Assembly (NCBI GenBank): GCA_902825905.1 | Contig: CADECO010000002.1 | Coordinates: 1 to 58,576, forward strand | Origin: an uncultured beta proteobacterium | Lineage (GTDB): Bacteria; Pseudomonadota; Gammaproteobacteria; Burkholderiales; SG8-39 | Reading direction: 5' to 3' | Length of the DNA: 58,576 nucleotides | In this document: positions 1 through 58,576 of the stretch, piece by piece | Layout of the letters: every line of letters begins with the position of its first letter | Numbering within the stretch: the first letter of the stretch is position 1 | Notes under the pieces: generated by a model | Database searches by the model: none | Seen by the model: only the letters and a program-made list of their open reading frames with translations | What the model was told of the DNA's origin: nothing | Made by a program: the position numbers and the translations under genes

Positions 1-407
1 CCGAACGTGGCATACACCGGCACCTGCGATCGCGCACCGCCGAGCAGCCGCCACACCGGCATGCCCAGATGCTTGCCTTTGATGTCCCACAGCGCGACAT
101 CGATCGCAGCGATCGCGTGCAGGGCATAACCGGTCTGGCCGCGCGGGGCGAGCAGCCAGTAGAGCTGGTCCCAGACGCGTTCGTGGTCGAGCGGATCGGC
201 GCCGAGCAGTGCGGGTGAGGCAATCTCGTTGATCGCGGCAGCAACGACTTCCTCCTCGGTGATCGCGGTGAAACCGTGGCCGCGCAGGCCCGTATCGGTT
301 TCGACTTCGACGATGCACACCGAAAGCGCCGTGCTGCGATCGAGCCCGAGCACATCGATCCGCACCGGAACGTTGAGAGGTGTCGCGACGACGCGGGTGA
401 CACGCAT
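1..407 (-). CDS. Enolase-superfamily enzyme (mandelate racemase / muconate lactonizing enzyme family), N-terminal part; the rest lies outside the window
   Basis: Own minus-strand translation from the ATG at 405-407: [53 protein letters not shown]...[40 protein letters not shown]. The ALWD-x-KGK...P-x-W-x-LLGG pattern is typical of the MR/MLE N-terminal domain. It is absent from the ORF track because it is open at the window edge. Confidence 0.7.
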   Translation of the reverse strand, partial: [135 protein letters not shown]

Positions 408-541
408 GACAGGGCAGGCCGATATGTTGATTCAACTCACGAGGGCCGCTTGACAATATCGCCCACGTTTCCCGCTGTCAAAGCGAGGGTCGACTCGAGT
501 CGATACGCTAAACTCGGCGCGCTACGCTGCGCGTGCGCCCC

Positions 542-615
<74 letters not shown>

Positions 616-673
616 CTTTAAAATCAATAAGATACATAAACATCCACATTTGATCGCAAGGCAAAAGGCGTTT

Positions 674-696
674 TGGTCCCCATACTGGTCCCCATA
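674..696. repeat. Tandem direct repeat TGGTCCCCATA-c-TGGTCCCCATA just inside the island border
   Basis: Two exact 11-mers (674-684 and 686-696) about 60 nt downstream of the tRNA 3' end, in a locally AT-richer stretch. This could be a recombinase or RDF arm-type site. No function is demonstrated. Confidence 0.4.
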
Positions 697-1004
697 TGGA
701 TTTCGCTCAGTTTCTCGAATGTTCGTGTGCGTGCACGGGGATCATTGGAGCGACGGAATAACACTCAAGTTTGCTTCCTCGATCTCACTCATCCAGTACC
801 AGCTGAATCCACGCCTTGTTAGATCGAGTGCGCGATCGACTTGATCCTCACGCACAAGGAGCCACGCGGATTTGCTCGGTTGTCGATGGCGATCAAGGAA
901 GAGGATTCGTCGAACGTAGGTCCCCGGTCGTTCGGCAACGCTCTAAATCATTGAGGGGCGAACGAATAGATGCACGAGTCGATCGCCGAACTGATGACGC
1001 CGGG

Positions 1005-1226
1005 CTAGAAAGCGGTCGAGAACATCAACGAGGACTGGACTGACGATAAAAGCGTGGCGGGATACTCGCGCATCCAGCGTTCGTGCTCCTCGTCGGCAAG
1101 CGTACGCCCACGCGCCTCCGCGACATCGTCCCAGGCGGAAGAAGCGTACGAAGCGCCGTTCAGCTTCGTATCCGGTCGGCGTGGTCGAGTGTCGCGGCGA
1201 TAACCGGTTGAATCCGGCGGCCCCAA
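1005..1226 (-). pseudogene. Possible C-terminal remnant of a P4-type tyrosine integrase (decayed)
   Basis: The track ORF ...TGYRRDTRPRRPDTKLNGASYASSAWDDVAEARGRTLADEEHERWMREYPA loosely parallels the integrase C-terminal pattern HGFR..FRDW....ALAH....VEAAYRRGDL.E.RR.LM..WA. The catalytic Tyr position reads R. Only about 775 bp separate the tRNA from alpA, too little for an intact integrase. The similarity is weak and judged by eye only. Confidence 0.3.
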
Positions 1227-1389
1227 ACAACGCGTCTCGCGTCCTCATCAAGGCGACGCGAATCGGCACGAGCCGCGCAAGACCACGGCGAACCTGAACA
1301 CTACCGGTTAGTCAGGAGGCGTGACGTTTACTTCGTAGAAGGTTGCTCATCCCAGCCAACACGCTCTAGATGGACCGTCTCGAATCGAC

Positions 1390-1704
1390 TCAACTCTGCG
1401 TGGTTCGCTTGCCGCCCATCCCGGCCTGCGGCGGAACAGTTTGCGCGATCCTTTTCATAGGGCCTGCGTGTCTGTCTGCCACACAGCGTCCTGACGTCGC
1501 AACGGCGATTGTTGGCTGGCGGCTTTTCTCGATCCGAAGCTTCAACCATTCCTCGATCTCGGACTCCAACCATCCGACCGCGCGCAATCCGATGGAAATC
1601 GGCTTCGGAAAATGCCCCTCGGCAATGCGCTGATAGATCGTGCTCCGCGAGAGGCCGGTGCGGGTCCTCACGTCGGGAAGTCGAAGGATGGTCGTGCTTG
1701 GCAT
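1390..1704 (-). CDS. alpA: AlpA-family (prophage CP4-57-type) transcriptional regulator / excisionase-like HTH protein
   Basis: MPSTTILRLPDVRTRTGLSRSTIYQRIAEGHFPKPISIGLRAVGWLESEIEEWL matches the AlpA/Phage_AlpA pattern (LRLPEV...TGLSRSTIY....G.FP.P..LG.R.VGW..SEI..WI). The C-terminal tail is longer than usual. Confidence 0.8.
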   Translation of the reverse strand: MPSTTILRLPDVRTRTGLSRSTIYQRIAEGHFPKPISIGLRAVGWLESEIEEWLKLRIEKSRQPTIAVATSGRCVADRHAGPMKRIAQTVPPQAGMGGKRTTQS

Positions 1705-2240
1705 CTAGGGAGCTCCGGAGGGTCGAGGCATGGCGCATCGTTTAATCGACCGGCACATGCCGATGCAACGCGTGGCGTCGTCGATACCGACGAAAATAAT
1801 CAGCATCGATCGCGCAACGCCGGCAAAGTGATGTCGTAATCGATGCCCATTTATTCCCTGATCGTGAAGTTCACGCATCCGTTTTCGCGGCGTTGCGGGA
1901 GGTCGAAGCAGTCCGCTTGAATCCGAACTCGTCCAGCTGCTTGACGGAGTGAATGGCGCGCGTCGAGAATTTCCCGGATCTTGTCCCTCGACCACTAGTC
2001 GAAGACTGTCGGCCTGGACACCGACGACCTGTACACCCGCAATAGCCCCGTCTGATCGCGCGTTCGCACTTCCTGTGCGCGGCGCCGGCGACCATCGCTC
2101 ACTGCTCGTCGCGCTCGCAACCGACGGCTGCATCGCTAATCAACGCACCGATTCGCATCGAATCAACGCACATCGCGTGCACACACAGCCAAGTCGCGGT
2201 CGTCGCGACCGCACCAACTCACAATCAATGGAGATCCTCG

Positions 2241-2666
2241 ATGGATACCAATGAAGTCCGCATTCGCGGCAACCTTGGCGCCGACCCGAAGGTGTTCAAC
2301 GAACCGAACCAGGAACCCTTCGCCGTCTTCGATATCGCCACCAACCTGCAATTCCGTTCTCGCAACGGCGAGCAAGTCGATCGCACCGAGTGGCATCACG
2401 TCGCTGCGTACGGCTGGCGCGCCGAGATCGCCAAGCACTTCACCAAAGGCATGAAGGTGCACATCGAGGGCAACCTGCGCACGCGCGAGTTCGATCAGCG
2501 CGATGGCAGGGCCAAGGCCACCGAGATCGTCGCGCTGGATCTGCACGAGGTGAAGCTCGCCCCGAAGGCCGCGCCGAGCGAGATTCGTGCAAACGTACCG
2601 ACGCGCGTCGATTCACCGAGCGCGCGGGCGCCCGCACCCGATCACCGCCAGCCCGCCTACATCTAG
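2241..2666 (+). CDS. ssb: Single-stranded DNA-binding protein
   Basis: NEVRIRGNLGADPKVF......FAVFDIATN....R..GEQVDRTEWHHVAAYGWRAEIAKHFTKGMKVHIEGNLRTREF is the canonical SSB OB-fold pattern (TEWH.V..F...AE....YL.KG..V.VEG.L..R.W). A Pro-rich tail follows. Confidence 0.9.
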   Translation: MDTNEVRIRGNLGADPKVFNEPNQEPFAVFDIATNLQFRSRNGEQVDRTEWHHVAAYGWRAEIAKHFTKGMKVHIEGNLRTREFDQRDGRAKATEIVALDLHEVKLAPKAAPSEIRANVPTRVDSPSARAPAPDHRQPAYI

Positions 2667-2736
2667 TTCGCTTCGCATCGCGCGGGGCTGCCCGCCCTGC
2701 GCACATAGCGTGGGCGGCCTCGCACCTGGAGGTTTC

Positions 2737-3588
2737 ATGCACACGCCAGACCCCGATCTCGGCCCGCGCTGTATCGAGGGCCAACCCGCATCGGCCTATC
2801 ACGCCGACCGCAGCGCCGTCTCAAGCTCGGCGCTCAAACAGATCCTGACTAGCCCGGCCCATTGTCGTCACTACCTGGACGAGGGTAGGGACGAGACGCC
2901 CGCCATGCTCACCGGCACGGTGCTGCATGCTGCGCTACTTGAGCCCGAGCGTTTTTCGTCCGAATTCGCGATCGTCCCTGCAGTGGATCGCCGCACCAAG
3001 GCCGGCAAGGAGCAGTGGACCGCGTTCTGCGCTGAGCATCAGGGCAAGACGCTGATTCGCCGCGAAGAGGCCGATCTCGTCGAACGCCTGCGTGCAGGGA
3101 TCGCCCGCCATCAGCGTGCAACGACCTTGCTCGATCTCCCCGGCAAAGCCGAGTTGTCGCTCTATTGGACCGATCCGCAAACCGGTGTTCGATTGAAAGC
3201 GCGCCCGGATCGGTTGTTATTCGCCCCGGCGCACATCCTGGTCGAGCTCAAGTCCACCCAGCGCGCCGATCGGTATCACTTCGAGAAGCGCATCGCCGAT
3301 CTCGACTACGACTTGTCCCTCGCGATGTATTGCGAGGGCGTTCAGCAAGTGTTCGGCGCAACGCCACGCCCGGTGCTTTTCGTCATAGAAGACAAGACCT
3401 TCGAGATCTGTCTCTACGAGCCTGATGCCGACCTGCTCGATACGGGCCACCGGCGCTTCCGTCACGCAGTGGAGCGCTACGCCCGTTGTCTCGAGGCCGA
3501 TCGCTGGCCCGGCTATCAACCTGACGGCGTGATCGAGCCCGTATCCCTACCGCGCTGGGCCAGCGCTCGCGCGGAGTTCGCCCTCTAG
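2737..3588 (+). CDS. PD-(D/E)XK exonuclease (RecE/exodeoxyribonuclease VIII-like, Cas4/RecB-like fold)
   Basis: I chose the internal ATG at 2737, which has an upstream GGAGG. The track ORF from 2587 overlaps the ssb 3' end in an Arg/Pro-rich shadow-like stretch. Motifs: GT.LH.ALLEP, KARPDRL, ILVELKST (D...ELK) and DYDLSLAMY. It sits next to recT. Confidence 0.75.
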   Translation: MHTPDPDLGPRCIEGQPASAYHADRSAVSSSALKQILTSPAHCRHYLDEGRDETPAMLTGTVLHAALLEPERFSSEFAIVPAVDRRTKAGKEQWTAFCAEHQGKTLIRREEADLVERLRAGIARHQRATTLLDLPGKAELSLYWTDPQTGVRLKARPDRLLFAPAHILVELKSTQRADRYHFEKRIADLDYDLSLAMYCEGVQQVFGATPRPVLFVIEDKTFEICLYEPDADLLDTGHRRFRHAVERYARCLEADRWPGYQPDGVIEPVSLPRWASARAEFAL

Positions 3589-3619
3589 CCCTTCAACCCA
3601 TTCAGATTCAGAGATCCCT

Positions 3620-4384
3620 ATGGACCCCAAAGACCTGCCGATTCAGGCAACCAGCTATTCGATTTTCATCAACATGGAAGCGTTCGCGAACGCGCAGCGC
3701 GTCGGCGCGCTCCTAGCCAAATCCACCCTTGTCCCCGATGCGTTTCGCGGCAAGCTCGAGAACTGCGTCATCGCCATCGAGTTGGCCGAGCGCGTGAAGA
3801 TGTCCCCGCTGATGGTCATGCAGCATCTAGCGGTGGTGAACGGCAAGCCCGGCTGGGACGCGCAGTTCGTCATCGCCAAGATCAACTCGTGCGGGCGATA
3901 TGAACCGCTGCGCTTCGTACTCGAAGGCGAGGGCGACGATCAGGGCTGTCATGCCTGGACCCGCGAAATCGGCTCATCGGAAAAGCTCACCGGCCCGCGC
4001 GTCACCTGGAAGATGGTGCGCGCCGAGGGCTGGGACACGAAGTCCGGCTCGAAGTGGAAGACCATGCCCGATGTCATGTTCAGCTACCGCGCGGCCAGCT
4101 TCTGGGGCAAGCGCTACTGCCCGGAGCTACTGCTCGGCATGCCATCGGCCGATGAGCTGGAGGACTTCACCAACGGCCCTCGCATCAAGGACATGGGAAA
4201 CGCCGAAGTCGTGCGCGATCCGGAAACGGACCTAAACGCGATGCTCGACCAAGCACGCGCCACGAACACCCCGAGCGATGCGAGATCTGCAGCAACTGAT
4301 ATCGCATCAGCACCCGGCGCGACGAAGCCAGCTGACGTGGTTCCCAACTCCCCGGGCGAGTTCGAGGGTCATCTGTTTGCATGA
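3620..4384 (+). CDS. recT: RecT-family single-strand annealing recombinase
   Basis: The core F.NAQRVGALLAKSTLVP..FRGK..NCVIAIELAERVKMSPLMVMQHL.VV.GKPGW.AQF.IA..N is RecT-like. It is paired with the exonuclease upstream. Confidence 0.85.
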   Translation: MDPKDLPIQATSYSIFINMEAFANAQRVGALLAKSTLVPDAFRGKLENCVIAIELAERVKMSPLMVMQHLAVVNGKPGWDAQFVIAKINSCGRYEPLRFVLEGEGDDQGCHAWTREIGSSEKLTGPRVTWKMVRAEGWDTKSGSKWKTMPDVMFSYRAASFWGKRYCPELLLGMPSADELEDFTNGPRIKDMGNAEVVRDPETDLNAMLDQARATNTPSDARSAATDIASAPGATKPADVVPNSPGEFEGHLFA

Positions 4385-4478
4385 GTGCGCGGTCTTGATG
4401 ATCGGCTAAGTGCCGAAGTGACCTGACGCCTTTCCCCCGCGCGACGGCACGCAACACGCCCGTTCGCGTTCCACACAA

Positions 4479-4528
4479 CCCCAAGCGGGGACCGGTTTCC
4501 CGCTTGGGGCCGGTCTTCGCTTTTCGTT
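4479..4528 (+). terminator. Rho-independent terminator after recT
   Basis: GC-rich hairpin CCCCAAGCGGGGA...TCCCGCTTGGGG (4479-4509) followed by the T-rich run CTTCGCTTTTCGTTTT. Confidence 0.6.
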
Positions 4529-4540
4529 TTGGAGCCCTTC

Positions 4541-5605
4541 ATGAAAAGCGGTCGTTCATTAGTTGACCTGGCCACGGAGCTCGAACGCCAACTCGCCAGC
4601 AAACTGGACCTTCTCGTTCCCACTCGCCATCTGGTCCATCGTACCGAGCCACAAGGTGATTGTCGTTTGGCGATTACCGAGCCCGGCGCGCACAACCATT
4701 ACGCAGTCACCGAGCTTGCACGGCGCCAGTTGGCTGACAAGCTCAAGATCCCGTTCCAGTACTTCGAGCGCATGCGCGCTGAGCAGCCAACGCTGCTCGA
4801 CAGCAACGTGAACACTTGGCTTGGCTCGGGCGAAGACGAGCGGCTGATGGTGCGCATGCTCGATGGTCGAGTGCGCGCAATCCTGTCCGACCGGTACCGC
4901 CGGCTCGACCACGTCGACCTGGCCGAGCACATCCTGCCGATCCTGCAGCGTTTGCCCGATGCACGCTTCGAATCGGTCGAGCTCACCGAGACGCGCATGT
5001 ATCTGAAGGTCGTCACGCCGCGCGTCGAAGCGGAGCTTGCGCCGGGCGATATCGCGCAGGCGGGTGTAGTGGTCACCAATTCCGAAGTCGGATGCGGCAC
5101 GCTCTCAGTGCAACCGCTGCTGTTTCGGCTGATCTGCAAGAACGGCCTGATCGCGCCCGATACCGCGCTTCGCAAAACGCACCTGGGGCGCGCGGTGTCC
5201 GTCGACGACTCGGGGGTGATCTACAAGGACGATACGGTCGAGGCCGAAGACAAAGCGCTGTTCCTCAAAGTGCGCGATGTGGTCGAGGCCGCAGTGTCGG
5301 AGGCGACATTCAAGCTGATAGCCGACAAGTTCAGGCGAACCAAGGCGATCAAGCTGATCGGCGATCCGGTGAAATCGATCGAGGTCCTCGCGCAGCGCTG
5401 GCCGTTGAGCAACGAGGAGCGGCGCGGCGTGCTGCGATCGCTGATCGAAACCGGCGACTTGACCGGGTTCGGTTTGGTGAACGCGGTGACGCACTACTCG
5501 CAGGATGTCGAGAACTACGATCGGGCGACTGAGCTCGAGGCGCTGGGTGGTCGGCTCGTTGAGCTGCCGGCCAAGGATTGGAAGGAGGTGGCGGAGGCGG
5601 TGTAG
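4541..5605 (+). CDS. DUF932 (phage/plasmid-like, ICE-associated) protein
   Basis: ...DRYRRLDHVDLAEHILPIL......F.SVELTETRMYLKVV.P...AEL.PGD....GVVVTNSEVGCGTLSV.PLLFRLICKNGLI matches my recollection of the DUF932/DUF945 family common on ICEs. I prefer the ATG at 4541 (GGAG 6 nt upstream) over the TTG at 4529, which lies inside the terminator T-run. Confidence 0.8.
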   Translation: MKSGRSLVDLATELERQLASKLDLLVPTRHLVHRTEPQGDCRLAITEPGAHNHYAVTELARRQLADKLKIPFQYFERMRAEQPTLLDSNVNTWLGSGEDERLMVRMLDGRVRAILSDRYRRLDHVDLAEHILPILQRLPDARFESVELTETRMYLKVVTPRVEAELAPGDIAQAGVVVTNSEVGCGTLSVQPLLFRLICKNGLIAPDTALRKTHLGRAVSVDDSGVIYKDDTVEAEDKALFLKVRDVVEAAVSEATFKLIADKFRRTKAIKLIGDPVKSIEVLAQRWPLSNEERRGVLRSLIETGDLTGFGLVNAVTHYSQDVENYDRATELEALGGRLVELPAKDWKEVAEAV

Positions 5606-5706
5606 GTGGCGAGTTGTTCTTGTTCGTTGGGGTGCGATGCCGGGGAATATCCTGGCATCGCGCACTTCTCGTGAGGCTTTTCTGGCCTCCTTTCATCTGT
5701 CGCCGA

Positions 5707-5735
5707 TTACAATGTACGGCAAGTTACCGTACAAT
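5707..5735 (+). promoter_or_regulatory. Putative sigma70 promoter with overlapping inverted repeat (candidate TacA operator)
   Basis: TTACAA (5707-5712), a 17-nt spacer, then TACAAT (5730-5735). The inverted repeat TGTACGG-N7-CCGTACA (5713-5733) spans the spacer and -10. GGAGG lies 8 nt before the ATG at 5758. This fits the usual autorepression layout of type II TA operons. Confidence 0.5.
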
Positions 5736-5757
5736 ATCGAGCTTGGAGGTATAGCCC

Positions 5758-6036
5758 ATGAAAGAGCCCCAGACCAGAACCGCGCGCCTCGAGGCGCGCC
5801 TAAGCCCAGATGTTCAAAGTGTGCTCAAGCGAGCAGCCGATTTGCAGGGCCGCTCGCTGAGCGATTTTGTCATCGCTGCAGCACATGACACGGCGATGCG
5901 AGTGATCGAACAGGCGGAAATTCTCCGATTGTCCCGATCCGACCAGGTTCGTTTTGCCAAGGCTTTGATCAATCCGCCAGCTCCTTCGGCGGCGCTCAAA
6001 CGAGCCCGCAAGCGTCACCAGAAACTGGTGGTCTAG
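5758..6036 (+). CDS. DUF1778/TacA-like RHH antitoxin
   Basis: ARLEARLSPDVQSVLKRAADLQGRSLSDFVIAAAHDTA..VIE matches the DUF1778 antitoxin pattern. It lies 3 nt upstream of a GNAT toxin gene. Confidence 0.85.
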   Translation: MKEPQTRTARLEARLSPDVQSVLKRAADLQGRSLSDFVIAAAHDTAMRVIEQAEILRLSRSDQVRFAKALINPPAPSAALKRARKRHQKLVV

Positions 6037-6039
6037 TAA

Positions 6040-6546
6040 GTGCGTGGGCCGTATCGCATCGACGCGCTGGCAGCCGGGCACGACCGCACGGGATTCAAAT
6101 GCGGGTCAGAGCCGCTCGACCGATACTTCAAAGAACTGGTCTCTCAAGATCTACGGCGAAACGTCGCAACATGCTTCGTCGCCGTTGACGTCGCATCCAG
6201 CTCGATCGCTGGCTACTACACGCTTTCTGCGGGCAGCGTTCCGCTCACGGGAATTCCGGTCGATCTTCGCAAGAAACTGCCACGCTACCCTTCAGTCCCC
6301 GTCGTTCGCATGGGGCGGTTAGCCGTCGACGAACGAGCGCGTGGCACTGGCCTTGGTGGTGCAATGATCATAGATGCCTTCGAGCGCATCCTCGCATCGG
6401 AGATCGGATGCTACGCGTTGCTGGTCGATGCGAAGGACGATAACGCGGTGGCCTTCTATCGGCACCTTGGCTTTCTTCACTTGGAAGGTGCGGACGACGT
6501 GTTGTTCCTGCCAATCGCGACGGGAAGAAAAGTTTTGCTCGGATAG
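6040..6546 (+). CDS. GNAT-family acetyltransferase toxin (TacT-like)
   Basis: F.CG.E.LD.YFK....QD.....A.CFV.....S.I.GYYTLSA.SV.........KLPRYP.VP...MGRLAVD.R..G.G.G..... matches GNAT toxins that partner DUF1778. It uses a GTG start 3 nt after the antitoxin stop. Confidence 0.85.
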   Translation: MRGPYRIDALAAGHDRTGFKCGSEPLDRYFKELVSQDLRRNVATCFVAVDVASSSIAGYYTLSAGSVPLTGIPVDLRKKLPRYPSVPVVRMGRLAVDERARGTGLGGAMIIDAFERILASEIGCYALLVDAKDDNAVAFYRHLGFLHLEGADDVLFLPIATGRKVLLG

Positions 6547-6874
6547 GGAAGGGCTCGCCAAGCTGCTGCTGACTAGCTTTCCGGAGAAGTGCCGAGGTAT
6601 TGCACACCGTCGACTCAAGCTTGATCTCCGAGCAGATAGAGATCTGACCTATCGGGCGATCGGCCGCCCCGGTGCATGCGCGACGGGGCGGCAAAACTCG
6701 ACTTTCAGCTGTGTGGCATGGGGCCAGACTCACCGTCCTGGCCAGGAGCGGTTACTCGCAAGATTGGGCCCGAGACCGTTGACGTTGCGGCTCGAAAGCT
6801 CGCGCGAGTACCGCTTGAAGATCGTTTTTTTGGCGAGAGTCCTTCGCGATCGAAGTAAAATGAAGAGGAGATGA

Positions 6875-8164
6875 ATGAGCCGCAAGATTACGGCTGAGCC
6901 AGGGCGCAAACTCACGGTGTCTCGCAAGAATCAAGCGGCTTCGCGACGCAGCCGGACTGTTATATCCCTATTTACCGGCGCGGGTGGGCTCGACTTGGGA
7001 CTAGAAGTCGCTGGCTTCAATATCGCTGCATGCGTTGAAATTGATGTGGCATCGCGCGAAACGCTGCGCACAAATCGGCCCGCATGGAAGCTCGTCGAGC
7101 CAGGCGACATTCACAGAGTCAGCCCCGAGCAGGTCCTTTCTCATGCTGGTGTTGAGCGCCGTGGGGCCTGCGTCGTGAGCGGCGGGCCGCCGTGCCAGCC
7201 GTTTTCAAAGTCGGCAAACTGGGCGACCAGGGGATCGAGCGGCATGCTCGATCCGCGCTCCGCGACGCTGCTCGCTTACCTCAAGTTCGTCGACGCCGCG
7301 CTGCCTCGCGTGTTCCTTCTCGAAAACGTGCGAGGACTAAGCGCAGGCACCTCGCAAAACAGCGCGCTGCAGCCGCTACGCGACGAGATTGATGCTATTA
7401 ACCGCCGCAACGGCACGAGCTACAAAGCGCAGGTGGTGCACCTAAACGCCGCTGACTACGGCGTGCCCCAGATCAGAGAGCGCGTGTTCATCATCGCAAG
7501 CATCGACGGCCGTGCCTTTGAGGCGCCCGCGGCCACGCACGGCGACGATTACGGGCTGGAGCCGTACCGCTCGGCTTGGGACGCCATCGGTGACCTCGAC
7601 AAGCCCGAGTGGCCATCCGAGCTCAACCCAACGGGAAAATGGGCCGAGCTTCTTAAGAGCATCCCCGAGGGCAAGAACTACCTCTGGCACACACCACGCG
7701 GTGGGGGCCGACCGCTCTTCGGATGGCGCACGCGTTACTGGTCATTCCTGCTGAAGCTTTCGAAGTGCCAGCCGTCGTGGACTATTCAAGCGATTCCCGG
7801 TCCCGCTACTGGCCCGTTCCATTGGCGAAGTAGGCTGCTCTCGGTCGAAGAGCTTGCCCGCCTCCAAACGTTTCCCAAAGATTTCCGCTTCATAGGGGAT
7901 CGACGCTCCGCGCATCGGCAGATCGGCAACGCCGTACCTTGCGCACTTGGTGAACTTCTCGGGCTGGAGATACGTCGGCAGCTTCTTGATGACATCGAAG
8001 CATCTGGCACACTCTCGCTCATACCAAATCGTCGCAATGGCATGGCGCGCGCGCACCATACGGGGAAGGTTCCTTCGAGCTATCGAGCGCTTGAGGGAGC
8101 GCATCGAGACCACCCCGGGCCCGGGCGGGGACCAGGCAGAGTATGGACCGCGAAAGCAAAGTGA
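6875..8164 (+). CDS. dcm: DNA (cytosine-5)-methyltransferase
   Basis: All hallmark C5-MTase motifs are present: I (SLFTGAGGLDLG), IV (GGPPCQPFS), VI (LLENVRGL), VIII (QIRERVFI) and X (RQIGNAVP). Confidence 0.95.
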   Translation: MSRKITAEPGRKLTVSRKNQAASRRSRTVISLFTGAGGLDLGLEVAGFNIAACVEIDVASRETLRTNRPAWKLVEPGDIHRVSPEQVLSHAGVERRGACVVSGGPPCQPFSKSANWATRGSSGMLDPRSATLLAYLKFVDAALPRVFLLENVRGLSAGTSQNSALQPLRDEIDAINRRNGTSYKAQVVHLNAADYGVPQIRERVFIIASIDGRAFEAPAATHGDDYGLEPYRSAWDAIGDLDKPEWPSELNPTGKWAELLKSIPEGKNYLWHTPRGGGRPLFGWRTRYWSFLLKLSKCQPSWTIQAIPGPATGPFHWRSRLLSVEELARLQTFPKDFRFIGDRRSAHRQIGNAVPCALGELLGLEIRRQLLDDIEASGTLSLIPNRRNGMARAHHTGKVPSSYRALEGAHRDHPGPGRGPGRVWTAKAK

Positions 8165-9729
8165 TTACCGAAACCCCGCGGACAGTGCCGATTCGGCCCG
8201 AAGTGGCCATGTACGCCGCGTTCGCGCGACTAAATTACAAGCCCTGGTACGCGATCAGCGAGTTTGTCGACAACGCTGTACAGAGCGCGCTATCCAACAT
8301 GGATGCGCTCCGGGCCGCCGACCAGAACTTCCGCCTGAACGTTGAGATTGATATCGACGAGAATCACATTGAGATCCGCGACAACGCGGCGGGAATCTCC
8401 GTTCGCGACTACGCCCGCGCGTTTCTTCCAGCGTCGCCGCCCCCGGACACGAAAGGCCTCTCGGAGTTCGGCCTCGGGATGAAAGCCGCTGCAAGCTGGT
8501 TTGCCTCGCAGTGGTCGGTTCGTACGACCGCTCTCGGCGAGAACGTCGAGCGCGAGATCACCTTCGACATACCTACGATCGTCGCGAGCAATCGCGATCG
8601 GCTAGACGCAATCGAGCGCAGCGCCCATGCCTCCGATCACTACACTGTGTTGTCGCTCGCCAACCTGCACGTTCACCCGCGAGGAAGGACGGTCGGAAGG
8701 ATCAAGGACCACCTTCGAAGCATATACCGTGTTTTTTTGCGCGACCGGCTACTTGAACTTCGCGTGAACGGTGAAAGCCTGAGCTACGAGTCGCCGCCGA
8801 TCTTACACGCGCCCCACCATGCCACTCCCGACGGGTCACCGGTGGAGTGGCGCAAGGACTTCGATCTCGATCTGGGTGATGGACACCGCGTGCGCGGATG
8901 GGCTGCCATTCTCGCAAGGGCGAGCGTAACCAATGCCGGCTTCTCGATCTTTCGTCGTCGTCGGCTCATTCAGGGCAGCTATGGCGAGGGTTACCGGCCC
9001 GAAACAGTCTTTGGCAAGCCGAATAAGTTCGTCTACCAGCGGCTCATCGGTGAGCTGGAGGTTGAAGGCTTCGCGGTAAGTCACACGAAGGACGGCATCC
9101 AATGGGAAGATTGGGAGGATGACATCCTCACCTGGATCAAGGACAAGCTCGATTCGGAGCCACTGCCCTTACTTGATCAGGCTGCCAACTACCGGGCGCG
9201 CGCAGCAATTGACCGGGATGCCATCGGGGAGGCGACGCGTGACCTCAGGAACGCCATCACGCAGCACCTGCCCCCAATCGTTGATCGTCAGCTCAACACC
9301 CCGCCTGACGAGTCGCCCCTAGACGCGCAGCTTCCCCCGCCGCCTGCCGACGCCACGTCACTCCGAACCGAGCAGGTCAGGCTCAATCTTGAGCACTCGC
9401 ACCGGAAATGGATCGTCGATATGGAGCTTTTGACCCATGGAACAGTTGACTCCTGGTATGAGCTTGCCGAACACGAAACGACTGGCGATACGACACGCAT
9501 ACAAATCAGGGTCAACCTCGGGCACCCCTTCATGGTGCGGTTCGTCTCACCTGACGGCGATGAGCTCGTGCCGTTCACCCGCTTGGCCGCCGCGCTTGCT
9601 ATCGCCGAGATCACAGCGCGAGAGCAAGGCGTCCGACAGGCCGGCACGCTGCGAATCAACCTTAACCAGATTCTACGGTCCGCGCTCTCTGGGCCGGTGC
9701 AGCACCAGGAGATCAAACATGGCAGCTGA
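8143..9729 (+). CDS. GHKL-superfamily ATPase (HATPase_c_3 / MORC-like)
   Basis: Bergerat-fold N-box ISEFVDNAVQSA and G1-box IEIRDNAAGIS, then GLSEFGLGMK (G2-like). It overlaps the dcm 3' end by 22 nt. A later start (the M at about 8209) is possible. Confidence 0.8.
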   Translation: MDRESKVITETPRTVPIRPEVAMYAAFARLNYKPWYAISEFVDNAVQSALSNMDALRAADQNFRLNVEIDIDENHIEIRDNAAGISVRDYARAFLPASPPPDTKGLSEFGLGMKAAASWFASQWSVRTTALGENVEREITFDIPTIVASNRDRLDAIERSAHASDHYTVLSLANLHVHPRGRTVGRIKDHLRSIYRVFLRDRLLELRVNGESLSYESPPILHAPHHATPDGSPVEWRKDFDLDLGDGHRVRGWAAILARASVTNAGFSIFRRRRLIQGSYGEGYRPETVFGKPNKFVYQRLIGELEVEGFAVSHTKDGIQWEDWEDDILTWIKDKLDSEPLPLLDQAANYRARAAIDRDAIGEATRDLRNAITQHLPPIVDRQLNTPPDESPLDAQLPPPPADATSLRTEQVRLNLEHSHRKWIVDMELLTHGTVDSWYELAEHETTGDTTRIQIRVNLGHPFMVRFVSPDGDELVPFTRLAAALAIAEITAREQGVRQAGTLRINLNQILRSALSGPVQHQEIKHGS

Positions 9730-11872
9730 CGCTGATCACATCGAGGTCCTTCCGCCAGGCGACGAGCCGGGGCGTTGGCAGCCGGTCGTAGGCGATGTGA
9801 CCACGCAGCTTCGCGAGTATTTCCTCGATAGCCGCCTCTTGCCTACAAGGGAAGGCGCTGATCGCGTTATCGCCGAAGCACATCACGTGTTGCAACGATG
9901 CAACTCCCCGAGGAGCAACGCCCCGCGACGAATCGGGCTTGTATGCGGGTATGTCCAGAGCGGAAAGACCGCCTCCATGACGGCGGTCGCCGCTCTTGCC
10001 CGCGACAACGGTTTTCGAATCATCCTCCTCCTTGCGGGAGTTACGACCAACCTCGTCATCCAGAATCGTGATCGCATGGAGACGCAGCTTCGCGAGGCCG
10101 CGCCGGAATGGACGTGGCTCATGGTTTCGAATCCGCGCCTCCCGAACGGCTTGCCACCGATCGAGGGGCTCGTGCAGGAGTGGCGCAGCGAACACTACGA
10201 CGAGCGCGACCGGCGAACGCTCTTCATCACGGTCATGAAGAACCACCGTCATTTGGCCAATTTGGCCGCGCTGCTCTCACGCGTCGACCTGCGGGGTATC
10301 CCAGCCATCATCTTCGATGACGAGGCCGATCAAGCCAGCCTCAATACGCGGCCGAATGACCCGCTAGCCAGCACGACCTACCGGAAGATCGAAGAACTCC
10401 GCGATACAGTGCCGACTCACACGTACTTGCAATACACGGCTACGCCGCAGGCACCGCTTCTCATTACGCGGATCGATTCGCTCTCTGCCGACTTCGCGGA
10501 ACTCGTATCTCCTGGCGACGGCTATACCGGTGGCCAAGAGTTCTTCCGAGGACCGCTTCCCCTCGTCGAAACGATTCCTCCGGCGGACATCTTTCCCGAC
10601 GGGCAGCTACTGGTTGAGCCACCTGAGAGTATGGTACGTGCGATGCAAGTTTTCTTTACGGGAGTCGCGGCTGGCAGGCTCCAACCGGTGAGATCGCACC
10701 GCTCTATGCTCTTGCACCCGTCACGGGCCACTGATACGCATCGTCGTTATCACGACTGGGCAAACGCGCTCAAGGATATTTGGCATCGGACCCTCCTCGA
10801 TCACAACGAGCCTGATCGGCCGGAGCTCATCGAGGAGTTTCGCCGAGCCCATACCGACCTCGCCGGCACCCTCGACAACTTGCCCCCTTTCGATCAGCTC
10901 CTTGCGAGACTTCCAGTGGCAATCAACCAGACGGCGATCACACTCGTCAACTCGGTCGATGGACACGAGGTGCCATGGCAGAACGGATACTCACATATTC
11001 TCGTCGGCGGGGAAAAGCTCGGTCGCGGCTACACTGTAAAGGGCCTAACTGTGACGTACATGCCGAGATCTCCGGGCGGGTGGACAGCGGACACGATCCA
11101 GCAGCGAGCGCGATTCTTCGGTTATCACAGGGATTATCTCGGCTACTGCAGGGTGTACCTACACCAAGAAGTCCGCACCGCTTACGTTTCCTACGTGACG
11201 CATGAGGATGACATGCGGGCTCGGCTCACCGAGCACAGCGGAAGGCCACTCCAGGAGTGGCGCCGGATGTTCTACTTGGACGAACGGCTCGCTCCCACGC
11301 GACGAAACATCCTCGCGAGCCCCTGGATGCGCGCGAGCCTTGATCGCGACGGATGGTTCGCACCAAAAGGTCCCCAAAACGCACCGGAGGACGGTCGCCA
11401 CAACGCAAGGCTTCTCAGCCGTCTCGACGGGCTCGATTTCACACCGCATGAAGAATATCCGCGCCATTCCTACGCAGTCATGTACCTGCGGGACCTCTAC
11501 GAGCAGGTGCTCGTTCCGTTGTCGTATCTGCATGAAAATGACGCCTTGGGGTTATGCGTCGTGAACTGCAATATCAAGACGCTGATCGAGAACGACAACG
11601 ATGCACGGTGTCTCGTGTATCGGATGGATGCGGGACAGCCCCCTCGCGTTCGCCAGCTAACCAATGGGCTCATTCCGCAAGTGTTCCAAGGTCGGTCCAG
11701 CGCGGGAGCAGCTTCGTATCCGGGCGATCGGGCATTTTTCGATCAAACGATGACCACCGTGCAGTTGCACAACCTTCACCTGCAAGAGGGTAACAACCAT
11801 ATCGGTGACTTCCTGATCATCGCCATCAGGCTGGGTCGTCACAAAGCGCTCTTAGTTCACGACGATCCGTAA
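9719..11872 (+). CDS. Z1-domain-type P-loop NTPase (SF2 helicase-like)
   Basis: I chose the ATG at 9719, which overlaps the upstream stop by 11 nt; the track ORF from 9437 runs in a shadow frame of the GHKL gene. It has Walker A (CGYVQSGKTAS) and a DEAD-like Walker B (IIFDDEADQAS). The long C-terminal region contains GEKLGRGYTVKGL, as I recall for Z1 proteins. Confidence 0.8.
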   Translation: MAADADHIEVLPPGDEPGRWQPVVGDVTTQLREYFLDSRLLPTREGADRVIAEAHHVLQRCNSPRSNAPRRIGLVCGYVQSGKTASMTAVAALARDNGFRIILLLAGVTTNLVIQNRDRMETQLREAAPEWTWLMVSNPRLPNGLPPIEGLVQEWRSEHYDERDRRTLFITVMKNHRHLANLAALLSRVDLRGIPAIIFDDEADQASLNTRPNDPLASTTYRKIEELRDTVPTHTYLQYTATPQAPLLITRIDSLSADFAELVSPGDGYTGGQEFFRGPLPLVETIPPADIFPDGQLLVEPPESMVRAMQVFFTGVAAGRLQPVRSHRSMLLHPSRATDTHRRYHDWANALKDIWHRTLLDHNEPDRPELIEEFRRAHTDLAGTLDNLPPFDQLLARLPVAINQTAITLVNSVDGHEVPWQNGYSHILVGGEKLGRGYTVKGLTVTYMPRSPGGWTADTIQQRARFFGYHRDYLGYCRVYLHQEVRTAYVSYVTHEDDMRARLTEHSGRPLQEWRRMFYLDERLAPTRRNILASPWMRASLDRDGWFAPKGPQNAPEDGRHNARLLSRLDGLDFTPHEEYPRHSYAVMYLRDLYEQVLVPLSYLHENDALGLCVVNCNIKTLIENDNDARCLVYRMDAGQPPRVRQLTNGLIPQVFQGRSSAGAASYPGDRAFFDQTMTTVQLHNLHLQEGNNHIGDFLIIAIRLGRHKALLVHDDP

Positions 11873-11875
11873 GAG

Positions 11876-12871
11876 ATGCACGACCTCGCCACGCTGTTCC
11901 GTTCACTCCCGGCCATCGTCGGCTCCGACGACTGCTATGCCGTGCAGCCCGTTGGTACGCGAGAGCGGTACCGGATTGGCCGCGACGCCGTAGGCAATCC
12001 TGCGCTCCTCATCGCAACTGAGCCTGCAACCCAGCGGGCGTCGGCCTTGCCGCTCGAGTTTTCAAATCTTTCGTTTCGACCACGCTGTCAGTGCCGGGTA
12101 AGGCAAGACGCGTTACCTGACGTTATCCAAACATTGGCGGTGCTGAAGTGCACGACCGACGACGCAGCGCTCCGCGAGTACTTTCTCCGCTCTCTATCGG
12201 GTGCGCTCGACGTGCTGCCTGACGTCCCCACAGAGCAGACCCTGATTGAGGCTGTGTTGAGGCTCGTCGAATTGTTCCGTGCGCTTGAGGCACCGCCTCG
12301 GAAGTCGCTCCAGGGGCTGTGGTGCGAACTCTTCTTGATATCGAGGTCTACTCAGATTCGTCAAGCGGCCCTTGCCTGGCACAGCGATCCGATAGCCCTC
12401 TTCGATTTCACCGCTGGTACTGATCGCTTAGAGGTCAAGTCAGCAGTGGGTGGAATTCGCCGACACCACTTCAGCCTTCAGCAGCTCACACCTCCCAATG
12501 GGGTTTGCGCCGTGGTCGCATCCTTCCTACTTGAAGAAAGCGGCGGCGGATTATCCATCGCCGCACTGTGGGACGAGATCGCCGGCCGGCGGGAGCTAAC
12601 CACCGAGGCCAAGAACCGCCTGTTGCATGTGCTTACGATTGCCTTGGGCCGCGATTGGCGAAAGGCCAATCGGGTTGCTTTCGATCCCGAGATTGCACTG
12701 CGCGATCTACGATTGTACGAGGCGACCGCGATTCCAAAGGTCTCCCTGAGCATCCCTGTAGAAGTGAGTGAGGTCCATTTCTGCTCGGAACTCACCGATG
12801 TTCCTACAATCTCTCTTGCGGCGGCAGCGCGTAGGGGAGGCCTCTTTCAAGCCCTCTTTCAGCGGGCGTAG
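11876..12871 (+). CDS. PD-(D/E)XK-motif protein (DUF4420-like putative nuclease)
   Basis: A candidate nuclease core is ALFDFTAGTDRLEVKSAVG (D...EVK). The size and position (after Z1, before vsr) match the 'PD-(D/E)XK motif protein' I recall from this neighbourhood. The start lies 3 nt after the Z1 stop. Confidence 0.6.
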   Translation: MHDLATLFRSLPAIVGSDDCYAVQPVGTRERYRIGRDAVGNPALLIATEPATQRASALPLEFSNLSFRPRCQCRVRQDALPDVIQTLAVLKCTTDDAALREYFLRSLSGALDVLPDVPTEQTLIEAVLRLVELFRALEAPPRKSLQGLWCELFLISRSTQIRQAALAWHSDPIALFDFTAGTDRLEVKSAVGGIRRHHFSLQQLTPPNGVCAVVASFLLEESGGGLSIAALWDEIAGRRELTTEAKNRLLHVLTIALGRDWRKANRVAFDPEIALRDLRLYEATAIPKVSLSIPVEVSEVHFCSELTDVPTISLAAAARRGGLFQALFQRA

Positions 12872-13353
12872 TGAAGCCACCTCCGAGATTTTCTGGTTTC
12901 ACACCCAAGAACGCTCGCGCGTCTGCCGCGGCGCGGGGCGCAAGCAAGAAAGCAGGAACAAGCCCCGAGCTAACGCTCCGAGCAGCCATTTGGCGAAGAG
13001 GCCACCGGTTCAGAACAAATAGGGCTGATCTTCCCGGCTGCCCTGACATCGTGTTCGCCAGACCACGCATTGCGGTCTTCGTCGATGGCGACTTCTGGCA
13101 TGGCAACAACTGGAGCGCGCGAAAAGAAAAGCTGGTCCGTGGGCACAACGCTCAGTATTGGATTGCCAAGATCGAAGCCAACATGACTCGCGATGTTACG
13201 CGCACTCAGCAGTTACGCGCCGAGGGATGGAGAGTCATTCGTGTATGGGAATCGCAGATTGCGCGTGATCTCGACCGTGTGATTCGGGATATTGAGTGCG
13301 ATATTCGCTCCGAACGTTCTGCGGCAAGGCCTGCGCGGTCAATTGCACCTTGA
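12871..13353 (+). CDS. vsr: Very short patch repair endonuclease
   Basis: TSPELTLRAAIWRRGHRFR....LPGCPDIVFARPRIAVFVDGDFWHG...........YW..KI..N..RD......L...GW.V.RVWE is the canonical Vsr signature. The GTG start overlaps the preceding stop by 1 nt. Confidence 0.9.
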   Translation: MKPPPRFSGFTPKNARASAAARGASKKAGTSPELTLRAAIWRRGHRFRTNRADLPGCPDIVFARPRIAVFVDGDFWHGNNWSARKEKLVRGHNAQYWIAKIEANMTRDVTRTQQLRAEGWRVIRVWESQIARDLDRVIRDIECDIRSERSAARPARSIAP

Positions 13354-13845
13354 CGCACTCGGCACTGTCTAGCCTTTCGCCGCACGCCACCAAGGAAGAG
13401 TGGCCGGCCGGTGGCTGTGGTCGGATGATCGACCTGGCTTTCCAGTCGGCTGGTACAAACGCGGCATCCTGACCAGGGGCAATCTGCTGAGCGTCAGCTC
13501 GCGGTCGGGTGCGCCAGTTGGCGCCATTAGGCAGCAGACGTTCAAACGACATCAACCTCCTGGAGCATTGGCAAGGTCAGCAGTGCCATTGATACCGGTC
13601 CTTAAGGCGCGAGGGGCCGATGACGCCGCGATGGCCACAACAATGTGTCCGAGACGGTGCGTTGAGCGGGCGGCTGTCATCGACAGGAACCCTTAACGGT
13701 GGGCTAAACCGCTCTCGCCGTTTTACTCCAATGCTGCATTGTCGAAACTGGTCACATCATCAGTGAATGTCGTGTCATTACGCGTCCTTTTCACGATCTC
13801 AAATTGGAGCGTAGCTAGACTGCCCTGGCACTGTGGAGTCCAGCC

Positions 13846-14967
13846 ATGCCAGGCAACCCGCTCATCGCACCGATCCTCGAACTCATCGAGAGCGATTCGT
13901 ACACCGACATCGCGTTGCGCCCTGGCGCCGAAACTCGAATCAAGACCCCGCGCGGCTGGTTGCCGATCAGTGAGCTCGCAAAGGGTAGTCGCCCGCAGAT
14001 CGTAGAACGCGAGTGGCTGGTTCGATTCGTCGCGCAGGTGAGCGGCGATGATCGCTGGCTCGACAAGCTTCGCGAGTCGAAGCAAAGCCTCGCGTTCATG
14101 TTTCCATTCGATCCGAAGCAATTGCGATTGCGCTGCAAGGTGGCCCTGTGCGCGGATCCATCGGGGAATCAGTCGGACTTCACTGTCCACATCCGCAACC
14201 TCCCCATGAAAGTCCCTGCGGTTGCCGCCACCGGCCTGCCGCAATCGATCACCAATCTTCTTCCCCAATCGGGTGGCCTGCTGATCGTCTCGGGTACGAT
14301 CGGTTGCGGCAAGACGACAACGCTTGCAAGCCTCATCAACTGGATCAACGAGACGCGCTACGCCAACGTCATCACGCTCGAGCACCTCACCGAGTACGTG
14401 TTCACCCCGCACAAGTCGATGATCACGCAGCGCACCGTGCCCGATCCGGTGCCCAGTTTCCTGCAGGGTATCCAGGATGCGCTCGACGGCCAGGCGGTCG
14501 ATGTGCTGATGATCGGCGAGGTCGTAGACAAGCCCACGATGGATGCGATGCTGCGCGCCGCCGAAAGCGGTCATCTAGTGCTTGCGACCATGCACGCGCG
14601 CAACGCGGTGGGTGCGATCTCGCGCATCGTCGACATGTTCTCGGGGGACGAGCAGCGGCTGCGCTTGGGCATGCTCGCCGACAAGCTGATCGGCGTGATC
14701 AGCCAGAAGTTGATTCCGCATCGTAACGGCGATCGCTACGCGCTCGCCTACGAAATCCTACAGAACAACCGCCCGGCGATCGCCGATGCGATCCGCACCA
14801 ACAGCACCGCGGACCTCCAGGCGCAGATGCAACAAGGGGCCGAGCACGGTATGGTGACGATGAACCAAAGTTTGCGAAAGCTCGTCCGCGAGCAAAAAAT
14901 CGAGCGCCAGAGCGCGCTGAGCTTTTCGTATGACAAGTCCGAGCTTGCCACGTTGTTGTCAGCCTGA
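13846..14967 (+). CDS. pilT: PilT/PilU-family type IV pilus retraction-type ATPase
   Basis: Walker A GTIGCGKTTT, Asp-box ITLEHLTEYVF, Walker B DVLMIGEV, His-box GHLVLATMHA. The PilT-like C-terminus reads GMVTMNQSLRKLVREQKIERQSAL. The 373-aa length fits PilT/PilU rather than VirB11. Confidence 0.85.
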   Translation: MPGNPLIAPILELIESDSYTDIALRPGAETRIKTPRGWLPISELAKGSRPQIVEREWLVRFVAQVSGDDRWLDKLRESKQSLAFMFPFDPKQLRLRCKVALCADPSGNQSDFTVHIRNLPMKVPAVAATGLPQSITNLLPQSGGLLIVSGTIGCGKTTTLASLINWINETRYANVITLEHLTEYVFTPHKSMITQRTVPDPVPSFLQGIQDALDGQAVDVLMIGEVVDKPTMDAMLRAAESGHLVLATMHARNAVGAISRIVDMFSGDEQRLRLGMLADKLIGVISQKLIPHRNGDRYALAYEILQNNRPAIADAIRTNSTADLQAQMQQGAEHGMVTMNQSLRKLVREQKIERQSALSFSYDKSELATLLSA

Positions 14968-14998
14968 ACCGGCCGCCGGGACTGGAGACAGACGCGCC

Positions 14999-15478
14999 AT
15001 GCAGGTAGCGGTGAACACAGTGGTCACGCTGCTTTGCGACATCACCGATGTCAGCGGCCGCCCGCTCGCGCTCGGCGAGCGCATTACCTATCTGCATGGC
15101 GGCGACGAGGCCCTTCTTCCCGGCCTTCAAGCCGCGTTGCTCGGAAAGAGCATCGACGACGAGGTGTCACTCGAGTTATCGCCGGAAGACGCCTACGGCG
15201 AGTACGACGCGCGACTGGTCTACAGTGAGCGGCGCGACGCGTTGCCCCCGGACGTGGCGATTGGCGCAACCTACCAGCGCGAGAACGAGATCCCGAGCAT
15301 CACTGGCCCGCTGGTCTATCGCGTCATCGACATCGACGAGGCGAACGCCGTGCTCGATGCCAATCATCCGCTCGCCGGCAAGACCATTCGCGTGCATTGC
15401 AGGATCACCAACGTCGAACCCGCGACGTCCGTGTCGGCAGTGCTCGACAGCGCGCGTTCGAAATTGCGAAACCGCTGA
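14999..15478 (+). CDS. FKBP-type peptidyl-prolyl isomerase, SlyD-like
   Basis: I chose the internal ATG at 14999. V.....V.L.......G......E.I.YLHGG..LLPGL..AL.GKS.DDE....L.PEDAYGEYD..L........LP.......G............V.......V.LD.NHPLAGK....... matches the SlyD/FkpB IF-domain architecture. No His-rich tail is present. Confidence 0.75.
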   Translation: MQVAVNTVVTLLCDITDVSGRPLALGERITYLHGGDEALLPGLQAALLGKSIDDEVSLELSPEDAYGEYDARLVYSERRDALPPDVAIGATYQRENEIPSITGPLVYRVIDIDEANAVLDANHPLAGKTIRVHCRITNVEPATSVSAVLDSARSKLRNR

Positions 15479-15931
15479 CGGCTCGTTCGACGACAGGATT
15501 GCGCTCGTAGCCAACTCGGCAAATCGAGTGACGGATAGCGTCGCGGTCGACCCACGACGCCTTTGAAAGAGAACATCTTCTTGGCCGTCGCGCCCCATTG
15601 ACGCTCGACGCGATCCCGCCGCGCACGCACGAAACGAAATCCACGCGATTGACGCGCCGCTTCGCGCGTGCCTAGCATCTCCGCGCATTTGCCCTTCAGC
15701 GTTGCATTCGCTGAGAACGGTCGGATGGCGTCCGACGACCTGTACACCTCGTTAAGTACCGGGAACGAAGCCCGGGCACTCAATCGCTCGTAGTTCGCGC
15801 GTCCTGGCAGGAGGCATCCTCGCCGTCGCGCACCTTCACACCCCGGTACGGGATAGCACCACTCCCGTACCGCGGGCGCGTGGTCGCTTCCTTTGCGCTG
15901 GGGTTTTCATCACCAGACCAAAGGAGGCCAC

Positions 15932-16123
15932 ATGATCAGCTACGCTGAGCAGAAAGCTTTCGTCGTCACCGCGCGTTACGGCGTGGACGCACGCGAAGCC
16001 CCGCACTTCATCCAAACCATCGATACGCTGGCTCGCCAGGGACAAGTCGCGTACTCCGTACGCAACGAAATCCGCCGCGAGCTGAAGACCCAGGGCTATC
16101 GGCTTCCTCCACGCGCGCGATGA
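15932..16123 (+). CDS. Hypothetical small protein
   Basis: The ATG at 15932 is preceded by AAGGAGG. The 63-aa product is MISYAEQKAFVVTARYGVDAREAPHFIQTIDTLARQGQVAYSVRNEIRRELKTQGY... I recognise no family. Confidence 0.5.
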   Translation: MISYAEQKAFVVTARYGVDAREAPHFIQTIDTLARQGQVAYSVRNEIRRELKTQGYRLPPRAR

Positions 16124-16134
16124 AGGGGGAAGCC

Positions 16135-16392
16135 ATGACCCTTCGCACTCTTCAGACCTTTCGCACCCCTCCTGCTGTGCGTTCTTGTCTTGCCCCGCAC
16201 GGTGAAGTCCCCACCCGTTCGATCATTGCGCGTGCGCTTGCCACCTTCAGCATTCCTCAGCTCGAGGATACGGAGCGCGAGCTCACCGCGGCGATCCAGG
16301 ATGGTCGGCTTCATCGTCAGGGCCAACAAGCGCTTACGAAAGTCCGCTCGACCTTGGCTAGGCGAAAGCTAGCCGCCGCCTTCGCCGAGTAG
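16135..16392 (+). CDS. Hypothetical small protein
   Basis: ATG at 16135 after GGGGGAAG. It lies in series with the neighbouring + strand genes. I recognise no family. Confidence 0.45.
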   Translation: MTLRTLQTFRTPPAVRSCLAPHGEVPTRSIIARALATFSIPQLEDTERELTAAIQDGRLHRQGQQALTKVRSTLARRKLAAAFAE

Positions 16393-16456
16393 AGATGCCG
16401 AACGGCGTGATCCGGTGCAGCAATGCGCCGGTCGCGCTATCTGGCGGGAGACTTCG

Positions 16457-16966
16457 ATGACAGCGCTCACGCAACTCCTTCTTCCGTACGTTCTGTTGGG
16501 CTGCATCGCGCTTTGGCTGTTACGCAAGCGGGCCGTGAGGCTGCGCCTGCGTTATCGCCATTGGTGCGAGCAACTCGATGAGAAAGAGCGGATGAAGCGA
16601 ATTCACGCAGCCGCTTGCGTTGCATATCGGGCATCGGGGCCGATGTCCCAGGCGGCGTTTCACACCGAAATGAAACCGACAACGACGCCGCCAGGGCCGG
16701 CCGTGCCCGCGCATGCGACGCAGTCGGTCAACACGGGACACCGTTCGGCCGCTGTACCGCCGAGCACCCACTACGCCCGATTCGATGTTCCCGCTTATGT
16801 CCGCAAGGGAATCCAGTTCGAGCTCTTCCCGCCGGCGGCTCCAGCATCACCGACGATCCAATGCGAGTTGAACAGCGCCGCGGCCACGGCGCGCGCGGCA
16901 GCACTGCCGCAACGCTCGCCCGATCGGATCGAAGTCGAAGAGCCGGTCGGCCTGCACGAGCAATAG
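16457..16966 (+). CDS. Hypothetical N-terminally membrane-anchored protein with Pro-rich linker
   Basis: An ATG at 16457 gives the TM helix MTALTQLLLPYVLLGCIALWLL followed by RKR. It contains an internal FDVPAYVRKG motif (see findings). Confidence 0.5.
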   Translation: MTALTQLLLPYVLLGCIALWLLRKRAVRLRLRYRHWCEQLDEKERMKRIHAAACVAYRASGPMSQAAFHTEMKPTTTPPGPAVPAHATQSVNTGHRSAAVPPSTHYARFDVPAYVRKGIQFELFPPAAPASPTIQCELNSAAATARAAALPQRSPDRIEVEEPVGLHEQ

Positions 16967-17007
16967 GTTGCCCGATCGCGAACGAATCACCTCAACGTAT
17001 CCAACTC

Positions 17008-17034
17008 GAGGCAGCTTCGGCTGCCTCTTTTTTT
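17008..17034 (+). terminator. Rho-independent terminator
   Basis: GAGGCAGC-TTCG-GCTGCCTC followed by TTTTTTT. Confidence 0.65.
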
Positions 17035-17057
17035 GCCCGAGAACAGGAGAAGAAATC

Positions 17058-17465
17058 ATGAACCTAGTCCTAATCACTGGCACCGTGAGCAGCGTGCTCG
17101 CCGAGGGCGACGATCCCGCGGTGCTCATCGAGACCTTCGAAGACGCCCCGCAAGTCGTGTTGACCCGCGTGAGCGGAGCGGTCGCGTATGCAGAGGGCGA
17201 GCACATTGAAGCACGCGGGCGTCTCTTGACCGAATCGGTCTGCGTGGGCGGTACCGTGGTGTGCACGACAGATGGCAGGCCGATCCACCGCTCGGTCTTT
17301 CAGGCTGAATGCATCACCCCGATAGCCACCGACCAGTCGAACGTACACCACCACCGTTCGATGACGCTCGCACCCGCCGCTTTTCCTCGACCGGCCGCAC
17401 TTCCGGTTCTGATTTCATCGAAGGAGTCCAATCATGGGCCGATCCCTGAGCTTCCCTGGCGGTGA
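17058..17465 (+). CDS. Small OB-fold-like protein (SSB/PriB-like), tentative
   Basis: ATG at 17058 after AGGAGAAG. MNLVLITGTVSSV.....DPAVLIETFED.PQVVLTRVSGAVAY..GEHIEARGRLLTE resembles the N-terminal strand pattern of PriB/SSB-type OB folds (MN.L.L.GTV...). It overlaps the primase start by 32 nt. Confidence 0.45.
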   Translation: MNLVLITGTVSSVLAEGDDPAVLIETFEDAPQVVLTRVSGAVAYAEGEHIEARGRLLTESVCVGGTVVCTTDGRPIHRSVFQAECITPIATDQSNVHHHRSMTLAPAAFPRPAALPVLISSKESNHGPIPELPWR

Positions 17466-18534
17466 CGTCTTCGAGCGCGCCAAGCGCATTTCACTTAGCG
17501 CCTTCCTGGAACGCGAGCTGGGTGTCACGGCGAAGTGCCGCGGCCGCTTCGTACGGTTCTCGAGCTGTCCGGACGCCACGTGCCGAGCAGCGGTGAATCC
17601 TCGCAGCGAACGCCTACTGGTGCGGGACGATGCCGGTTTTCGCTGTTTTCGCTGTGGGGCGCGCGGCTCGATCATCGATGCGGCGATGCGGTTGTGGGGC
17701 CTTGCGACACCGTTGGATGCCGCACGTGCCGTGCTGAACGAACCGAACGCACCGCCGCGGATCCTGTGTCAGCCCGATCCTCGTTTGCTGGAGGAAGCGA
17801 GGCAGCACGAGTCTGTCCTCGTGGAAACGCTGCACCGTCTTCGTGCCGCAGCCGATCTGGCGGGCCAAGACGAACGCAATCTGCGCTATCTGTGCGAGGA
17901 GCGTGCCATTCCGCTGGCGGTAGTGCGCGAGGCACAGCATCGCCGCTTGCTTGGCTTCCTACCTTCATCGCGGCGCGCAGCCACCCGGCTGATCACCGAG
18001 CGCGTCGGTGGCGATCTGCTCACGCACTCAGGCCTTTGGAACTGTAGTCGTTCCGAATGCCCGTGGATCGCCTCGCGCCCGATCGTGTTCTTCTTCCCTG
18101 GCATGACCGCCGCGGAATTTCGGTTGAATCGACGGCCGCGCACCGATGAGAAGAAGTGTTTGCAGCGCGGCAGCACCCAGTACCCGTGGTTCTGGCGCGG
18201 AACCGATGCGACCCGTGCCATCGTCGTCGAGGGCTTCATCGATTTGCTCTCGGTCGTTGCGCTGGGTTATCCGGGACACGTCATCGGCGTACCGGGTTGC
18301 AACCACTGGGAGCCTGAGTGGTTCGCACGCATGCAAGCGCAAGGGGTGAGGCATATCGACATCGGCTTGGATGATGATGTGCAGTGTGCCGACAACCCCG
18401 GCCAGACCTGGGGCGCGTTCCTCGCCGAGTATCTCGATGAACTGGGCCTGGAGTACTGCATCACCAAGCATCCCGGTGGCGACATGAACGATCTGTTGCG
18501 TGCGCGGCATGTCCCGCAAGCGATGTGTGCATGA
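17434..18534 (+). CDS. Toprim-domain DNA primase (zinc-finger + TOPRIM, DnaG/TraC-like)
   Basis: N-terminal Cys-rich finger (F.SCPD.TC......S..L.V.....FRCFRCGARGSIID). C-terminal TOPRIM (AIVVEGFIDLLS...........GVPG......W........G...I.IGLDDD). Confidence 0.8.
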   Translation: MGRSLSFPGGDVFERAKRISLSAFLERELGVTAKCRGRFVRFSSCPDATCRAAVNPRSERLLVRDDAGFRCFRCGARGSIIDAAMRLWGLATPLDAARAVLNEPNAPPRILCQPDPRLLEEARQHESVLVETLHRLRAAADLAGQDERNLRYLCEERAIPLAVVREAQHRRLLGFLPSSRRAATRLITERVGGDLLTHSGLWNCSRSECPWIASRPIVFFFPGMTAAEFRLNRRPRTDEKKCLQRGSTQYPWFWRGTDATRAIVVEGFIDLLSVVALGYPGHVIGVPGCNHWEPEWFARMQAQGVRHIDIGLDDDVQCADNPGQTWGAFLAEYLDELGLEYCITKHPGGDMNDLLRARHVPQAMCA

Positions 18535-18570
18535 GTGTTATCGCGTAGCTCTGATCGTCAAACTTCACAA

Positions 18571-18605
18571 AGCCGCTCGGAACTCCCCGGGCGGCTTTTT
18601 TGTTT
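18571..18605 (+). terminator. Rho-independent terminator after the primase gene
   Basis: AGCCGCTCGG-AACTCC-CCGGGCGGCT (one mismatch) followed by TTTTTTGTTT. Confidence 0.6.
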
Positions 18606-18794
18606 CGGGGCGCCGAAACTTCTTCACGCGTTTCACCGGACGGGAATAAATGTTCGAAGGGGCAGGGATGTAGCCGAATCGATCAACGCAGGCTCCTCCT
18701 CCTTGCGTGGCGTTCCTGCCCCTTCACTTTTTTTCTTCACAATTTTCTTCACACGAGAGGTCGGGGCGTGGTGCGTCGATGCATCGAACCGGTG

Positions 18795-19835
18795 ATGGGG
18801 CTTGTCCGCATGGCGGTATTCGCCAGCGTGATGACGGCCGCATCCCTCGTTCACGCACAAGCGAGTTTGCGCCCGATGAGCCCGCCAGAGATCGCCGGTC
18901 GGGTCAACTGGCAGCCCCAGTGCAGCAACTACGCGATCCTGGGGTATTGCTATTGCAACGGCGTGCCGTGCGCGTGGCATGTCGCGCACTACCTGCCGGT
19001 GTCCTTCATCGAAACCGTTCGCCGTCCCGGCGAAACGCTGGTCGTCGGGCTCGATTTCTCGCAGATGTCGCTCGCCGCCGGCGCAGGCCTTGCCGGGCAT
19101 ACCCGCCAGATCAACCAGGAGGGCATGGACAACACCTTCGAGGCGCGTAACTACTCGCTCCCCGAGCAGTACTTGCAGTGGGAAACCGGCTGCATGACCT
19201 GCAAGTCGAGCTACGCGAAGGTGCCTTACAGCGACACCTCGAACGGTTTGGTGGGTAACTGGGGCAGCGGCGCCTGCGGAACGTTGAGCAACGTCCTCAA
19301 CAAGCTCACCTCGTTTCAACGAGACAGCGGCTCGGGGCAGGGCACCTCGATGTCGCTCTACTACGCCAGCGAAGCCGATGCCTTGCATTGGCGTACCGGC
19401 TGCCGCGACGTGTCGCTGACGAATCTGCTGCGCTCGAACGCCTTCACCTGCGGCGCGAATGGCCTGGCCGAGTTTGCCGGAGCGGCCGAGCCGATGGCGC
19501 AACTCCTCGGTCGCGACGCGTGCATCGGCAATTGGAGTCCGCACTATCCGCGTCAGATGCGCACCCGCGGTCCGACTCAGGTGATCGCCGCCGCGGTCGC
19601 GGCGTACCGCAGCATCAGCATCGCGCGCACCGACACACAGACCTTCCCGTTTCCGGTGGATACCGCGGGGAAGTTCCAACTCGCCTATCCGAAGATCAGC
19701 CAGTGCGTAAGGCCGGGAAAAGTCCCCCTGCCCACCGACATGCGACCGAGCCCCGATGGCGCATTCGGCTGGATCTACTGGCGACCGGTGAGCTGCTGCA
19801 TCCCGTTCGAAGTCGTCGAGAACTGTTTCAGTTGA
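18795..19835 (+). CDS. TraU-family protein (F-type / ICE PFL_4710-like pilus assembly protein)
   Basis: An ATG at 18795 gives the signal peptide MGLVRMAVFASVMTAASLVHAQA. The protein is Cys-rich with TraU-like landmarks: GYCYCNG.PC, CIGNWSPHYPRQM (compare GxWGxxYPR), FQLAYPKISQC..PG, and the C-terminal FGWIYWRPVSCC (compare F TraU GYLMWRKRNC). Confidence 0.75.
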   Translation: MGLVRMAVFASVMTAASLVHAQASLRPMSPPEIAGRVNWQPQCSNYAILGYCYCNGVPCAWHVAHYLPVSFIETVRRPGETLVVGLDFSQMSLAAGAGLAGHTRQINQEGMDNTFEARNYSLPEQYLQWETGCMTCKSSYAKVPYSDTSNGLVGNWGSGACGTLSNVLNKLTSFQRDSGSGQGTSMSLYYASEADALHWRTGCRDVSLTNLLRSNAFTCGANGLAEFAGAAEPMAQLLGRDACIGNWSPHYPRQMRTRGPTQVIAAAVAAYRSISIARTDTQTFPFPVDTAGKFQLAYPKISQCVRPGKVPLPTDMRPSPDGAFGWIYWRPVSCCIPFEVVENCFS

Positions 19836-19990
19836 GTGAGAGTTGGTCAATGAACGTGCGAGGTGTCGCGCAGTGAATCGCACGGTGCAAAACGCGCGCT
19901 GGCGAACGTCGGATGCTCGGGCGGTACGCGAGTGAGACATCGCGATACGTAGAAACGCGTGGTGCATCGCCACGCTGATGGGAGGAAGTG

Positions 19991-21187
19991 ATGGTGAGCA
20001 CCACCGTGCCGTCATTCGAGGACTTCATCGCGGCGAACGAGCGCTCGGTGAAGGCGTTCGCTGCGAAGTTCGATCTGCCGCGCGACGAAGTGGTGAACAC
20101 CGCCTATGTCGCCTGGAGCGAGGCGCGCGAGGTGTACTCCCCCAACCATCCCAGCCGCGCCAAGTTCAACACCTTTGCCGTCGATAAGCTGCACGGCATG
20201 CTGTTCGCCGGCACCACCGATCCGTGCGCGTTCGCCCAGAGCGCCGACACGAAGTACGAGGAATACGCGCTCGGCGATCAGAAGTTCTTCGAGCCCAGGG
20301 ACCGTGGACTCGAATCGGGACGCGAGCCCGGCGGCGCGGTGGACGAGCTGGTCGAGGATTTCCTCACGCGCGCCTACAGCGACCTGGCCTTCGACGATGC
20401 GATCCGCGGACATGCGGTCTACGCGCATCCGCACTATCGCGTCGTCATCGACGGGGTGCTGGCCAACATACCGCGCCCCGAGCTCGCGGCACGGCTCAGT
20501 CTCACGCCGCGGCGGGTCTATCAGATGCTCTACGAAATCGAGACGATCATCCGTCGCAACGATCCGATCCTGGATGATCGATTAATCGCGATACCTCCGG
20601 ACGGAGTGCTCGATGCCGATCCGGTCCGGCTCCGCAATCTGGGCTCGCTGTCGTTCAAACCGCTCAAAGAGCTCGATCGCGATCTTCTCGTGGCAACCCT
20701 TCGCGTCCAGATCAAACACGGCCAGCTGGTGCCGGTGGTGATCGACCAGTTCTACCGGGTGCTGGTCGGTGATTACGAATGCGGTGCGGCGCACACGTTG
20801 GGCATTGCAGCGATCAAGACCATCCTGCGGCCGATCGGTCAGGGCAAGGAATCGCGCGACGATGAACGGTTCGCCGCGCTCAAGCGCGAGCTCGATCTCA
20901 CCGACGCGCGCCCAACCTATCAGCTCGAGCTGATCGATTCGCTCAAGAAACGGGTGCAGAAGGGCTCGCTCGGGCCCCTGGTCGGGGCACGGCTTGCCCA
21001 TCTGCCGTTGCGCCAGCAGGAGCATGTGACCGGGCAGCTCGGCTGGTACGTGACAGCGCTCGAGATCGACGAGGCCAACGAGCTGGTGGCGGCCCATCAC
21101 GCCGGACGCCTGGATCGGGTGCTCGAGCGAATCGCCAACGCCATGCATGCCAAAGCCGATCGGGAGCGCGCAAAGAGGGCGCAGTAG
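19991..21187 (+). CDS. Fusion protein: sigma-70-like N-terminal region + ParB/Srx-like N-terminal domain
   Basis: ATG at 19991 after GGAGGA. Region-2-like VVNTAYVAWSEAREVYSPNHPSRAKFNTFAVDKLHG; region-4-like HTH PRPELAARLSLTPRRVYQMLYEIETIIRR; then a ParB-box-like LVPVVIDQFYRVLVGDYECGAAHTLGIAAIKTIL. Similarity was judged by eye. Confidence 0.6.
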   Translation: MVSTTVPSFEDFIAANERSVKAFAAKFDLPRDEVVNTAYVAWSEAREVYSPNHPSRAKFNTFAVDKLHGMLFAGTTDPCAFAQSADTKYEEYALGDQKFFEPRDRGLESGREPGGAVDELVEDFLTRAYSDLAFDDAIRGHAVYAHPHYRVVIDGVLANIPRPELAARLSLTPRRVYQMLYEIETIIRRNDPILDDRLIAIPPDGVLDADPVRLRNLGSLSFKPLKELDRDLLVATLRVQIKHGQLVPVVIDQFYRVLVGDYECGAAHTLGIAAIKTILRPIGQGKESRDDERFAALKRELDLTDARPTYQLELIDSLKKRVQKGSLGPLVGARLAHLPLRQQEHVTGQLGWYVTALEIDEANELVAAHHAGRLDRVLERIANAMHAKADRERAKRAQ

Positions 21188-22159
21188 ATGCGCATGTCCT
21201 CGGCCGCCGCGCTGTTGGATGACGCGGTCCATCGTATCGGTCTGCCAGCGGAGACGCTCATCTGGTTACTGGAGAGCGAGATCGAGGCCTACTACCTCGC
21301 GCGCGGCCAATATGCGCGGGCGCGGGTGAGTCTCACCGCTGGTGTTCCGAAAGTGGAGGCGGTGGAGATCGCGCCGGTCGGTGCTATGTGGCCTGAGCAG
21401 CGCTTCGCCTCGGTATGGCAACCGTCACCGGACGCCTTTCGGCGCGTGGTCGACGACTACGCCCGTCATCAGATCGGTCAACTGGGTTGGGAGGTTACGC
21501 GGGCGCGTTGCGTCGCGATCAAAGACCAATATAGTTTGGTTGAGTTGTCCGACCATCCTGCGCTCGAGGGCGAGATCGCGGTGTTGCCGAACGCATTGCT
21601 CGGCGCGAGAGAGGCGAGCCTCTGGCGCAAGGGGATGGAGCGCTACGTGGCGGTGTATCAACCGCGCCGCGAACACTACGATGGCGCCGAACCGTGGCGC
21701 GCGCTCGAGCCGCGCTTCCTGGCCACGCGCCGGCACAGCATCTTTCTGCGGTCGTTGGTGCGTAACTTCGTCGGCATCTTCCCGCGCGCCGAGATCATCG
21801 GCGAGTTCGGGCTGTTGATCCTCGATTCGGACACGGACTTGGGAGCCTTCCTGGGCAAGGGTGGTGAGAACGTGCGGGCACTGGCCGAGCTTGCGGGCCT
21901 CACCGCAATCAAGGTCGCCCATGAGCCAAGCTCTCCGCGTCCGGAGGGACGCTTGAAGAGCGCGATCGAGCAGATCACGCCGGTTCGCCCAGCCGATGTA
22001 GCGATCACGCCACCAGCGCGAGAGCAAGATCCGTGGACGATCGCGGTGCGCGAAGACGAAACCAAGCGGCTGCTCGGACGAAACGGCAATCGGCTCACCA
22101 TGATCGCGCGGCTTGCCGGTGTGCGCGTACGGGTCGAGTCTCGACGCATGGGAGGATAG
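21188..22159 (+). CDS. NusA-like protein (S1-like segment + two KH-type GXXG motifs)
   Basis: It starts on the base after the preceding stop. ATRRHSIFLRSLVRNFVGIFPRAEIIGEF parallels the NusA LSRTHP.FL..LF..EVPEI..G.VEI. The KH motifs are DLGAFLGKGGENVRALAELAGLTAIKV and RLLGRNGNRLTMIARLAGVRVRVES. Confidence 0.55.
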   Translation: MRMSSAAALLDDAVHRIGLPAETLIWLLESEIEAYYLARGQYARARVSLTAGVPKVEAVEIAPVGAMWPEQRFASVWQPSPDAFRRVVDDYARHQIGQLGWEVTRARCVAIKDQYSLVELSDHPALEGEIAVLPNALLGAREASLWRKGMERYVAVYQPRREHYDGAEPWRALEPRFLATRRHSIFLRSLVRNFVGIFPRAEIIGEFGLLILDSDTDLGAFLGKGGENVRALAELAGLTAIKVAHEPSSPRPEGRLKSAIEQITPVRPADVAITPPAREQDPWTIAVREDETKRLLGRNGNRLTMIARLAGVRVRVESRRMGG

Positions 22160-22162
22160 TTC

Positions 22163-22681
22163 GTGTCGAGCACGGTCATCTGCGTAATTGGCATCGCATC
22201 GACCCTGGCCAGTGTTCAACCGAAGCTTGCGCCGGACACGCGCAATTGGATCGCCGGCAACGTCTGTGCGGCCGCGAACGATGCTGCGGTCGATCCGCGC
22301 CTGTTGGTCGCCTATCTGCTGACCGAGAATCGTGGCATCGATCTATGGTCGATCCGGCCAGCGGCGCTTGGCAACGATCATGGGTTGTTTCAGATCAACA
22401 GCTACTTCCAGAAGAGCCGCCCGCACTTGCGCGATGTGCATCATCCCTACTACGGTGCGCTGACTGCCGCACAGGTGATGAAGGACAACCTGAAGCAGTT
22501 CGGGTGGACGTGGCAGGCGTTTGCAGCCTATTGGTCACCCGGACAATCGCAAGCAGGGACGCCAGCCGCGCGCGCGTACTACGCGCGTTACGCAACGAAC
22601 TATCAGCTTGCAAATCGATTCTTCACGCAAGCCGGCAACAGCGAACAGCCCCGAACCTCGGTTCAAGGTCACAAGCAATGA
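22163..22681 (+). CDS. Lytic transglycosylase (SLT domain; VirB1 / R64 PilT-type)
   Basis: LLVAYLLTENRG (catalytic E), then DHGLFQINS and AYWSPG (compare AYN.G). GTG start 3 nt after the upstream stop. Confidence 0.8.
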   Translation: MSSTVICVIGIASTLASVQPKLAPDTRNWIAGNVCAAANDAAVDPRLLVAYLLTENRGIDLWSIRPAALGNDHGLFQINSYFQKSRPHLRDVHHPYYGALTAAQVMKDNLKQFGWTWQAFAAYWSPGQSQAGTPAARAYYARYATNYQLANRFFTQAGNSEQPRTSVQGHKQ

Positions 22682-22693
22682 TCTTGTAGCAAC

Positions 22694-23206
22694 CTAGAAA
22701 CCGATCCGCCGCTTCGGTGGTTCTGGCGGTGGAACCATCAGTTTCTTGATCAGGGCGTAGATTTCAGCAACCGCCTCATCGGTAAGATCGAGCTTGCGCT
22801 CGAGGCGGGAGAGTTTTGCGGCAAGCTCCTTATGCGTGGCAAGCAACTCACGCAGTCGCACGAATGCGCGCACGACAAGGATGCTCATCTCAACCGCCCG
22901 CTCGGAGCGAAGGACACTTGCGAGTTGGAGCGCGCCGTGCTCAGTGAAGGCATAGGGAGCCGTTCGTCGACCACCCCAACTTGAGATCACGGATTGTGAT
23001 CTCAAGTCTTTCCACTCCTGCGCGCTGAGTTGAAACATGAAATCGGGCGGGAAGCGCTCGGCGTTGCGCTTCACCGCTTGCACGAGCGCGCGGGTCTCGA
23101 CGTCGCACAGCGCAGCGAGATCCCCATCGAGGAGGACACGCAACCCGCGGACTACGCGGATCTGTCCGCTCACGGACTCGATAGGTACGACACCCGTACT
23201 TTTCAT
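22694..23206 (-). CDS. ORF6N-domain (KilA-N-related) DNA-binding protein
   Basis: I.VVRG.RV.LD.DLA.L..VET..L.QAVKRN..RFP.DFMFQLS..EW..LRSQ.V.S.WGG.R..PYAFTE.G...L.SVL.S..AV..SI..VRAFV.LR matches the ORF6N family. It is the only minus-strand gene inside the island core. Confidence 0.8.
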   Translation of the reverse strand: MKSTGVVPIESVSGQIRVVRGLRVLLDGDLAALCDVETRALVQAVKRNAERFPPDFMFQLSAQEWKDLRSQSVISSWGGRRTAPYAFTEHGALQLASVLRSERAVEMSILVVRAFVRLRELLATHKELAAKLSRLERKLDLTDEAVAEIYALIKKLMVPPPEPPKRRIGF

Positions 23207-23390
23207 AGGCCAGTTATATCGCGAGATCGGCTGATCGACCAGTTGTCGCGCAGGCTCGCAATGTCAAACCTTGACGGGGCTTCTACCCAGCGGCGGAATT
23301 CGCTGGCCTCGCTTCACTCCCCAGGAATAAATGGTTGAAGCGCGCCACTAGCCGGCACACCGCCAGTTATCGCGCGAACAGGAGAGCGCG

Positions 23391-23942
23391 ATGGCAAGCG
23401 AGCCGAACGAGGGCGCGAACTCGGGGGTCCCGGACCACGACCGGCGCGAAGCGACGCTGACCGAGATCAACTACGGCCTCAATCGCCAGACCAACGACCG
23501 GCGCTTGTACGTCGTGCGCCGTCTCATCCAGACCCCGGGCGCGCGCGTGTTCGTGCCGCGCAGCGCGGCCGGCGCCAACCTATTCAGCCGCATCGTCGAT
23601 CTGGACGCGATTTATGCCCGATGCGAGCAGAAACTCTGGCGCCGCGCTACGTCCGATGCCATGACCGACAAGCAAGAGCTCGAGCGCCAGTTGATGGAGC
23701 TCAACACCACGCTGGTCGATATCGCCGCGCACATGGCCGTCACGCACGGCGTGGAGGACAAAGGTTTCGATGCCGCAGTCGTCGCGCGGGTACGCGACAT
23801 GCGAGCGCAAGCGAAGGCGTCCAGTGATACGCCCTCCGCCGCGACCAGCAAGCCGCGCAAGGAACGCGTTGTCAATCCGGTGGTGGTCGAGCCGCCACCC
23901 GCCGAAGTAACGACCGCGGGCAGCGCGACGTCGCCTGCGTGA
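23391..23942 (+). CDS. Hypothetical protein
   Basis: A 183-aa ORF in series with the pil genes, with a coiled-coil-like centre and a Pro/Ala-rich tail. I recognise no family. Confidence 0.5.
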   Translation: MASEPNEGANSGVPDHDRREATLTEINYGLNRQTNDRRLYVVRRLIQTPGARVFVPRSAAGANLFSRIVDLDAIYARCEQKLWRRATSDAMTDKQELERQLMELNTTLVDIAAHMAVTHGVEDKGFDAAVVARVRDMRAQAKASSDTPSAATSKPRKERVVNPVVVEPPPAEVTTAGSATSPA

Positions 23943-24250
23943 GCGAGGGGACGAGCGCGATGCGTGTGGGCGAGTTCGTCGGTTGGAGCGCGGTGGTCGG
24001 CATGTCGATCTGGGCCGGCAGCATCGCGATCGCCGATCGCGTGGACAAACCGGTCGCGGTGTGCCGCCCGCTCGCATGGGGTGCCGAATTGCTGCGCGAT
24101 GCGCTCGCCGCGATCAAGCCGGGCAGTTTTCTGGACGCGACCGGGGACTCGATCCGCGTGGGCACCGCGCGTGCGTGCCTCGCGTACGTCGGCAACTACC
24201 TCCAAGTGACCCAGTCCTCGCCGCCGCAACGGGACGGAATGGCCCGATGA
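23939..24250 (+). CDS. Hypothetical small membrane protein
   Basis: The GTG start overlaps the upstream stop. One TM helix (VGWSAVVGMSIWAGSIAIA). Its stop overlaps the next start (ATGA). Confidence 0.4.
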   Translation: MSEGTSAMRVGEFVGWSAVVGMSIWAGSIAIADRVDKPVAVCRPLAWGAELLRDALAAIKPGSFLDATGDSIRVGTARACLAYVGNYLQVTQSSPPQRDGMAR

Positions 24251-25590
24251 TCACGCCACAGAATCCGATCACGATGTGGCTGCGCGTCGGCTACTTGTGG
24301 CTGTGGCTAGTCGGGGTAACGTTCTTCGCCTGCTACGCGACGCTTGGCAATGAATCGCTCGCGCGTTTCGCGACCGACGCGCTCGGCGCCGAAGCGTTCG
24401 CGATGCTGAGCGAACGTGGCGCGCTCAAGCTTTACACCGCGGCGGTCGCGGCCAACGTGCACGAAGTGCTCCCGTTTCTTGCACTGGGTGCAGCGCTCGG
24501 CGCGCTGTGCCGCCTGATCGATTGGTCGCGCCGCTTCTTCAAGAGGCGCGCCGCCGCGCGGGTGAACGTCGTCACGGATCGGTTCGGTGGCCGCGTCATC
24601 ATGCATCAAGCGGCGCTCGAGCACGATCCCAACGCCGCCATGCCGCTGTTGCGCCTGAGCAAGCGCGAACCCGTGCCTGCCGGCGCATCACCGATCGAGC
24701 GCGAGGTCTTAGCGCTACTCGCGGCGCACCCAGAGATCCCGGCCGATCCCGACGGCGTGCACGGCGTGTCGCTCTTCGACCATAGTCTGAACACGTGGGA
24801 ACGCGCCTGTACTCAGCATGGCGCGGGATCGCTGGTGGCCACGCTCTCGCTCTGTCATGACCTGGGCAAGCTGCTCGCTTACGTACCCGACGCAGACGGT
24901 GACTATCGACGCATCGCCATCCATCAGCCGCTCGCCTTGCAATTGGTGCGCCGATTGCCGGCGTTCGCGCAGCTTGATGCACCCGCGCGTGACCGTTTCA
25001 TCCGCTTGCTCACCGCGCTGGTGACCGGTGCCATTCCGATCGATACCACGGACGAGGACCGCGCGATCCTGCGCGCATGCAAAGGTGCTGACTATGCCGC
25101 GACCGGCGCCGAGCGCGCTGCGCAAGAAGAAGAGGAACGCGCGGCGACCGATCCATCACAAGTGGCGAGCCTGGTGCGCACAGCGCTCCCCTCCCTGCTG
25201 CAAGCGCTGAACGTCAATCGCTGCCACGACCGGAGCGTGCGGCCCGAGGCGATCTATTTGCCGGAGAAGAATCGCCTGTTGCTGCCGCTTGCCAGTTTGC
25301 GCAAGCGCATTCCGAGCGTACTTCCGGCGGAGATCGAGCTGGGCATCGATCTGGCCGTACCCGAGAAGCGCGCGAAACAGGCGAACGCGTTCGTGTTGGC
25401 GGTCGCGCGGGCGGTGCTCGATCTCGACACCGTCTTCGAGGGCGCGAGCGCCGACGATGGGCTGTTCATGATGCGCAGCGGGCATTTCTACGAACCGAAT
25501 GTCGTCGTCGTCCGCGCCGAAGGCTTCGCCGATTCGCTAATCAAGCAATGGGGGATGTGGAGCTATGAGATCGAGCTGGTCAAGCAGTAG
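24247..25590 (+). CDS. Membrane-anchored HD-domain protein, possibly related to MobH (TraI_2)-type relaxase HD modules
   Basis: I chose the ATG at 24247; the track ORF from 23983 overlaps two small genes in an Arg-rich shadow frame. The N-terminus has 2-3 TM helices. Then HPEIPADPDGVHGVSLFDHSLNTWE ... LSLCHDLGKLLAY resembles the H..GGLL.HSLE ... LLHDLGK pattern of HD phosphohydrolases and MobH relaxases. Confidence 0.55.
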   Translation: MITPQNPITMWLRVGYLWLWLVGVTFFACYATLGNESLARFATDALGAEAFAMLSERGALKLYTAAVAANVHEVLPFLALGAALGALCRLIDWSRRFFKRRAAARVNVVTDRFGGRVIMHQAALEHDPNAAMPLLRLSKREPVPAGASPIEREVLALLAAHPEIPADPDGVHGVSLFDHSLNTWERACTQHGAGSLVATLSLCHDLGKLLAYVPDADGDYRRIAIHQPLALQLVRRLPAFAQLDAPARDRFIRLLTALVTGAIPIDTTDEDRAILRACKGADYAATGAERAAQEEEERAATDPSQVASLVRTALPSLLQALNVNRCHDRSVRPEAIYLPEKNRLLLPLASLRKRIPSVLPAEIELGIDLAVPEKRAKQANAFVLAVARAVLDLDTVFEGASADDGLFMMRSGHFYEPNVVVVRAEGFADSLIKQWGMWSYEIELVKQ

Positions 25591-26260
25591 CAAGCGTTGT
25601 TGGCAGGTTGCGGCATTGATGGGCGTGATCGCGATCGATCTTCACGTCGTGCGCGCGGCCGAGGAGATGCCGTTTGCAACCAAGCAGATGCCATCGCAAC
25701 TGGTGAATGGCGTGGTGGTACGCGGGGCGCAAGTCCCGGTATGGAATGCACCAGGGCATACCACCAACCCGCCTCGCACCCTGTCTGCTTCACCCGCACG
25801 GACCACGGCATCGCAATCCGTGCCACGTGCGGAGGCGAAGAAGGAGACGGCGCGAAGGGCGACCGCTCAGATCTCGGTCGAAGCGAAGGACGCTGATCGC
25901 TCGCAAGCGCCACGACCTGGTCCGACCGGCGATGAGCTCGATGCGTGGAACGTCGCGCTTGGCGTGACTAAAGATGCGACGCAGATTCCTCCTCCGCCTG
26001 CCCCCGACAACAGTTTCTCCGTGGCTGCAGGGCAACAGCTGTCTGCGGCGATGCGCGCGTTTCTGCGCAAGCACGACAAGCGCATGCAGTGGAGTACGCG
26101 CGCCGATTTCGTCATTGAACATCCGTACCGCGTCACGCGCGAGGAACTGAACGCGACCTTGGAAGAAGTGCTCGCCGCCTACGGCTTGTCCGCGACGATC
26201 TGGGAAGGCAACGGCGTGGTCGAGATCTATCAGACCGGCGCCGAGCGCGAAGCACGCTAG
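25565..26260 (+). CDS. TcpQ / PilL-like type IVb pilus biogenesis protein
   Basis: Signal/anchor region, a Pro-rich linker, and a C-terminal module (V.AGQQLS.AMR.FL.KHDKRMQWSTRADFVIEHPY.......LNATLEEVLAAYGLSATIWEGNGVVEIY) like the TcpQ C-terminal domain. It lies immediately upstream of the secretin. Confidence 0.6.
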   Translation: MRSSWSSSSKRCWQVAALMGVIAIDLHVVRAAEEMPFATKQMPSQLVNGVVVRGAQVPVWNAPGHTTNPPRTLSASPARTTASQSVPRAEAKKETARRATAQISVEAKDADRSQAPRPGPTGDELDAWNVALGVTKDATQIPPPPAPDNSFSVAAGQQLSAAMRAFLRKHDKRMQWSTRADFVIEHPYRVTREELNATLEEVLAAYGLSATIWEGNGVVEIYQTGAEREAR

Positions 26261-26305
26261 GCGCAGCGACTCGAAGCGAGTGCAATTGACGTTGGGGAGG
26301 AAGAC

Positions 26306-27877
26306 ATGAAGAGGTTCGATCAACACGCGGCGCTCGTTTTGAGCTTGGTCGCGCTATGCACCGGGTGCGCCGTGCCGGACAACCGCCCAAGCGTCCAAGA
26401 GGCGATGCGCGAAGAGGTGCGGCGCTTCGATACTGAGGCGCGTCGTGAGCCGATCATCAAGACCAATCCGAAGCCCTACGTAAAGGCGCGTCCGGTCGAG
26501 TATCGCGAGCCGCGCGAGGAGATCTCGATTGCGATCCAGGGCGGGTCGGTGCGCGCGGCGATCGAGAGCGTCGCCAAGCCCAAGGGCTACACCGTCGTGA
26601 TCGCCAAGGGTTTGAAGACCGAAGCGGTGAACATCGAGCTGGTCAATCTCGATTTCGAGCACGCGGTGCGCGAGATCGCGTCCGCGGTCGGGGCGGCGGC
26701 GGTGTTCAACCACGCGCGCAAGGCGATCTATGTCGCGCCCGAAGCGACCTACACCTTCCGCATCCCGCAGCATCTGTTCGACGACCTGGCGATGAGCTAC
26801 AGCGTGTCCTCGAACCCGGCCCTCGGTGGACAAGGCGGCGCCACGCCGAATATGGGCGGGGTCGGCTCGATTGGGCATGGCGCGCCCGCATCGGGCTTGG
26901 GTGCCGCGGGCGGCACACCCGGCGCAAACCACACCAATATGAAAGTGAGTGGCGGGGCGGGCAGCGCGCTCGAATCGTTCACCGCGGCGATCAAGCAAAT
27001 CGCGGGCGACAAGGCCAAGCTCTCGGTGATGCGCGAGCTAGGACTGTTGTCGGTACGCGCCGACGGTTCAGCGCTCAAGCGCGTCACCCAGTTTCTCGAA
27101 ACGTTCACGCGTGATGCCGGCCGGCAAATCGAGGTGAAGGCGGCGCTGGTCGAAATCACTTTGGGCAACGAGCTCGCCTACGGCATCGACTGGTCGAAGA
27201 TTCTCAGCAACAGCGCGCGCACCATCGAAGTGGGTCTGGCGACCACCTCGGTTGTGCCGCGCGCGGTCGTGAACGCGACCATCACCACCAACTCGATCCG
27301 CAGCGTCATCAAGGCGCTCGAAGGGGCGACTGCGGTCAAGGTGGTGGCCGAACCGCAACTGTGGATGCTCAACCATCAACCGGGCATCGTCTTCAACGCC
27401 ACGCAGCGCCCGTATCTCGGCGCGGTGACCACCAGTATCGCAGGCAACGCCTCGATCTCCTCCACCGCCGGGGCGCTCAGCTACGCGATGGACGGCGTCT
27501 CGCTCGCCTTCCGCCCGCACATTCTGGACAACAGCCGCGCCGAGTTGACGGTGATCCCGATGCTCTCGACCGCGGTGAACCAGCAGACCTTCAAGCCAGG
27601 CAACGGGCTGGAGCTGACCGGGTATGACCTGCCCACCACCTCTTCGCACATGAAGCTGCTGCTCGAATCGGGCAAGACCTACATCGTCGGTGGCAGCCGC
27701 TTCACCAGTCAGAACTTCCAGCAGGTGGGCGTGCCCGGTGTGCGCCAGGCCGGCATCCTCGGACAACTGCTCTCGGGCACCGACGATCTGAAGACCGCCA
27801 AGGAGCTGGTGCTGCTGTTGCACACCAACGTGCTGCCGGCGCCCGAGCTGAACGTCATCGTCGGCGAGTCCTTGTAA
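26306..27877 (+). CDS. Type IVb pilus secretin (PilN family in R64 nomenclature), probable lipoprotein
   Basis: Signal MKRFDQHAALVLSLVALCTGC. The C-terminal secretin core reads KVVAEPQLWMLNHQPGIVFNATQRPY...SH..L..G.T.IVGG........VGVPGVRQAGILGQLLSG.........ELVLLL....L. Confidence 0.85.
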   Translation: MKRFDQHAALVLSLVALCTGCAVPDNRPSVQEAMREEVRRFDTEARREPIIKTNPKPYVKARPVEYREPREEISIAIQGGSVRAAIESVAKPKGYTVVIAKGLKTEAVNIELVNLDFEHAVREIASAVGAAAVFNHARKAIYVAPEATYTFRIPQHLFDDLAMSYSVSSNPALGGQGGATPNMGGVGSIGHGAPASGLGAAGGTPGANHTNMKVSGGAGSALESFTAAIKQIAGDKAKLSVMRELGLLSVRADGSALKRVTQFLETFTRDAGRQIEVKAALVEITLGNELAYGIDWSKILSNSARTIEVGLATTSVVPRAVVNATITTNSIRSVIKALEGATAVKVVAEPQLWMLNHQPGIVFNATQRPYLGAVTTSIAGNASISSTAGALSYAMDGVSLAFRPHILDNSRAELTVIPMLSTAVNQQTFKPGNGLELTGYDLPTTSSHMKLLLESGKTYIVGGSRFTSQNFQQVGVPGVRQAGILGQLLSGTDDLKTAKELVLLLHTNVLPAPELNVIVGESL

Positions 27878-27886
27878 GCGCCATCC

Positions 27887-29059
27887 ATGAAATTCCCCAT
27901 CGTGCGACGCCTGTTGCGCACGCCCGCGCCCGGGCGCCTGTGGCTTGCGATCCAGCAGAAGCAACAGGCGCCGAGCTTCTGGGAGGTTGCGCAGGACGCG
28001 GTACGCGAGATCGAACAGCTGCCCGACGGTGCGTGGCCGATTCTGTCCATCTCAGAAGACGATCTGCGCGTCGCCACGGCGAAACCCGTGAGCGGCAAGC
28101 GTGCCAAGAGCCTGATTCGCCAGCAGTGCGGCCAGCCCGCGCGCGTGATCAATCAATCGGCGCATGGCGCGATCTACGGGCGACCGCTGATCGCGATGAC
28201 CGATGGCTTTGCCGCGGTGCCGGCAGCGCTCTTGGTCGATCAGCTCCTCGTCGAGCGCGGTTGGCCGGATGCGCCGTTCATCGCGGGTTTCTTGCTGTCG
28301 GCAGGGGAGAGCCACAACGAGATTCTCGCTCTCTGGGCCGGCACGCCGCGTGGGGAGCTGGGCGGCATCCAGTTCACCGAGAACGCGCAGCAAGCCGAGC
28401 AGATCGTCGATGCGTTCTGCGCCACGCATGCGATCGACGCGAACGAATCCAACGTACTCCTGTTCCAGGTCGAGGAGCTACTCGCTGCGGTCGAGCGCTT
28501 TGCCGATCGCTTAGAACCCTATCCGGACTACGACGATTGGTACGGCATGCCGGTGCAGCGGCTATGGTCGGGCATCGCGGGGGCATCGGCGCTCAGCGCG
28601 ATCGGTACGGTTGCCGCGCTCGGCGTGCTGTTCGTACAGGGTCAGATGATGCAGACCGAGCGCGAGCGGGCCGCGGCGCGTGCCTCGCAATCGCGCCAGA
28701 CGACGGTTAACGCGTTCGTCGGCCATCTACCCACCGTGGTCGAGCGCAGCAGCGTGGATCACCGCGCGCTGGCCGCTAACGCGCGCGCGATCTATGTACC
28801 CGGCGGCTGGGTGATGCTCCAGGCCAACGCCGAGGCGCATCGACTTCGGCTCACTTTGCAGATCGAACCGCCGCAGACCCATCAAATCGATGTGCTCACG
28901 GTGAACACCATGCCGGGGTCGTCGTTCGAGGCAGCACGGTCGCGCAAGGTGTCGGGACGGTTGCCGCAGGTAGGGTTGTCAGGGGGAGGCAATGAGATCC
29001 ATTTCGATTACGCGTTGCAAGCAGCTAACGCTCGTCTGCTTGGCTATCTCGATCGCTAG
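27887..29059 (+). CDS. PilO-like (R64 type / PilO2) pilus biogenesis protein
   Basis: The call rests on position (secretin, this gene, small TM protein, ATPase), size (390 aa) and one central TM helix (WSGIAGASALSAIGTVAALGVLFV). Sequence similarity could not be verified by eye. Confidence 0.5.
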   Translation: MKFPIVRRLLRTPAPGRLWLAIQQKQQAPSFWEVAQDAVREIEQLPDGAWPILSISEDDLRVATAKPVSGKRAKSLIRQQCGQPARVINQSAHGAIYGRPLIAMTDGFAAVPAALLVDQLLVERGWPDAPFIAGFLLSAGESHNEILALWAGTPRGELGGIQFTENAQQAEQIVDAFCATHAIDANESNVLLFQVEELLAAVERFADRLEPYPDYDDWYGMPVQRLWSGIAGASALSAIGTVAALGVLFVQGQMMQTERERAAARASQSRQTTVNAFVGHLPTVVERSSVDHRALAANARAIYVPGGWVMLQANAEAHRLRLTLQIEPPQTHQIDVLTVNTMPGSSFEAARSRKVSGRLPQVGLSGGGNEIHFDYALQAANARLLGYLDR

Positions 29060-29525
29060 CGTGCCGGCGATTCAGAAGCTGCGCGCGCTCAACGAGGAGC
29101 GCTCTCGCGTGCTCGCGCAGGCGCTCACCGAGCTGGCGACGAACGAAGGCAACGAGCGCTTCATCCTGAGCGAGCTTGCGCGGGCGCCGGCTGCTCAAAC
29201 GCCAGTGCTTGCACTCGAGGACGCCTACGCGCGCACTGTGGTGGACCTGCGCGCCGCGAGCAGCGCGCATCTGGTGAGCGTGCAATCGCTCTCGGTGGGC
29301 AATCGACAACTCGACGCGAAGGGCGTGCGCCTGGCCGAGTTGGCCGAACCGGTCGCGATCGCGGGCAACTTACGGCGCCTCCGCCTACAAGTGAAGGGCC
29401 GCTACGAATCGCTTGAGCGATTCCACGCCTACCTCGATCGTTTCAAGGCGCATCAGGCTGTGATCCGGTCCCTTGAGATCACCAAGGACCAGTTCCAAGC
29501 CGACGTGCTGGTGCTTGGGGTCTAG
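28992..29525 (+). CDS. PilP-like (R64 type) small bitopic pilus biogenesis protein
   Basis: N-terminal TM helix (LTLVCLAISIASVPA) followed by a coiled-coil. It overlaps the upstream gene by 68 nt. The call is positional. Confidence 0.4.
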   Translation: MRSISITRCKQLTLVCLAISIASVPAIQKLRALNEERSRVLAQALTELATNEGNERFILSELARAPAAQTPVLALEDAYARTVVDLRAASSAHLVSVQSLSVGNRQLDAKGVRLAELAEPVAIAGNLRRLRLQVKGRYESLERFHAYLDRFKAHQAVIRSLEITKDQFQADVLVLGV

Positions 29526-29528
29526 CGC

Positions 29529-31793
29529 ATGGCTGCCAACGAGACCAATGTTATCTACGCGCTGTTGGCGAAGGCGCGCCATCGCATCGCTGGCGGCAGT
29601 GTCGCGCCGATCAAACGCATGGTCGAACCGGTCGCCCTCAATGGCGCGCCCGTACTCGACCCGCAAGTGAACCTGAACGCATCGGTTGAACGAGCGATGC
29701 GACTGGTACCCGACGTGCGTACCGGCGCTTCGCAATCGACATCGGGTAACGACGCACAAACACGCGAGAGCCCCGCGGATGATCGACCCAATGTTCACCT
29801 ATCGGAAATCGGATCGAGCTTCGCGCGTCCTGCACCAATGGAGCTTGGCGCGCTCGCGCCGTCATCGCCTGCCGCAACGCTAGAGAAACTCGGCGACCTC
29901 CTAATCGGACGGCAGCTGATCACGCCGCGGCAGTTAGAGAGCGCGCTCGAGCGGCAAAGCGTCTCGGGTCACCTGCTCGGGCGCATCCTGCTCGAGCAAG
30001 GCGCAGTCACTGCCGAACAGCTCGCCCAAGCACTCGACGCGCAGCACGGCGGCAAGCCCGCGACCGCCGACATCCTCGCGCGCTTAGGCATGCCAGTGCA
30101 CCAGATCCGCGCAACCTTGCATCGCCAACGCACCTTCCGCCATCCGCTCACCCGCATCATGCGCGACTGGGGTTACCTGTCGCAGGAAGCGGTGGCCAAG
30201 GCGATCGCGATCGAAGCGGGCCTGGAGTATTTCCCCTGGGCCGAGATCGACAACATCGCGATCGAAAGCCTGCGTGCGAACGGCATCGGTTTGTCGGAGT
30301 TCAAAGGCTTCGTACCGGTGGCGTTCGCCCAGGACGGCCGGCGCGGCAGCATCGCCGTGCTGATCCCCGATCGCAATCGGATGAATGCGGCGAGCAGCGA
30401 GTTTCGCCAGCATCGCTGCACCTTCATGGTCGGCTCCAGCGAGACGATCCAGATCATCTACCGCAAGTACTTCGCTGCCACCGCCGAAGTCGTCGCCAAG
30501 CTCCTCGATCAGCACAACCAGGCACTTGCCAATCGCGAGGACCTCTCGAAGAGCGCGATCTACCAGGATTTGGTGATGGCGCTGCTGCGCCACGCCTGCT
30601 ACGCCGGGGCTTCCGATATCCAACTGTTTCCCTCGCACGACGTGGGCATGATCAAGCTCAAGGTCGACGGTGTGTGGGACATCTTCCAGGTGGTGTCCCT
30701 GGAATTACTCGCGCTGCTCTATGGCGTGGTGCGCAACACCATGTTGAATGGCGTGAACGACGCGAAAATCGCCGAGGGCTTCACCGATTGCGCGCTCGAT
30801 CTCAACACCGACAAGGACGAGCAGGCGCAAGCGCTGCGCAGCCGCTACGCCGACATCATCGATCGCTACGTGTTTCGGGTCGAGCTGGGCAACTCGGTGC
30901 AGGGCCGCACCATGACGATCCGCGCCAACGACAAGGAATCGACCGCAGCCGATCTCCATCAGCTGGGCCTCGATCAGAAGACCCTGCAGCGGCTCAAGGC
31001 TTACATCCGGTCCAAGAGCGGCGTGTTCCTGCTGTGCGGTCCGACCGGCTCGGGCAAGACCACCACGCTCTACGCACTCCTGCGCTCCGTTGATGCGATC
31101 ACCGAGTCGGTGCAGACCGTCGAACGCCCGGTGGAATACACCAACGGCCTGTGGCTGCAGTACCCGGTGAGCGCGATGGGCGAGGACGAAGGCAAGGGCT
31201 GGGCCGAGGCGCTGAAAGGGATCCTGCGCAACGCCCCGGACAAGATCCTGTTCGGCGAGACGCGTGATGAAGGCACGGCACGAGAATGTTTCCGCGCCGC
31301 CAACACCGGGCACCTGGTGCTCTCCACCTTGCACTCCAACGGTGCCGCCGAAACGGTGGGGCGCCTGACCGATCTGGGCATCGATCGCGAGAAACTCGCC
31401 ACGCAACTGCTCGGCGTGCTCGCGCAGCGCCTGGTACGCAAACTCTGCAACAGCTGCAAGGTGCCTGATGAGCGTCCTGAGACCCCGCAGCTCTTGGCCG
31501 GCCACACCACCAAGGCGCTGCGCATGTCCGGTCGCATCGCCCCGTTTCGTGCGCGCGACGGCGGCTGCCCGAACTGCGGCTTCACCGGCTACCGCGGCCG
31601 GCGCATGGTGTACGAGCTGCTCCATTGCTCCAAGAAAGTGAAGAGCCTATTGGAGGAAGGCGTGCCGGTCTCGCGCCTGCGCGAAGGGGGCCTTGAGACC
31701 AGCGGCACCATGCTCGAGAACGCCTACCGGCTCGTCGCCGAAGGCGTGACCTCGGTTGATGAGATTGCCCTCCACCTGGATCTAGAGGGCTAG
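29529..31793 (+). CDS. GspE/PilB-family type IV pilus assembly ATPase (R64 PilQ equivalent) with long N-terminal extension incl. MshEN/T2SSE_N-like module
   Basis: Walker A LLCGPTGSGKTTT, Asp-box TVERPVEY, Walker B KILFGETRD, His-box GHLVLSTLHSN. The tetracysteine Zn site is CNSCK...CPNCGFTGYRGR. The N-terminus carries a tandem LG..L.....I....L..AL..Q repeat. Confidence 0.9.
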   Translation: MAANETNVIYALLAKARHRIAGGSVAPIKRMVEPVALNGAPVLDPQVNLNASVERAMRLVPDVRTGASQSTSGNDAQTRESPADDRPNVHLSEIGSSFARPAPMELGALAPSSPAATLEKLGDLLIGRQLITPRQLESALERQSVSGHLLGRILLEQGAVTAEQLAQALDAQHGGKPATADILARLGMPVHQIRATLHRQRTFRHPLTRIMRDWGYLSQEAVAKAIAIEAGLEYFPWAEIDNIAIESLRANGIGLSEFKGFVPVAFAQDGRRGSIAVLIPDRNRMNAASSEFRQHRCTFMVGSSETIQIIYRKYFAATAEVVAKLLDQHNQALANREDLSKSAIYQDLVMALLRHACYAGASDIQLFPSHDVGMIKLKVDGVWDIFQVVSLELLALLYGVVRNTMLNGVNDAKIAEGFTDCALDLNTDKDEQAQALRSRYADIIDRYVFRVELGNSVQGRTMTIRANDKESTAADLHQLGLDQKTLQRLKAYIRSKSGVFLLCGPTGSGKTTTLYALLRSVDAITESVQTVERPVEYTNGLWLQYPVSAMGEDEGKGWAEALKGILRNAPDKILFGETRDEGTARECFRAANTGHLVLSTLHSNGAAETVGRLTDLGIDREKLATQLLGVLAQRLVRKLCNSCKVPDERPETPQLLAGHTTKALRMSGRIAPFRARDGGCPNCGFTGYRGRRMVYELLHCSKKVKSLLEEGVPVSRLREGGLETSGTMLENAYRLVAEGVTSVDEIALHLDLEG

Positions 31794-31797
31794 CGCG

Positions 31798-32997
31798 GTG
31801 CAACTGGCCTACGACTACACCGCCAAGACCTCACGGGGGCTCGTCGTCTCCGGCATGGTGTTCTGCGCGTGCTACGACGATGCGGTGTACCAGGTGCGCG
31901 CGGCGCTCAAGCTCGATCCGATGGCGATCCGCGTGAATGCCCTGGAAACCGGCATCAGCTGGGTGCTCGAGCGCGAACCCACGCGTGATCGGATTCGGCT
32001 GTATCGAACCATCGCCGAGCGCAAGCGCATCGGCCGCTCCATCCCGCAGGGCTTGCACGAGGCGCTCGACTACGTGGAGGACAAACGATTCGTCTCGGCG
32101 CTCACCGTGATGCGCCAGTCGATGCTGGATGGCGTGAAGTTTGCGGATGCCATGGAGAAGGCCGGCTTTCCGGAGACGGACGTGCAGGCGGTGCGCGCGG
32201 TGCAAAGCGCCGGCAAAGAAGGCGAGGTGCTGGCGAGCTTGGCCGAGCGCATGGAAGCGATCGAGGCGATGAAGCAGCGTATCGCCGGCGTCCTCTGGTA
32301 TCCGCTGGTGGTGCTGGCGGCGATGTGGATCGTCGCCTGGGCCATCACCTTGTTCATCGCCCCGAGAATCGGCGCGTTCTTCATGAAGCTTGGCAGCTTG
32401 CAGTTGAGCCTGCCGGCCTATGCCGAGGCGTACTACAGCTTCGCCGCGTTTTTCCAGCAGCACGCGCTGATCGGATCGCTGGCCTGGTTCGCGATACCGG
32501 TTGGGTTTGTCACCCTGCTGCGATCCCGATTCACCGCACACCTGGTCGATCGCATCCCCGCGCTCTACGCGCTGGCGATGAAATCCGATCTGGTGTCGAT
32601 TTTCTCCGCGCTCGCGCTCCTCCTGAATGCCGGGGTGAAGCCCGTCGAAGCGTTCGCAGCGGTTGCGCGTTCGGCACGCCGTGCTGACAACCGCGAGCGC
32701 CTCGAAGAGATGGCGAGCATCTACCGCGCCGGCAACTACTCGATCGCCAAAGCGGTCGCGCAGTGCCGGTTCCCGAATTACGTGCTGGCCGAGATCAGTG
32801 CGGGCGAATCGGCCAACAGCACCACCGAGGGCATGAGAAAGCTCGTCGAGTTGTTGCGCCAGGACTTGCAAGCGCACACGGAACAGGCGCAGCGTCTCGC
32901 GGTGATCGGCTCGAACCTGATCGTCGGGTTGTTTCTACTCGGGTTCGTGTTCATCACCGTCTATCCGCAGGTGTCGGCGACGATGTCGCGGATGTAA
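31798..32997 (+). CDS. GspF/PilC-family inner-membrane platform protein (R64 PilR equivalent)
   Basis: 399 aa with the duplicated GspF-type architecture (cytoplasmic helical domains plus 3 TM segments). It follows the ATPase by 4 nt and uses a GTG start. Confidence 0.8.
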   Translation: MQLAYDYTAKTSRGLVVSGMVFCACYDDAVYQVRAALKLDPMAIRVNALETGISWVLEREPTRDRIRLYRTIAERKRIGRSIPQGLHEALDYVEDKRFVSALTVMRQSMLDGVKFADAMEKAGFPETDVQAVRAVQSAGKEGEVLASLAERMEAIEAMKQRIAGVLWYPLVVLAAMWIVAWAITLFIAPRIGAFFMKLGSLQLSLPAYAEAYYSFAAFFQQHALIGSLAWFAIPVGFVTLLRSRFTAHLVDRIPALYALAMKSDLVSIFSALALLLNAGVKPVEAFAAVARSARRADNRERLEEMASIYRAGNYSIAKAVAQCRFPNYVLAEISAGESANSTTEGMRKLVELLRQDLQAHTEQAQRLAVIGSNLIVGLFLLGFVFITVYPQVSATMSRM

Positions 32998-33037
32998 AGC
33001 GATCTTCTACGAGAAATGCGAAGGGGAGAGGTCACCA

Positions 33038-33595
33038 ATGAAGCCATCGAATCGATCCGTGCCGCGAAGCACGCAGAGGACCCGCGGTTTCTCGGCGCTC
33101 GAGCTCATCATCGTCCTGTCGCTGGTGTCGATCCTCACCGCGATGTATGTGTTCAACTACAACTCGGACAACTCCAAGGCGGCGACGCTGCTCAATGTCA
33201 CCCAGGAGTACGCGAATGCAATGAAGCGTGCCAAGGCGGACATGGCGTGTTATCCAACTCGCATGGCGGCGCTATTCGATCGCACCCAGGCCAACACGTC
33301 GTTCTGCGGCATCAACCTCACCAACCAGTGGAACGGTCGCTATGCCGAAGTCGCACCGACGAATGCGGCCGGCGCAGTGCTGCTCAACAACGTGTCGAAC
33401 GGCGTGGCGGTGAGCATCGTCAACGTCGTCGATGCCGCCGGCACCCGCTGGCGTATCCAGGCCTCTGGTGTGCCGAACGATGTCCTCAATCGCGCGGTGA
33501 ACGTCTGTAACGGCGGCGCCGCGAACGGCCGGTGCATCGGCACGCCGGGCGGCTCGGGTAGCGGGACATTCGAGATCGAGTTCGACCTGACCTAG
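33038..33595 (+). CDS. Type IVb prepilin (major pilin candidate)
   Basis: A long basic leader (MKPSNRSVPRSTQRTRG) is followed by FSALELIIVLSLVSILTAMYVF, the class III signal (G|F..LE, with Glu at +5). Two Cys pairs lie in the C-terminal half. Confidence 0.8.
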   Translation: MKPSNRSVPRSTQRTRGFSALELIIVLSLVSILTAMYVFNYNSDNSKAATLLNVTQEYANAMKRAKADMACYPTRMAALFDRTQANTSFCGINLTNQWNGRYAEVAPTNAAGAVLLNNVSNGVAVSIVNVVDAAGTRWRIQASGVPNDVLNRAVNVCNGGAANGRCIGTPGGSGSGTFEIEFDLT

Positions 33596-33603
33596 ACGGG
33601 CCC

Positions 33604-34407
33604 ATGGATCGCACTCGTCAACGCGGCATGGTGTTCCTGATCCTGGTGAGCGCGCTCGCGGTGGTTGCGTTCACCTTCGTCATGGGCGCGTCCAGCTTGC
33701 AGGCGCAACACGCGGCCAATCAGGCACAGACCGATCGTGCGGACTTTCTGCGCGAGGCGGCGAACGCGCTTGCCCTCTGGTACGCCGCGCACCAGGCCAC
33801 GCTCGATGCGGCGGTGGCGCCGCCGAATCCGGAAGAGGTGCTGCAAGGAGCGGGCATCACGCCGCGCTACGGCCTTGCGATCTCAGTGAGTAACCGTGTG
33901 ACGCAAGACGAAGTTGCATTCCGCGTGTTCGCGCTGTGGCTGCCGGCCGCATCGCCCGATCCCTCGCGCTTCGATCCCTCCAGCGGTGCGTTCGTGCCCG
34001 GACCCGGCGTGCCCTTCACGGTGGTCTCCGGCGCGGACATCCAGGCGCGCGCGGTGGCCGATACGCGCCACACCATGTCCCGCTTGGCCGCCCAACTCGA
34101 AAACTATTTCGCCGCGCGCACCCTCGCAAGTGGCGGCGATGTCAGTGCAAACCACTTTCGGCCAAGTAACGGTTGCGCGCGGGAGGAGGGCGCGATGCCC
34201 TGTCTCGATGCGTACACCGCGGCAACAACGGTCGATTGGCTCGAAGCCGGCGTCGGTGCGGTGCAAGCGATCGATGCTTGGGGCGGGACGCTCGAGCTGA
34301 GCAATCTCGCTGATGCGAGCACCGAGATCCCACCGTACTCGATGGCGATCCGCGCGAGAACGCCGTGGGGCGCGGTGTTGCACGCGCAAGCGGTGCAGCG
34401 CTTCTAG
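33604..34407 (+). CDS. Pseudopilin/PilX-like minor component (no conserved Glu5)
   Basis: The N-terminus MDRTRQRGMVFLILVSALAVVAFTFVMG resembles PilX_N-type anchors (QRGMVL...). Confidence 0.5.
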   Translation: MDRTRQRGMVFLILVSALAVVAFTFVMGASSLQAQHAANQAQTDRADFLREAANALALWYAAHQATLDAAVAPPNPEEVLQGAGITPRYGLAISVSNRVTQDEVAFRVFALWLPAASPDPSRFDPSSGAFVPGPGVPFTVVSGADIQARAVADTRHTMSRLAAQLENYFAARTLASGGDVSANHFRPSNGCAREEGAMPCLDAYTAATTVDWLEAGVGAVQAIDAWGGTLELSNLADASTEIPPYSMAIRARTPWGAVLHAQAVQRF

Positions 34408-34418
34408 GGAGTCCGACC

Positions 34419-35372
34419 ATGCGATGCCTGCATCCCAATCGCCAGCGCGGGGTGAGCGCGTTGGAGGTCATCGTCGCGGTCTTGGTGGTGGGCTTGCTTT
34501 CGGCCGCAGTGATGGGCTCGTACGGTGCTTACCTCGACCAGAGCCAGAAGGAAGAGACGCGCACGCGCCTGCGACAACTAAAGCTCGCGATCACCGAGGC
34601 GTATCGGCGCGAGGTGCTGACCGTGAGCCCAGGCAGTGGCAACGCGGTTGTGTTCGGCGGTGTCACCCTCGCCAACGGCACGGCGGCGACGGGCGCGCTG
34701 TTACAGCCGTTCGCGACCTATTCGTCGGTGAACGCCTCACAGCTCGCGCACGACGGCTTCAATCAGCCGGTACGCGTGTTCGTGTCGAACGAATTGACTC
34801 AGACCGTGAGTGGGGTGACGTTGCGCTACCGCGTGATCGGCCTGGTGGCTGCCTCGCGCAATGGCACGGTCGAGTCCACATTCAACGCTACCAACGGCAC
34901 GCTCGCAGTAGCCGAGGACGACGTGGCCGAGGTGATCAACGGCTACCCGATCGTGCGTGAGGTGCTCGACGATACGGCCAAACGCGTCGAGCGCTTGGCG
35001 AACGCCTATCAAAGCTACTTCCAGATCCGGTACCTCGCCAATCCGGCCCGCTCGATCGCGATCGATTACTTTGCCAACAGCGATCCGAGCGGTAGTGCAT
35101 CGCCGAGTTGGGATGAGAGCGGAACCGTTCAGACCTCCGGTGGTGCGCCCGCCGATGCCACGACCGTGGGCCTCCTCGCCGCACTCGGACTTGCACCGGC
35201 CGATGTCACCACCGCAGCCGGTCCGATTCAGATCGATAACTCCTCGACCGACGTCAATCACCCGAATCACCCAACGCCCGCGCGCAGCTTGCCGCCCTAC
35301 ACCGCGCGGGTGATCGCGCCGTTGCCGGGCGGCGAACAGCTCGTGCGCACCGTCTCCGGGTCCTACCACTGA
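34419..35372 (+). CDS. Prepilin-type minor pilin (PilV-like adhesin candidate)
   Basis: An ATG at 34419 gives MRCLHPNRQRG|VSALEVIVAVLVVGLLSAAVMG, a class III signal with Glu5. Confidence 0.65.
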   Translation: MRCLHPNRQRGVSALEVIVAVLVVGLLSAAVMGSYGAYLDQSQKEETRTRLRQLKLAITEAYRREVLTVSPGSGNAVVFGGVTLANGTAATGALLQPFATYSSVNASQLAHDGFNQPVRVFVSNELTQTVSGVTLRYRVIGLVAASRNGTVESTFNATNGTLAVAEDDVAEVINGYPIVREVLDDTAKRVERLANAYQSYFQIRYLANPARSIAIDYFANSDPSGSASPSWDESGTVQTSGGAPADATTVGLLAALGLAPADVTTAAGPIQIDNSSTDVNHPNHPTPARSLPPYTARVIAPLPGGEQLVRTVSGSYH

Positions 35373-35384
35373 ACGGGAGATCTC

Positions 35385-36371
35385 ATGCCTTCCATACCGA
35401 CTCGCCGTGTTCTACTCGTCGCGCTTGCCGCCATCGGTGTAAGCGCGACCGCGCAGCAGACCGAACGCGGCACACCCCCTGCGGGGCCATCGGGAAATAC
35501 GCCCGAGGCGAGCCTGCGCGTCAAACAAGAAGAGGCCGCCCCGCGCGCGGTGCCAGACAGCGCCACGATGCTCCGCCAGGTGGCGAACGATGCGAAGGCG
35601 ATGGTGCTCACGCCGGCGGACCAGATCAATCCGTTCACCGGCAACCCGGCCGCGTTCGAAGAGGGCGCGCGCGAGCTCAAGCTCCAGCAGCAGCGCACGC
35701 GCATCCTCGAGCAGCGCCTGCAGCAAGCGCGCGCGTTGTCCGAGATCGGCAAGCTCTCGGTCGAGCCGAGCGTGCCGTCTCCGGGCGGATTCATTGCGCA
35801 CGCTCCAGCGATCACGCCTGGGGCGGGGTTCTTCGCATCGGTGGGTATTCACGGTCCCAGCAGTGCGATCGCTCCGAGCGCACCACACGGCGCGACCGCG
35901 CAATCGCCATCGAGTGCACCGAGCACACGTCCGATCCGCAAACCTGCTGCCAGGCCTGCCGCGCCACCCCCCGCCGCGTCCGTGCCAGCCGCACCCGTTA
36001 CGCCGTCGCTGGTGGGCATCGCGACGATCGACGGCAAGCGCTACGCCATCTTCGAACGCGACGGGCGCCCGAGCATCGTGCCGGAAAACGGGCGAGGCGA
36101 GGGGGTCGAAGTCGGACGCATTCGCGGCAGCGAGGTCCAGGTCAATGGCCAGTCGCGCCAGTTGCGAGTTGGGGAACAAGAAGTGCAGATCGGCCCCGTA
36201 CAAGTCGAGCCGCCGGTGCAACGTCCCACCAGTTCGGCGGGGGCGATACCCGGCGCAAGTGACCCGGTGCTCGACATGCAAGCGCTCCGTCTACCTGCGG
36301 TGCCAGCGCGGCCGTTGAGTGGGCCGCAAGCCTTTGCGCCGGGCGCGGCAACGCTCGGCGTAGCGCGTTAG
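35385..36371 (+). CDS. Secreted Pro/Ala-rich protein with PilP/GspC-HR-like C-terminal beta domain
   Basis: Signal peptide MPSIPTRRVLLVALAAIGVSATAQQ. The C-terminal SLVGIATIDGKRYAIFERDGRPSIV.ENGRGEGVEVGRIRGSEVQVNG resembles the LVGI...G...A......G....V..GD.....V..I pattern of PilP/GspC secretin-interacting domains. Confidence 0.45.
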   Translation: MPSIPTRRVLLVALAAIGVSATAQQTERGTPPAGPSGNTPEASLRVKQEEAAPRAVPDSATMLRQVANDAKAMVLTPADQINPFTGNPAAFEEGARELKLQQQRTRILEQRLQQARALSEIGKLSVEPSVPSPGGFIAHAPAITPGAGFFASVGIHGPSSAIAPSAPHGATAQSPSSAPSTRPIRKPAARPAAPPPAASVPAAPVTPSLVGIATIDGKRYAIFERDGRPSIVPENGRGEGVEVGRIRGSEVQVNGQSRQLRVGEQEVQIGPVQVEPPVQRPTSSAGAIPGASDPVLDMQALRLPAVPARPLSGPQAFAPGAATLGVAR

Positions 36372-36406
36372 CACGCGCCGGTTTCAAGCGCGTTGATAGA
36401 TAACCG

Positions 36407-38239
36407 ATGCCGATCAGACACCAGCGGCTACGACGGTTGTTCGGCGCGATTGTGCTATTCACCATCATCAACATCGCGAGCGCGGCCGACCAAGTGCTGG
36501 TCGTCACGCAAACGATCACCGGCCCGCGCGAAGGGTTGGTCTCGACCTTAGTTGCGCGGGTGAGCTCGGTGCTGCCGACCCGGCGCGAAGTCACGCTCGC
36601 CATGGATGGCCGGCCGCTTGCCGACGGCGCCGGAATCACACCGCTTGGCGCGCGCGACTACGGAACGTGGCTCACCAGCGGACAGCTGCTCTCGGACGCT
36701 AAAACCCACCTATCTACTTCAGCGCCGGCATTCGCCGCCTCGATTCGTCGTGCCATGCAGGCCAGCGGTGTTGGCACTGCGCACTTCAGCCTGATGCAGC
36801 GTGTCGCGGTCGCCGGCACCGCCACACCGCAATTCCTCGTGTGGTCGATGGTGGTGTATCGGAGCGAGCGGCCGGTGTTCGGCGATCCGCGCTTGGTCCC
36901 ATCGATCGAGACGACCTTGCATGTCGTGCATACACCGGTGCGCGTGGCGGCGGGGTTGCCGGTGGGTTGGGCTTATCCGGACGCCGGCACCTTGCAATGG
37001 CGCATCCTCGATCGGCAGGGCGCGCCGCTCACCGGTTGGTCGAGCATCACCATCGGCAACACCTACGACGAGCCGGATGCGAGCAGCGGCGCAGTCGATC
37101 CGGATCACGGGCTCAAGTGCTTGCTCGGGTCGAACGCCAGCACAGCCTGCTCACGCGGGGTGGCTAACGTGGCGAGCTTGATGAATCAAACCGGGCATAC
37201 GCGCGCGATCGTCGACTATCGACGCACCTTGCAGCCGGCCTATGACCAGATCGAGTCGCCGCCGGGTAGCCGTCGCTTCGAACAAGTGGCAAGGGTCGCT
37301 GTTGCGGTGAGCCGTCGCGAGCTGGCGCCGAGTAGCTGCGGCGCGGGTGAATATCGCAACGAAGGTGCCTACGGGTTCGAGCTTGCAGAGCAAGTCGAGC
37401 GCTATGCAGCGCAGATCGACGGCTCGTACTCGCTGATCGATCGCACCGCGCATCGATCGGTATCACCCAGCGTTCCGTTCAAGGTGGCCAAGCAGTTGAA
37501 CGAGGACGCCACTGCGGCACAACTGGCTGACAAGTTGATCGATCCTGCCAATCCTGGCGGTGCGCTGATTGCCGCCAGCAGCGTTCGCGGACTAGTGGGG
37601 CTCGCACCGATCACCACCACCAAGGAAGGCGCGAGTGCGGCGGAAAGCTTCGTCATCGGCGACATCTTCCACGGCGCATGCGGGCGCGCGGTGCAACTGG
37701 CTGCTCGGTGCGGTGCCACCGGCCAGATCGAATTGAGTCTCGGCATGAATCACGCGGTGCCCGGATGCAGCCCGCGCTCGATGAGCTTTAGCGAGCGTGC
37801 CGCGTTCACGCTCAAGCGTGGCGTCCCGGTTCGCAATCAGGTTGCCGCGTTCGAAGGCATGGGATCGGTGCCGTGGAGCTACGACGGTGATCGATCGGTG
37901 ATCTTCCATGCGGTGCCGGTGGCAACGGACGCGGGGACGACCCTTGCGCCATCGGTGTTTGCGGCGCAGTTGTTCGCGCCGAATGTGGGTTATTACGTGA
38001 GGGAGAATTTCCCCAACGGAGGACCGCTCGATTTCTATCTCGAGCACGCCGGTTGCCCGAGCGGACAGATCGCGGGCTCGATGCTGAGGTTGGACCCATC
38101 GCAGTGCTACATGCCGGACGCAAGCGGCACGATGACCGGCTGCCAATTCATGCCGGGCGGCGATGGTGGATCGTTCGAGTCGTGTCAGCGGTATCGCGCA
38201 ACGGGCCCTATCGCTCGCTTGGTTCAGAGTCTCCGATGA
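36407..38239 (+). CDS. Large secreted protein of unknown function
   Basis: Signal peptide MPIRHQRLRRLFGAIVLFTIINIASAADQ. 610 aa with several Cys. I recognise no family. Confidence 0.55.
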   Translation: MPIRHQRLRRLFGAIVLFTIINIASAADQVLVVTQTITGPREGLVSTLVARVSSVLPTRREVTLAMDGRPLADGAGITPLGARDYGTWLTSGQLLSDAKTHLSTSAPAFAASIRRAMQASGVGTAHFSLMQRVAVAGTATPQFLVWSMVVYRSERPVFGDPRLVPSIETTLHVVHTPVRVAAGLPVGWAYPDAGTLQWRILDRQGAPLTGWSSITIGNTYDEPDASSGAVDPDHGLKCLLGSNASTACSRGVANVASLMNQTGHTRAIVDYRRTLQPAYDQIESPPGSRRFEQVARVAVAVSRRELAPSSCGAGEYRNEGAYGFELAEQVERYAAQIDGSYSLIDRTAHRSVSPSVPFKVAKQLNEDATAAQLADKLIDPANPGGALIAASSVRGLVGLAPITTTKEGASAAESFVIGDIFHGACGRAVQLAARCGATGQIELSLGMNHAVPGCSPRSMSFSERAAFTLKRGVPVRNQVAAFEGMGSVPWSYDGDRSVIFHAVPVATDAGTTLAPSVFAAQLFAPNVGYYVRENFPNGGPLDFYLEHAGCPSGQIAGSMLRLDPSQCYMPDASGTMTGCQFMPGGDGGSFESCQRYRATGPIARLVQSLR

Positions 38240-39690
38240 GACGGCCGCCAAGCCTCCGAAGTGTTGTCGACTTGAAGAGCACGCTCGTCGCGATGGCACT
38301 CGCGCTGATGGTATTGACATCGATGACGATCGAGGCCGCGCCGGGTCAGTTCAATCCGCGCTGGGTACCGGTACGCGTGCCGGCGGGCGCGGTGGTCGAT
38401 GTCCCGACCGAGAACTGGACCAACATTGCGTCGATGGCCAACACGGGTGGCGGCATGCCCGATATTCGCCTCCTGCAGGGCCAGCGGTGGATCGTGTTCG
38501 GCCGCGACGAGATCGGCATGCTCGGCCTGGAATCGGTGCAGATGAGCGCGGCGATCAAGCAACTCGCCGCTCCCGTGGTGCAGGTGCTCGCGCATTACTC
38601 GGCGGAGAACGCACGGCTTCGCATTCATCTCGTCCGCTTGGAGCGCCGACCCGATGGACGCGTGTATCTCTCCACGGGAGATTTCACGCCACATCACGGC
38701 GAGCTTTATCGCGCGTACCGGCAGTTCCTTACTCCAGCTGAGCGCGCGGCGGGGCGCGAAGGCTACAACCCGTTTCGCCGCTTCCGCGGCGCCAACGATG
38801 ATCCGGTCTTCTACAACATTGCCCCGGACGCAGCGCTGGTGGCGATCGGGCACGCCATGCGAATCCATCGCGCCGCCACGGCGTGGCTCGCCATGGCGCA
38901 GCAGCGGTTCGATGTGCGCACCGAATCACGGGGCAATCTGTTTCGCCGGACGGTGACCACCATCGTAGAGGGCTACGTGCGCCCGCGCTGGTTTCTGGTT
39001 GCGCCGGTGCAGGTTTCCCCTGAAGGCGGCCTGTCGGCACAGATCTGCGTCGATCCGTCGCACGTCGTGCGCAACCCCGCGAACGGCGCCACCACGTGTG
39101 ATGCCGCGGAGCATGTTGCGCATGCTGGTGTCGTCGCATCCGAATGGACGGGCGGCAATCTGCCTGAAGCGGAGCAGATGCTCGATCGCTGGGAGCAGAC
39201 CGATCGGGGGTTCACCGTATTCACCTACGCGCTGGCCGCCTCAGGCCTTCTCAATGCGTCGGCAACCAACAGCTACGCGCTGATTAATACGGTGTTCGGA
39301 TCGGGCGGATCGCTCACGCAGGCACAGGACGGGTTTCTGGGCTCTACGGGCGATGGCCACCTGAGCGCGAGCGCGCCAGCGAGTGAACAGCAGCGGACGA
39401 TGAATCGACGTGTGGCCGAACAACACATCACGCCGACACCCGATGGCGGGCTGGCGCAGACGCGCCGGCTTTACACCGGCAATTGTGTGCGCTCTGCGTC
39501 GGGCGCTGCATGTATCGCAGCGGGTCAGGACCCCGGGATGGTGAGCCGCGTCGATGGCTACGCCGAACGGAGCACGTCGCCCGAGATCGCCGTGCGCTAT
39601 CTCGCCTGTCGGGCAGCAGGCTGGCGGGGCGGGGCGTTGCAGCAGTGTGCTGCGCGATGGCGATCGCGAGTGGTCGGGGCGGCGCAGTGA
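38236..39690 (+). CDS. Secreted protein of unknown function
   Basis: I chose the ATG at 38236, which overlaps the upstream stop (ATGA). Signal MRRPPSLRSVVDLKSTLVAMALALMVLTSMTIEAAP. I recognise no family. Confidence 0.55.
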   Translation: MRRPPSLRSVVDLKSTLVAMALALMVLTSMTIEAAPGQFNPRWVPVRVPAGAVVDVPTENWTNIASMANTGGGMPDIRLLQGQRWIVFGRDEIGMLGLESVQMSAAIKQLAAPVVQVLAHYSAENARLRIHLVRLERRPDGRVYLSTGDFTPHHGELYRAYRQFLTPAERAAGREGYNPFRRFRGANDDPVFYNIAPDAALVAIGHAMRIHRAATAWLAMAQQRFDVRTESRGNLFRRTVTTIVEGYVRPRWFLVAPVQVSPEGGLSAQICVDPSHVVRNPANGATTCDAAEHVAHAGVVASEWTGGNLPEAEQMLDRWEQTDRGFTVFTYALAASGLLNASATNSYALINTVFGSGGSLTQAQDGFLGSTGDGHLSASAPASEQQRTMNRRVAEQHITPTPDGGLAQTRRLYTGNCVRSASGAACIAAGQDPGMVSRVDGYAERSTSPEIAVRYLACRAAGWRGGALQQCAARWRSRVVGAAQ

Positions 39691-39884
39691 CAGTCGCGAC
39701 CCACTAGGCTAGGGAGCGAAGGCTCGTAGACGCGCCCTGGCGAGTCCCGGGCGTCCTTGCGGCTGAGGACGGTTCCCGGTCGCCTCAGCAACGGATTATG
39801 ACGTGACGACATCCAGACGGCGGCCAGAACCGGTTGCGTCCATGATACTGTACAAATATCAGGGAGGAAGGGTGCCGATCGACC

Positions 39885-40362
39885 ATGGCCCAAGCGCTGC
39901 CGCGCGCACCGGTGCCGAACGCCGTTCACTACGAGCGCCGCCGCCCCGAGCAGACCATCCTGTATCAGCTGGTGCAAGAGCACCTGGAGAGCTTCCTCGC
40001 GCAGGTCGAGACGAGCACCGGGGCACCCCTGCCGCAGTTCGTCAAGGACGAGTTCGACGCGTACCTGAAGTGCGGCATCCTCGCGCACGGCTTTCTGCGG
40101 TTGCGCTGTGCCACGTGTGCTCATGAGAAGCTGGTGGCGTTCTCGTGTAAGCGGGGCGGCGCATGGCGCAGACCGCCGCCCACTCCCTGAAGATCATTGC
40201 CTGTTCTGAGCTTCGTCGAAGGGCTGCGATCGAGGATCCGGCAGCGATTGTTGCCATCCTCACGCATCTGAACCTGCCCAAGACGGGGACGGGGCCCTGT
40301 ATTCCCTTCCTACGCGCCCCGCCACGATCCCCGGCGCGGAACCTGCCACTGTTCCAGGCGGC
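39885..40362 (+). mobile_element. IS91-family transposase remnant with large internal deletion (fragment 1)
   Basis: N-terminal Zn-binding domain: ILYQLVQEHLESFLAQVE....PLPQFVKDEFDAYLKCGILAHGFLRLRCATCAHEKLVAFSCK. After a frameshift, ARRMAQTAAH is joined directly to the C-terminal LKIIA[CSELRRRA]AIEDPAAIVAILTHLNLP...LFQAA. A 24-nt in-frame insert lies at 40201-40224. Confidence 0.7.
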
Positions 40363-40678
40363 GCGGAAATCGCGCTCTGCGCAGTCGATCCCAATCGGTT
40401 CGAGCGCTCGGCCCAGGGTCAGGCTCGACTCAAGTCCGGTCCGCTCAGGCAATTCGCGGCTGATTCGTACCGCTCTGTTCGCCCAATTCGTTCCTTAGCG
40501 CCTGCGTACCCGCCGATCGCTCTGCTCAAGGCACATCACCCCGGGCGTGCACGCGCCAATTGACCCCACGGCGCTCCGCATCTACGGGACTGACTCGAGG
40601 GAAACGGCGTTTGGAATTCCTATGCTCACCGGCTACCCGCAATCGGTAGTGGGGCCCCGACATCCGGGCGAGCGGATC

Positions 40679-40722
40679 AGGAAAAGGAAAAGGAAAAGAA
40701 ACGGCCACCTGCAAGGTGGCCG
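40679..40722 (-). terminator. Rho-independent terminator (minus strand) of peptide gene 1
   Basis: Perfect 9-bp stem CGGCCACCT-tgc-AGGTGGCCG followed on the minus strand by TTTCTTTTCCTTTTCCTTTTCC. Confidence 0.7.
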
Positions 40723-40855
40723 CGCAAGCAAGGGAGGAGAAAAATGGAGAAGACGAAAGCTGAGGAAATGATAGTTCGGCAATGCTTGATTTCGGTTCAG
40801 GCGACTGCCCGCCAGACGACTCGCGCTGCGGAGCAACCGCCCGATCGGGACTTTA

Positions 40856-40981
40856 CTACGGGTTGTATTTGGTCAGAAATTCGTACGCGTCGCGCTGGTT
40901 CGATTGCGTGTCAGCGTTTTGGGCGAAAGCGACGTTCGACAGGGCGAAGGTGGACAGCACGATGGCGATGATGCGTTTCAT
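40856..40981 (-). CDS. 41-aa secreted peptide precursor (copy 1)
   Basis: The internal ATG of track ORF 40856..41092 follows AGGAG at 6-nt spacing. Product MKRIIAIVLSTFALSNVAFA|QNADTQSNQRDAYEFLTKYNP: a Sec-type signal with an AFA cleavage site and a 21-aa polar mature part. A second copy is conserved. Confidence 0.5.
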   Translation of the reverse strand: MKRIIAIVLSTFALSNVAFAQNADTQSNQRDAYEFLTKYNP

Positions 40982-41323
40982 TTGCGGCTCCTGGGTGAAG
41001 ATACGAAGGTTGGTTTGTGTTGCGCTGAGCTTGCGGGGTTGCCGTTTGCTGCGCTCACGTTCATAAGTCGAACGAACCTGCCAAACCTTCACTTTCTCGG
41101 TATTCGTCCCGAGCCCGCTGCGAGAACTACGGAGCCGGACCCGCGATCAGACTCCGATCCGGCGCCTTAGGCTGATCGGGCGTGCTTGCCCACCCCACCA
41201 ACCGTGCGCTCTCAGGAATTTCTTGCCGACCTCGACTGGCTCGGACTCCAGTGACGTGGCGCAGGTCTACGCGATCGGATACCCGCATCCGTAGTGGCGC
41301 CCCGACGCCGGGCGCGCGGTTCA

Positions 41324-41360
41324 GAAAAAACAAGAGAAACGGCCACCTGCAAGGTGGCCG
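41324..41360 (-). terminator. Rho-independent terminator (minus strand) of peptide gene 2
   Basis: The same 9-bp stem hairpin (41340-41360), followed on the minus strand by TTTCTCTTGTTTTTT. Confidence 0.7.
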
Positions 41361-41493
41361 CTCAAATAAAGGAGGAGAGAAATGCAGAGGACGAAAGCTG
41401 AGAAAGCGATAGTTCGGTGAGGCTTGATCTCGGTTCAGGCGACTGCCCGCCAGACGACTCGCGCTGCGGAGCAACGGCCCGATCAAGACATGA

Positions 41494-41622
41494 TTACAGC
41501 GGGCTGTACTTGGTCAGAACTTCGTACGCGTCGCGCTGGTTCGATTGCGTGTCAGCGTTTTGCGCGAAAGCGACGTTCGACAGGGCGAAGGTGGACAGCA
41601 CGATGGCGATGATGCGTTTCAT
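41494..41622 (-). CDS. 42-aa secreted peptide precursor (copy 2)
   Basis: Own translation: MKRIIAIVLSTFALSNVAFA|QNADTQSNQRDAYEVLTKYSPL, with the same SD. It differs from copy 1 by two synonymous changes, F->V, N->S and one extra codon. At under 60 aa it is not in the ORF track. Confidence 0.5.
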   Translation of the reverse strand: MKRIIAIVLSTFALSNVAFAQNADTQSNQRDAYEVLTKYSPL

Positions 41623-42147
41623 TTGCGGCTCCTGGGTGAAGATACGAAGGTTGGTTTGTGTTGCGCTGAGCTTGCGGGGTTGCCGTTTGCTGCGCTCACG
41701 TTCGTTAGTCGCGGCCGAGGGTCAGTTTCGACTCAAGTCCGGTCCACTCAGGCAATTCGCGGCTGATTCGTACCGCTCTCGTCGGCCAATTCGTTCCTTA
41801 GCGCCTGCGCACCCGCCGATCGCTCTGCTCAAGGCACATCACCCCGGGCGTGCACGCGCCAATTGACCCCACGGCGCTCCGAATCTACGGGATTGACTCG
41901 AGGGAAATGGCGTTTGAAATTCATAGCGCGGCCGCTGGCCGCAACCAAATGGATTCCCTCACAATCGCACGGATCTTGGAATCGATCCGTGAGCGGTACC
42001 GAGAGGGAGGCGACCATGGAAGAGTTCGTCCGCAAGCACGAGGCGCACTACAGCCCGGAAGGCAATGGGGCACTTGCACGCTGTCTTGCGCCGCTGATCG
42101 TGCAGCTCCTGCCCGGGCTGGACAATTCGCGCGTCGAAACTCAGTGA

Positions 42148-43365
42148 TCAGTGAAGAACGACGAACTCGGCCTTGAGATTGAGGAAGTGGACCTGGGTGG
42201 CAATCTCATCGGCATAGGTGGGGTTGGTGCAGACGATCACGTCTGGCTTCAGTGAGGCCAGCTCTTCAGGGCTCACTACGCGCTGCCCGGTCTTGGGTAG
42301 ATAGCGTCCTTGCCGCTCGACGTTCACGTCAGCGACGACCTCCACCCAGTCCGCAGCTTCCTCGCAATTGGAAAGCAGGGAAATCGCGCGCATCCCCGCT
42401 GCCCACATGGCGACGCGCTTGTTCTCGCGCCGGTACTGCGCAAAACGTGTAGACCAGTCCTGCACGCGCGATTCGTAGTGGCGAGCGAAGTCAACGGTTT
42501 GTCGAGTCGTGGAGATGACATTCTCGCGTGTTTCGACTTCGTGCGCCTTAGGCGGCGTCTGCGCAGGCCTCGATTCGATGTCGAAGTGAGCACCGTCGAG
42601 CGCCGCGCGAATGTCTAAGACTTCAAAATCGCACTCTCTAAACAGACGGGCCAGGGAACTCGCAGTGAAGAAGCAGCCGGCTTCGTACATCACGTACCAC
42701 ACGACTTTCGAATCGAACGCCAGGCTACTGTTTGAGGTGTGAAAATGGACGATCGTATCGAGGTGTGATCCGAGTGCGTTGCGCACCGACCGGAGAAACT
42801 CGCGCGGCGCAGGGATGTATTGAAGGCAGCCGCGACACACGACCAGGTCAGGCCGAAGCGCAGAAGCGGTGGAATCGTAGTAAGCGCGGTGAATCTCGAG
42901 CCGATCACTCTCGGCCTGCGACAGGCCCGGATCGATGAAGGTGGGATCGAAGCCGATGGCGCGTCCGATGCCGTTGTCCAGCATCATGCGTAGAAAATCA
43001 CCCTTGCCGCAGGCGATTTCGAGAGCGGTCTTGCCTTCCAACCCGAAGCGCTGCTTCAACCTGGCGACTGTGTCGGCCGCATACTTGCGGTATGTCGGCG
43101 AATAGAACTGCGAGAGGTTGTATTCGGGCTCGAAACCGACCAGATCGGGCTCGAAGCAGCTGTTCCAGATGTGGCCGCAGTCGTGGCAATTGCAGAGGGC
43201 TATGTCAGCCAATGGTGAGTGGAGTGCCTGCTCACGGGTCGGAGCCAAGTAGCCGCATCGCGTGGGTTGATCGCGGCGACGAAAGAACTCGGCGACGTCA
43301 ACGCCCTGGCACACCGGGCAGGCTAACGAGTCAGCATCAAGCGTTCGAGCGTCATTGACGGCCAT
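42148..43365 (-). CDS. Class I SAM-dependent methyltransferase with N-terminal Zn-ribbon and C-methyltransferase-type C-terminal domain
   Basis: N-terminal CPVCQG...C..CGH. SAM motif I ALEIACGKGDFL. The layout (Zn-binding domain, methyltransferase, C-terminal Rossmann-like domain with VAMWAAG...) is what I recall for sugar/natural-product C-methyltransferases of the TylC3/NovU type. Confidence 0.75.
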   Translation of the reverse strand: MAVNDARTLDADSLACPVCQGVDVAEFFRRRDQPTRCGYLAPTREQALHSPLADIALCNCHDCGHIWNSCFEPDLVGFEPEYNLSQFYSPTYRKYAADTVARLKQRFGLEGKTALEIACGKGDFLRMMLDNGIGRAIGFDPTFIDPGLSQAESDRLEIHRAYYDSTASALRPDLVVCRGCLQYIPAPREFLRSVRNALGSHLDTIVHFHTSNSSLAFDSKVVWYVMYEAGCFFTASSLARLFRECDFEVLDIRAALDGAHFDIESRPAQTPPKAHEVETRENVISTTRQTVDFARHYESRVQDWSTRFAQYRRENKRVAMWAAGMRAISLLSNCEEAADWVEVVADVNVERQGRYLPKTGQRVVSPEELASLKPDVIVCTNPTYADEIATQVHFLNLKAEFVVLH

Positions 43366-43435
43366 GGCTCCTCCCTCCGATGAATCGCCTGTCGCCTGCG
43401 CACCACCCAGGTACTTAGGGCGTTTAGTATTTATT

Positions 43436-43453
43436 TTGGAAACGCGTTTCCAA
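43436..43453. promoter_or_regulatory. Perfect 18-bp palindrome TTGGAAACGCGTTTCCAA upstream of the methyltransferase gene (candidate operator)
   Basis: An exact inverted repeat in the AT-richer 5' region, about 70 nt upstream of the ATG at 43365 on the minus strand. Confidence 0.4.
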
Positions 43454-43539
43454 CTTCATACGCTTCTGCTGTGATCGTGTCTATCGTCGCGCGTGACCGG
43501 CCGAGGCCGCGCAACGATTTGTTGCAGGACCCAGACTTA

Positions 43540-44117
43540 CTGCGCTGCGATTTCCCGGCACGACGTTTCGGCAATCACGATCAATGCCCACGCTTCCGAG
43601 GTGGCATCCCGCACCTTCGACGGCAGCAGCGAGTGCTCGAGATCACCCATGAGGAGATCGGCGCCCGCATGCCGATCGTGCATGGCAGCCGAGCAGCGCA
43701 AAGAACTGGAACAACTGTGCCGTTACATCACCCGGCCTGCGATCGCCAACGGCCGACTCAGTCGCAACCGCACCGGTGATGTCGTACTGCGCCTGAAGAG
43801 TGCGTACCAGGAGGGCACGACTCACGTCGTGATCTTGCCGCCGGAGTTCATGCAGCCTGGAGGGAAGACAGGGCCCTTCCTCCCCGTCTAGCCGCCCTGG
43901 TACCGCGTCCACGCTTGCACCTGATTCGGTTCCACGGCGTGCTTGCCCAACGGTCGAATCAATGCGGCCAAGCTGCGTGCCCGGGTCATACCCCCTACCG
44001 CAGATCATGACGCGCAGCCCTGCACCGATCATGCGCCCGCGGCCCCCGCGCGCATGAGCTGGGCGCGCCTGCTCAAGCGCGTGTTCGATCACCGTATCAA
44101 CTGCAGCTCGCGCAATC
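43540..44117 (+). mobile_element. IS91-family transposase C-terminal remnant (fragment 2), frameshifted
   Basis: ...EQRKELEQLCRYITRPAIANGRLSRNRTGDVVLRLKSAYQEGTTHVVILPPEFMQ, then a 35-nt hairpin insert (43857-43891) carrying a stop. It resumes in another frame as AALVPRPRLHLIRFHGVLA... and later MSWARLLKRVFD. Confidence 0.7.
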
Positions 44118-44375
44118 GATCCGCCCGATGCCGTTCGCATCACCCATCCTTTTCATCCCTTGTGCGGGCAAGCGCTCGAGATCGTCGCGCAGCGCATCCA
44201 GTGGGGTGAGGATCGGGTCTTCTATCGCGACCGGCAAGGACACCGCGCATCGCTACCGACACGGTGGACGAGTCTGTCGCCCGCGGATCCGTACCTCGCA
44301 GTGGGGGCGGGAAGGTCGCGGTTTCGCGTTCCAGATCTGATTGATCTCGCGGCCCTGCTGGCGGTGCTGCGGTGA
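44118..44375 (+). pseudogene. DUF5372 (Y4bD/Y4pK-like) protein fragment
   Basis: DPPDAVRITHPFHPLCGQALEIVAQRIQWGEDRVFYRDRQGHRASLPTRWTSLSPADPYLAVGAGRSRFRVPDLIDLAALLAVL resembles the small proteins I recall beside recombinase-in-trio elements (ITHPFHPL.G......WTD......F..GR..FR..DL..L). It lacks its own start and is fused to the IS91 debris. Confidence 0.4.
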
Positions 44376-44598
44376 GGACCATCGCGATGATCAGGGGCGA
44401 ATACTGTAAAAGAAATTTCGCCTCAGGTGTAAAGAACATTATGCCCAGAGCTAGGCGTCGATGCACGCGCCGAGTCTCGGCGTTTCTCCATAATTCAAGC
44501 GGAGATTGGGGCAGCTACCGACAGAAGTCCTTTGAAAATGATCAAAGTGATAGGCATAATTACATTTACATATTCTGACGCACTGCTCCGGGAGCCTC

Positions 44599-45066
44599 AT
44601 GGCCAAGTCAAAAGCCCCCGATCCCAAGCTCGATGCCCTGCGCCAGCAGGGGAGCCTCAACCCACATCCGCAGCGGGTCACCGACCCGCTGTTTGCCTCG
44701 GCCGATTTCTTCGACCGGCGCGATCTGGTCCAGGTCAAGTACGAGATGGTGCGACGCGTGCGCACCGACGGGCACTCGGTCGCGCAGAGCGCCAAGGCGT
44801 TCGGCTTGTCGCGCCCCTCGTTCTATCAGGCCCAAGCGGCCCTGGAGCGCGAGGGCCTTTCGGGTCTGCTTGCCAAGAAACGCGGACCGCGCCGCGCGCA
44901 CAAGCTGGGTACCGAGGTGATGGGCTTTGTCCAAGCGCTGTTGTCGCAGGAGCCCACGCTCAGTTCCGCGGAGCTGGCCGCTCGAGTCCGCCAGCGTTTC
45001 AAGCTCCAGGTGCATTCACGCAGCATCGAGCGGGCACTGGTTCGACAGGAAAAAAAACGGCTGTGA
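44599..45066 (+). CDS. Helix-turn-helix protein preceding a serine recombinase
   Basis: HTH GHSVAQSAKAFGLSRPSFYQAQAALEREG, then a second winged-helix-like part. It is the first gene of a three-gene overlapping set (GTGA and ATGA overlaps). Confidence 0.65.
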   Translation: MAKSKAPDPKLDALRQQGSLNPHPQRVTDPLFASADFFDRRDLVQVKYEMVRRVRTDGHSVAQSAKAFGLSRPSFYQAQAALEREGLSGLLAKKRGPRRAHKLGTEVMGFVQALLSQEPTLSSAELAARVRQRFKLQVHSRSIERALVRQEKKRL

Positions 45067-45347
45067 CGAGTCGCGTCGCGATCAGCGATGAGGCCCAGGC
45101 GTCAGTGCGGGCCTACGAGGCGTTGCGTGGCCACGTGCTCGCCGGCGCCAGCGCCGGTGGCAGTCATGCCGGGCTGGTGCTGCTGCTGCGCCAAGGCGTG
45201 GCGGCCTGGATGGCGCGGCGCTTGACGTGCGCCGCCCCTGCTGCGGCATGCACGAACGCGCGCCTCGTGGGCGAGGAGATCCACGCGGGCGTCGTGCGGG
45301 TGCTGGCCAGCATGGCCATGGCCGCGCAACAGGAGGGCCGCGTATGA
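45063..45347 (+). CDS. Hypothetical small protein (middle gene of the recombinase set)
   Basis: GTG at 45063 overlaps the upstream stop, and its stop overlaps the recombinase ATG. The product is Ala-rich and I recognise no family. Confidence 0.35.
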   Translation: MTSRVAISDEAQASVRAYEALRGHVLAGASAGGSHAGLVLLLRQGVAAWMARRLTCAAPAAACTNARLVGEEIHAGVVRVLASMAMAAQQEGRV

Positions 45348-47346
45348 GTCACGACACGCACCAGAAAGTCACCGCCAGCCACTTGCGCCGAAATGCCTAC
45401 CTCTACGTGCGCCAGTCAACCATGCGCCAAGTGCTGGAGAACACCGAGAGCACCGAGCGCCAGTACGCCTTGCGCCAGCGCGCCGTGACGCTGGGCTGGC
45501 CCAATGAGCGCGTGATCGTCATCGATTCGGACCTCGGACTGTCGGGGGCCTGCGCGAGCGATCGCGAAGGCTTCCAGAAGCTGGTCGCCGAGGTCGGACT
45601 GGGCCGCGCGGGGATCGTGCTCGGACTAGAGGTCTCGCGACTGGCGCGCAACTCGACCGACTGGCACCGGCTCTTGGAGATCTGTGCGCTCAGCGAAACG
45701 TTGATCCTCGACGAGGACGGCATCTACGACCCGGCCCACTTCAATGACCGGCTGCTGCTGGGCTTGAAGGGCACGATGAGTGAGGCGGAGTTGCACGTGC
45801 TCAGGGCCCGTCTACGCGGCGGTATCCTCAACAAGGCGCGCCGCGGTGAGTTGCGCTGCCCGCTGCCGGTCGGCTTGGTGCACCTCGCGGGGACCGGCGT
45901 GGTGTTGGACCCCGACCAGCAGGTCCAGGAGAGCGTGCACAAGATCTACTCTTCCCCACGCGCGTCGCCAGAGGCTCGCATCAGGGTGCGCTGAGCTGGG
46001 TGCCGCTGTCATTGGGCCGCGCCGCCAACGCTCTGCACAACCCCTGGTACGCCGGCGCCTACGTCTACGGTCGGGGCCGTTGGCGAAAGCAAGCCGATGG
46101 GCGCATTCGACACCAGCGCCTGCCAACAAGTGAGTGGCACGCATTCATCAAAGATGCTCACCCAGGATACATTTCGTGGGACGAGTACGAGCGCATCGAG
46201 CAACGACTGCAAGAAAGTACCAAGGCGTTGGGCTGGGAGCGAACGCAGAGTCCGCCGCGCGAAGGTTCGGCGCTATTGCAAGGCCGTGCCGTGTGCGGAC
46301 TGTGCGGCAACCGTATGCACGTTCACTATAGTCACCGCCGGGGCGGCCAGTTCGTTCCCGACTACGTGTGCTTTGGCCGCGGCCGGGGCTTCGGCGAGCC
46401 CACGTGTCAGAGCATCGTGGGCACCCAGATCGATATCGCCGTTGGCCAACTGCTCGTCGAAGCGGTGACGCCGATGGCCCTGGAGCTGGCGCTCGCCGTG
46501 CAGCAGGAGATCACTGCCCGCCTCGATGAGACCGATCGCCTGCGACACCGCCAGGTCGAGCGTGCGCAGTACGAGGCCGACCAAGCGCGGCATCGCTATA
46601 TGCAGGTGGACCCCGCCAATCGACTCGTCGCCGACTCGCTCGAGGCCGACTGGAACGCCAAGCTGCGGGCCCTGGGCGCAGCGCACTAGCAGTACCAACG
46701 CCAGCGCACGGCGGATCGCCTTACGGTCGACGAGAACGAGCGTCAACGCATCCTCGCCCTCGCCACCGACTTCCCGGCCATCTGGGGTGACCCGAATACG
46801 CCGCAGCGCGAGCGCAAACGCATGCTCGGCCTACTCATCGAGGATGTCACGCTCATCAAGCAGCACAGCATCACCGCCGCGGTGCGCTTGCGCGGTGGCG
46901 CCACCACGACGCTGTCGCTGCCGCGCCCGCTGACGGCTCAGCAGTTACGCGTCACGCACGAAGATGTGCGCCGACAGATCGACACGCTCCTCGATGAGTA
47001 CACCGACGCGCAGGCCGCCCACGTGCTCAACGAGCGCGGCGTGCGCACCGGCGCCGGGGATAGCTTCGATTCGGCCAGCATTCACTGGGTCCGCTTCGCC
47101 CATAAGCTCAAGAGCCTCAGGCAGCGCTTGCTCGAGGACGGCTGGCTAACCGGCAAGCAGATCACCGCCACGCTCGGGGTCAAGCGCACAACGCTTGGGC
47201 GGTGGCGCCAAATCGGACGTATCACAGCCCGCCTCTGCAACGATCGCGGCGAGTGGCTATACCGGCTTCCCGAGGAGCTCGCCATCTCCGGCGAGAACAT
47301 CACTCCACGGGCCACGGACAATCCCACTGCAAGAGGTGCAGTATGA
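45344..47346 (+). pseudogene. Large serine recombinase, inactivated (internal deletion/frameshift near 45950-46000 and in-frame TAG at 46687-46689)
   Basis: N-terminal resolvase domain AYLYVRQSTMRQ (catalytic S), ...GIVLGLEVSRLARN. This frame stops at 45994. The recombinase domain resumes in another frame at about 46000 (LHNPWYAGAYVYGR...; Zn-ribbon CGLCGNRMHV). ORFs 46000..46689 and 46822..47346 share one frame and are separated by a TAG. Confidence 0.8.
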
Positions 47347-47850
47347 AAGATGCTCCTTCGCCATCGACATCGAGCACTGTGCGCACTGCGGCGGCACGCT
47401 CAAGATCATTGCCTGTCCTGAGCTTCGTCGAAGGGCCGCGATCAAAGATCCCACCAACGCCAAACGCGATCTGGACCGTGTGACCACGCCCAAGAACGAT
47501 GCCGCGTGCCGTCGTTGCGCAGACTTCAATCCGCTGGCGCGCCACGATACCGAGCTGTTCCAAACTCTCATCGCTGGCGAGCATTGCCCACGCGGGTTCA
47601 CCAACCGCGACATCCGGGCACAACTTGAATCGACATCTCACTTGAACTCTTGCGGGCACGACCCCCGAAAGTAAAGCGCCAAAAGTCAGCCGCACCTTTC
47701 GACGCTTCCACGCGCACGGACTGATCGCCAAGATTCCACGAACCACGCCGCTGGCGCGTCACTCGCTATGGGCCGAAGGCCATGGGCACCTCGCTCTATC
47801 TACGTGGGCACCACTTTCCAAAGGCTTATTTGCGCATCGCTGGATGATCT
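47347..47850 (+). mobile_element. Composite transposase debris: IS91 C-terminal piece (fragment 3) fused to the C-terminus of another transposase family
   Basis: FAIDIEHCAHCGGTLKIIA[CPELRRRA]AIKDP carries the same 24-nt insert as fragment 1 (47413-47436). It is followed by ...FTNRDIRAQL...S.TFRRFHAHGLIAKIPRT.RWRVTRYG.KAMGTSLYLR, which reads across a stop. I could not assign the second family. Confidence 0.45.
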
Positions 47851-47889
47851 GCTTTGCGCGATACAAAGAAGTCACGGAGAAAGAATCTA

Positions 47890-48201
47890 TCCTCACACCA
47901 TGCGATTCACTCCGGGCCGATCGAGTTGAAGCGCGGCGAGACCGTCCGTATCGTCGCGCACAACCGCGGCAAGGTGCTGCACGAGATGGTGCTCGGGCGG
48001 ATTGAGGAGTTGAAGGAGCACGCCGAGCTCATGAGGAAATTCCCGAACATGGAGCACGACGAGCCGCACATGGCGCACGTCGATCCCGGCAAGCGCGGCA
48101 ACATGGTGCGGCATTTCGACAAGCCGGGTGAATTCTTCATCGGCTGCCTCATTTCCGGGCACTTCGAGGCGGGGATGATCGGCTCGACAGTGGTAAAGTG
48201 A
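47890..48201 (+). pseudogene. Cupredoxin-type copper-binding protein, 5'-truncated
   Basis: GPIELKRGETVRIVAHNRGKVLHEMVLG...EHAELMRKFPNMEHDEPHMAHVDPGKRGNMV.HFDKPGEFFIGCLISGHFEAGMIGS.VV has the type-1 Cu ligand pattern H...C..GH...M. No signal peptide or N-terminus remains, and the upstream sequence is transposase debris. Confidence 0.6.
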
Positions 48202-48299
48202 AAATGCGCGCGGACGCCTGCAGGGCAGGTCAGCTTCGTGCGCGGGAATCGGTACGGCGCAATCATGGGCTGCGCGTACACGGACTGGAGCATTGAACG

Positions 48300-48788
48300 A
48301 TGATCGATCCAAGATTTTATCGCTGCGAGCGCGTCGATCGCCGGCGGCGCGCGCTACTGGTCTTGCCGCTGTTCTGCGTGCCGGCGCTCGCGCGCGCGCA
48401 GCGGGTCAAGCCCTTGGTGGAAGTCTGGAAGAGCCCGACCTGCGGCTGCTGCAAGGACTGGGTCCGGCACCTCGAGGCGAACGGGTTTCGCGTCCAGGCC
48501 CACGACACGGGCAACGACGACGTGCGCGCAAAGCTCGGCATCCCGCTGCAGTACGGGTCATGCCACACCGCCCGCGTCGAGGGCTATGCCGTGGAGGGAC
48601 ACGTCCCGGCGCGCGAGCTGCACCGGCTGTTGAAAGAGCGCCCTGCGGCGGTCGGCCTTGCAGTGCCCGCGATGCCGATTGGTTCGCCCGGCATGGATGG
48701 TCCCGTCTACAACGGCCGCAAGGATCCCTACGACGTGCTGCTCGTGCATCGCAACGGCCGCGCGAGCGCGTTCGCGAGCTACCGATGA
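48300..48788 (+). CDS. DUF411 (CopG-family) periplasmic metal-binding protein
   Basis: Signal sequence, then EVWKSPTCGCCKDWVRHLEANGF.V.......D....K..GIP....SCHTA.V.GY..EGHVPA..L..LL.E.P...GLAVPGMP.GSPGM, which is characteristic of DUF411. Confidence 0.8.
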   Translation: MIDPRFYRCERVDRRRRALLVLPLFCVPALARAQRVKPLVEVWKSPTCGCCKDWVRHLEANGFRVQAHDTGNDDVRAKLGIPLQYGSCHTARVEGYAVEGHVPARELHRLLKERPAAVGLAVPAMPIGSPGMDGPVYNGRKDPYDVLLVHRNGRASAFASYR

Positions 48789-48837
48789 ATCGGTGCGCCG
48801 GCCGGCGCCCGACCCGTTTCTTTTCTCCGAACGTCAC

Positions 48838-49047
48838 ATGAAGAAAGTCCGTTCCGCACTGCTCATTGCCGTTTCCACGCTCGTGTGCGCACCCGCGCCT
48901 GCCGGCAACGCCGTCGAGCACCCGATCCTGCTGGTCCAGGCCAAGCCAGCGGATCTGGCTGAGGCCGAAGTCTGCAAGGTCGAGAAGAACGCCGGTAAGG
49001 TCACTCTCGAGCACGGCGAGATCAAGAGTCTCGAAGCGCCTTCTTGA
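48838..49047 (+). pseudogene. CusF-like periplasmic copper chaperone, 3'-truncated
   Basis: Signal MKKVRSALLIAVSTLVCAPAPA, then AEVCKVEKNAGKVTLEHGEIKSLE (compare the CusF G.V..VD...GKVTL.H..I..L.MP.MTM.F). The reading frame ends before the MxM metal site, 34 nt upstream of the repeat at 49081-49170. Confidence 0.55.
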
Positions 49048-49080
49048 AGCCATTGATCAGCTGGTTGGCCTCCTGCGGGC

Positions 49081-49170
49081 TCATCTGCCCGCCGAGCTGC
49101 TCGATTGAATACATGCCGGGCTGACCCTACAGTCCTAGTGGGACGAAAAGGGAGGCGATTTGCTTATCCT
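49081..49170. repeat. ~90-bp repeat, copy 1 (direct repeat of 54368-54460)
   Basis: TCA(T/A)CTGCCCGCCGAGCTGCTCGATTGA.T.CATGCCGGGCTGACCCTAC.G.CCT.GTG.GACGA.AAGGG.G... is about 90% identical by eye over the first ~70 nt. The similarity continues more weakly to ...TATCCTC. Confidence 0.7.
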
Positions 49171-49224
49171 CCAAGCGGAGTTGCCGACGATCGCAGCAAT
49201 TGCCGCCGGGTTGATCGATCGGTT

Positions 49225-50505
49225 TCATGCAGCGCGTTCTGGCGAGGACGAAGCCGCGGCGGACCACCAGTCAGGACGTGCGATCAGCAGCCCCAGCACC
49301 ACGCCCAGAGGAAGGATCAACCAACTGAAGCTTTGCTGTTCGACGGCACCGAACAGCCAGCCGCCAGCCGATGACCCGAGAGTCTGCCCGAGGGCGGCCG
49401 CCGCGGCCAAGCCACCCATCGTGGTGCCGAGCGTTTGCGGCGCGGCACCTGCTGCTAGGAACGAAATCACCGGCAAGGCGAGCCCGGTACCTGCCCCCAT
49501 CATTCCGATCCCGATGTACATCCACAGCTCCGACCGGTGCTGGCCCAACACGGTCAGGGCGCCGATGGCCAGCAGCAGGCCTGCACCCGTGAGCAGGCGC
49601 GGTGCGGCCTTTTCGAGCAGCGACGTGAAGAACAAGAGCCCGTTGACGAGCAACATCGCGATGCTGCATTCGGCAAACATCCAGGCAATGTCTTGAGAAG
49701 TGAGGCCTACGTGCTGCTGGCCCTGCACCACGATGCCAAGTTCGAATCCTGACAGTACGAACATCACTATTCCGCTCAGCCACCAGAGTGGAACAACACT
49801 CGCGGCGCGAAGGTGAGCGCTCGGTCGCACTGCCCTGGGTTCGACCGCACTGCGCGGTGGCAGCGTCGCTGCCAGTCCCAGCATCGTGAGTGAGCCGAGC
49901 AACGCGGACAAGGCGATGACGATTTGGGTCAGCGTTTCCGGGCCAGGAGAGGTTTGGCCCGCCCATCGCGCGAGCATGTCGGCCACGGCGATCAGGCCGG
50001 GGCCAAACAGGAAACCGACTAGAGACATGCCGCTCAGCCATGCAAAACGCCGCGCTCGCTGCCTCTCGAGGGTGTGTGCGGCCACCAGGGCTAGAACAAG
50101 AGGCACGACCGCAGCGACGAAAAAACCCGCTGCACCTCGCATCGCATACATGCCCCAAATAGAGGACAAGTCTGGCGTCAGGAGGAGCAAGAGGCTGGCG
50201 ACATAGCCAACGAGACCCATGATCAGAATGCGCCCACGACCTACGCGGTCGGAGATGATGCCCCACAACGGCGCGCCGACCAGGACACCAGCGGCGTATG
50301 CACCGCTGAGCAGGCCGACATGACGTGCGATCTCGGCGCTGCTCGCGCTGGGCATCATCGGTACGAGCCAGCCAGGCAGCAACGGCATCAGCGCGCCGTA
50401 TCCGGCCGAAGCGACAAACACGGCCGCTGCGAGCCAGACCAGTTGCCACCGTCTGAGCGGCACGGGATAGGCTTGCAACGCGGGGCGCGAAAGATGGGCG
50501 GTCAT
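49225..50505 (-). CDS. MFS transporter
   Basis: I chose the ATG at 50505. About 12 predicted TM segments. MFS motif A-like G...DR.GR (GIISDRVGRGRILIMG). Confidence 0.8.
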   Translation of the reverse strand: MTAHLSRPALQAYPVPLRRWQLVWLAAAVFVASAGYGALMPLLPGWLVPMMPSASSAEIARHVGLLSGAYAAGVLVGAPLWGIISDRVGRGRILIMGLVGYVASLLLLLTPDLSSIWGMYAMRGAAGFFVAAVVPLVLALVAAHTLERQRARRFAWLSGMSLVGFLFGPGLIAVADMLARWAGQTSPGPETLTQIVIALSALLGSLTMLGLAATLPPRSAVEPRAVRPSAHLRAASVVPLWWLSGIVMFVLSGFELGIVVQGQQHVGLTSQDIAWMFAECSIAMLLVNGLLFFTSLLEKAAPRLLTGAGLLLAIGALTVLGQHRSELWMYIGIGMMGAGTGLALPVISFLAAGAAPQTLGTTMGGLAAAAALGQTLGSSAGGWLFGAVEQQSFSWLILPLGVVLGLLIARPDWWSAAASSSPERAA

Positions 50506-50536
50506 CGTGAGAAATCGCGCGCGAGCTGCACCAGCC

Positions 50537-50770
50537 TCATCGAAAGACCATGCCGGAGACATGAAACCCGGCATCCACGTGAAGCACTTCGCCGGTGATG
50601 TCAGACGTGTAGTCGCTGGCCAGGAGCAGCGCCGCACGACCGACTTCGCAAGCATCGACCGCACGTCGCAGCGGAGACTTGCGCATTTTGTCCGCCGTGC
50701 TCTGCCTTCGCCGCCGCCTTCTCGGGCTCAACGTGGAGACCATATTGCCGATCTCGATGGTGCTTGTTTT
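50537..50770 (-). pseudogene. Enoyl-ACP reductase (FabI) C-terminal fragment
   Basis: ...PLRRAVDACEVGRAALLLASDYTSDITGEVLHVDAGFHVSGM matches the FabI C-terminus (P.RR.VT.E.VG..A.FL.SD.S..ITGEV.HVD.G). The Rossmann N-terminus is absent. Confidence 0.55.
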
Positions 50771-50796
50771 CATGGGGAGTCCTTGTCGTGCGCGTT

Positions 50797-51681
50797 TCAG
50801 CGCGCCAGCCTTTTGGCGTCGATACAGTCCGGCGTGAACTCGAACACGATGTTCGTGTCGGGCTGGACGAGTCTGTTTTTCTTGCCGGCGTAGTGCAGGC
50901 GCGACAGCATGTCGCGCATCAGGTTCAGTCGCGCCAGCCGCTTGTTGTCGGTGCGTAGGACGTGCCAGGGTGCAACAGCCGTGTGGGTACGGATCAACAT
51001 CGCATCGCGGGCGTCCGAATACGCCTTCCACCGTTTGACGGCGACCGCGTCGATCGGGCTGACCTTCCACTGCTTGCGTGGGTCGCGCTTGCGCTCAGCT
51101 AGGCGCTTGATCTGCTCGTCCTTGCCGATGTCGAGGTAGTACTTCAGCAACTTGATGCCCGAATTGACCAGCATCTCCTCGAACTTCGGCACTGAGTTCA
51201 TGAACTCCTCGTGCTCGTCCTTCGAGCAAAATCCCATGACGTGCTCGACGCCGGCACGGTTGTACCAACTGCGGTTGAACAGCACGAGTTCCTCTGCCAC
51301 CGGTAGATGGGGCACATAGCGCTGGAAATACCAGCCGCTGCGATCGCGGTCCGAGGGCTTGCCGAGGGCAACCACGCGGGTCTCGCGCGGGCTCAAGTAC
51401 TCGACGATGCGTTTGATGCTTCCGTCCTTGCCCGCGGCGTCCCGCCCCTCCAGGATCACTAGGATTCGATCGCCACAGCCGATGAAGTGGCGCTGCAACT
51501 TGACCAGTTCGACCTGGAGCATGTGCAACTGCGCCTCGTAGTCCTCGCGCGCGATCGAAGTCGGCGCATCGTCCTTGCCCGCGGTAGCTTGCGCCGACGA
51601 GGCATCAGGCTGCATGGCGGCATGACCACCGCCCTGCACGGCCTTCTTGATGCCCTTTCCTTTGGAGTGCTTGTTGCTCAT
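50797..51681 (-). CDS. ppk2: Polyphosphate kinase 2
   Basis: I chose the ATG at 51681. YE..L..LQ.ELVKLQ........RILVI.EGRDAAGKDG.IKRI.E.L.PR..RVVAL.KPSDRE...WYFQRY..HLP..GE.VLFNRSWYNRAGVE.VMGF matches the PPK2 family, including its Walker A and lid. Confidence 0.9.
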   Translation of the reverse strand: MSNKHSKGKGIKKAVQGGGHAAMQPDASSAQATAGKDDAPTSIAREDYEAQLHMLQVELVKLQRHFIGCGDRILVILEGRDAAGKDGSIKRIVEYLSPRETRVVALGKPSDRDRSGWYFQRYVPHLPVAEELVLFNRSWYNRAGVEHVMGFCSKDEHEEFMNSVPKFEEMLVNSGIKLLKYYLDIGKDEQIKRLAERKRDPRKQWKVSPIDAVAVKRWKAYSDARDAMLIRTHTAVAPWHVLRTDNKRLARLNLMRDMLSRLHYAGKKNRLVQPDTNIVFEFTPDCIDAKRLAR

Positions 51682-51694
51682 GTCCCAGCCCCGT

Positions 51695-52381
51695 TCAAGG
51701 CATCGCCTTCTTCGGCCGCAGGCCATGCTGTCGGTGCGGATGGAGGTACTTGCCACGATCGGCCACGAAGGCATCCCGACACTCCCGCGCGCAGAAGTAG
51801 GGATCGACCCCGACGAGCACGCCGCTGTCGGCGGCGAATCGGTGGGGCGGTATCACCAGGTTGGTCGGCGCCGGCACGTTCTTGAAAACCCGTCCAGCGA
51901 GATCGAACTTCGATCCATGACAGGGGCAGTAGAAGCCGCCGGGCCAATCGCTCCCGATGTCGGCAGCGTCCGGCGTTGGCCGAAACGTCGGGATGCAACC
52001 GAGATGGGTGCACAGACCCTCCATGACGGCGAACGCCGGCCGCACGGAGCGCTCGGCGTTGCGGGTGTAGGTAGGCTGGTCGGAGCGCCGCGGAGTCGGA
52101 TCCGCGAGCAGATCGTCGTGCCGGGACAGCGCGGCGAGCATCTCGGGCGTGCGCCTTAGCACGAACACTGGCTTGCCGCGCCATTCGACCGTGCGCAGTT
52201 CGCCGCGCTGCATGCCTCGCAGTTCGACCTCGACCGGCGCGCCGAGTGCGCGTGCCTTTTCGCTCGGCGCCATCGATGCCACGAACGGGACTGCGCTGGC
52301 AATCAGGCCGGCACCGCCGGCGGCCGTCGTGCCGGTGAGCCAGAGGTGGCGATCGTGGTCGAAGGGAAAGGTGGTGGACAT
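51695..52381 (-). CDS. petA: Rieske [2Fe-2S] subunit of ubiquinol-cytochrome c reductase type (PetA-like), orphan, with aberrant YHS-like C-terminal tail
   Basis: Tat/TM-like N-terminus, GKPVFVLRRT, and the Rieske boxes CTHLGC and CPCHGS. After the usual end (NL.IPPH.F..D..VLVGVD) come 35 extra residues, PYFCARECRDAFVADRGKYLHPH..., resembling the end of a YHS/TRASH domain. Confidence 0.8.
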   Translation of the reverse strand: MSTTFPFDHDRHLWLTGTTAAGGAGLIASAVPFVASMAPSEKARALGAPVEVELRGMQRGELRTVEWRGKPVFVLRRTPEMLAALSRHDDLLADPTPRRSDQPTYTRNAERSVRPAFAVMEGLCTHLGCIPTFRPTPDAADIGSDWPGGFYCPCHGSKFDLAGRVFKNVPAPTNLVIPPHRFAADSGVLVGVDPYFCARECRDAFVADRGKYLHPHRQHGLRPKKAMP

Positions 52382-52438
52382 GGCGTTCTCCTTTCCGAGT
52401 GGGCGTTTGCGATGCCAGGTCGTGTGCGTCGAGACACC

Positions 52439-52750
52439 TCAGGCGGCACGCGCTCGATGGCCGATCGAGGGCACGAAACGTGGCGTGCGCACGGCGCGGG
52501 CGTCAGATTCGGCGCCGAACCGTGCCCGCTTCGCGGCCTCTTCCGATATCGCCAGCCGCGAATGCATCAGCACCAGGATTGGGAATATCAGCAAGTCCAG
52601 CAATACGACGACGAAGGCGGCGAGTTCACCAAACGTGCGCCAGTCGCGCGCCGTCTGCGGCTTGAAGAAACGGAAGGCGAACATAATGAAGATCGCCGGG
52701 TTGATGATGGCCAGCATCCACAGGCCGTAGGCCGGCGTGTCCTGGTTCAT
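52439..52750 (-). CDS. Small membrane protein (resembles the N-terminal part of ICMT-like proteins found in metal-resistance clusters); possibly truncated
   Basis: The ATG at 52750 overlaps the upstream stop (ATGA). YGLWMLAIINPAIFIMFAFRFFKPQTARDWRTFGELAAFVVVL matches a pattern I recall (YGLW.L...N...F..FA.SF..P.T.RDWRSFG.F.AF.VAL). After it the similarity is lost. Confidence 0.45.
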   Translation of the reverse strand: MNQDTPAYGLWMLAIINPAIFIMFAFRFFKPQTARDWRTFGELAAFVVVLLDLLIFPILVLMHSRLAISEEAAKRARFGAESDARAVRTPRFVPSIGHRARAA

Positions 52751-53043
52751 GGTGGGCCCCCGCTCTTGTCGGAGCGCTGTGGCGTGGCCTGTGATTCCGG
52801 CGGACGGGTGTGCTGTGCATGGCCACCACCATGGCCACCATGACCGCGGTGCATGAAGACGTGCATCAGTGGGCATGCCAAGAGCAGCAGGAGAATCCAG
52901 TTGCCCGTCACATGATTCCAGTGCTCACGCAGCAGGTAGAAGCCGCCGATGACGGCAATCGTCCCAAGCGCGACCTTCAACGGTCGGCCGAACCCGGTGA
53001 TTGGTGTCGCGGCGGGGTTGTGTTCGTGATGGTTTGTGCTCAT
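52747..53043 (-). CDS. DUF2933-like small membrane protein with His/Gly-rich tail
   Basis: I chose the ATG at 53043. ...GGFYLLREHWNHV.GNWILLLLLACPLMHVFMHRGHGGHGGGH matches the DUF2933 pattern (YLL.EH..H....LP.LLLLACPLMH.FMH.GH). Confidence 0.65.
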   Translation of the reverse strand: MSTNHHEHNPAATPITGFGRPLKVALGTIAVIGGFYLLREHWNHVTGNWILLLLLACPLMHVFMHRGHGGHGGGHAQHTRPPESQATPQRSDKSGGPP

Positions 53044-53162
53044 TGGAGGAATTTCCTTTCTTGGTCGATCGGCGCGAAAGGCACCAACCGATGCGCTTAA
53101 GGTAGACCTTGACATCAGGTGAGGATCAAGGATTTCGTTGCGACAAGACGCAGCACCTTCGT

Positions 53163-53408
53163 TCAACTGCCGCCGGATGCATCGCGGTCGATCAGCGTTT
53201 TGCGTTCTTCGTACTGCTCGGGCGTGATCTCGCCGCTGGCCAGCCGCCGACGCAGCACTTCATGCGGCGTCTCGCGCGGGCGGCGGCGCTGTTCGCCCGG
53301 GCGGCCCCAGGCGTAGAGCACGACCGCACCGATCAGCACCAGCCAGAAGATCCACCACAACCAGTGCATGCCGCCCATGAACAAACCTCCGTCGTAGAAC
53401 ATGTGCAT
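53163..53408 (-). CDS. SHOCT-domain small membrane protein
   Basis: I chose the ATG at 53408. A TM helix (WLWWIFWLVLIGAVVLYAW) is followed by the C-terminal EVLRRRLASGEITPEQYEERKTLI (SHOCT: L..R.A.GEI..EEY...K..L). Confidence 0.65.
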   Translation of the reverse strand: MHMFYDGGLFMGGMHWLWWIFWLVLIGAVVLYAWGRPGEQRRRPRETPHEVLRRRLASGEITPEQYEERKTLIDRDASGGS

Positions 53409-53805
53409 CTTCTTCAGGCCTTGGGCGGGTGGGCGGTGCCCTCGACGGGGGTGAAGCCCGATGTTGCCAAGGCGGGGAGCGTTAAAGCGCCAAGCAATGC
53501 GGTGGTGACCATATTCAGCATCATGATTGAACTCCTTAGCTGTCCCGAAGGCTTTCCGGGTTGGTGCCGGGGCTGTGCCTGCGCATGATCGTGAGGCCAC
53601 TGTAGGAGTCGCATTCCCACGCGACGATGGCGTGGAAGTGACAAGTTCGTAATTGTTCAGAGTTGCACCGGAGCTCTGCGATGCCCTGGTCGAGCAAGCG
53701 GAATGTTCAACGCCTTGCTTCCTGCGGGTCTAGATTCGATCCAACCAACCAACCTTCCCTGCCTCCCTCCTTGCTTTCTGACTGCCCTGGCCCGTTACGC
53801 CCGCC

Positions 53806-53835
53806 CATAAGAAAGATGGCCGCCCGAAGGCGGCC
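53806..53835 (-). terminator. Terminator-like hairpin downstream of the porin remnant (minus strand)
   Basis: GGCCGCC-TTCG-GGCGGCC followed on the minus strand by ATCTTTCTTAT, about 40 nt after the remnant stop. Confidence 0.45.
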
Positions 53836-53875
53836 TTTGAACATGCCAAGCCGCTCGCCCCGCGCGAGCGGCGCA

Positions 53876-53953
53876 TCAGAACGCGTGCGTCATCCCGACA
53901 GCGACCGCTTGGTTGTTGGTGGCGCCGGGGACCTGCGAGCTACCGCGCGACAT
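53876..53953 (-). pseudogene. Last ~25 codons of a Gram-negative porin gene (remnant)
   Basis: Own translation: ...QVPGATNNQAVAVGMTHAF*. An aromatic C-terminal residue after ..VG(L/M).H.F is typical of trimeric porins. The gene is cut upstream by IS91 fragment 4. Confidence 0.35.
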
Positions 53954-54215
53954 CGATGGCACCACCCACGTGGTGATGTCGCCGCTGTAGTTCCTGCAAC
54001 CTGGAGGGAAAGACAGGGCCCCTCGTCCCGTCTAGCAGCGCTGGTATCGCCTCCACGCTTGCACCTGATCCGCTTCCACGGTGTGCTCGCCCTCCATGCC
54101 AAGTTGCGCGCCCGGGTCGTACCGCCTCGCGCAGATCAGGACGCGCAGCCCTGAACCGATCATGCGCCCGCGGCCCCCGCGTGCATGCGCCGGGCGCGCC
54201 TGCTCAAACGCGTGT
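53925..54215 (+). mobile_element. IS91-family transposase C-terminal remnant (fragment 4), frameshifted
   Basis: GTTHVVMSPL.FLQ, then the same 35-nt hairpin insert as fragment 2 (54001-54035), then ALVSPPRLHLIRFHGVLA...ARLLKRVF. It looks roughly 85% identical to fragment 2 at the DNA level by eye. Confidence 0.65.
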
Positions 54216-54367
54216 TCGCCAGCCCTTCTTTCTTCCATCGCGTGCGCGGGCTGCGCGAGCATCGCGCTCGAACCTGCCGTGCCACCTAACGAGAACGTGG
54301 TGCCTAAAATCGGCGCCGGGGGCCTGAACGGGCCGCTCCCCGCCGATCCGGACCCTCGCCTCGCTGC

Positions 54368-54460
54368 TCAACTGCCCGCCGAGCTGCTCGATTGACTGCA
54401 TGCCGGGCTGACCCTACGGGCCTCGTGCGACGAGAAGGGGGTTTGATTTTCATCTATCCT
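54368..54460. repeat. ~90-bp repeat, copy 2 (direct repeat of 49081-49170)
   Basis: See copy 1. The ldh stop codon (54368-54370) is the first triplet of the repeat, and the last ~25 ldh codons are read from the repeat. Confidence 0.7.
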
Positions 54461-55393
54461 CACGATGCCGAAGACCACCTCCCGAACAGCGTCCGCCGAA
54501 CTCCGCAGAAGCACCTCCTCGTCCTCGGACAGCGGGACCTCTAGCACTTGCCTTATGCCGGAGCCGTCGACGATAGCCGGGAGGCTCAGGCATACATCGC
54601 GAATCCCATAGTGCCCTTCTACGAGAGTGGAGACAGTGAGCACGGAGCCTTCGTCGCGCACGAGGGCTTCCACGATACGGGTCAGGGCGGCAGCGATGGC
54701 AAAATTCGTCGCTCCTTTACGATGGATGATCTCGTATGCCGCGTCTCGCACTCGGGCAGCGATCCGCGTCATGTCCTGCGCGGTGCAGGCGATGCCGGTG
54801 AGTCGGCAGTACTCCTGAAGTCGAACATTCGCGAGGCTTGCCGTGGACCACCCTACAAGCTCGCTGTCGCCATGCTCGCCGAGCACGTACGCGTGCACGT
54901 TTCTCGGATCGACGCGATAGTGCGCCGCCAGTTCCGCGCGCAGCCTCGCCGTATCGAGCACCGTTCCCGATCCGAAGATCCGCCTCGGTGGCAATCCCGT
55001 GATCCGCAAGGCCGCGTAGGTGAGCGCATCGACTGGGTTCGTAGCAATGACGATGACCCCTTCTGGATTAACCTTCACCAGCTCGGGGAGGACTTCGCGC
55101 AGCACCCCTGCATTACGCTGCGCGAGTTGGGGCCGGGACTCGCCCTCGCGCTGTGCCGCACCCGCGGCGATCACGGTCACGGCCGAGCCTGCGGCGTCGG
55201 TCAAGCTCCCGGCGCTCACCCGTACAGGAGCGAAGAACGGCACCGCGTGCGCGATGTCCATAGCTTCACCTTGCGCCCGGTCCCGGTTCGCATCGATGAG
55301 CACTACCTCGTGGATCAGACGGGAGGCGGCAAGGGTGTACGCGCAGGTGCTGCCGACGCGGCCCGCGCCCACGACCGCTATCTTGACCGTCAC
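54368..55393 (-). CDS. ldh: L-lactate dehydrogenase (C-terminal ~25 aa replaced/extended by repeat-derived sequence)
   Basis: KIAVVGAGRVGST (NAD site), GAAQREGESR (Gln at the substrate-specificity position, which indicates LDH rather than MDH), the LDH signature LGEHGDS, and DTARL. The GTG start overlaps the gap stop (GTGA). Confidence 0.85.
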   Translation of the reverse strand: MTVKIAVVGAGRVGSTCAYTLAASRLIHEVVLIDANRDRAQGEAMDIAHAVPFFAPVRVSAGSLTDAAGSAVTVIAAGAAQREGESRPQLAQRNAGVLREVLPELVKVNPEGVIVIATNPVDALTYAALRITGLPPRRIFGSGTVLDTARLRAELAAHYRVDPRNVHAYVLGEHGDSELVGWSTASLANVRLQEYCRLTGIACTAQDMTRIAARVRDAAYEIIHRKGATNFAIAAALTRIVEALVRDEGSVLTVSTLVEGHYGIRDVCLSLPAIVDGSGIRQVLEVPLSEDEEVLLRSSADAVREVVFGIVRIDENQTPFSSHEARRVSPACSQSSSSAGS

Positions 55394-56430
55394 TTGAACA
55401 CGGCACCGATTCCAAGGGCCGCGTCGGTTCGAGAAATTGAGCCGATCGGCCGAGTTTCCGCTTGCGTCAGCGCACGGATGGCGTCGATTGTCTCCGGCAC
55501 CACAATGGCTTGGTTATCCACCATGTAGGCGTAGTACAGCGCTTCGCCCTGCACCTTGAGCATGTCCTCCCAGAGGGCGACTTCGTAAAGGTCGGCGCGC
55601 GGCCGGCCAGCGTCGGACATCATCTCCTTGACCGAATTGAGCGCCCCCAGCCCATCCCCAAAGCGCATCAGGGCAATGCGCGTGGAGCTGCGGAACGCCG
55701 CCAGGACCTCGTCCTTCGACGCTGCCCGGGTCATGTCTACAACCCAGTAGTGCAGGTGCGCGAGGGTCTCTGGGACTTTCACCGCCATGGTCACGACATC
55801 GAGATCGGGATCGACCGTCTGAGCGTCGGGGCCCTGATGGCTGGGAATCTCCGATTCGGGCACCAGCGTGTTCATGATGCCACCCTCGTGGCTTTCCCAT
55901 GGATCCGTGGCGCGGCGGAGGAGCGTGCCGCGCGCCCGGCGCAGAAGACCAGCGCGCTTGAGGGCAGAGAGAGTTCGCACCACCGAAGTGGTGTTGCAGG
56001 AGACGACCCGCGTCGCCTCCCGGCCGACTGCGCTGGCATAGTTGACTTCGGCTACGAACGAATGCCCGGTCACCGAATGCTTTTCCCCGCCCTGCACAAT
56101 GAACTTCACCCCGCGGCGTCGATACACTTCGAGATTCCTCGCCGCCACCTTCTTCGGCGTGCAATCCACCACGATGTCGATTCGGCCGAGCAGATCGTCC
56201 AGGACCCCCGCTACCCGCAGCCCGTACCTGCGCATCGCCTCCGCGTGTTCGCTCGCAGCACCGTAGAGCGCGACGGCACGTGCGTCGGCGACGCGAGTTC
56301 GCCAATCGGCCACGACATCCACTACACCTACGAGCTCCATGTCGTCCTGCTGCGCGACCGCATCGGCGACACGCTTCCCGATCACGCCATACCCATTGAC
56401 CCCAACACGAATGCCTTTCTCGCCCGCCAT
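55390..56430 (-). CDS. gap: Type II (archaeal-type) glyceraldehyde-3-phosphate dehydrogenase
   Basis: VGVNGYGVIGKRVADAV..QDDMELVGV, active site VVSCNTTSVVRTL, HQGPD and VPETIDAIRA. This is the class II GAPDH pattern (SCNTT), not the bacterial class I pattern (SCTTN). Confidence 0.85.
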   Translation of the reverse strand: MAGEKGIRVGVNGYGVIGKRVADAVAQQDDMELVGVVDVVADWRTRVADARAVALYGAASEHAEAMRRYGLRVAGVLDDLLGRIDIVVDCTPKKVAARNLEVYRRRGVKFIVQGGEKHSVTGHSFVAEVNYASAVGREATRVVSCNTTSVVRTLSALKRAGLLRRARGTLLRRATDPWESHEGGIMNTLVPESEIPSHQGPDAQTVDPDLDVVTMAVKVPETLAHLHYWVVDMTRAASKDEVLAAFRSSTRIALMRFGDGLGALNSVKEMMSDAGRPRADLYEVALWEDMLKVQGEALYYAYMVDNQAIVVPETIDAIRALTQAETRPIGSISRTDAALGIGAVFK

Positions 56431-56658
56431 CGCTTGCCTCTAGCGTGGTTGTGCGGCGCTGGCCGCTGACTGGAAATGGTTGGACGGTCTGCCTCGACGC
56501 GCGTTCCAACGCGACGAGTCTGAACCTGCGCTCCGCTCGCAGGTCAAGCGGCGATTGGGAGACGAACGTATCGTCGATTGTGCGGTCACTCCCGATCTCA
56601 GCACGCGTTGCACTGTGATGGGGTGGGAGTGCACCGGGTGCGAATCATCGGGCCCGCG

Positions 56659-56817
56659 CTATCGCGGCGCCCATAACCGTTGAAAAGAGTTGTAGATCGG
56701 GACATACACGACACCGGCAAATGCGCCGTAGAGAAAGCTTTCCACAAACCCAATTGCGAATCCCGTCCAGGTAAGCCACTTGAAACCAAGCAGGACCTGC
56801 TCGAGGAACGCGTGCAT
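56659..56817 (-). CDS. 52-aa small membrane protein (DUF5676-like?), tentative
   Basis: Own translation: MHAFLEQVLLGFKWLTWTGFAIGFVESFLYGAFAGVVYVPIYNSFQRLWAPR. It has two hydrophobic helices. It is below the track's length cut-off, and the family assignment is from memory only. Confidence 0.35.
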   Translation of the reverse strand: MHAFLEQVLLGFKWLTWTGFAIGFVESFLYGAFAGVVYVPIYNSFQRLWAPR

Positions 56818-56928
56818 GTGCTAGCTCTTTGGCGTACCTAGCCCGTATGCCACGCAGAACAGGAACATGGCGACCGCCCAAGCGGCGAGGCTCTACAAGA
56901 CAACACGTATATCGAGCATGGTCCGCCC

Positions 56929-57129
56929 TCAATGCCGGTGCTGTGGGGCGTCGCTGGACCTCCCCGCGTCCGTCGGGGGCTCGACCCTGCCATGCCGGTA
57001 CCGGCCGCCCGAGCCGCCGCGCGCATGCCCGCCGTGGCCGCCGTGTCCGAACATGTGCGCGGCAATGAAGGCGACCGCGAACAACAGCCAGACCCACAGC
57101 CAGACCCAGTTTTCGCTCAACCACTTCAC
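56929..57129 (-). CDS. Small membrane protein with His/Gly-rich tail
   Basis: MKWLSENWVWLWVWLLFAVAFIAAHMFGHGGHGGHARGGSGG... has the same composition type as the gene at 52747-53043. Confidence 0.45.
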   Translation of the reverse strand: MKWLSENWVWLWVWLLFAVAFIAAHMFGHGGHGGHARGGSGGRYRHGRVEPPTDAGRSSDAPQHRH

Positions 57130-57182
57130 TGTGTCCCCCGGTCAATGTCCATCCTCGTATCCGCCGATCGCTCTGCGGAGCC

Positions 57183-58139
57183 TCAGGCCACCGTGGAGAG
57201 GGCAAGCTCCGATAGCTCGTCCGGCGCGAAGCCGGTGATGGCCTCGGCTTGCGAGCCCTGGCCTACACCGCGCAGCGGCCACTCTCGGTTGTACAGCCTG
57301 AAGCGCGGCACGGGCGCCAACACCTCGCGCCGCGCGCTCAAGTAGGCATCGAGCGTTCCGACGTCGCGCCAGTAGCCGGGCTCCTCGTTGGGCTGTATCC
57401 CCGGGACGCGGTTCGAATGGAAGTTGTACGCCATGATGCGCCGCGAGCTGAGCAAGCGCGGGAGCAGATGGTGGCCGAAGTCCGTTTCCGCTCGGCGCCG
57501 ACCCTCCAACAGGGCCTGGACGAGTACCTGCGGTTTGAACAGGTAGTTGCCCATGGATACATAGGCGCGCGTCGGATCCTCCGGCAGCGCTGCAGGATGG
57601 CAGGGCTTTTCCTCGAAGCTGGTCACCCGTCCGCCCGCCTCGGTCGCCATCACCCCGAACGACGAGGCGCGAGCGAGGGGGACGGTGACCGCGGCTACAG
57701 TCACGTCCGCGTCGCACCGCTGGTGAAAGCTCAGCATCTGCCGAACATCCATGCGGTAGATGTGATCGGCGGCGAACACCGCAACGGCATCGGGCGCGTG
57801 CTGCTCGACCAGGGACAGATTCTGGAACACCGCATCGGCGGTCCCCTGAAAGCCCTGCGAGCCAGAAGCGGCGCCCGGCAGGACGATGTCGATGTGAGGA
57901 CTCGAGCACTTCATGTCCCAGGCCGACCGCACGTGTTCTACCAGCGATTGCGGCTTGTATTGCGCAAGGACGTAGATGTGCCGGATGCCCGAGTTCACCA
58001 GATTGCTGAGGACGAAATCCACGATGCGAAAGCCACCAGCGAATGGCAGTGCGGGTTTGGCATGTTCGGCCGTCAAGGGATGCAGGCGGGTGCCCTTGCC
58101 ACCCGCCAGCACGAGCGCAACTGTCCTTCCCGATCTCAT
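57183..58139 (-). CDS. glgC: Glucose-1-phosphate adenylyltransferase-like nucleotidyltransferase lacking the C-terminal left-handed beta-helix domain (truncated or short form)
   Basis: I chose the ATG at 58139 (AAGGAG 8 nt upstream). ALVLAGGKGTRLHPLT...AKPA.PFAG.FRI.DF.LSN..NSGI..I.VL.QYK..SL..H...W, GTADAV and YWRDVGT.DAY all match GlgC. The protein ends about 25 aa after ...F.LYNREWP, where GlgC normally continues for about 100 aa. Confidence 0.8.
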   Translation of the reverse strand: MRSGRTVALVLAGGKGTRLHPLTAEHAKPALPFAGGFRIVDFVLSNLVNSGIRHIYVLAQYKPQSLVEHVRSAWDMKCSSPHIDIVLPGAASGSQGFQGTADAVFQNLSLVEQHAPDAVAVFAADHIYRMDVRQMLSFHQRCDADVTVAAVTVPLARASSFGVMATEAGGRVTSFEEKPCHPAALPEDPTRAYVSMGNYLFKPQVLVQALLEGRRRAETDFGHHLLPRLLSSRRIMAYNFHSNRVPGIQPNEEPGYWRDVGTLDAYLSARREVLAPVPRFRLYNREWPLRGVGQGSQAEAITGFAPDELSELALSTVA

Positions 58140-58576
58140 CAGACGTTCTCCTTCTCTTTGGTACACGAGGCGCCGTCGGTCTTAGACGCAGACCTCGCCG
58201 CCAGCATCGGGCAACCGGCATGACGATGACGTGCCCCTGCAACAATTCTCGGAGTAGCCTAGACCTATGAGCGACGCTCAGATCAATCCCCCGCCGGGGA
58301 TAAACCCAGAAGAGGGCACAAACCGCGATAGCGTGAGGGTGCGGGGCCGCTCAAGCCCTTACCTTCAGCGAAGCAGCGGGAGCCAAACGAAGGCACTTCT
58401 CGGCCATGGACCTTGATGTTAGAGGCCCAGGTCTCGTTGGCTGCCGCGACCCTGCGGTCTGTCTTGGCCTTCGATCGTCGTGATGCAGTCATCCATCAAC
58501 GCGTCCCCGAGGCCGCCTGGCGATGAAGCTCCGCGAGCGCATCGTGTTCCTGTGCAGCGTGTTGGTAGATGGACGT

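Follow-up and report, generated by a model that had tools for sequence, protein, structure and literature searches.

We observed that nucleotides 6875-13353 of the window (the whole 58,576-nt stretch of DNA analysed here, from an uncultured beta proteobacterium) hold a real and intact five-gene operon, which encodes on the + strand a C5 cytosine methyltransferase, a MORC-type GHKL ATPase, a DEAD-Z1 helicase-like ATPase, a DUF4420 protein and Vsr. The operon sits on an ICE-like island and is likely to be a multi-subunit ATP-dependent restriction-modification (R-M) system of the 'MORC + Z1 helicase + novel RE-fold nuclease' type; its role is very probably protective, foreign DNA without the cell's own cytosine-methylation mark being cut. 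The original prediction had read the operon in this way, with Dcm marking self DNA and the GHKL, Z1 and PD-(D/E)XK proteins as the effector, and that reading is supported by the linkage of the methyltransferase to the other genes in related loci and by the homology of the ORF3 motor. Function, and with it restriction activity, methylation sensitivity and subunit stoichiometry, we infer throughout. The features are as follows.

5758-6036, + strand: TacA-like antitoxin (context, outside the operon); PF08681 TacA1, 1.2e-24
6040-6546, + strand: GNAT acetyltransferase toxin (context, outside the operon); Acetyltransf_1, 3e-08
6875-8164, + strand: ORF1, C5 cytosine DNA methyltransferase, 429 aa; PF00145, 3.1e-45; TIGR00675
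8143-9729, + strand: ORF2, prokaryotic MORC-type GHKL ATPase, 528 aa; HATPase_c_3, 2.2e-10
9719-11872, + strand: ORF3, DEAD-Z1 helicase-like ATPase, 717 aa; Z1 PF10593, 5.1e-35; PADLOC Helicase_II, 4.5e-59
11876-12871, + strand: ORF4, DUF4420 protein, 331 aa; PF14390, 1.7e-20
12871-13353, + strand: ORF5, Vsr very-short-patch (T:G mismatch) repair endonuclease, 160 aa; TIGR00632, PF03852

Structure and integrity of the operon

All five same-strand ORFs lie where the original prediction had placed them, and the tight coupling that it described could be read directly from the sequence, no overlap or gap at the junctions being longer than 22 nt. ORF1 and ORF2 overlap by 22 nt (ORF1 stop at 8162-8164, ORF2 ATG at 8143) and ORF2 and ORF3 by 11 nt (ORF2 stop at 9727-9729, ORF3 ATG at 9719); 3 nt separate ORF3 from ORF4 (ORF3 stop at 11870-11872, ORF4 ATG at 11876), and base 12871 is common to the end of the ORF4 TAG and the GTG start of ORF5. 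For gene 3 the mechanical ORF begins at 9437, and we retained the previously proposed start at ATG 9719 because homologues of 714-717 aa align from there. A GAGGAG Shine-Dalgarno sequence is present upstream of the ORF1 ATG at 6875; a scan for promoters and terminators gave no signal above chance. Purifying selection acts on all five genes (dN/dS of 0.11-0.25, including 0.135 for ORF1 and 0.25 for ORF5, relative to a copy with 76-91% per-gene amino-acid identity), and the operon is one tightly coupled, intact unit.

The operon is cargo of an ICE-like island, adjoining a tRNA-Met gene, and ICE type-IV-pilus/transfer genes share the island with it. Both the toxin-antitoxin neighbour and the mobile-island setting claimed earlier were confirmed, the former being the TacA-like/GNAT pair. 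Profile searches also bore out every family assignment (PF00145, HATPase_c_3, Z1, DUF4420 and TIGR00632), those for ORF2-4 matching exactly as foreseen, and the motifs quoted in the original prediction stand at their expected positions on invariant columns of the family alignments.

Motifs and predicted structures of the subunits

ORF1 scored 130 bits against TIGR00675 (cut-off 100.65) and carries motif I, FTGAGGLDLG (aa 33-42), and motif IV, GGPPCQPFS (103-111, with the catalytic Cys), as well as ENV (150-152), QIRERVF (199-205) and QIGNAVP (349-355); its variable target-recognition region (TRD) spans approximately aa 206-318. Membership of the E. coli Dcm subfamily was ruled out (NF007772, 16.9 bits vs a cut-off of 710). 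ORF5, with its GTG start, matched TIGR00632 (1.1e-34, 119.3 bits, cut-off 97.85) and PF03852 (1.3e-19) and contains PDIVF (58-62) and FVDGDFWHG (70-78). In the NCBI annotation of this sequence the vsr gene is missing. As in the E. coli-type Dcm-Vsr pair, a C5 methyltransferase is accompanied by an adjacent, overlapping vsr, and both proteins score above curated NCBIfam cut-offs; here, in contrast, dcm and vsr are separated by three effector genes.

ORF2 contains the GHKL motifs EFVDNAVQS (N-box, 40-48), IRDNAAGIS (G1, 78-86) and GLSEFGLGMK (G2, 105-114), followed by a transducer/S5 domain with the MORC signature GFSIFRRRRLI (266-276), which fits the GhXhhpXXRhl motif of PMC2292703, and an invariant HTKDG (314-318); the motif columns are invariant across 35 homologues. 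A C-terminal region extends from approximately 400 to 528. Foldseek matched the AF2 model (pLDDT 79) to the N+M domains of Hsp90/TRAP1 (~1e-14) and to the mouse MORC3 ATPase (5ix2_B, 5e-13, TM 0.55, rmsd 4.7). PADLOC had no model for ORF2 or ORF4.

The motifs of ORF3 also lie on invariant columns of the family alignment, and include Walker A, GYVQSGKT (77-84), Walker B, FDDEADQAS (199-207), QYTATPQAPLLI (238-249), GGEKLGRGYT (430-439) and the Z1 signature ADTIQQRARFFGY (457-469); the C-terminal domain (approximately 533-717) is family-specific. BLASTP aligned aa 45-532 with the N. gonorrhoeae NgoAVII H/N protein, whose gene is located in an M-R-H locus, at 26% identity (E 3e-37), and by this sequence similarity ORF3 is judged homologous to the DEAD-Z1 motor (translocase) subunit of NgoAVII/CglI.

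ORF4 begins with a beta-rich domain (approximately 20-92) that is fast-evolving yet has invariant C73 and C92, followed by a helical linker and a predicted PD-(D/E)XK core. In the core, E151, D177, E186 and K188 (E186-V-K188) are invariant across 48 homologues, and the AF2 model (pLDDT 91.9, pTM 0.82) has the topology helix(E)-strand(D)-strand(ExK). Despite this confident model, Foldseek and HMM searches gave no significant match to any solved or viral structure. Pfam and the literature, together with motif and modelled topology, point to ORF4 as a predicted PD-(D/E)XK nuclease; the DUF4420 family comprises ~1,660 clusters at 50% identity.

From these assignments a mechanism may be proposed. 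The C5 methyltransferase would methylate host sites, and Vsr would repair the T:G mismatches left by deamination of 5-methylcytosine. On unmethylated incoming DNA the effector proteins would gather; the MORC dimer may serve as a DNA clamp gated by ATP, capturing or looping DNA and licensing the motor-nuclease, and the DEAD-Z1 motor, as in CglI, would hydrolyse ATP and translocate along dsDNA so as to deliver or activate the nuclease. The cut itself would be made by the DUF4420 PD-(D/E)XK subunit.

Conservation of the cassette and readings of its function

We considered as informative 30 related loci with >6.5 kb upstream of the DUF4420 gene. The order methyltransferase-MORC-Z1-DUF4420 is kept in 29 of these, and MORC and Z1 are present in the same number. 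The C5 methyltransferase was recovered in 28 by BLASTP and in a further one (L087) as a divergent PF00145 gene directly upstream of MORC, so that it is obligatorily linked to the cassette (29/30); a locus outside the set (L072) likewise has a divergent PF00145 gene directly upstream of MORC. Of the 30 loci, 16 carry Vsr, whose position varies. The operon type is widespread and cross-phylum, cassette-bearing loci spanning at least six phyla: the gene order, whose conservation the original prediction had left for checking, is conserved in Spirochaetota, Bacteroidota, Myxococcota, Actinomycetota, a delta-proteobacterial MAG and many metagenome contigs. Carriers include a Spirochaetota MAG, four Bacteroidota, Corallococcus, a Rathayibacter plasmid and a 5.6-Mb genome.

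It is possible, and we raise the idea tentatively, that the methyltransferase itself is the target-recognition subunit, as in Type I, Type III and BREX-like systems, and that DUF4420, MORC and Z1 have no reader of their own; the product would then be a four-component M-dependent enzyme and not a CglI-like one in which 'R reads, H moves'. Profile and Foldseek searches recognised no DNA-reading or sequence-recognition domain in ORF2-4, and in nearly all cases MORC directly follows the methyltransferase gene, with translational coupling between the two (by the 22-nt overlap here), although this adjacency is not obligatory, since in Corallococcus the methyltransferase lies at the 3' end of the cassette. 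Clearly homologous effectors go with C5-methyltransferases of very different lineages (27% identity, confined to the N-terminal half), as this alternative would have it. In the Bacteroidota loci the methyltransferases are 0.60 identical in the core and 0.50 in the TRD while MORC and Z1 are 0.86-0.90 identical, and no effector segment falls in step with the methyltransferase, a comparison that is not decisive because 50%-identical TRDs may share specificity. In the window's clade the TRD (0.74-0.85) is more conserved than the catalytic core (0.53-0.59), which again favours the methyltransferase as reader. However, the CglI/NgoAVII site is read by the nuclease subunit (PMC5861437), and DUF4420 has a variable N-terminal domain, of a kind that could suit a reader. 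Under the R-M reading, the target reader could be this beta domain, the C-terminal domain of either ORF2 or ORF3, or the methyltransferase itself.

R-M systems can act as addiction modules, and the main selected role of the operon could be not phage defence but post-segregational killing, by which the ICE-like island is stabilised: upon loss of the island, methylation would be diluted and a long-lived nuclease complex would attack the chromosome. The location of the operon on a mobile island, directly beside the TacA/GNAT pair and ICE type-IV-pilus/transfer genes, is consistent with such a role, as is the presence of relatives on plasmids. Many homologous cassettes, however, are chromosomal with no obvious mobile genes, and we consider it unlikely that addiction is the main role; addiction and defence are compatible, since one and the same biochemistry would serve for either.

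We think it quite improbable that MORC-Z1-DUF4420 acts against phages independently of methylation, in the manner of mzaABCDE, with Dcm-Vsr as a separate passenger module. That system, which has GHKL, Z1 and nuclease proteins, does defend against T4, and ORF3 and ORF2 weakly match MzaC and MzaB; but the scores are far under the Mza cut-offs, no AIPR gene is nearby, and a passenger would not be expected to appear in nearly every informative locus, with a fixed place in the gene order and, often, an overlap with MORC. Least probable by far is a non-defence module for DNA repair, transposition or epigenetic/nucleoid organisation, for which one may cite a table entry of DUF4420 as 'putative transposase' (Steczkiewicz et al. 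2012; PMC3424549), the description of eukaryotic MORCs as compacting and silencing methylated chromatin, and the repair activity of Vsr, but against which stand the lack of terminal repeats or transposase features in the cassette, its patchy, horizontally transferred distribution, its adjoining of other defence genes (Mrr, SRA-HNH, DUF262, HEPN), the invariant DUF4420 nuclease motif and the homology of ORF3 to a restriction-enzyme motor.

Earlier predictions and characterised relatives

The layout is already known as a predicted kind from genome comparisons of 2008 and 2022, and its novelty had been overstated. Iyer, Abhiman & Aravind 2008 (Biol Direct 3:8; PMC2292703) gave the complete layout as a third type of prokaryotic MORC operon, in which MORC is combined with an SFII helicase with a C-terminal DThhQXuRhFG domain (Z1) and a novel RE-fold protein (NRE), and Dcm and Vsr are frequent companions. 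The present operon shares with this type the GHKL motifs, the S5 motif GFSIFRRRRLI, the Z1 signature ADTIQQRARFFGY, the E-D-ExK protein, cytosine methylase and Vsr, and the patchy cross-phylum distribution. There is no structural difference; the description in PMC2292703 is purely computational, and the operon here is cargo of an ICE-like island.

Type I of Miller et al. 2022 (Nat Commun 13:5731; PMC9523054) has a Z1/PD-(D/E)XK/C5-methylase core and is described there as a "putative defense system" of wide taxonomic distribution, absent from PADLOC and DefenseFinder. It may be equivalent to ours, which it resembles in its Z1 protein, PD-(D/E)XK DUF4420 (printed DUF4220), cytosine methyltransferase and association with DNA-repair endonucleases; it differs in that the example Z1 protein has 925 aa vs 717 aa here, that there are six genes, and that the text mentions MORC with type II (AIPR-containing) and not with type I. 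A search of open-access papers and bioRxiv found no experimental test of the MORC-Z1-DUF4420 layout, in agreement with the earlier statement that it lacked biochemical or phage-challenge tests.

The nearest characterised relatives are mzaABCDE (Mza), a validated anti-phage system (bioRxiv 10.1101/2022.06.16.496414 for its protection against T4) reportedly described by Gao et al. in 2020, and CglI/NgoAVII, with which we take BceSIV to be grouped as an ATP-dependent restriction enzyme. Mza is not known to have a methyltransferase or Vsr. Its MutL/GHKL-type ATPase (MzaB), Z1 protein (MzaC) and nuclease (MzaD, which cuts DNA in vitro; bioRxiv 10.1101/2022.06.16.496414) parallel ORF2-4. Yet ORF2 and ORF3 matched the MzaB and MzaC models far under the equivalog cut-offs (20.7 vs 850 bits and 91 vs 1500 bits), ORF4 matched none of the Mza models even at E 10, and our operon has neither AIPR (MzaE) nor MzaA, a sigma factor in the wording of Miller et al. 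(PMC9523054).

CglI/NgoAVII (R2H2; PMC4267653, PMC5861437) differs in having a PLD-family nuclease fused to a B3-like DNA reader, in contrast to the DUF4420 PD-(D/E)XK nuclease with its unrelated N-terminal domain, and in having no MORC; also, the C-terminal domain of ORF3 (533-717) does not resemble its counterpart in the H subunit. The H-subunit motor nevertheless shares VQSGKT, DDEADxASLNT, TATPQ, GRG and ADTxxQxxRxFGY with ORF3, and a C5 methyltransferase is linked in both systems. CglI is a dsDNA translocase (~170 ATP/s) that cleaves on collision (PMC5861437), and ATP-driven dsDNA translocation coupled to cleavage is expected in both.

Layout of the operon and its place on the island

The original prediction had placed five plus-strand ORFs in one operon at 6875-13353, and all five are present, exactly as described, in the ORF table of the window:

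6875-8164, + strand: ORF1, C5 methyltransferase, 429 aa
8143-9729, + strand: ORF2, MORC ATPase (GHKL plus transducer), 528 aa
9719-11872, + strand: ORF3, DEAD-Z1 ATPase, 717 aa
11876-12871, + strand: ORF4, DUF4420 protein, 331 aa
12871-13353, + strand: ORF5, Vsr, 160 aa, GTG start

Inspection of the sequence showed that successive genes are joined by a 22-nt overlap (ORF1/2), an 11-nt overlap (ORF2/3), a 3-nt gap (ORF3/4) and a 1-nt overlap (ORF4/5), the last being base 12871, which the ORF4 TAG and the ORF5 GTG have in common. A Shine-Dalgarno sequence, GAGGAG, is located upstream of the ORF1 ATG. The mechanically called ORF of gene 3 opens at 9437; the alignment with homologues, which are 714-717 aa long, begins at the 9719 ATG, in agreement with the start originally proposed. 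When the operon was scanned for consensus promoters and terminators, we observed no promoter-like site, and terminator-like sites occurred at chance level. Its GC content (0.59-0.62) is the same as that of the surroundings. Each of the five genes gave a dN/dS of 0.11-0.25 in comparison with the related locus L009 (76-91% amino-acid identity per gene), and the motifs quoted in the original prediction were all recovered, on invariant columns, in alignments of 32-48 homologues. Assembly GCA_902825825.1 and several assemblies derived from SRA encode identical proteins with the same flanking genes, and several samples, independent of one another, hold identical copies. A megablast search of the operon against PLSDB plasmids gave no match.

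The operon is part of an ICE-like island, at a distance of about 6 kb from a tRNA-Met gene; the island has the following features in the window:

542-616: tRNA-Met gene, left edge of the island
2587-5605: recombination module (DUF3799/PD-(D/E)XK, YqaJ-like, exonuclease; RecT; DUF932), just upstream of the toxin-antitoxin pair
5758-6546: TacA-like antitoxin and GNAT (TacT-like) toxin, directly upstream of the operon
13846-39690, all on a single strand: ICE-type transfer/type-IV-pilus block (PilT-like T2SSE ATPase, Toprim, TraU, secretin, 754-aa T2SSE ATPase, T2SSF)

A repeat of the tRNA-Met 3' end, which would be a candidate attR, is absent from the 58.6-kb window, and the island therefore reaches past the window or has a different site. 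Between tRNA-Met and position 2587 there is no ORF of integrase size, and the transfer block includes large ORFs with no Pfam match, for example at 23983-25590, 27887-29059 and 36407-39690. In an otherwise identical metagenome copy of the toxin-antitoxin region (L010, 1228-2016), the GNAT protein is called at 78 aa vs 168 aa, and the short call may represent a disrupted toxin.

Predicted properties of the five proteins

The 2 outer genes could be assigned directly. ORF1 matched DNA_methylase (PF00145; 3e-45, 155 bits), scored 130 bits with NCBIfam TIGR00675 against a cut-off of 100.65, and carries C5 methyltransferase motifs I, IV (PC), VI (ENV), VIII and X, which place it among the Dcm-type enzymes; it also matched many Type II, DruM and DrmMII methyltransferase models of PADLOC. 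ORF5 matched Vsr in Pfam (1.3e-19) and in PADLOC, scored 119.3 bits with TIGR00632 (cut-off 97.85), and contains the catalytic D and the FWH motif, in the sequences PDIVF and FVDGDFWHG, so that its membership in the Vsr family is clear. This gene (12871-13353) is missing from the public record: despite the above-cut-off score, it is uncalled in the NCBI record of the identical operon (GCA_902825825.1, CADECJ010000016.1), as it is in 2 of the 4 Logan contigs shown (L010 and L011), which have identical sequence. The records that lack a vsr call carry instead the annotation of a downstream, antisense ORF of 105 aa.

ORF2 matched HATPase_c_3 (2.2e-10), and residues E40, D43, N44, D80, G84, G105, G110, G112 and K114 are invariant among 35 homologues. 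The sequence GFSIFRRRRLI at aa 266-276, with G266, F270, R271, R272, R274 and L275 invariant in the same set, fits the GhXhhpXXRhl motif that separates true MORCs from other GHKL proteins (Iyer et al., PMC2292703), and ORF2 thus possesses the MORC-specific transducer signature. A further sequence, HTKDG, is also invariant among the homologues and plausibly provides the transducer-domain lysine. Foldseek matched the AlphaFold2 model of ORF2 (pLDDT 79) to the N-terminal plus middle domains of Hsp90/TRAP1 (E ~1e-14) as well as to 5ix2_B, the ATPase cassette of mouse MORC3 (E 5e-13, TM 0.55, rmsd 4.7 Å), the latter having the highest TM-score and lowest rmsd among the matches listed. These likenesses fit a GHKL-plus-transducer clamp ATPase. 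Searches of PDB sequences with an ORF2 HMM profile, and likewise with the single sequence, found no MORC, so the kinship is visible only in motif and fold. ORF2 matched no PADLOC model up to E 10.

ORF3 matched Z1 (PF10593, 5.1e-35), and the sequence ADTIQQRARFFGY at aa 457-469, in invariant columns, corresponds to the DThhQXuRhFG signature of that domain. In PADLOC, ORF3 matched the REBASE-derived model for a 'Type II helicase domain protein' (Helicase_II, 4.5e-59) and, weakly, MzaC. Neither single-sequence nor homologue-profile searches of the PDB with ORF3 retrieved any chain, including the solved C-domain of CglI.

ORF4 matched DUF4420 (1.7e-20), a family for which a set of 1.84 billion representatives yielded 1,659 clusters at 50% identity (E <= 1e-3), and residues E151, D177, E186 and K188, an E-D-ExK set, are invariant in the family alignment. 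In the AlphaFold2 model (pLDDT 91.9, pTM 0.82), an N-terminal beta-rich domain (aa ~20-92) is followed by a helical linker and then by a core in which a helix carries E151, D177 opens a strand, and the strand after that holds E186 and K188; the topology of this predicted core is the PD-(D/E)XK arrangement. Foldseek searches of the PDB and BFVD with the model gave no significant match, influenza PA and PabI being set aside as relatives at E ~1, and single-sequence and profile searches of PDB sequences found no nuclease. Since the structure and profile searches matched no known nuclease, the predicted nuclease role of ORF4 rests on Pfam, Steczkiewicz 2012, the motif and the modelled topology. 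ORF4 also gave no match, up to E 10, to the PADLOC and NCBIfam models, MzaD included. With ORF2 and ORF4 unrepresented among the PADLOC models, present defence finders would give the locus at most a generic methyltransferase or helicase match.

Conservation of the cassette and proposed mechanism

With ORF4 as query, 80 loci were recovered from metagenomes and 6 from species-representative genomes; our counts cover the 30 of these in which the DNA upstream of the DUF4420 gene exceeds 6.5 kb. A Z1 gene and a GHKL gene were each present in 29 of the 30, in the same order as in the window. The methyltransferase was detectable by BLASTP in 28, and in a 29th (L087) a divergent PF00145 gene lies directly upstream of the MORC gene, as is also the case in L072, a locus not among the 30. 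The gene order, whose conservation in unrelated genomes the original prediction had named as a check, is therefore conserved as methyltransferase-MORC-Z1-DUF4420 in 29/30 loci, which represent several phyla, with Vsr in 16/30; the position of Vsr varies, the gene being found downstream, on either strand, or ahead of the methyltransferase. All five genes are present in a Spirochaetota MAG. Relatives of the cassette were also found in a delta-proteobacterial MAG, in Tenacibaculum, Patiriisocius and Galbibacter, and in Bacteroidales, Syntrophobacteraceae, Thermoanaerobaculia and Entotheonellia MAGs, and a Rathayibacter festucae plasmid is annotated with dcm, ATP-binding protein, Z1 domain-containing protein and PD-(D/E)XK motif protein. 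In Corallococcus terminator (RAVZ01000011.1; L008, 5355-12414), the methyltransferase gene has its place at the 3' end of the cassette instead of the 5' end, and the MORC protein (833 aa) has an N-terminal MTaX1 (PF20296) domain.

Several loci depart from this pattern. In a single locus with ample upstream DNA, L027 (7974-8930), no Z1, GHKL or Dcm gene could be detected beside the DUF4420 homologue. A Hymenobacter cellulosilyticus plasmid (NZ_CP095048; L095, 1883-8036) carries dcm, an ATPase, a shorter Z1 protein, a hypothetical protein and an HNH endonuclease in place of DUF4420, adjoined by DUF262 and HEPN genes, which suggests that the nuclease module is exchangeable. An ENA scaffold (ERZ1758309; L100, 1660-5719) encodes a 690-aa protein with DNA_methylase and Z1 Pfam matches. 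DUF4420 and Vsr come next, the flanking genes are Mrr_cat and SRA-HNH, and there is no MORC gene; either deletion and fusion or an artefact of scaffolding could explain this arrangement. Also, the MORC or DUF4420 gene is split in two frames in several metagenome or MAG copies, namely L002 (6311-7850 and 9989-10988), L014, L037, L043 and L056, where either long-read indel errors or genuine pseudogenisation could be responsible.

The best-supported reading of the operon is a predicted ATP-dependent R-M system. The R-M interpretation put forward originally is supported by the protein families, the conservation of catalytic residues, the coupling of the operon, the near-obligatory linkage to a methyltransferase, and the homology of the motor to those of CglI and NgoAVII. 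We infer all activities of the five proteins: methylation by ORF1 would mark self DNA, Vsr would limit the mutational cost of 5mC, ORF3 would translocate along DNA, ORF4 would make the cut, and a MORC dimer would serve as an ATP-gated clamp or licensing factor.

With regard to target recognition, we compared, for 435 pairs of loci, identity in the presumed target-recognition region (TRD) of the methyltransferase with that in 30-aa windows of the three effectors, MORC, Z1 and DUF4420. Phylogenetic structure dominated the outcome, and the sole strong residual signal was in the first 30 aa of MORC, a segment that overlaps the methyltransferase 3' end and depends on the start-codon call. In pairwise comparisons, the effector segments that evolve fastest were the N-domain of DUF4420 and aa 1-60 of ORF3. 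A different account of specificity is that the methyltransferase itself is the specificity subunit of the restriction complex, and there are weak hints in this direction. In four Bacteroidota loci the methyltransferase diverges (core 0.60, TRD 0.50 identical) and the effectors, at 0.7-0.9 identity, have no segment with a matching drop. In the window clade, where the ORF1 TRD (aa 219-318; window 7529-7828) was compared with the related loci L007, L009 and L015, it is 0.74-0.85 identical to those of L007 and L015, vs 0.53-0.59 for the catalytic core; the TRD being the more conserved of the two is the reverse of the usual pattern. We regard this account as a tentative one, on the doubtful side. 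The fuller proposal of a distinct restriction class, in which an ancestral MORC clamp traps or loops unmethylated DNA and gates a DEAD-Z1 translocase-nuclease while the methyltransferase may read the sequence, appears to us rather unlikely.

Relation to predicted and characterized systems

Loci of this kind have been described by comparative genomics on two occasions, and the novelty of the present one is therefore modest. Iyer, Abhiman & Aravind (2008) divided the MORC operons of prokaryotes into three kinds, the last of which combines MORC with a distinct SFII helicase bearing the DThhQXuRhFG C-terminal domain (Z1) and an E-D-ExK 'novel restriction endonuclease'; the neighbourhoods often include cytosine methylases and Vsr, and were read as R-M systems (PMC2292703). 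Each of these features, namely GHKL, the MORC motif, the Z1 helicase, the E-D-ExK protein and a methylase/Vsr neighbourhood in distant lineages, is found here. Miller et al. (2022) again predicted a 'putative defense system' with a core of Z1, PD-(D/E)XK DUF4420 (printed DUF4220) and cytosine methyltransferase, of which type I is associated with DNA-repair endonucleases and a second type is ~20% identical to mzaBCDE (PMC9523054). In the open-access literature and bioRxiv we found no experiment on the MORC-Z1-DUF4420 architecture.

The interest of the locus lies in its mechanism and in ancestral MORC function; to a specialist, its existence is in itself unsurprising. Eukaryotic MORC chromatin ATPases are thought to be derived from prokaryotic MORC. 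If the operon does represent a two-ATPase, methyltransferase-guided class, it would be the first tractable model of the original MORC action on methylated vs unmethylated DNA, with direct bearing on the link that eukaryotic MORCs make between DNA methylation and silencing. The architecture is widespread (~1,660 DUF4420 clusters, in several phyla, plasmids and ICEs), and the present locus, a complete and intact five-gene copy of 6.5 kb, is suited to cloning, phage and plasmid challenge, 5mC motif mapping and reconstitution.

Among anti-phage systems with related components, mzaABCDE has been validated experimentally: it gives protection from T4, and its MzaD protein cleaves DNA in vitro (bioRxiv 10.1101/2022.06.16.496414). 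The present operon is distinct from it: ORF2 scored 20.7 bits with the MzaB equivalog (NF041932) against a cut-off of 850, and ORF3 scored 91 bits with that of MzaC (NF041933) against 1500. Also, the Mza operon has MzaD, the AIPR protein MzaE and MzaA, whereas ORF4 has no Mza match and the genes that flank our operon (TacA/GNAT and the PilT-like ATPase) include no AIPR. B. subtilis BsuMI (ydiR/ydiS/ydjA), considered as a characterized Z1/MORC system, was rejected, since the literature describes a McrBC/LlaI-like enzyme.

To our knowledge, the biochemistry of Z1 motors is known only from the CglI and NgoAVII enzymes. The CglI H subunit is a DEAD-Z1 dsDNA translocase (~170 ATP/s) that acts in an R2H2 complex, and the PLD/B3 R subunit reads GCCGC and cleaves upon collision (PMC5861437). 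ORF3 is homologous to the NgoAVII H/N protein of Neisseria (26% identity, E 3e-37, aa 45-532, by BLASTP) and is likewise a DEAD-Z1 protein; the alignment stops at aa 532, and the C-terminal DNA-binding domain of the CglI/NgoAVII H subunits has no detectable counterpart in ORF3. The Neisseria locus encodes a C5 methyltransferase and a PLD+B3 protein and has neither MORC nor DUF4420. Its R gene matches RE_NgoFVII and RE_NgoFVII_C, in contrast to all of ORF1-5, ORF4 being a DUF4420 protein. Finally, CglI and NgoAVII are three-gene M-R-H systems with no additional ATPase, whereas here a MORC gene is located between M and H and is kept there in 29 of the 30 loci.

Follow-up and report, generated by a model that had tools for sequence, protein, structure and literature searches.

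We found that two abutting genes in the 58,576-nucleotide stretch of DNA analysed here (the window), which we call A and B, encode proteins with sigma-like, ParB-like and NusA-like homologies. Our reading, which we hold with about even confidence, is that A and B, translationally coupled, together make up a transcription module encoded by a rare family of mobile elements with TraU-like and type IVb pilus genes. The three homologies had been suggested in a first-pass annotation of the DNA, and profile and structure searches found all of them. The features of the locus, outside the individual protein domains, are as follows.

18569..18598, + strand: intrinsic-terminator hairpin and T-run between the primase and TraU-like genes (terminator scan)
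18795..19835, + strand: TraU-like gene (Pfam TraU, E 3.8e-15; TIGR03756, E 9.6e-11)
19988..21187, + strand: gene A (399 aa, GTG start), predicted fusion of an ECF-type sigma factor and a ParB/Noc-like protein
21174..21190, + strand: A-B junction, with an AAGAGGG run, TAG (end of A) and ATG (start of B)
21188..22159, + strand: gene B, predicted minimal NusA paralogue, 323 aa
22163..22681, + strand: SLT-like lytic transglycosylase gene (Pfam SLT, E 0.003; IagB, E 4.9e-5)

Both ORFs are as they were first described, with B starting on the nucleotide after the stop of A (21187/21188). Read from the ATG at 19991, A has 398 aa, the same length as an identical database protein (P0034). At the junction, the TAG stop of A occupies 21185-21187 and the ATG of B begins at 21188, and the AAGAGGG run, which resembles a Shine-Dalgarno ribosome-binding sequence, lies at 21174-21180. 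This run, together with a stop codon that directly abuts the ATG, suggests that A and B are translationally coupled. Both ORFs show the coding signature that is usual for this high-GC sequence (GC1/2/3: A, 0.70/0.41/0.81; B, 0.70/0.49/0.76). The peptides quoted in the first-pass annotation were all located, at residues 39-70, 170-190 and 249-277 of A and at residues 180-198, 223-229 (GKGGENV) and 297-303 (GRNGNRL) of B.

Sigma-like and ParB-like halves of gene A

By its sequence, A joins an ECF-type sigma factor (σ2+σ4) to a ParB/Noc-type N-domain plus helix-turn-helix (HTH), and we divide it into five regions.

20009..20212, + strand: residues about 8-75, sigma region-2-like four-helix domain (TIGR02937, CnrH, pQBR57, Pfam, model)
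20213..20401, + strand: residues about 76-138, acidic variable linker, predicted disordered (pI 4.05; pLDDT <50; indel-rich alignments)
20402..20563, + strand: residues about 139-192, sigma region-4-like HTH, pI 10 (TIGR02937, hhalign RpoE, Pfam Sigma70_r4)
20618..20887, + strand: residues about 211-300, ParB/Srx-type N-terminal domain (Spo0J 6sdk and Noc 7nfu matches)
20888..21160, + strand: residues about 301-391, ParB/Noc-type helical (HTH) domain, including ARLAHLPxRxQE (Noc alignment; pLDDT 70-85)

The sigma assignment is based on the family and not on a single sequence, since window A alone matches the sigma70-ECF model TIGR02937 weakly (E 0.022, 14.4 bits). All five A-family members match this model (E 4.9e-8, 5.6e-5, 0.006, 0.022 and 0.07), in agreement with the region 2 and region 4 that had been proposed for A. 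Four of the matches run end to end (from model position 2/5 to 156/163 of 165), and that of the fifth member, L016, is partial and covers the σ4 part only. None of the A sigma scores reaches a curated cut-off, the best being 32.8 bits (L013) against 42.9 bits for TIGR02937; the Pfam cut-offs are 24 bits for region 2 and 24.1 bits for region 4, and the L013 homologue matches Sigma70_r2 with E 0.0031 and Sigma70_r4 with E 0.0068. The A-family profile also matched σ2 of CnrH (E 0.033), the σ2-like domain was aligned to region 2 of a pQBR57 sigma factor (E 4e-4), and hhalign aligned A 157-190 to RpoE 150-183. The structural model of A, which was built from just three sequences, has a pLDDT of 55.6 overall and four confident helices at residues 10-73 (pLDDT 75-90). 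A Foldseek search with this model gave no significant match (best E 0.26); sigma factors made up about half of the top 50. A crude k-mer search of nine element intergenic regions did not reveal a shared bipartite promoter motif above shuffles, and no anti-sigma gene was evident.

The ParB-like segment reported for A was confirmed with the family profile, which matches Spo0J (6sdk, E 9.9e-8) and Noc (7nfu, E 1.7e-7), that is, both at about 1e-7. The Noc alignment pairs A 211-391 with Noc 20-206 and spans the N-domain and the HTH. The equivalent of the ParB GERR box is GDYE in the window copy (20768-20779); in the window's clade, P0035 has GDYA and P0036 has GVTK, and the distant homologues L013 and L016 keep GxxR as GVKR and GAKR, respectively. 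The ENLQR box is not conserved, and the C-terminal dimerisation domain is missing from A, as the alignment stops at residue 206 of the 252 in Noc, with 8 residues of A left beyond it. ParB-like domains on mobile elements had been described in the first-pass annotation as acting in partition or as CTP-dependent clamps. Window A has neither the GxxR arginine nor a C-terminal dimerisation domain, which makes it unlikely to be a CTP-dependent clamp, and we rejected this assignment. The decay from GVKR/GAKR to GDYE would provide a built-in comparison of CTP-dependent with CTP-independent versions. Across 1-48 kb there was no recurring parS-like palindrome with arms of >=7, save one within a duplication. 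This exception sits inside the duplicated segment at 40.7/41.3 kb.

NusA-like fold of gene B

Gene B was divided into four regions, and it ends after the second KH domain.

21188..21481, + strand: residues 1-98, NusA N-terminal (RNAP-binding) domain-like (HMM, hhalign, Foldseek)
21482..21727, + strand: residues 99-180, S1/OB-fold, five beta strands (model; 2asb match)
21728..21937, + strand: residues 181-250, with R181 (21728-21730), the DSIFLR motif and KH1 with GKGG (21854-21865)
21938..22159, + strand: residues 251-323, KH2 with GRNG (22076-22087), pI 11.5 (Pfam KH_1, E 1.9e-4)

The NusA domain order noted in B from the DNA alone, with an S1 domain and two KH GXXG motifs, was recovered by both structure and profile comparisons. 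The model of B is confident (pLDDT 87.4), and in a Foldseek search its best 17 PDB matches were all bacterial NusA (E 1e-14 to 1e-8), with alignments that span about 360 columns and are full-length to 13 full-length NusA chains. Compared with the S1-KH1-KH2 part of M. tuberculosis NusA (2asb), the TM-score was 0.69 by target length and the rmsd 4.8. The secondary-structure elements of KH1 follow the order alpha-beta-beta-alpha-alpha-beta in the model, and the Pfam KH_1 match of KH2 lies right at the cut-off. The B-family profile matched T. maritima NusA (E 1.2e-7) in collinear NTD and KH1-KH2 stretches, HMM positions 9-65 corresponding to NusA 7-64, and hhalign aligned B 7-320 to E. coli NusA 5-343 with 90% probability. 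R181 is invariant in 20/20 sequences and aligns to R199 in what we take to be the E. coli NusA sequence, and the GXXG loops are conserved in 17/20 (KH1 GKGG, 223-226) and 18/20 (KH2 GRNG, 297-300).

The identity between B and NusA is about 15-18%. B is basic (pI 9.0), especially in KH2; housekeeping NusA is acidic. Its scores fall far below the cut-offs of TIGR01953, the NusA equivalog model (10.9 bits, E 0.16; cut-off 253.4), and of nusA_arch (16.4 bits; cut-off 74.35), and we therefore classify B as a distant paralogue, not an orthologue, of NusA. In addition, the rimP-nusA-infB context is absent at all loci examined, and window B lies between TraU-like/A and SLT genes. On gene context, identity and scores, we rejected the possibility that B is the host's own nusA. 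As B ends after KH2, it lacks the AR1/AR2 domains; many non-enterobacterial NusA proteins end at the same point. The B family is tiny, with 33 clusters among 1.84 billion representatives. A further protein, P0012, in which a NusA-like N-terminus is joined to UvrD, was rejected as evidence on function; its helicase part lacks the first ~45 profile positions and its contig looks fragmentary, so that it could be a chimera.

Distribution of the pair and its element context

The A-B pair is found in six independent loci, window included, with identities of 26-42% for A and 29-45% for B. In most of these loci the two genes abut or overlap: they overlap by 4 nt in L002 and abut in L006, and are 8-12 nt apart in L008 and L016. 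In L013 the pair is kept though the flanking genes differ. The expected co-occurrence thus held in five further loci, but the pairing is facultative. In 5/11 loci for which upstream DNA was available B was found without A, indicating that B does not depend on A; the neighbours in those loci are replication-type or PLD-like genes instead. To judge from synteny, B is a backbone gene in the order TraU, variable slot, B, SLT, pil. Besides A, the slot upstream of B is occupied in L010 by two genes, one lambda-P-like and the other of 208 aa, in L001 by a gene of 82 aa and in L014 by a histidine-kinase hybrid, and one B subfamily is paired with a PLD-like nuclease. A split two-gene equivalent of A in L010 was considered and rejected: the 185-aa gene is the lambda-P-like one, the 208-aa gene has no family match, and both are unrelated.

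A and B are among the fastest-evolving backbone genes; identity to the L002 locus is 42% for A and 40% for B, compared with 66% for TraU and 60% for PilQ. Conservation ranges from 22% to 46% identity, and motif residues are invariant across up to 20 diverged sequences. Word-indexed homology searches returned just 2-3 matches per protein, and GTDB species genomes and JGI metagenome contigs yielded no locus beyond one MAG already in our set. Megablast of the region against plasmids gave nothing, as did tblastn of A against plasmids and of A and B against phages, and the sole match of B in tblastn against plasmids was pOS401, at 24% identity. Among BFVD viral proteins there was no NusA-like protein, S1-domain matches only. 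The A-B elements are a rare family of mobile elements with TraU-like and type IVb pilus genes.

The terminator hairpin at 18569..18598 was rated strong (fold energy -22.5 kcal/mol, z-score -2.9), and a hairpin with a T-run is found at the matching position in L002, L008 and L010. We take it as the upstream boundary of the transcription unit containing A and B. The first gene of this unit is probably the TraU-like gene, which is syntenic in L002, L008, L010 and L012 and whose start is approximate, at a Met ahead of a signal-peptide-like stretch. The SLT-like gene follows B, directly or past a PLD-like gene, in L002, L006, L007, L008, L009, L010, L014 and L016, and opens onto about 17 kb of pil genes that run in the same direction. 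The window also carries genes for a Toprim primase and for RecE/RecT-like proteins. The terminator scan found no convincing + strand intrinsic terminator in the 22-40 kb pil region for which the anti-termination proposed at the outset would be required. Among the ORFs scanned we detected neither a relaxase nor a T4CP or VirB4, so that the label 'transfer operon' is partly assumed. Alignment of the TraU-A intergenic region showed no conserved block, and there were no sigma-70 consensus promoters in 16-41 kb. A tRNA was the sole match in an Rfam search, and the tRNA-Met 3' end has no second copy that would define an att site.

Possible mechanism, alternatives and related systems

NusA binds the beta-flap tip and the alpha-CTD of RNA polymerase (RNAP) and affects both pausing and termination; the beta-flap-tip site is occupied first by sigma region 4 and then by the NusA NTD (the sigma-NusA cycle). 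The folds, homologies, conserved motifs, gene coupling and synteny of A and B were observed, and RNAP binding, DNA tethering and a target operon are what we infer. It is plausible that A and B serve the transfer/pilus operon as its own module for initiation and elongation. In such a module, the sigma half of A would recruit the host core RNA polymerase, and the ParB-like half, whose CTP motif is lost in the window copy, would hold the protein on element DNA. B would then replace host NusA on elongation complexes started via A, the exchange taking place on the polymerase surface vacated by sigma region 4, and by tuning pausing and termination it would allow the long TraU-A-B-SLT-pil array to be expressed. 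The more specific form of this model is a 'private sigma-NusA cycle', in which the ParB-tethered sigma loads RNAP only on the element and hands the beta-flap to the co-translated element NusA, the polymerase being made processive and silencing-resistant for transfer/pilus genes; we put this forward tentatively, as a possibility.

A rather unlikely alternative, though one to be taken seriously, is that B acts on element RNA or ssDNA and not on RNAP, as a nucleic-acid-binding backbone factor (its task might be priming, the processing of DNA or the chaperoning of RNA while the element is transferred or replicated). A would then be a KorB/BisD-style DNA-bound regulator or a partition-type protein, its sigma-like half a mere DNA-binding or dimerising helical module, and the two genes would merely be neighbours in a variable slot. 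This would fit with B being kept family-wide while the upstream gene varies, with the subfamily that joins it to a PLD-like nuclease, with the Toprim primase and RecE/RecT-like genes nearby in the window, and with the basic charge of B, above all of KH2; S1 and KH domains can also bind single-stranded DNA. However, B retains a NusA-type N-terminal domain, and in NusA this domain is the module for RNAP binding and is not known to have a nucleic-acid role. Moreover, the N-terminal half of A aligns end to end with the sigma model, including region 2 and so beyond the HTH, and A-B coupling survives changed surroundings in L013.

Rather than a positive elongation factor specific to one operon, B could also be a decoy or antagonist of host NusA, occupying its site on RNAP or titrating its partners and thereby blunting NusA/Rho-assisted silencing of foreign DNA over the whole element, with A acting separately as an element initiation factor. 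We give this only a slim chance. A pure decoy would need neither the GXXG loops nor the R199-equivalent arginine, and the conservation of both argues that RNA binding has probably been retained under selection. Such a role would nevertheless fit with a full NusA fold with a highly diverged sequence and inverted charge, the lack of the AR1/AR2 regulatory domains, and the lack of internal intrinsic terminators against which a dedicated antiterminator would have to act. It also has a precedent in the NusG paralogue LoaP, for which NusA antagonism is reported as a route to antitermination (PMC12691694). That A and B are decayed relics, degenerate forms of ParB and NusA that the element carries passively and that have no present transcription role, we regard as very improbable: the window's clade has lost GxxR and all matches lie under the curated family cut-offs, but both ORFs are intact with a coding signature, motif residues stay invariant at 22% to 46% identity, and the B model is confidently folded.

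NusA is regarded as a universal housekeeping factor with a single copy per genome, and specialised NusG paralogues are well known (RfaH, ActX/PrfaH, LoaP). A mobile-element NusA paralogue would extend private elongation factors to a second Nus factor. A full-text literature search of about 8 million papers returned no published specialised NusA paralogue, on a mobile element or otherwise, and no published sigma-ParB fusion (an ECF sigma with a C-terminal ParB extension); likewise, the first-pass annotation knew of no described example of the pair, and we found none. Were the private sigma-NusA cycle to operate, there would be no earlier case of a NusA paralogue with a regulon of its own, nor of a sigma factor joined to a ParB-family module. 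As a natural variant that has diverged strongly, B would also help to show which surfaces of NusA are important, and the sigma-ParB fusion would be a third design among ParB-family transcription regulators, beside KorB and BisD. As the A-B family is rare, its ecological impact is probably small and the interest is mechanistic; both proteins are small and amenable to direct tests.

Among known systems, B shares with NusA (T. maritima 1hh2, M. tuberculosis 1k0r/2asb, E. coli 6flq) the NTD-S1-KH1-KH2 order and folds, the GXXG loops and the (S/T)R-motif arginine (E. coli R199), and differs from it by its low identity (about 15-18%), basic charge, mobile-element context and lack of AR1/AR2. With ECF (group 4) sigma-70 factors (CnrH 4cxf, E. 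coli RpoE), A shares the σ2+σ4 layout without regions 1.1 or 3, region 2.2-like 'EVVNTAY..W' and 'F.T(F/Y)' motifs and the region-4 HTH, whereas its acidic σ2-σ4 linker of about 60-90 residues is unusually long and it carries a ParB/Noc-like C-terminal extension of ~200 residues. A sigma gene occupies the same slot as A, beside a TraU-like gene, on the Pseudomonas megaplasmid pQBR57 (WP_192963215.1); this protein differs from A in being a clear σ70-family member (RpoS/RpoD, E 1e-10) with an N-terminal extension, and pQBR57 yielded no NusA-like gene in a tblastn search for B. From ParB/Spo0J/Noc (6sdk, 7nfu, 7bnk), A has the ParB/Srx N-domain followed by a helical HTH and a '..RL..LP...Q' segment, but its ParB module is C-terminal to another domain and GDYE replaces GERR.

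BisD of ICEclc combines an N-terminal ParB-like CTP clamp with a unique C-terminal activator domain, requires BisC and CTP (R95), and activates ICEclc transfer promoters over long distances (PMC12409273). Like A, it is a ParB-fold fused to a second module on a mobile element, this module being transcription-activating in BisD. Set against the published description, the order in A is reversed, the other half is sigma-like and there is no GxxR arginine; BisD has BisC as its partner, and the neighbour of A is a NusA paralogue instead. For B, the closest parallel in concept is given by the plasmid NusG paralogues PrfaH (IncX) and ActX, which activate conjugation operons via antitermination, and by host RfaH, which acts on F tra (PMC11880322, PMC7819879). 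PrfaH and ActX belong to the NusG/KOW family and B to the NusA/S1-KH type, and no ops-like recruitment site was identified for B. What B shares with them is the concept that a mobile element has a private version of a universal elongation factor for RNAP, whose gene heads a conjugation/pilus operon and is transcribed along with it.

Gene B and its relation to NusA

The first-pass annotation had called two abutting genes on the + strand, the second starting on the base after the stop of the first, and both proved to lie exactly so:

19988-21187, + strand: gene A, 399 aa from a GTG; from the ATG at 19991 the product has 398 aa, as does the identical database protein P0034
21188-22159, + strand: gene B, 323 aa

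The TAG of A and the ATG of B are directly contiguous, and an AAGAGGG run is located 8-14 nt 5' of this ATG. In this DNA of 62-65% GC, both have GC1/GC2/GC3 values typical of genuine genes, and all seven peptide strings previously quoted from them were found (A residues 39-70, 170-190 and 249-277; B residues 180-198, 223-229 and 297-303).

B almost certainly has a NusA fold. The NusA domain order proposed for it, an S1 part followed by two KH domains with GXXG motifs, was recovered consistently by profile comparison, structural model and Foldseek. Family scans with the single sequence gave weak matches (KH_1, E 1.9e-4; nusA_arch, E 0.0087), and phmmer, run exhaustively against 1.84 billion representatives, returned only 33 relatives. 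A family profile built from 20 full-length members matched Thermotoga maritima NusA (1hh2) with an E-value of 1.2e-7 in two collinear stretches, one pairing B 9-65 with residues 7-64 of the NusA N-terminal domain and the other B 215-317 with residues 242-339 of KH1-KH2. The AlphaFold model obtained from the same 20-member alignment is confident (pLDDT 87.4, pTM 0.70) and consists of an alpha/beta N-domain, an OB domain of five strands and two KH domains of alpha-beta-beta-alpha-alpha-beta topology. When this model was compared with the PDB by Foldseek, the top 17 matches were bacterial NusA proteins (E 1.2e-14 to 1.1e-8), in alignments covering ~240-370 columns, and the M. tuberculosis S1-KH1-KH2 structure with RNA (2asb) gave a TM-score of 0.69, normalised by target length. 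By hhalign, the B family aligned with 90% probability to E. coli NusA (B 7-320 with NusA 5-343), placing R181 of B on what we take to be R199 of E. coli NusA. R181 is the sole invariant residue of the family and all 20 members have the (S/T)R motif, while the G-x-x-G motif is retained in 17 of the 20 for KH1 and in 18 for KH2. B terminates after KH2, without AR1/AR2 domains.

The possibility that B is a NusA orthologue was ruled out, since its sequence identity to NusA is ~15-18%, it scores 10.9 bits against TIGR01953, where the cut-off is 253, its gene context is other than the rimP-nusA-infB of housekeeping NusA, and it is basic (pI 9.0; KH2, pI 11.5).

Gene A as a candidate sigma-ParB/Noc fusion

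Relatives of A are scarce. Two came from database searches (P0035, 42% identity; P0036, 34%) and two from walking upstream of B homologues (loci L013, 31%, and L016, 26%); a further locus, L006, holds a C-terminal fragment of an A homologue. A profile was built from five sequences, namely the window copy and these four relatives. Its C-terminal half matched B. subtilis Spo0J (6sdk; E 9.9e-8), and it also matched Noc (7nfu; E 1.7e-7), with A 211-391 aligned to Noc 20-206, a span comprising the ParB N-domain and HTH domain and including the 'RL..LP...Q' segment. At the position of the ParB GERR box the homologues read GVKR (L013), GAKR (L016), GVTK (P0036), GDYA (P0035) and GDYE (window), so that the CTP-binding arginine is ancestral and was lost in the clade of the window copy. 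A does not extend into the region of the C-terminal dimerisation domain of ParB. Together with the loss of the arginine, this makes a canonical CTP-gated clamp unlikely for the window copy.

In the N-terminal half, all five members matched the sigma70-ECF model TIGR02937, four of them nearly end to end (from model position 2 or 5 to 156 or 163 of 165), with E-values of 4.9e-8 (L013), 5.6e-5 (P0035), 0.006 (P0036), 0.022 (window) and 0.07 (L016, σ4 part only). In Pfam, the L013 homologue matched Sigma70_r2 (E 0.0031) and Sigma70_r4 (E 0.0068); P0035 matched a PHROG sigma family (E 0.0098), and the top non-ParB PDB match of the profile was σ2 of the ECF sigma factor CnrH (E 0.033). Alignment to RpoE by hhalign paired A 9-66 with 21-76 and A 157-190 with 150-183, each weak alone (P 0.014). 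Every sigma match of the family falls under the curated cut-offs. The model of A, computed from three sequences, was poor (pLDDT 55.6), and its Foldseek matches were non-significant though enriched in sigma factors. An acidic, variable linker, predicted to be disordered, connects the two halves; σ4 and the ParB portion are both basic.

Taken at the family level, these profile matches make homology to σ2 and σ4 well supported, and A is very probably a sigma-ParB fusion, in agreement with the region-2-like, region-4-like and ParB-like segments originally recognised in it. In function, A is a candidate sigma factor.

Occurrence of the pair and the surrounding element

The earlier proposal that A and B form a pair held in part: the pairing is real and recurs outside the window, but it is facultative. 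A immediately precedes B in six loci, namely the window, L002/L005 (a proteobacterial MAG), L006 (partial), L008, L013 and L016. The two genes overlap by 4 nt, abut, or have 8-12 nt between them; for L013 the gene calls are separated by 64 nt, but tblastn places the start of the match ~10 nt past A. L013 retains the pair with different flanks, A-B being divergent there from a T2SSE ATPase gene. In five other loci B occurs without A:

L010: TraU, a 208-aa gene and a lambda-P-like 185-aa gene upstream of B
L001 (plasmid pOS401): an 82-aa gene
L014: a histidine-kinase/receiver hybrid
L017 and L012: unrelated small ORFs

A second B subfamily, without A, has a PLD-like nuclease gene and then a lytic transglycosylase-like (SLT) gene downstream of B. 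The conserved PLDc_2 protein has ~300 aa:

L001, 12984-13886
L009, 1626-2558
L014, 2065-2964

Across loci the backbone reads TraU-[variable slot]-B-[PLD]-SLT-p23391-p23983-PilL-secretin. Given this common backbone and the five loci with B alone, B is therefore a core gene and A one frequent occupant of the slot preceding it. Compared with the related MAG element L002, A (42% identity) and B (40%) are among the most diverged genes of the backbone (TraU 66%, PilQ 60%, secretin 56%), as would be expected of fast-evolving specificity factors. In L012, an 869-aa protein (P0012; 1681-4290) joins a B-like NTD-S1 (residues 11-243) to a UvrD-type helicase lacking the first ~45 profile positions; it represents a chimera arising in assembly or by recombination, or else a genuine NusA-like/UvrD fusion.

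A and B lie within a ~38 kb co-directional array that looks like a mobile element. Its genes, in order, are:

RecE-like, RecT, DUF932
C5-methylase, HATPase, Z1, DUF4420 block
T2SSE-type ATPase, Toprim primase, TraU-like, A, B, SLT-like transglycosylase
type IVb pilus (pil) genes: TcpQ/PilL-like, secretin, PilQ-type ATPase, PilR-type platform protein, prepilin

The ORFs scanned included no relaxase, coupling protein or VirB4, so 'conjugative' is an assumption. Other features relevant to the limits and transcription of the array are:

542-616: tRNA-Met, at the left edge of the window; no second copy of its 3' end was found
17008-17027: strong intrinsic-terminator hairpin; others in L002 (5789-5810, 8638-8658) and L008 (427-450)
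18569-18598: strong intrinsic terminator (-22.5 kcal/mol) between the primase and TraU-like genes
45227-46689: large serine recombinase, apparently split into one ORF with the Resolvase domain and another with the Recombinase and Zn-ribbon domains
~49 kb onward: ordinary metabolic genes

A hairpin with a T-run occupies the position equivalent to 18569-18598 in three related elements. TraU-A-B-SLT and the subsequent genes therefore probably form their own transcription unit, and the keeping of this position in four elements suggests a regulated operon boundary.

Several other features were recorded. The left end of the array (2587-5605) encodes a RecE-like DUF3799/PD-(D/E)XK nuclease, RecT and a DUF932 protein, and in pOS401, too, recE and a homologue of the primase gene precede the B homologue. 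The intergenic region that follows the DUF932 gene contains a single perfect 18-bp palindrome, GCGCGCCTCGAGGCGCGC (5782-5799). The four-gene block at 6875-12871 (C5 cytosine methylase, HATPase_c_3, Z1-domain and DUF4420 PD-(D/E)XK proteins) looks like an element-borne restriction or defence system. An ORF6N-domain (Rha/antirepressor-like) gene on the - strand (22694-23206) separates SLT from the backbone gene that follows; since L002, L007 and L008 lack it there, it seems to be an insertion specific to the window. Three large ORFs (23983-25590, 36407-38239 and 38053-39690) received no family assignment in scans; one of them, with a 535-aa product, recurs in almost every related locus and gave weak HD-domain hints only. 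Duplicated segments of 86-96% identity, spaced 638-1303 bp apart, lie just past the pil array (40409-41925), and repeats of 79-90% identity connect the recombinase region with the chromosomal-looking part (43811-44087 with 53955-54218; 49079-49152 with 54366-54439). Upstream of the backbone, L002 (1-4415) has a gene for ParB together with a PRTRC cassette (PRTRC_E, Prok_Ub, alpha-hel2, Prok-E2_D, ThiF), where the window has different genes.

A possible transcription module and its precedents

In the classical sigma-NusA cycle, one site on the RNAP beta-flap tip is occupied first by sigma region 4 and then by the N-terminal domain of NusA. Adjacent, apparently translationally coupled homologues of precisely these two proteins suggest a private initiation-to-elongation relay; A-B open a long array of pilus/transfer genes, and a NusA-paused-complex structure (6flq) is among the Foldseek matches of B. 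In such a relay, A would deliver core RNAP to the element's DNA, its ParB-derived half anchoring on DNA while the sigma half contacts RNAP and promoter, and B would then displace host NusA on the elongating polymerase. This functional interpretation is plausible, and we consider the case for A and B acting together as a transcription module to be evenly balanced. It is weakened by the results of searches within the element, where no shared promoter motif, repeated parS-like sites or known RNA elements were found, and where the 22-40 kb region had no convincing + strand terminators (14 weak matches vs 10.9 ± 3.6 in shuffles). That B can occur without A, and elsewhere accompanies replication-type or nuclease genes, would also fit a role away from RNAP, in binding RNA or single-stranded DNA, which we regard as rather unlikely. 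That B serves as a decoy of NusA is more doubtful still.

The logic of a transcription module gains credibility from three precedents. The plasmid NusG paralogues PrfaH and ActX are encoded upstream of, and co-transcribed with, conjugation operons, and PrfaH is required for transfer via antitermination (PMC11880322, PMC7819879). In ICEclc, the ParB-like BisD together with BisC switches on 11 transfer promoters across ~50 kb (PMC12409273). Finally, megaplasmid pQBR57 (L018) carries at 5782-7299 a gene for a bona fide σ70-family protein (WP_192963215.1, 505 aa) with an N-terminal extension of ~230 residues. This gene lies close upstream of a TraU-like gene, with one small opposite-strand ORF between them; the σ2-like domain of A aligns to region 2 of its product (E 4e-4), and relatives of the TraU-like gene occur on 133 Pseudomonas plasmids.

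The A and B families are nameless in every source, their members being unnamed or annotated 'hypothetical protein'. Nothing similar was found in 50,697 phage genomes and BFVD, and among 72,556 plasmids a distant B was present only on pOS401 and A on none. Full-text literature searches turned up no report of a plasmid or ICE encoding a NusA paralogue or NusA-like protein, and no publication combining 'ECF sigma', 'C-terminal extension' and 'ParB'. Sigma or elongation factors encoded by mobile elements themselves are already known in kind, as is the control of transfer genes by ParB-family proteins; new here are the NusA paralogue and the sigma-ParB architecture.
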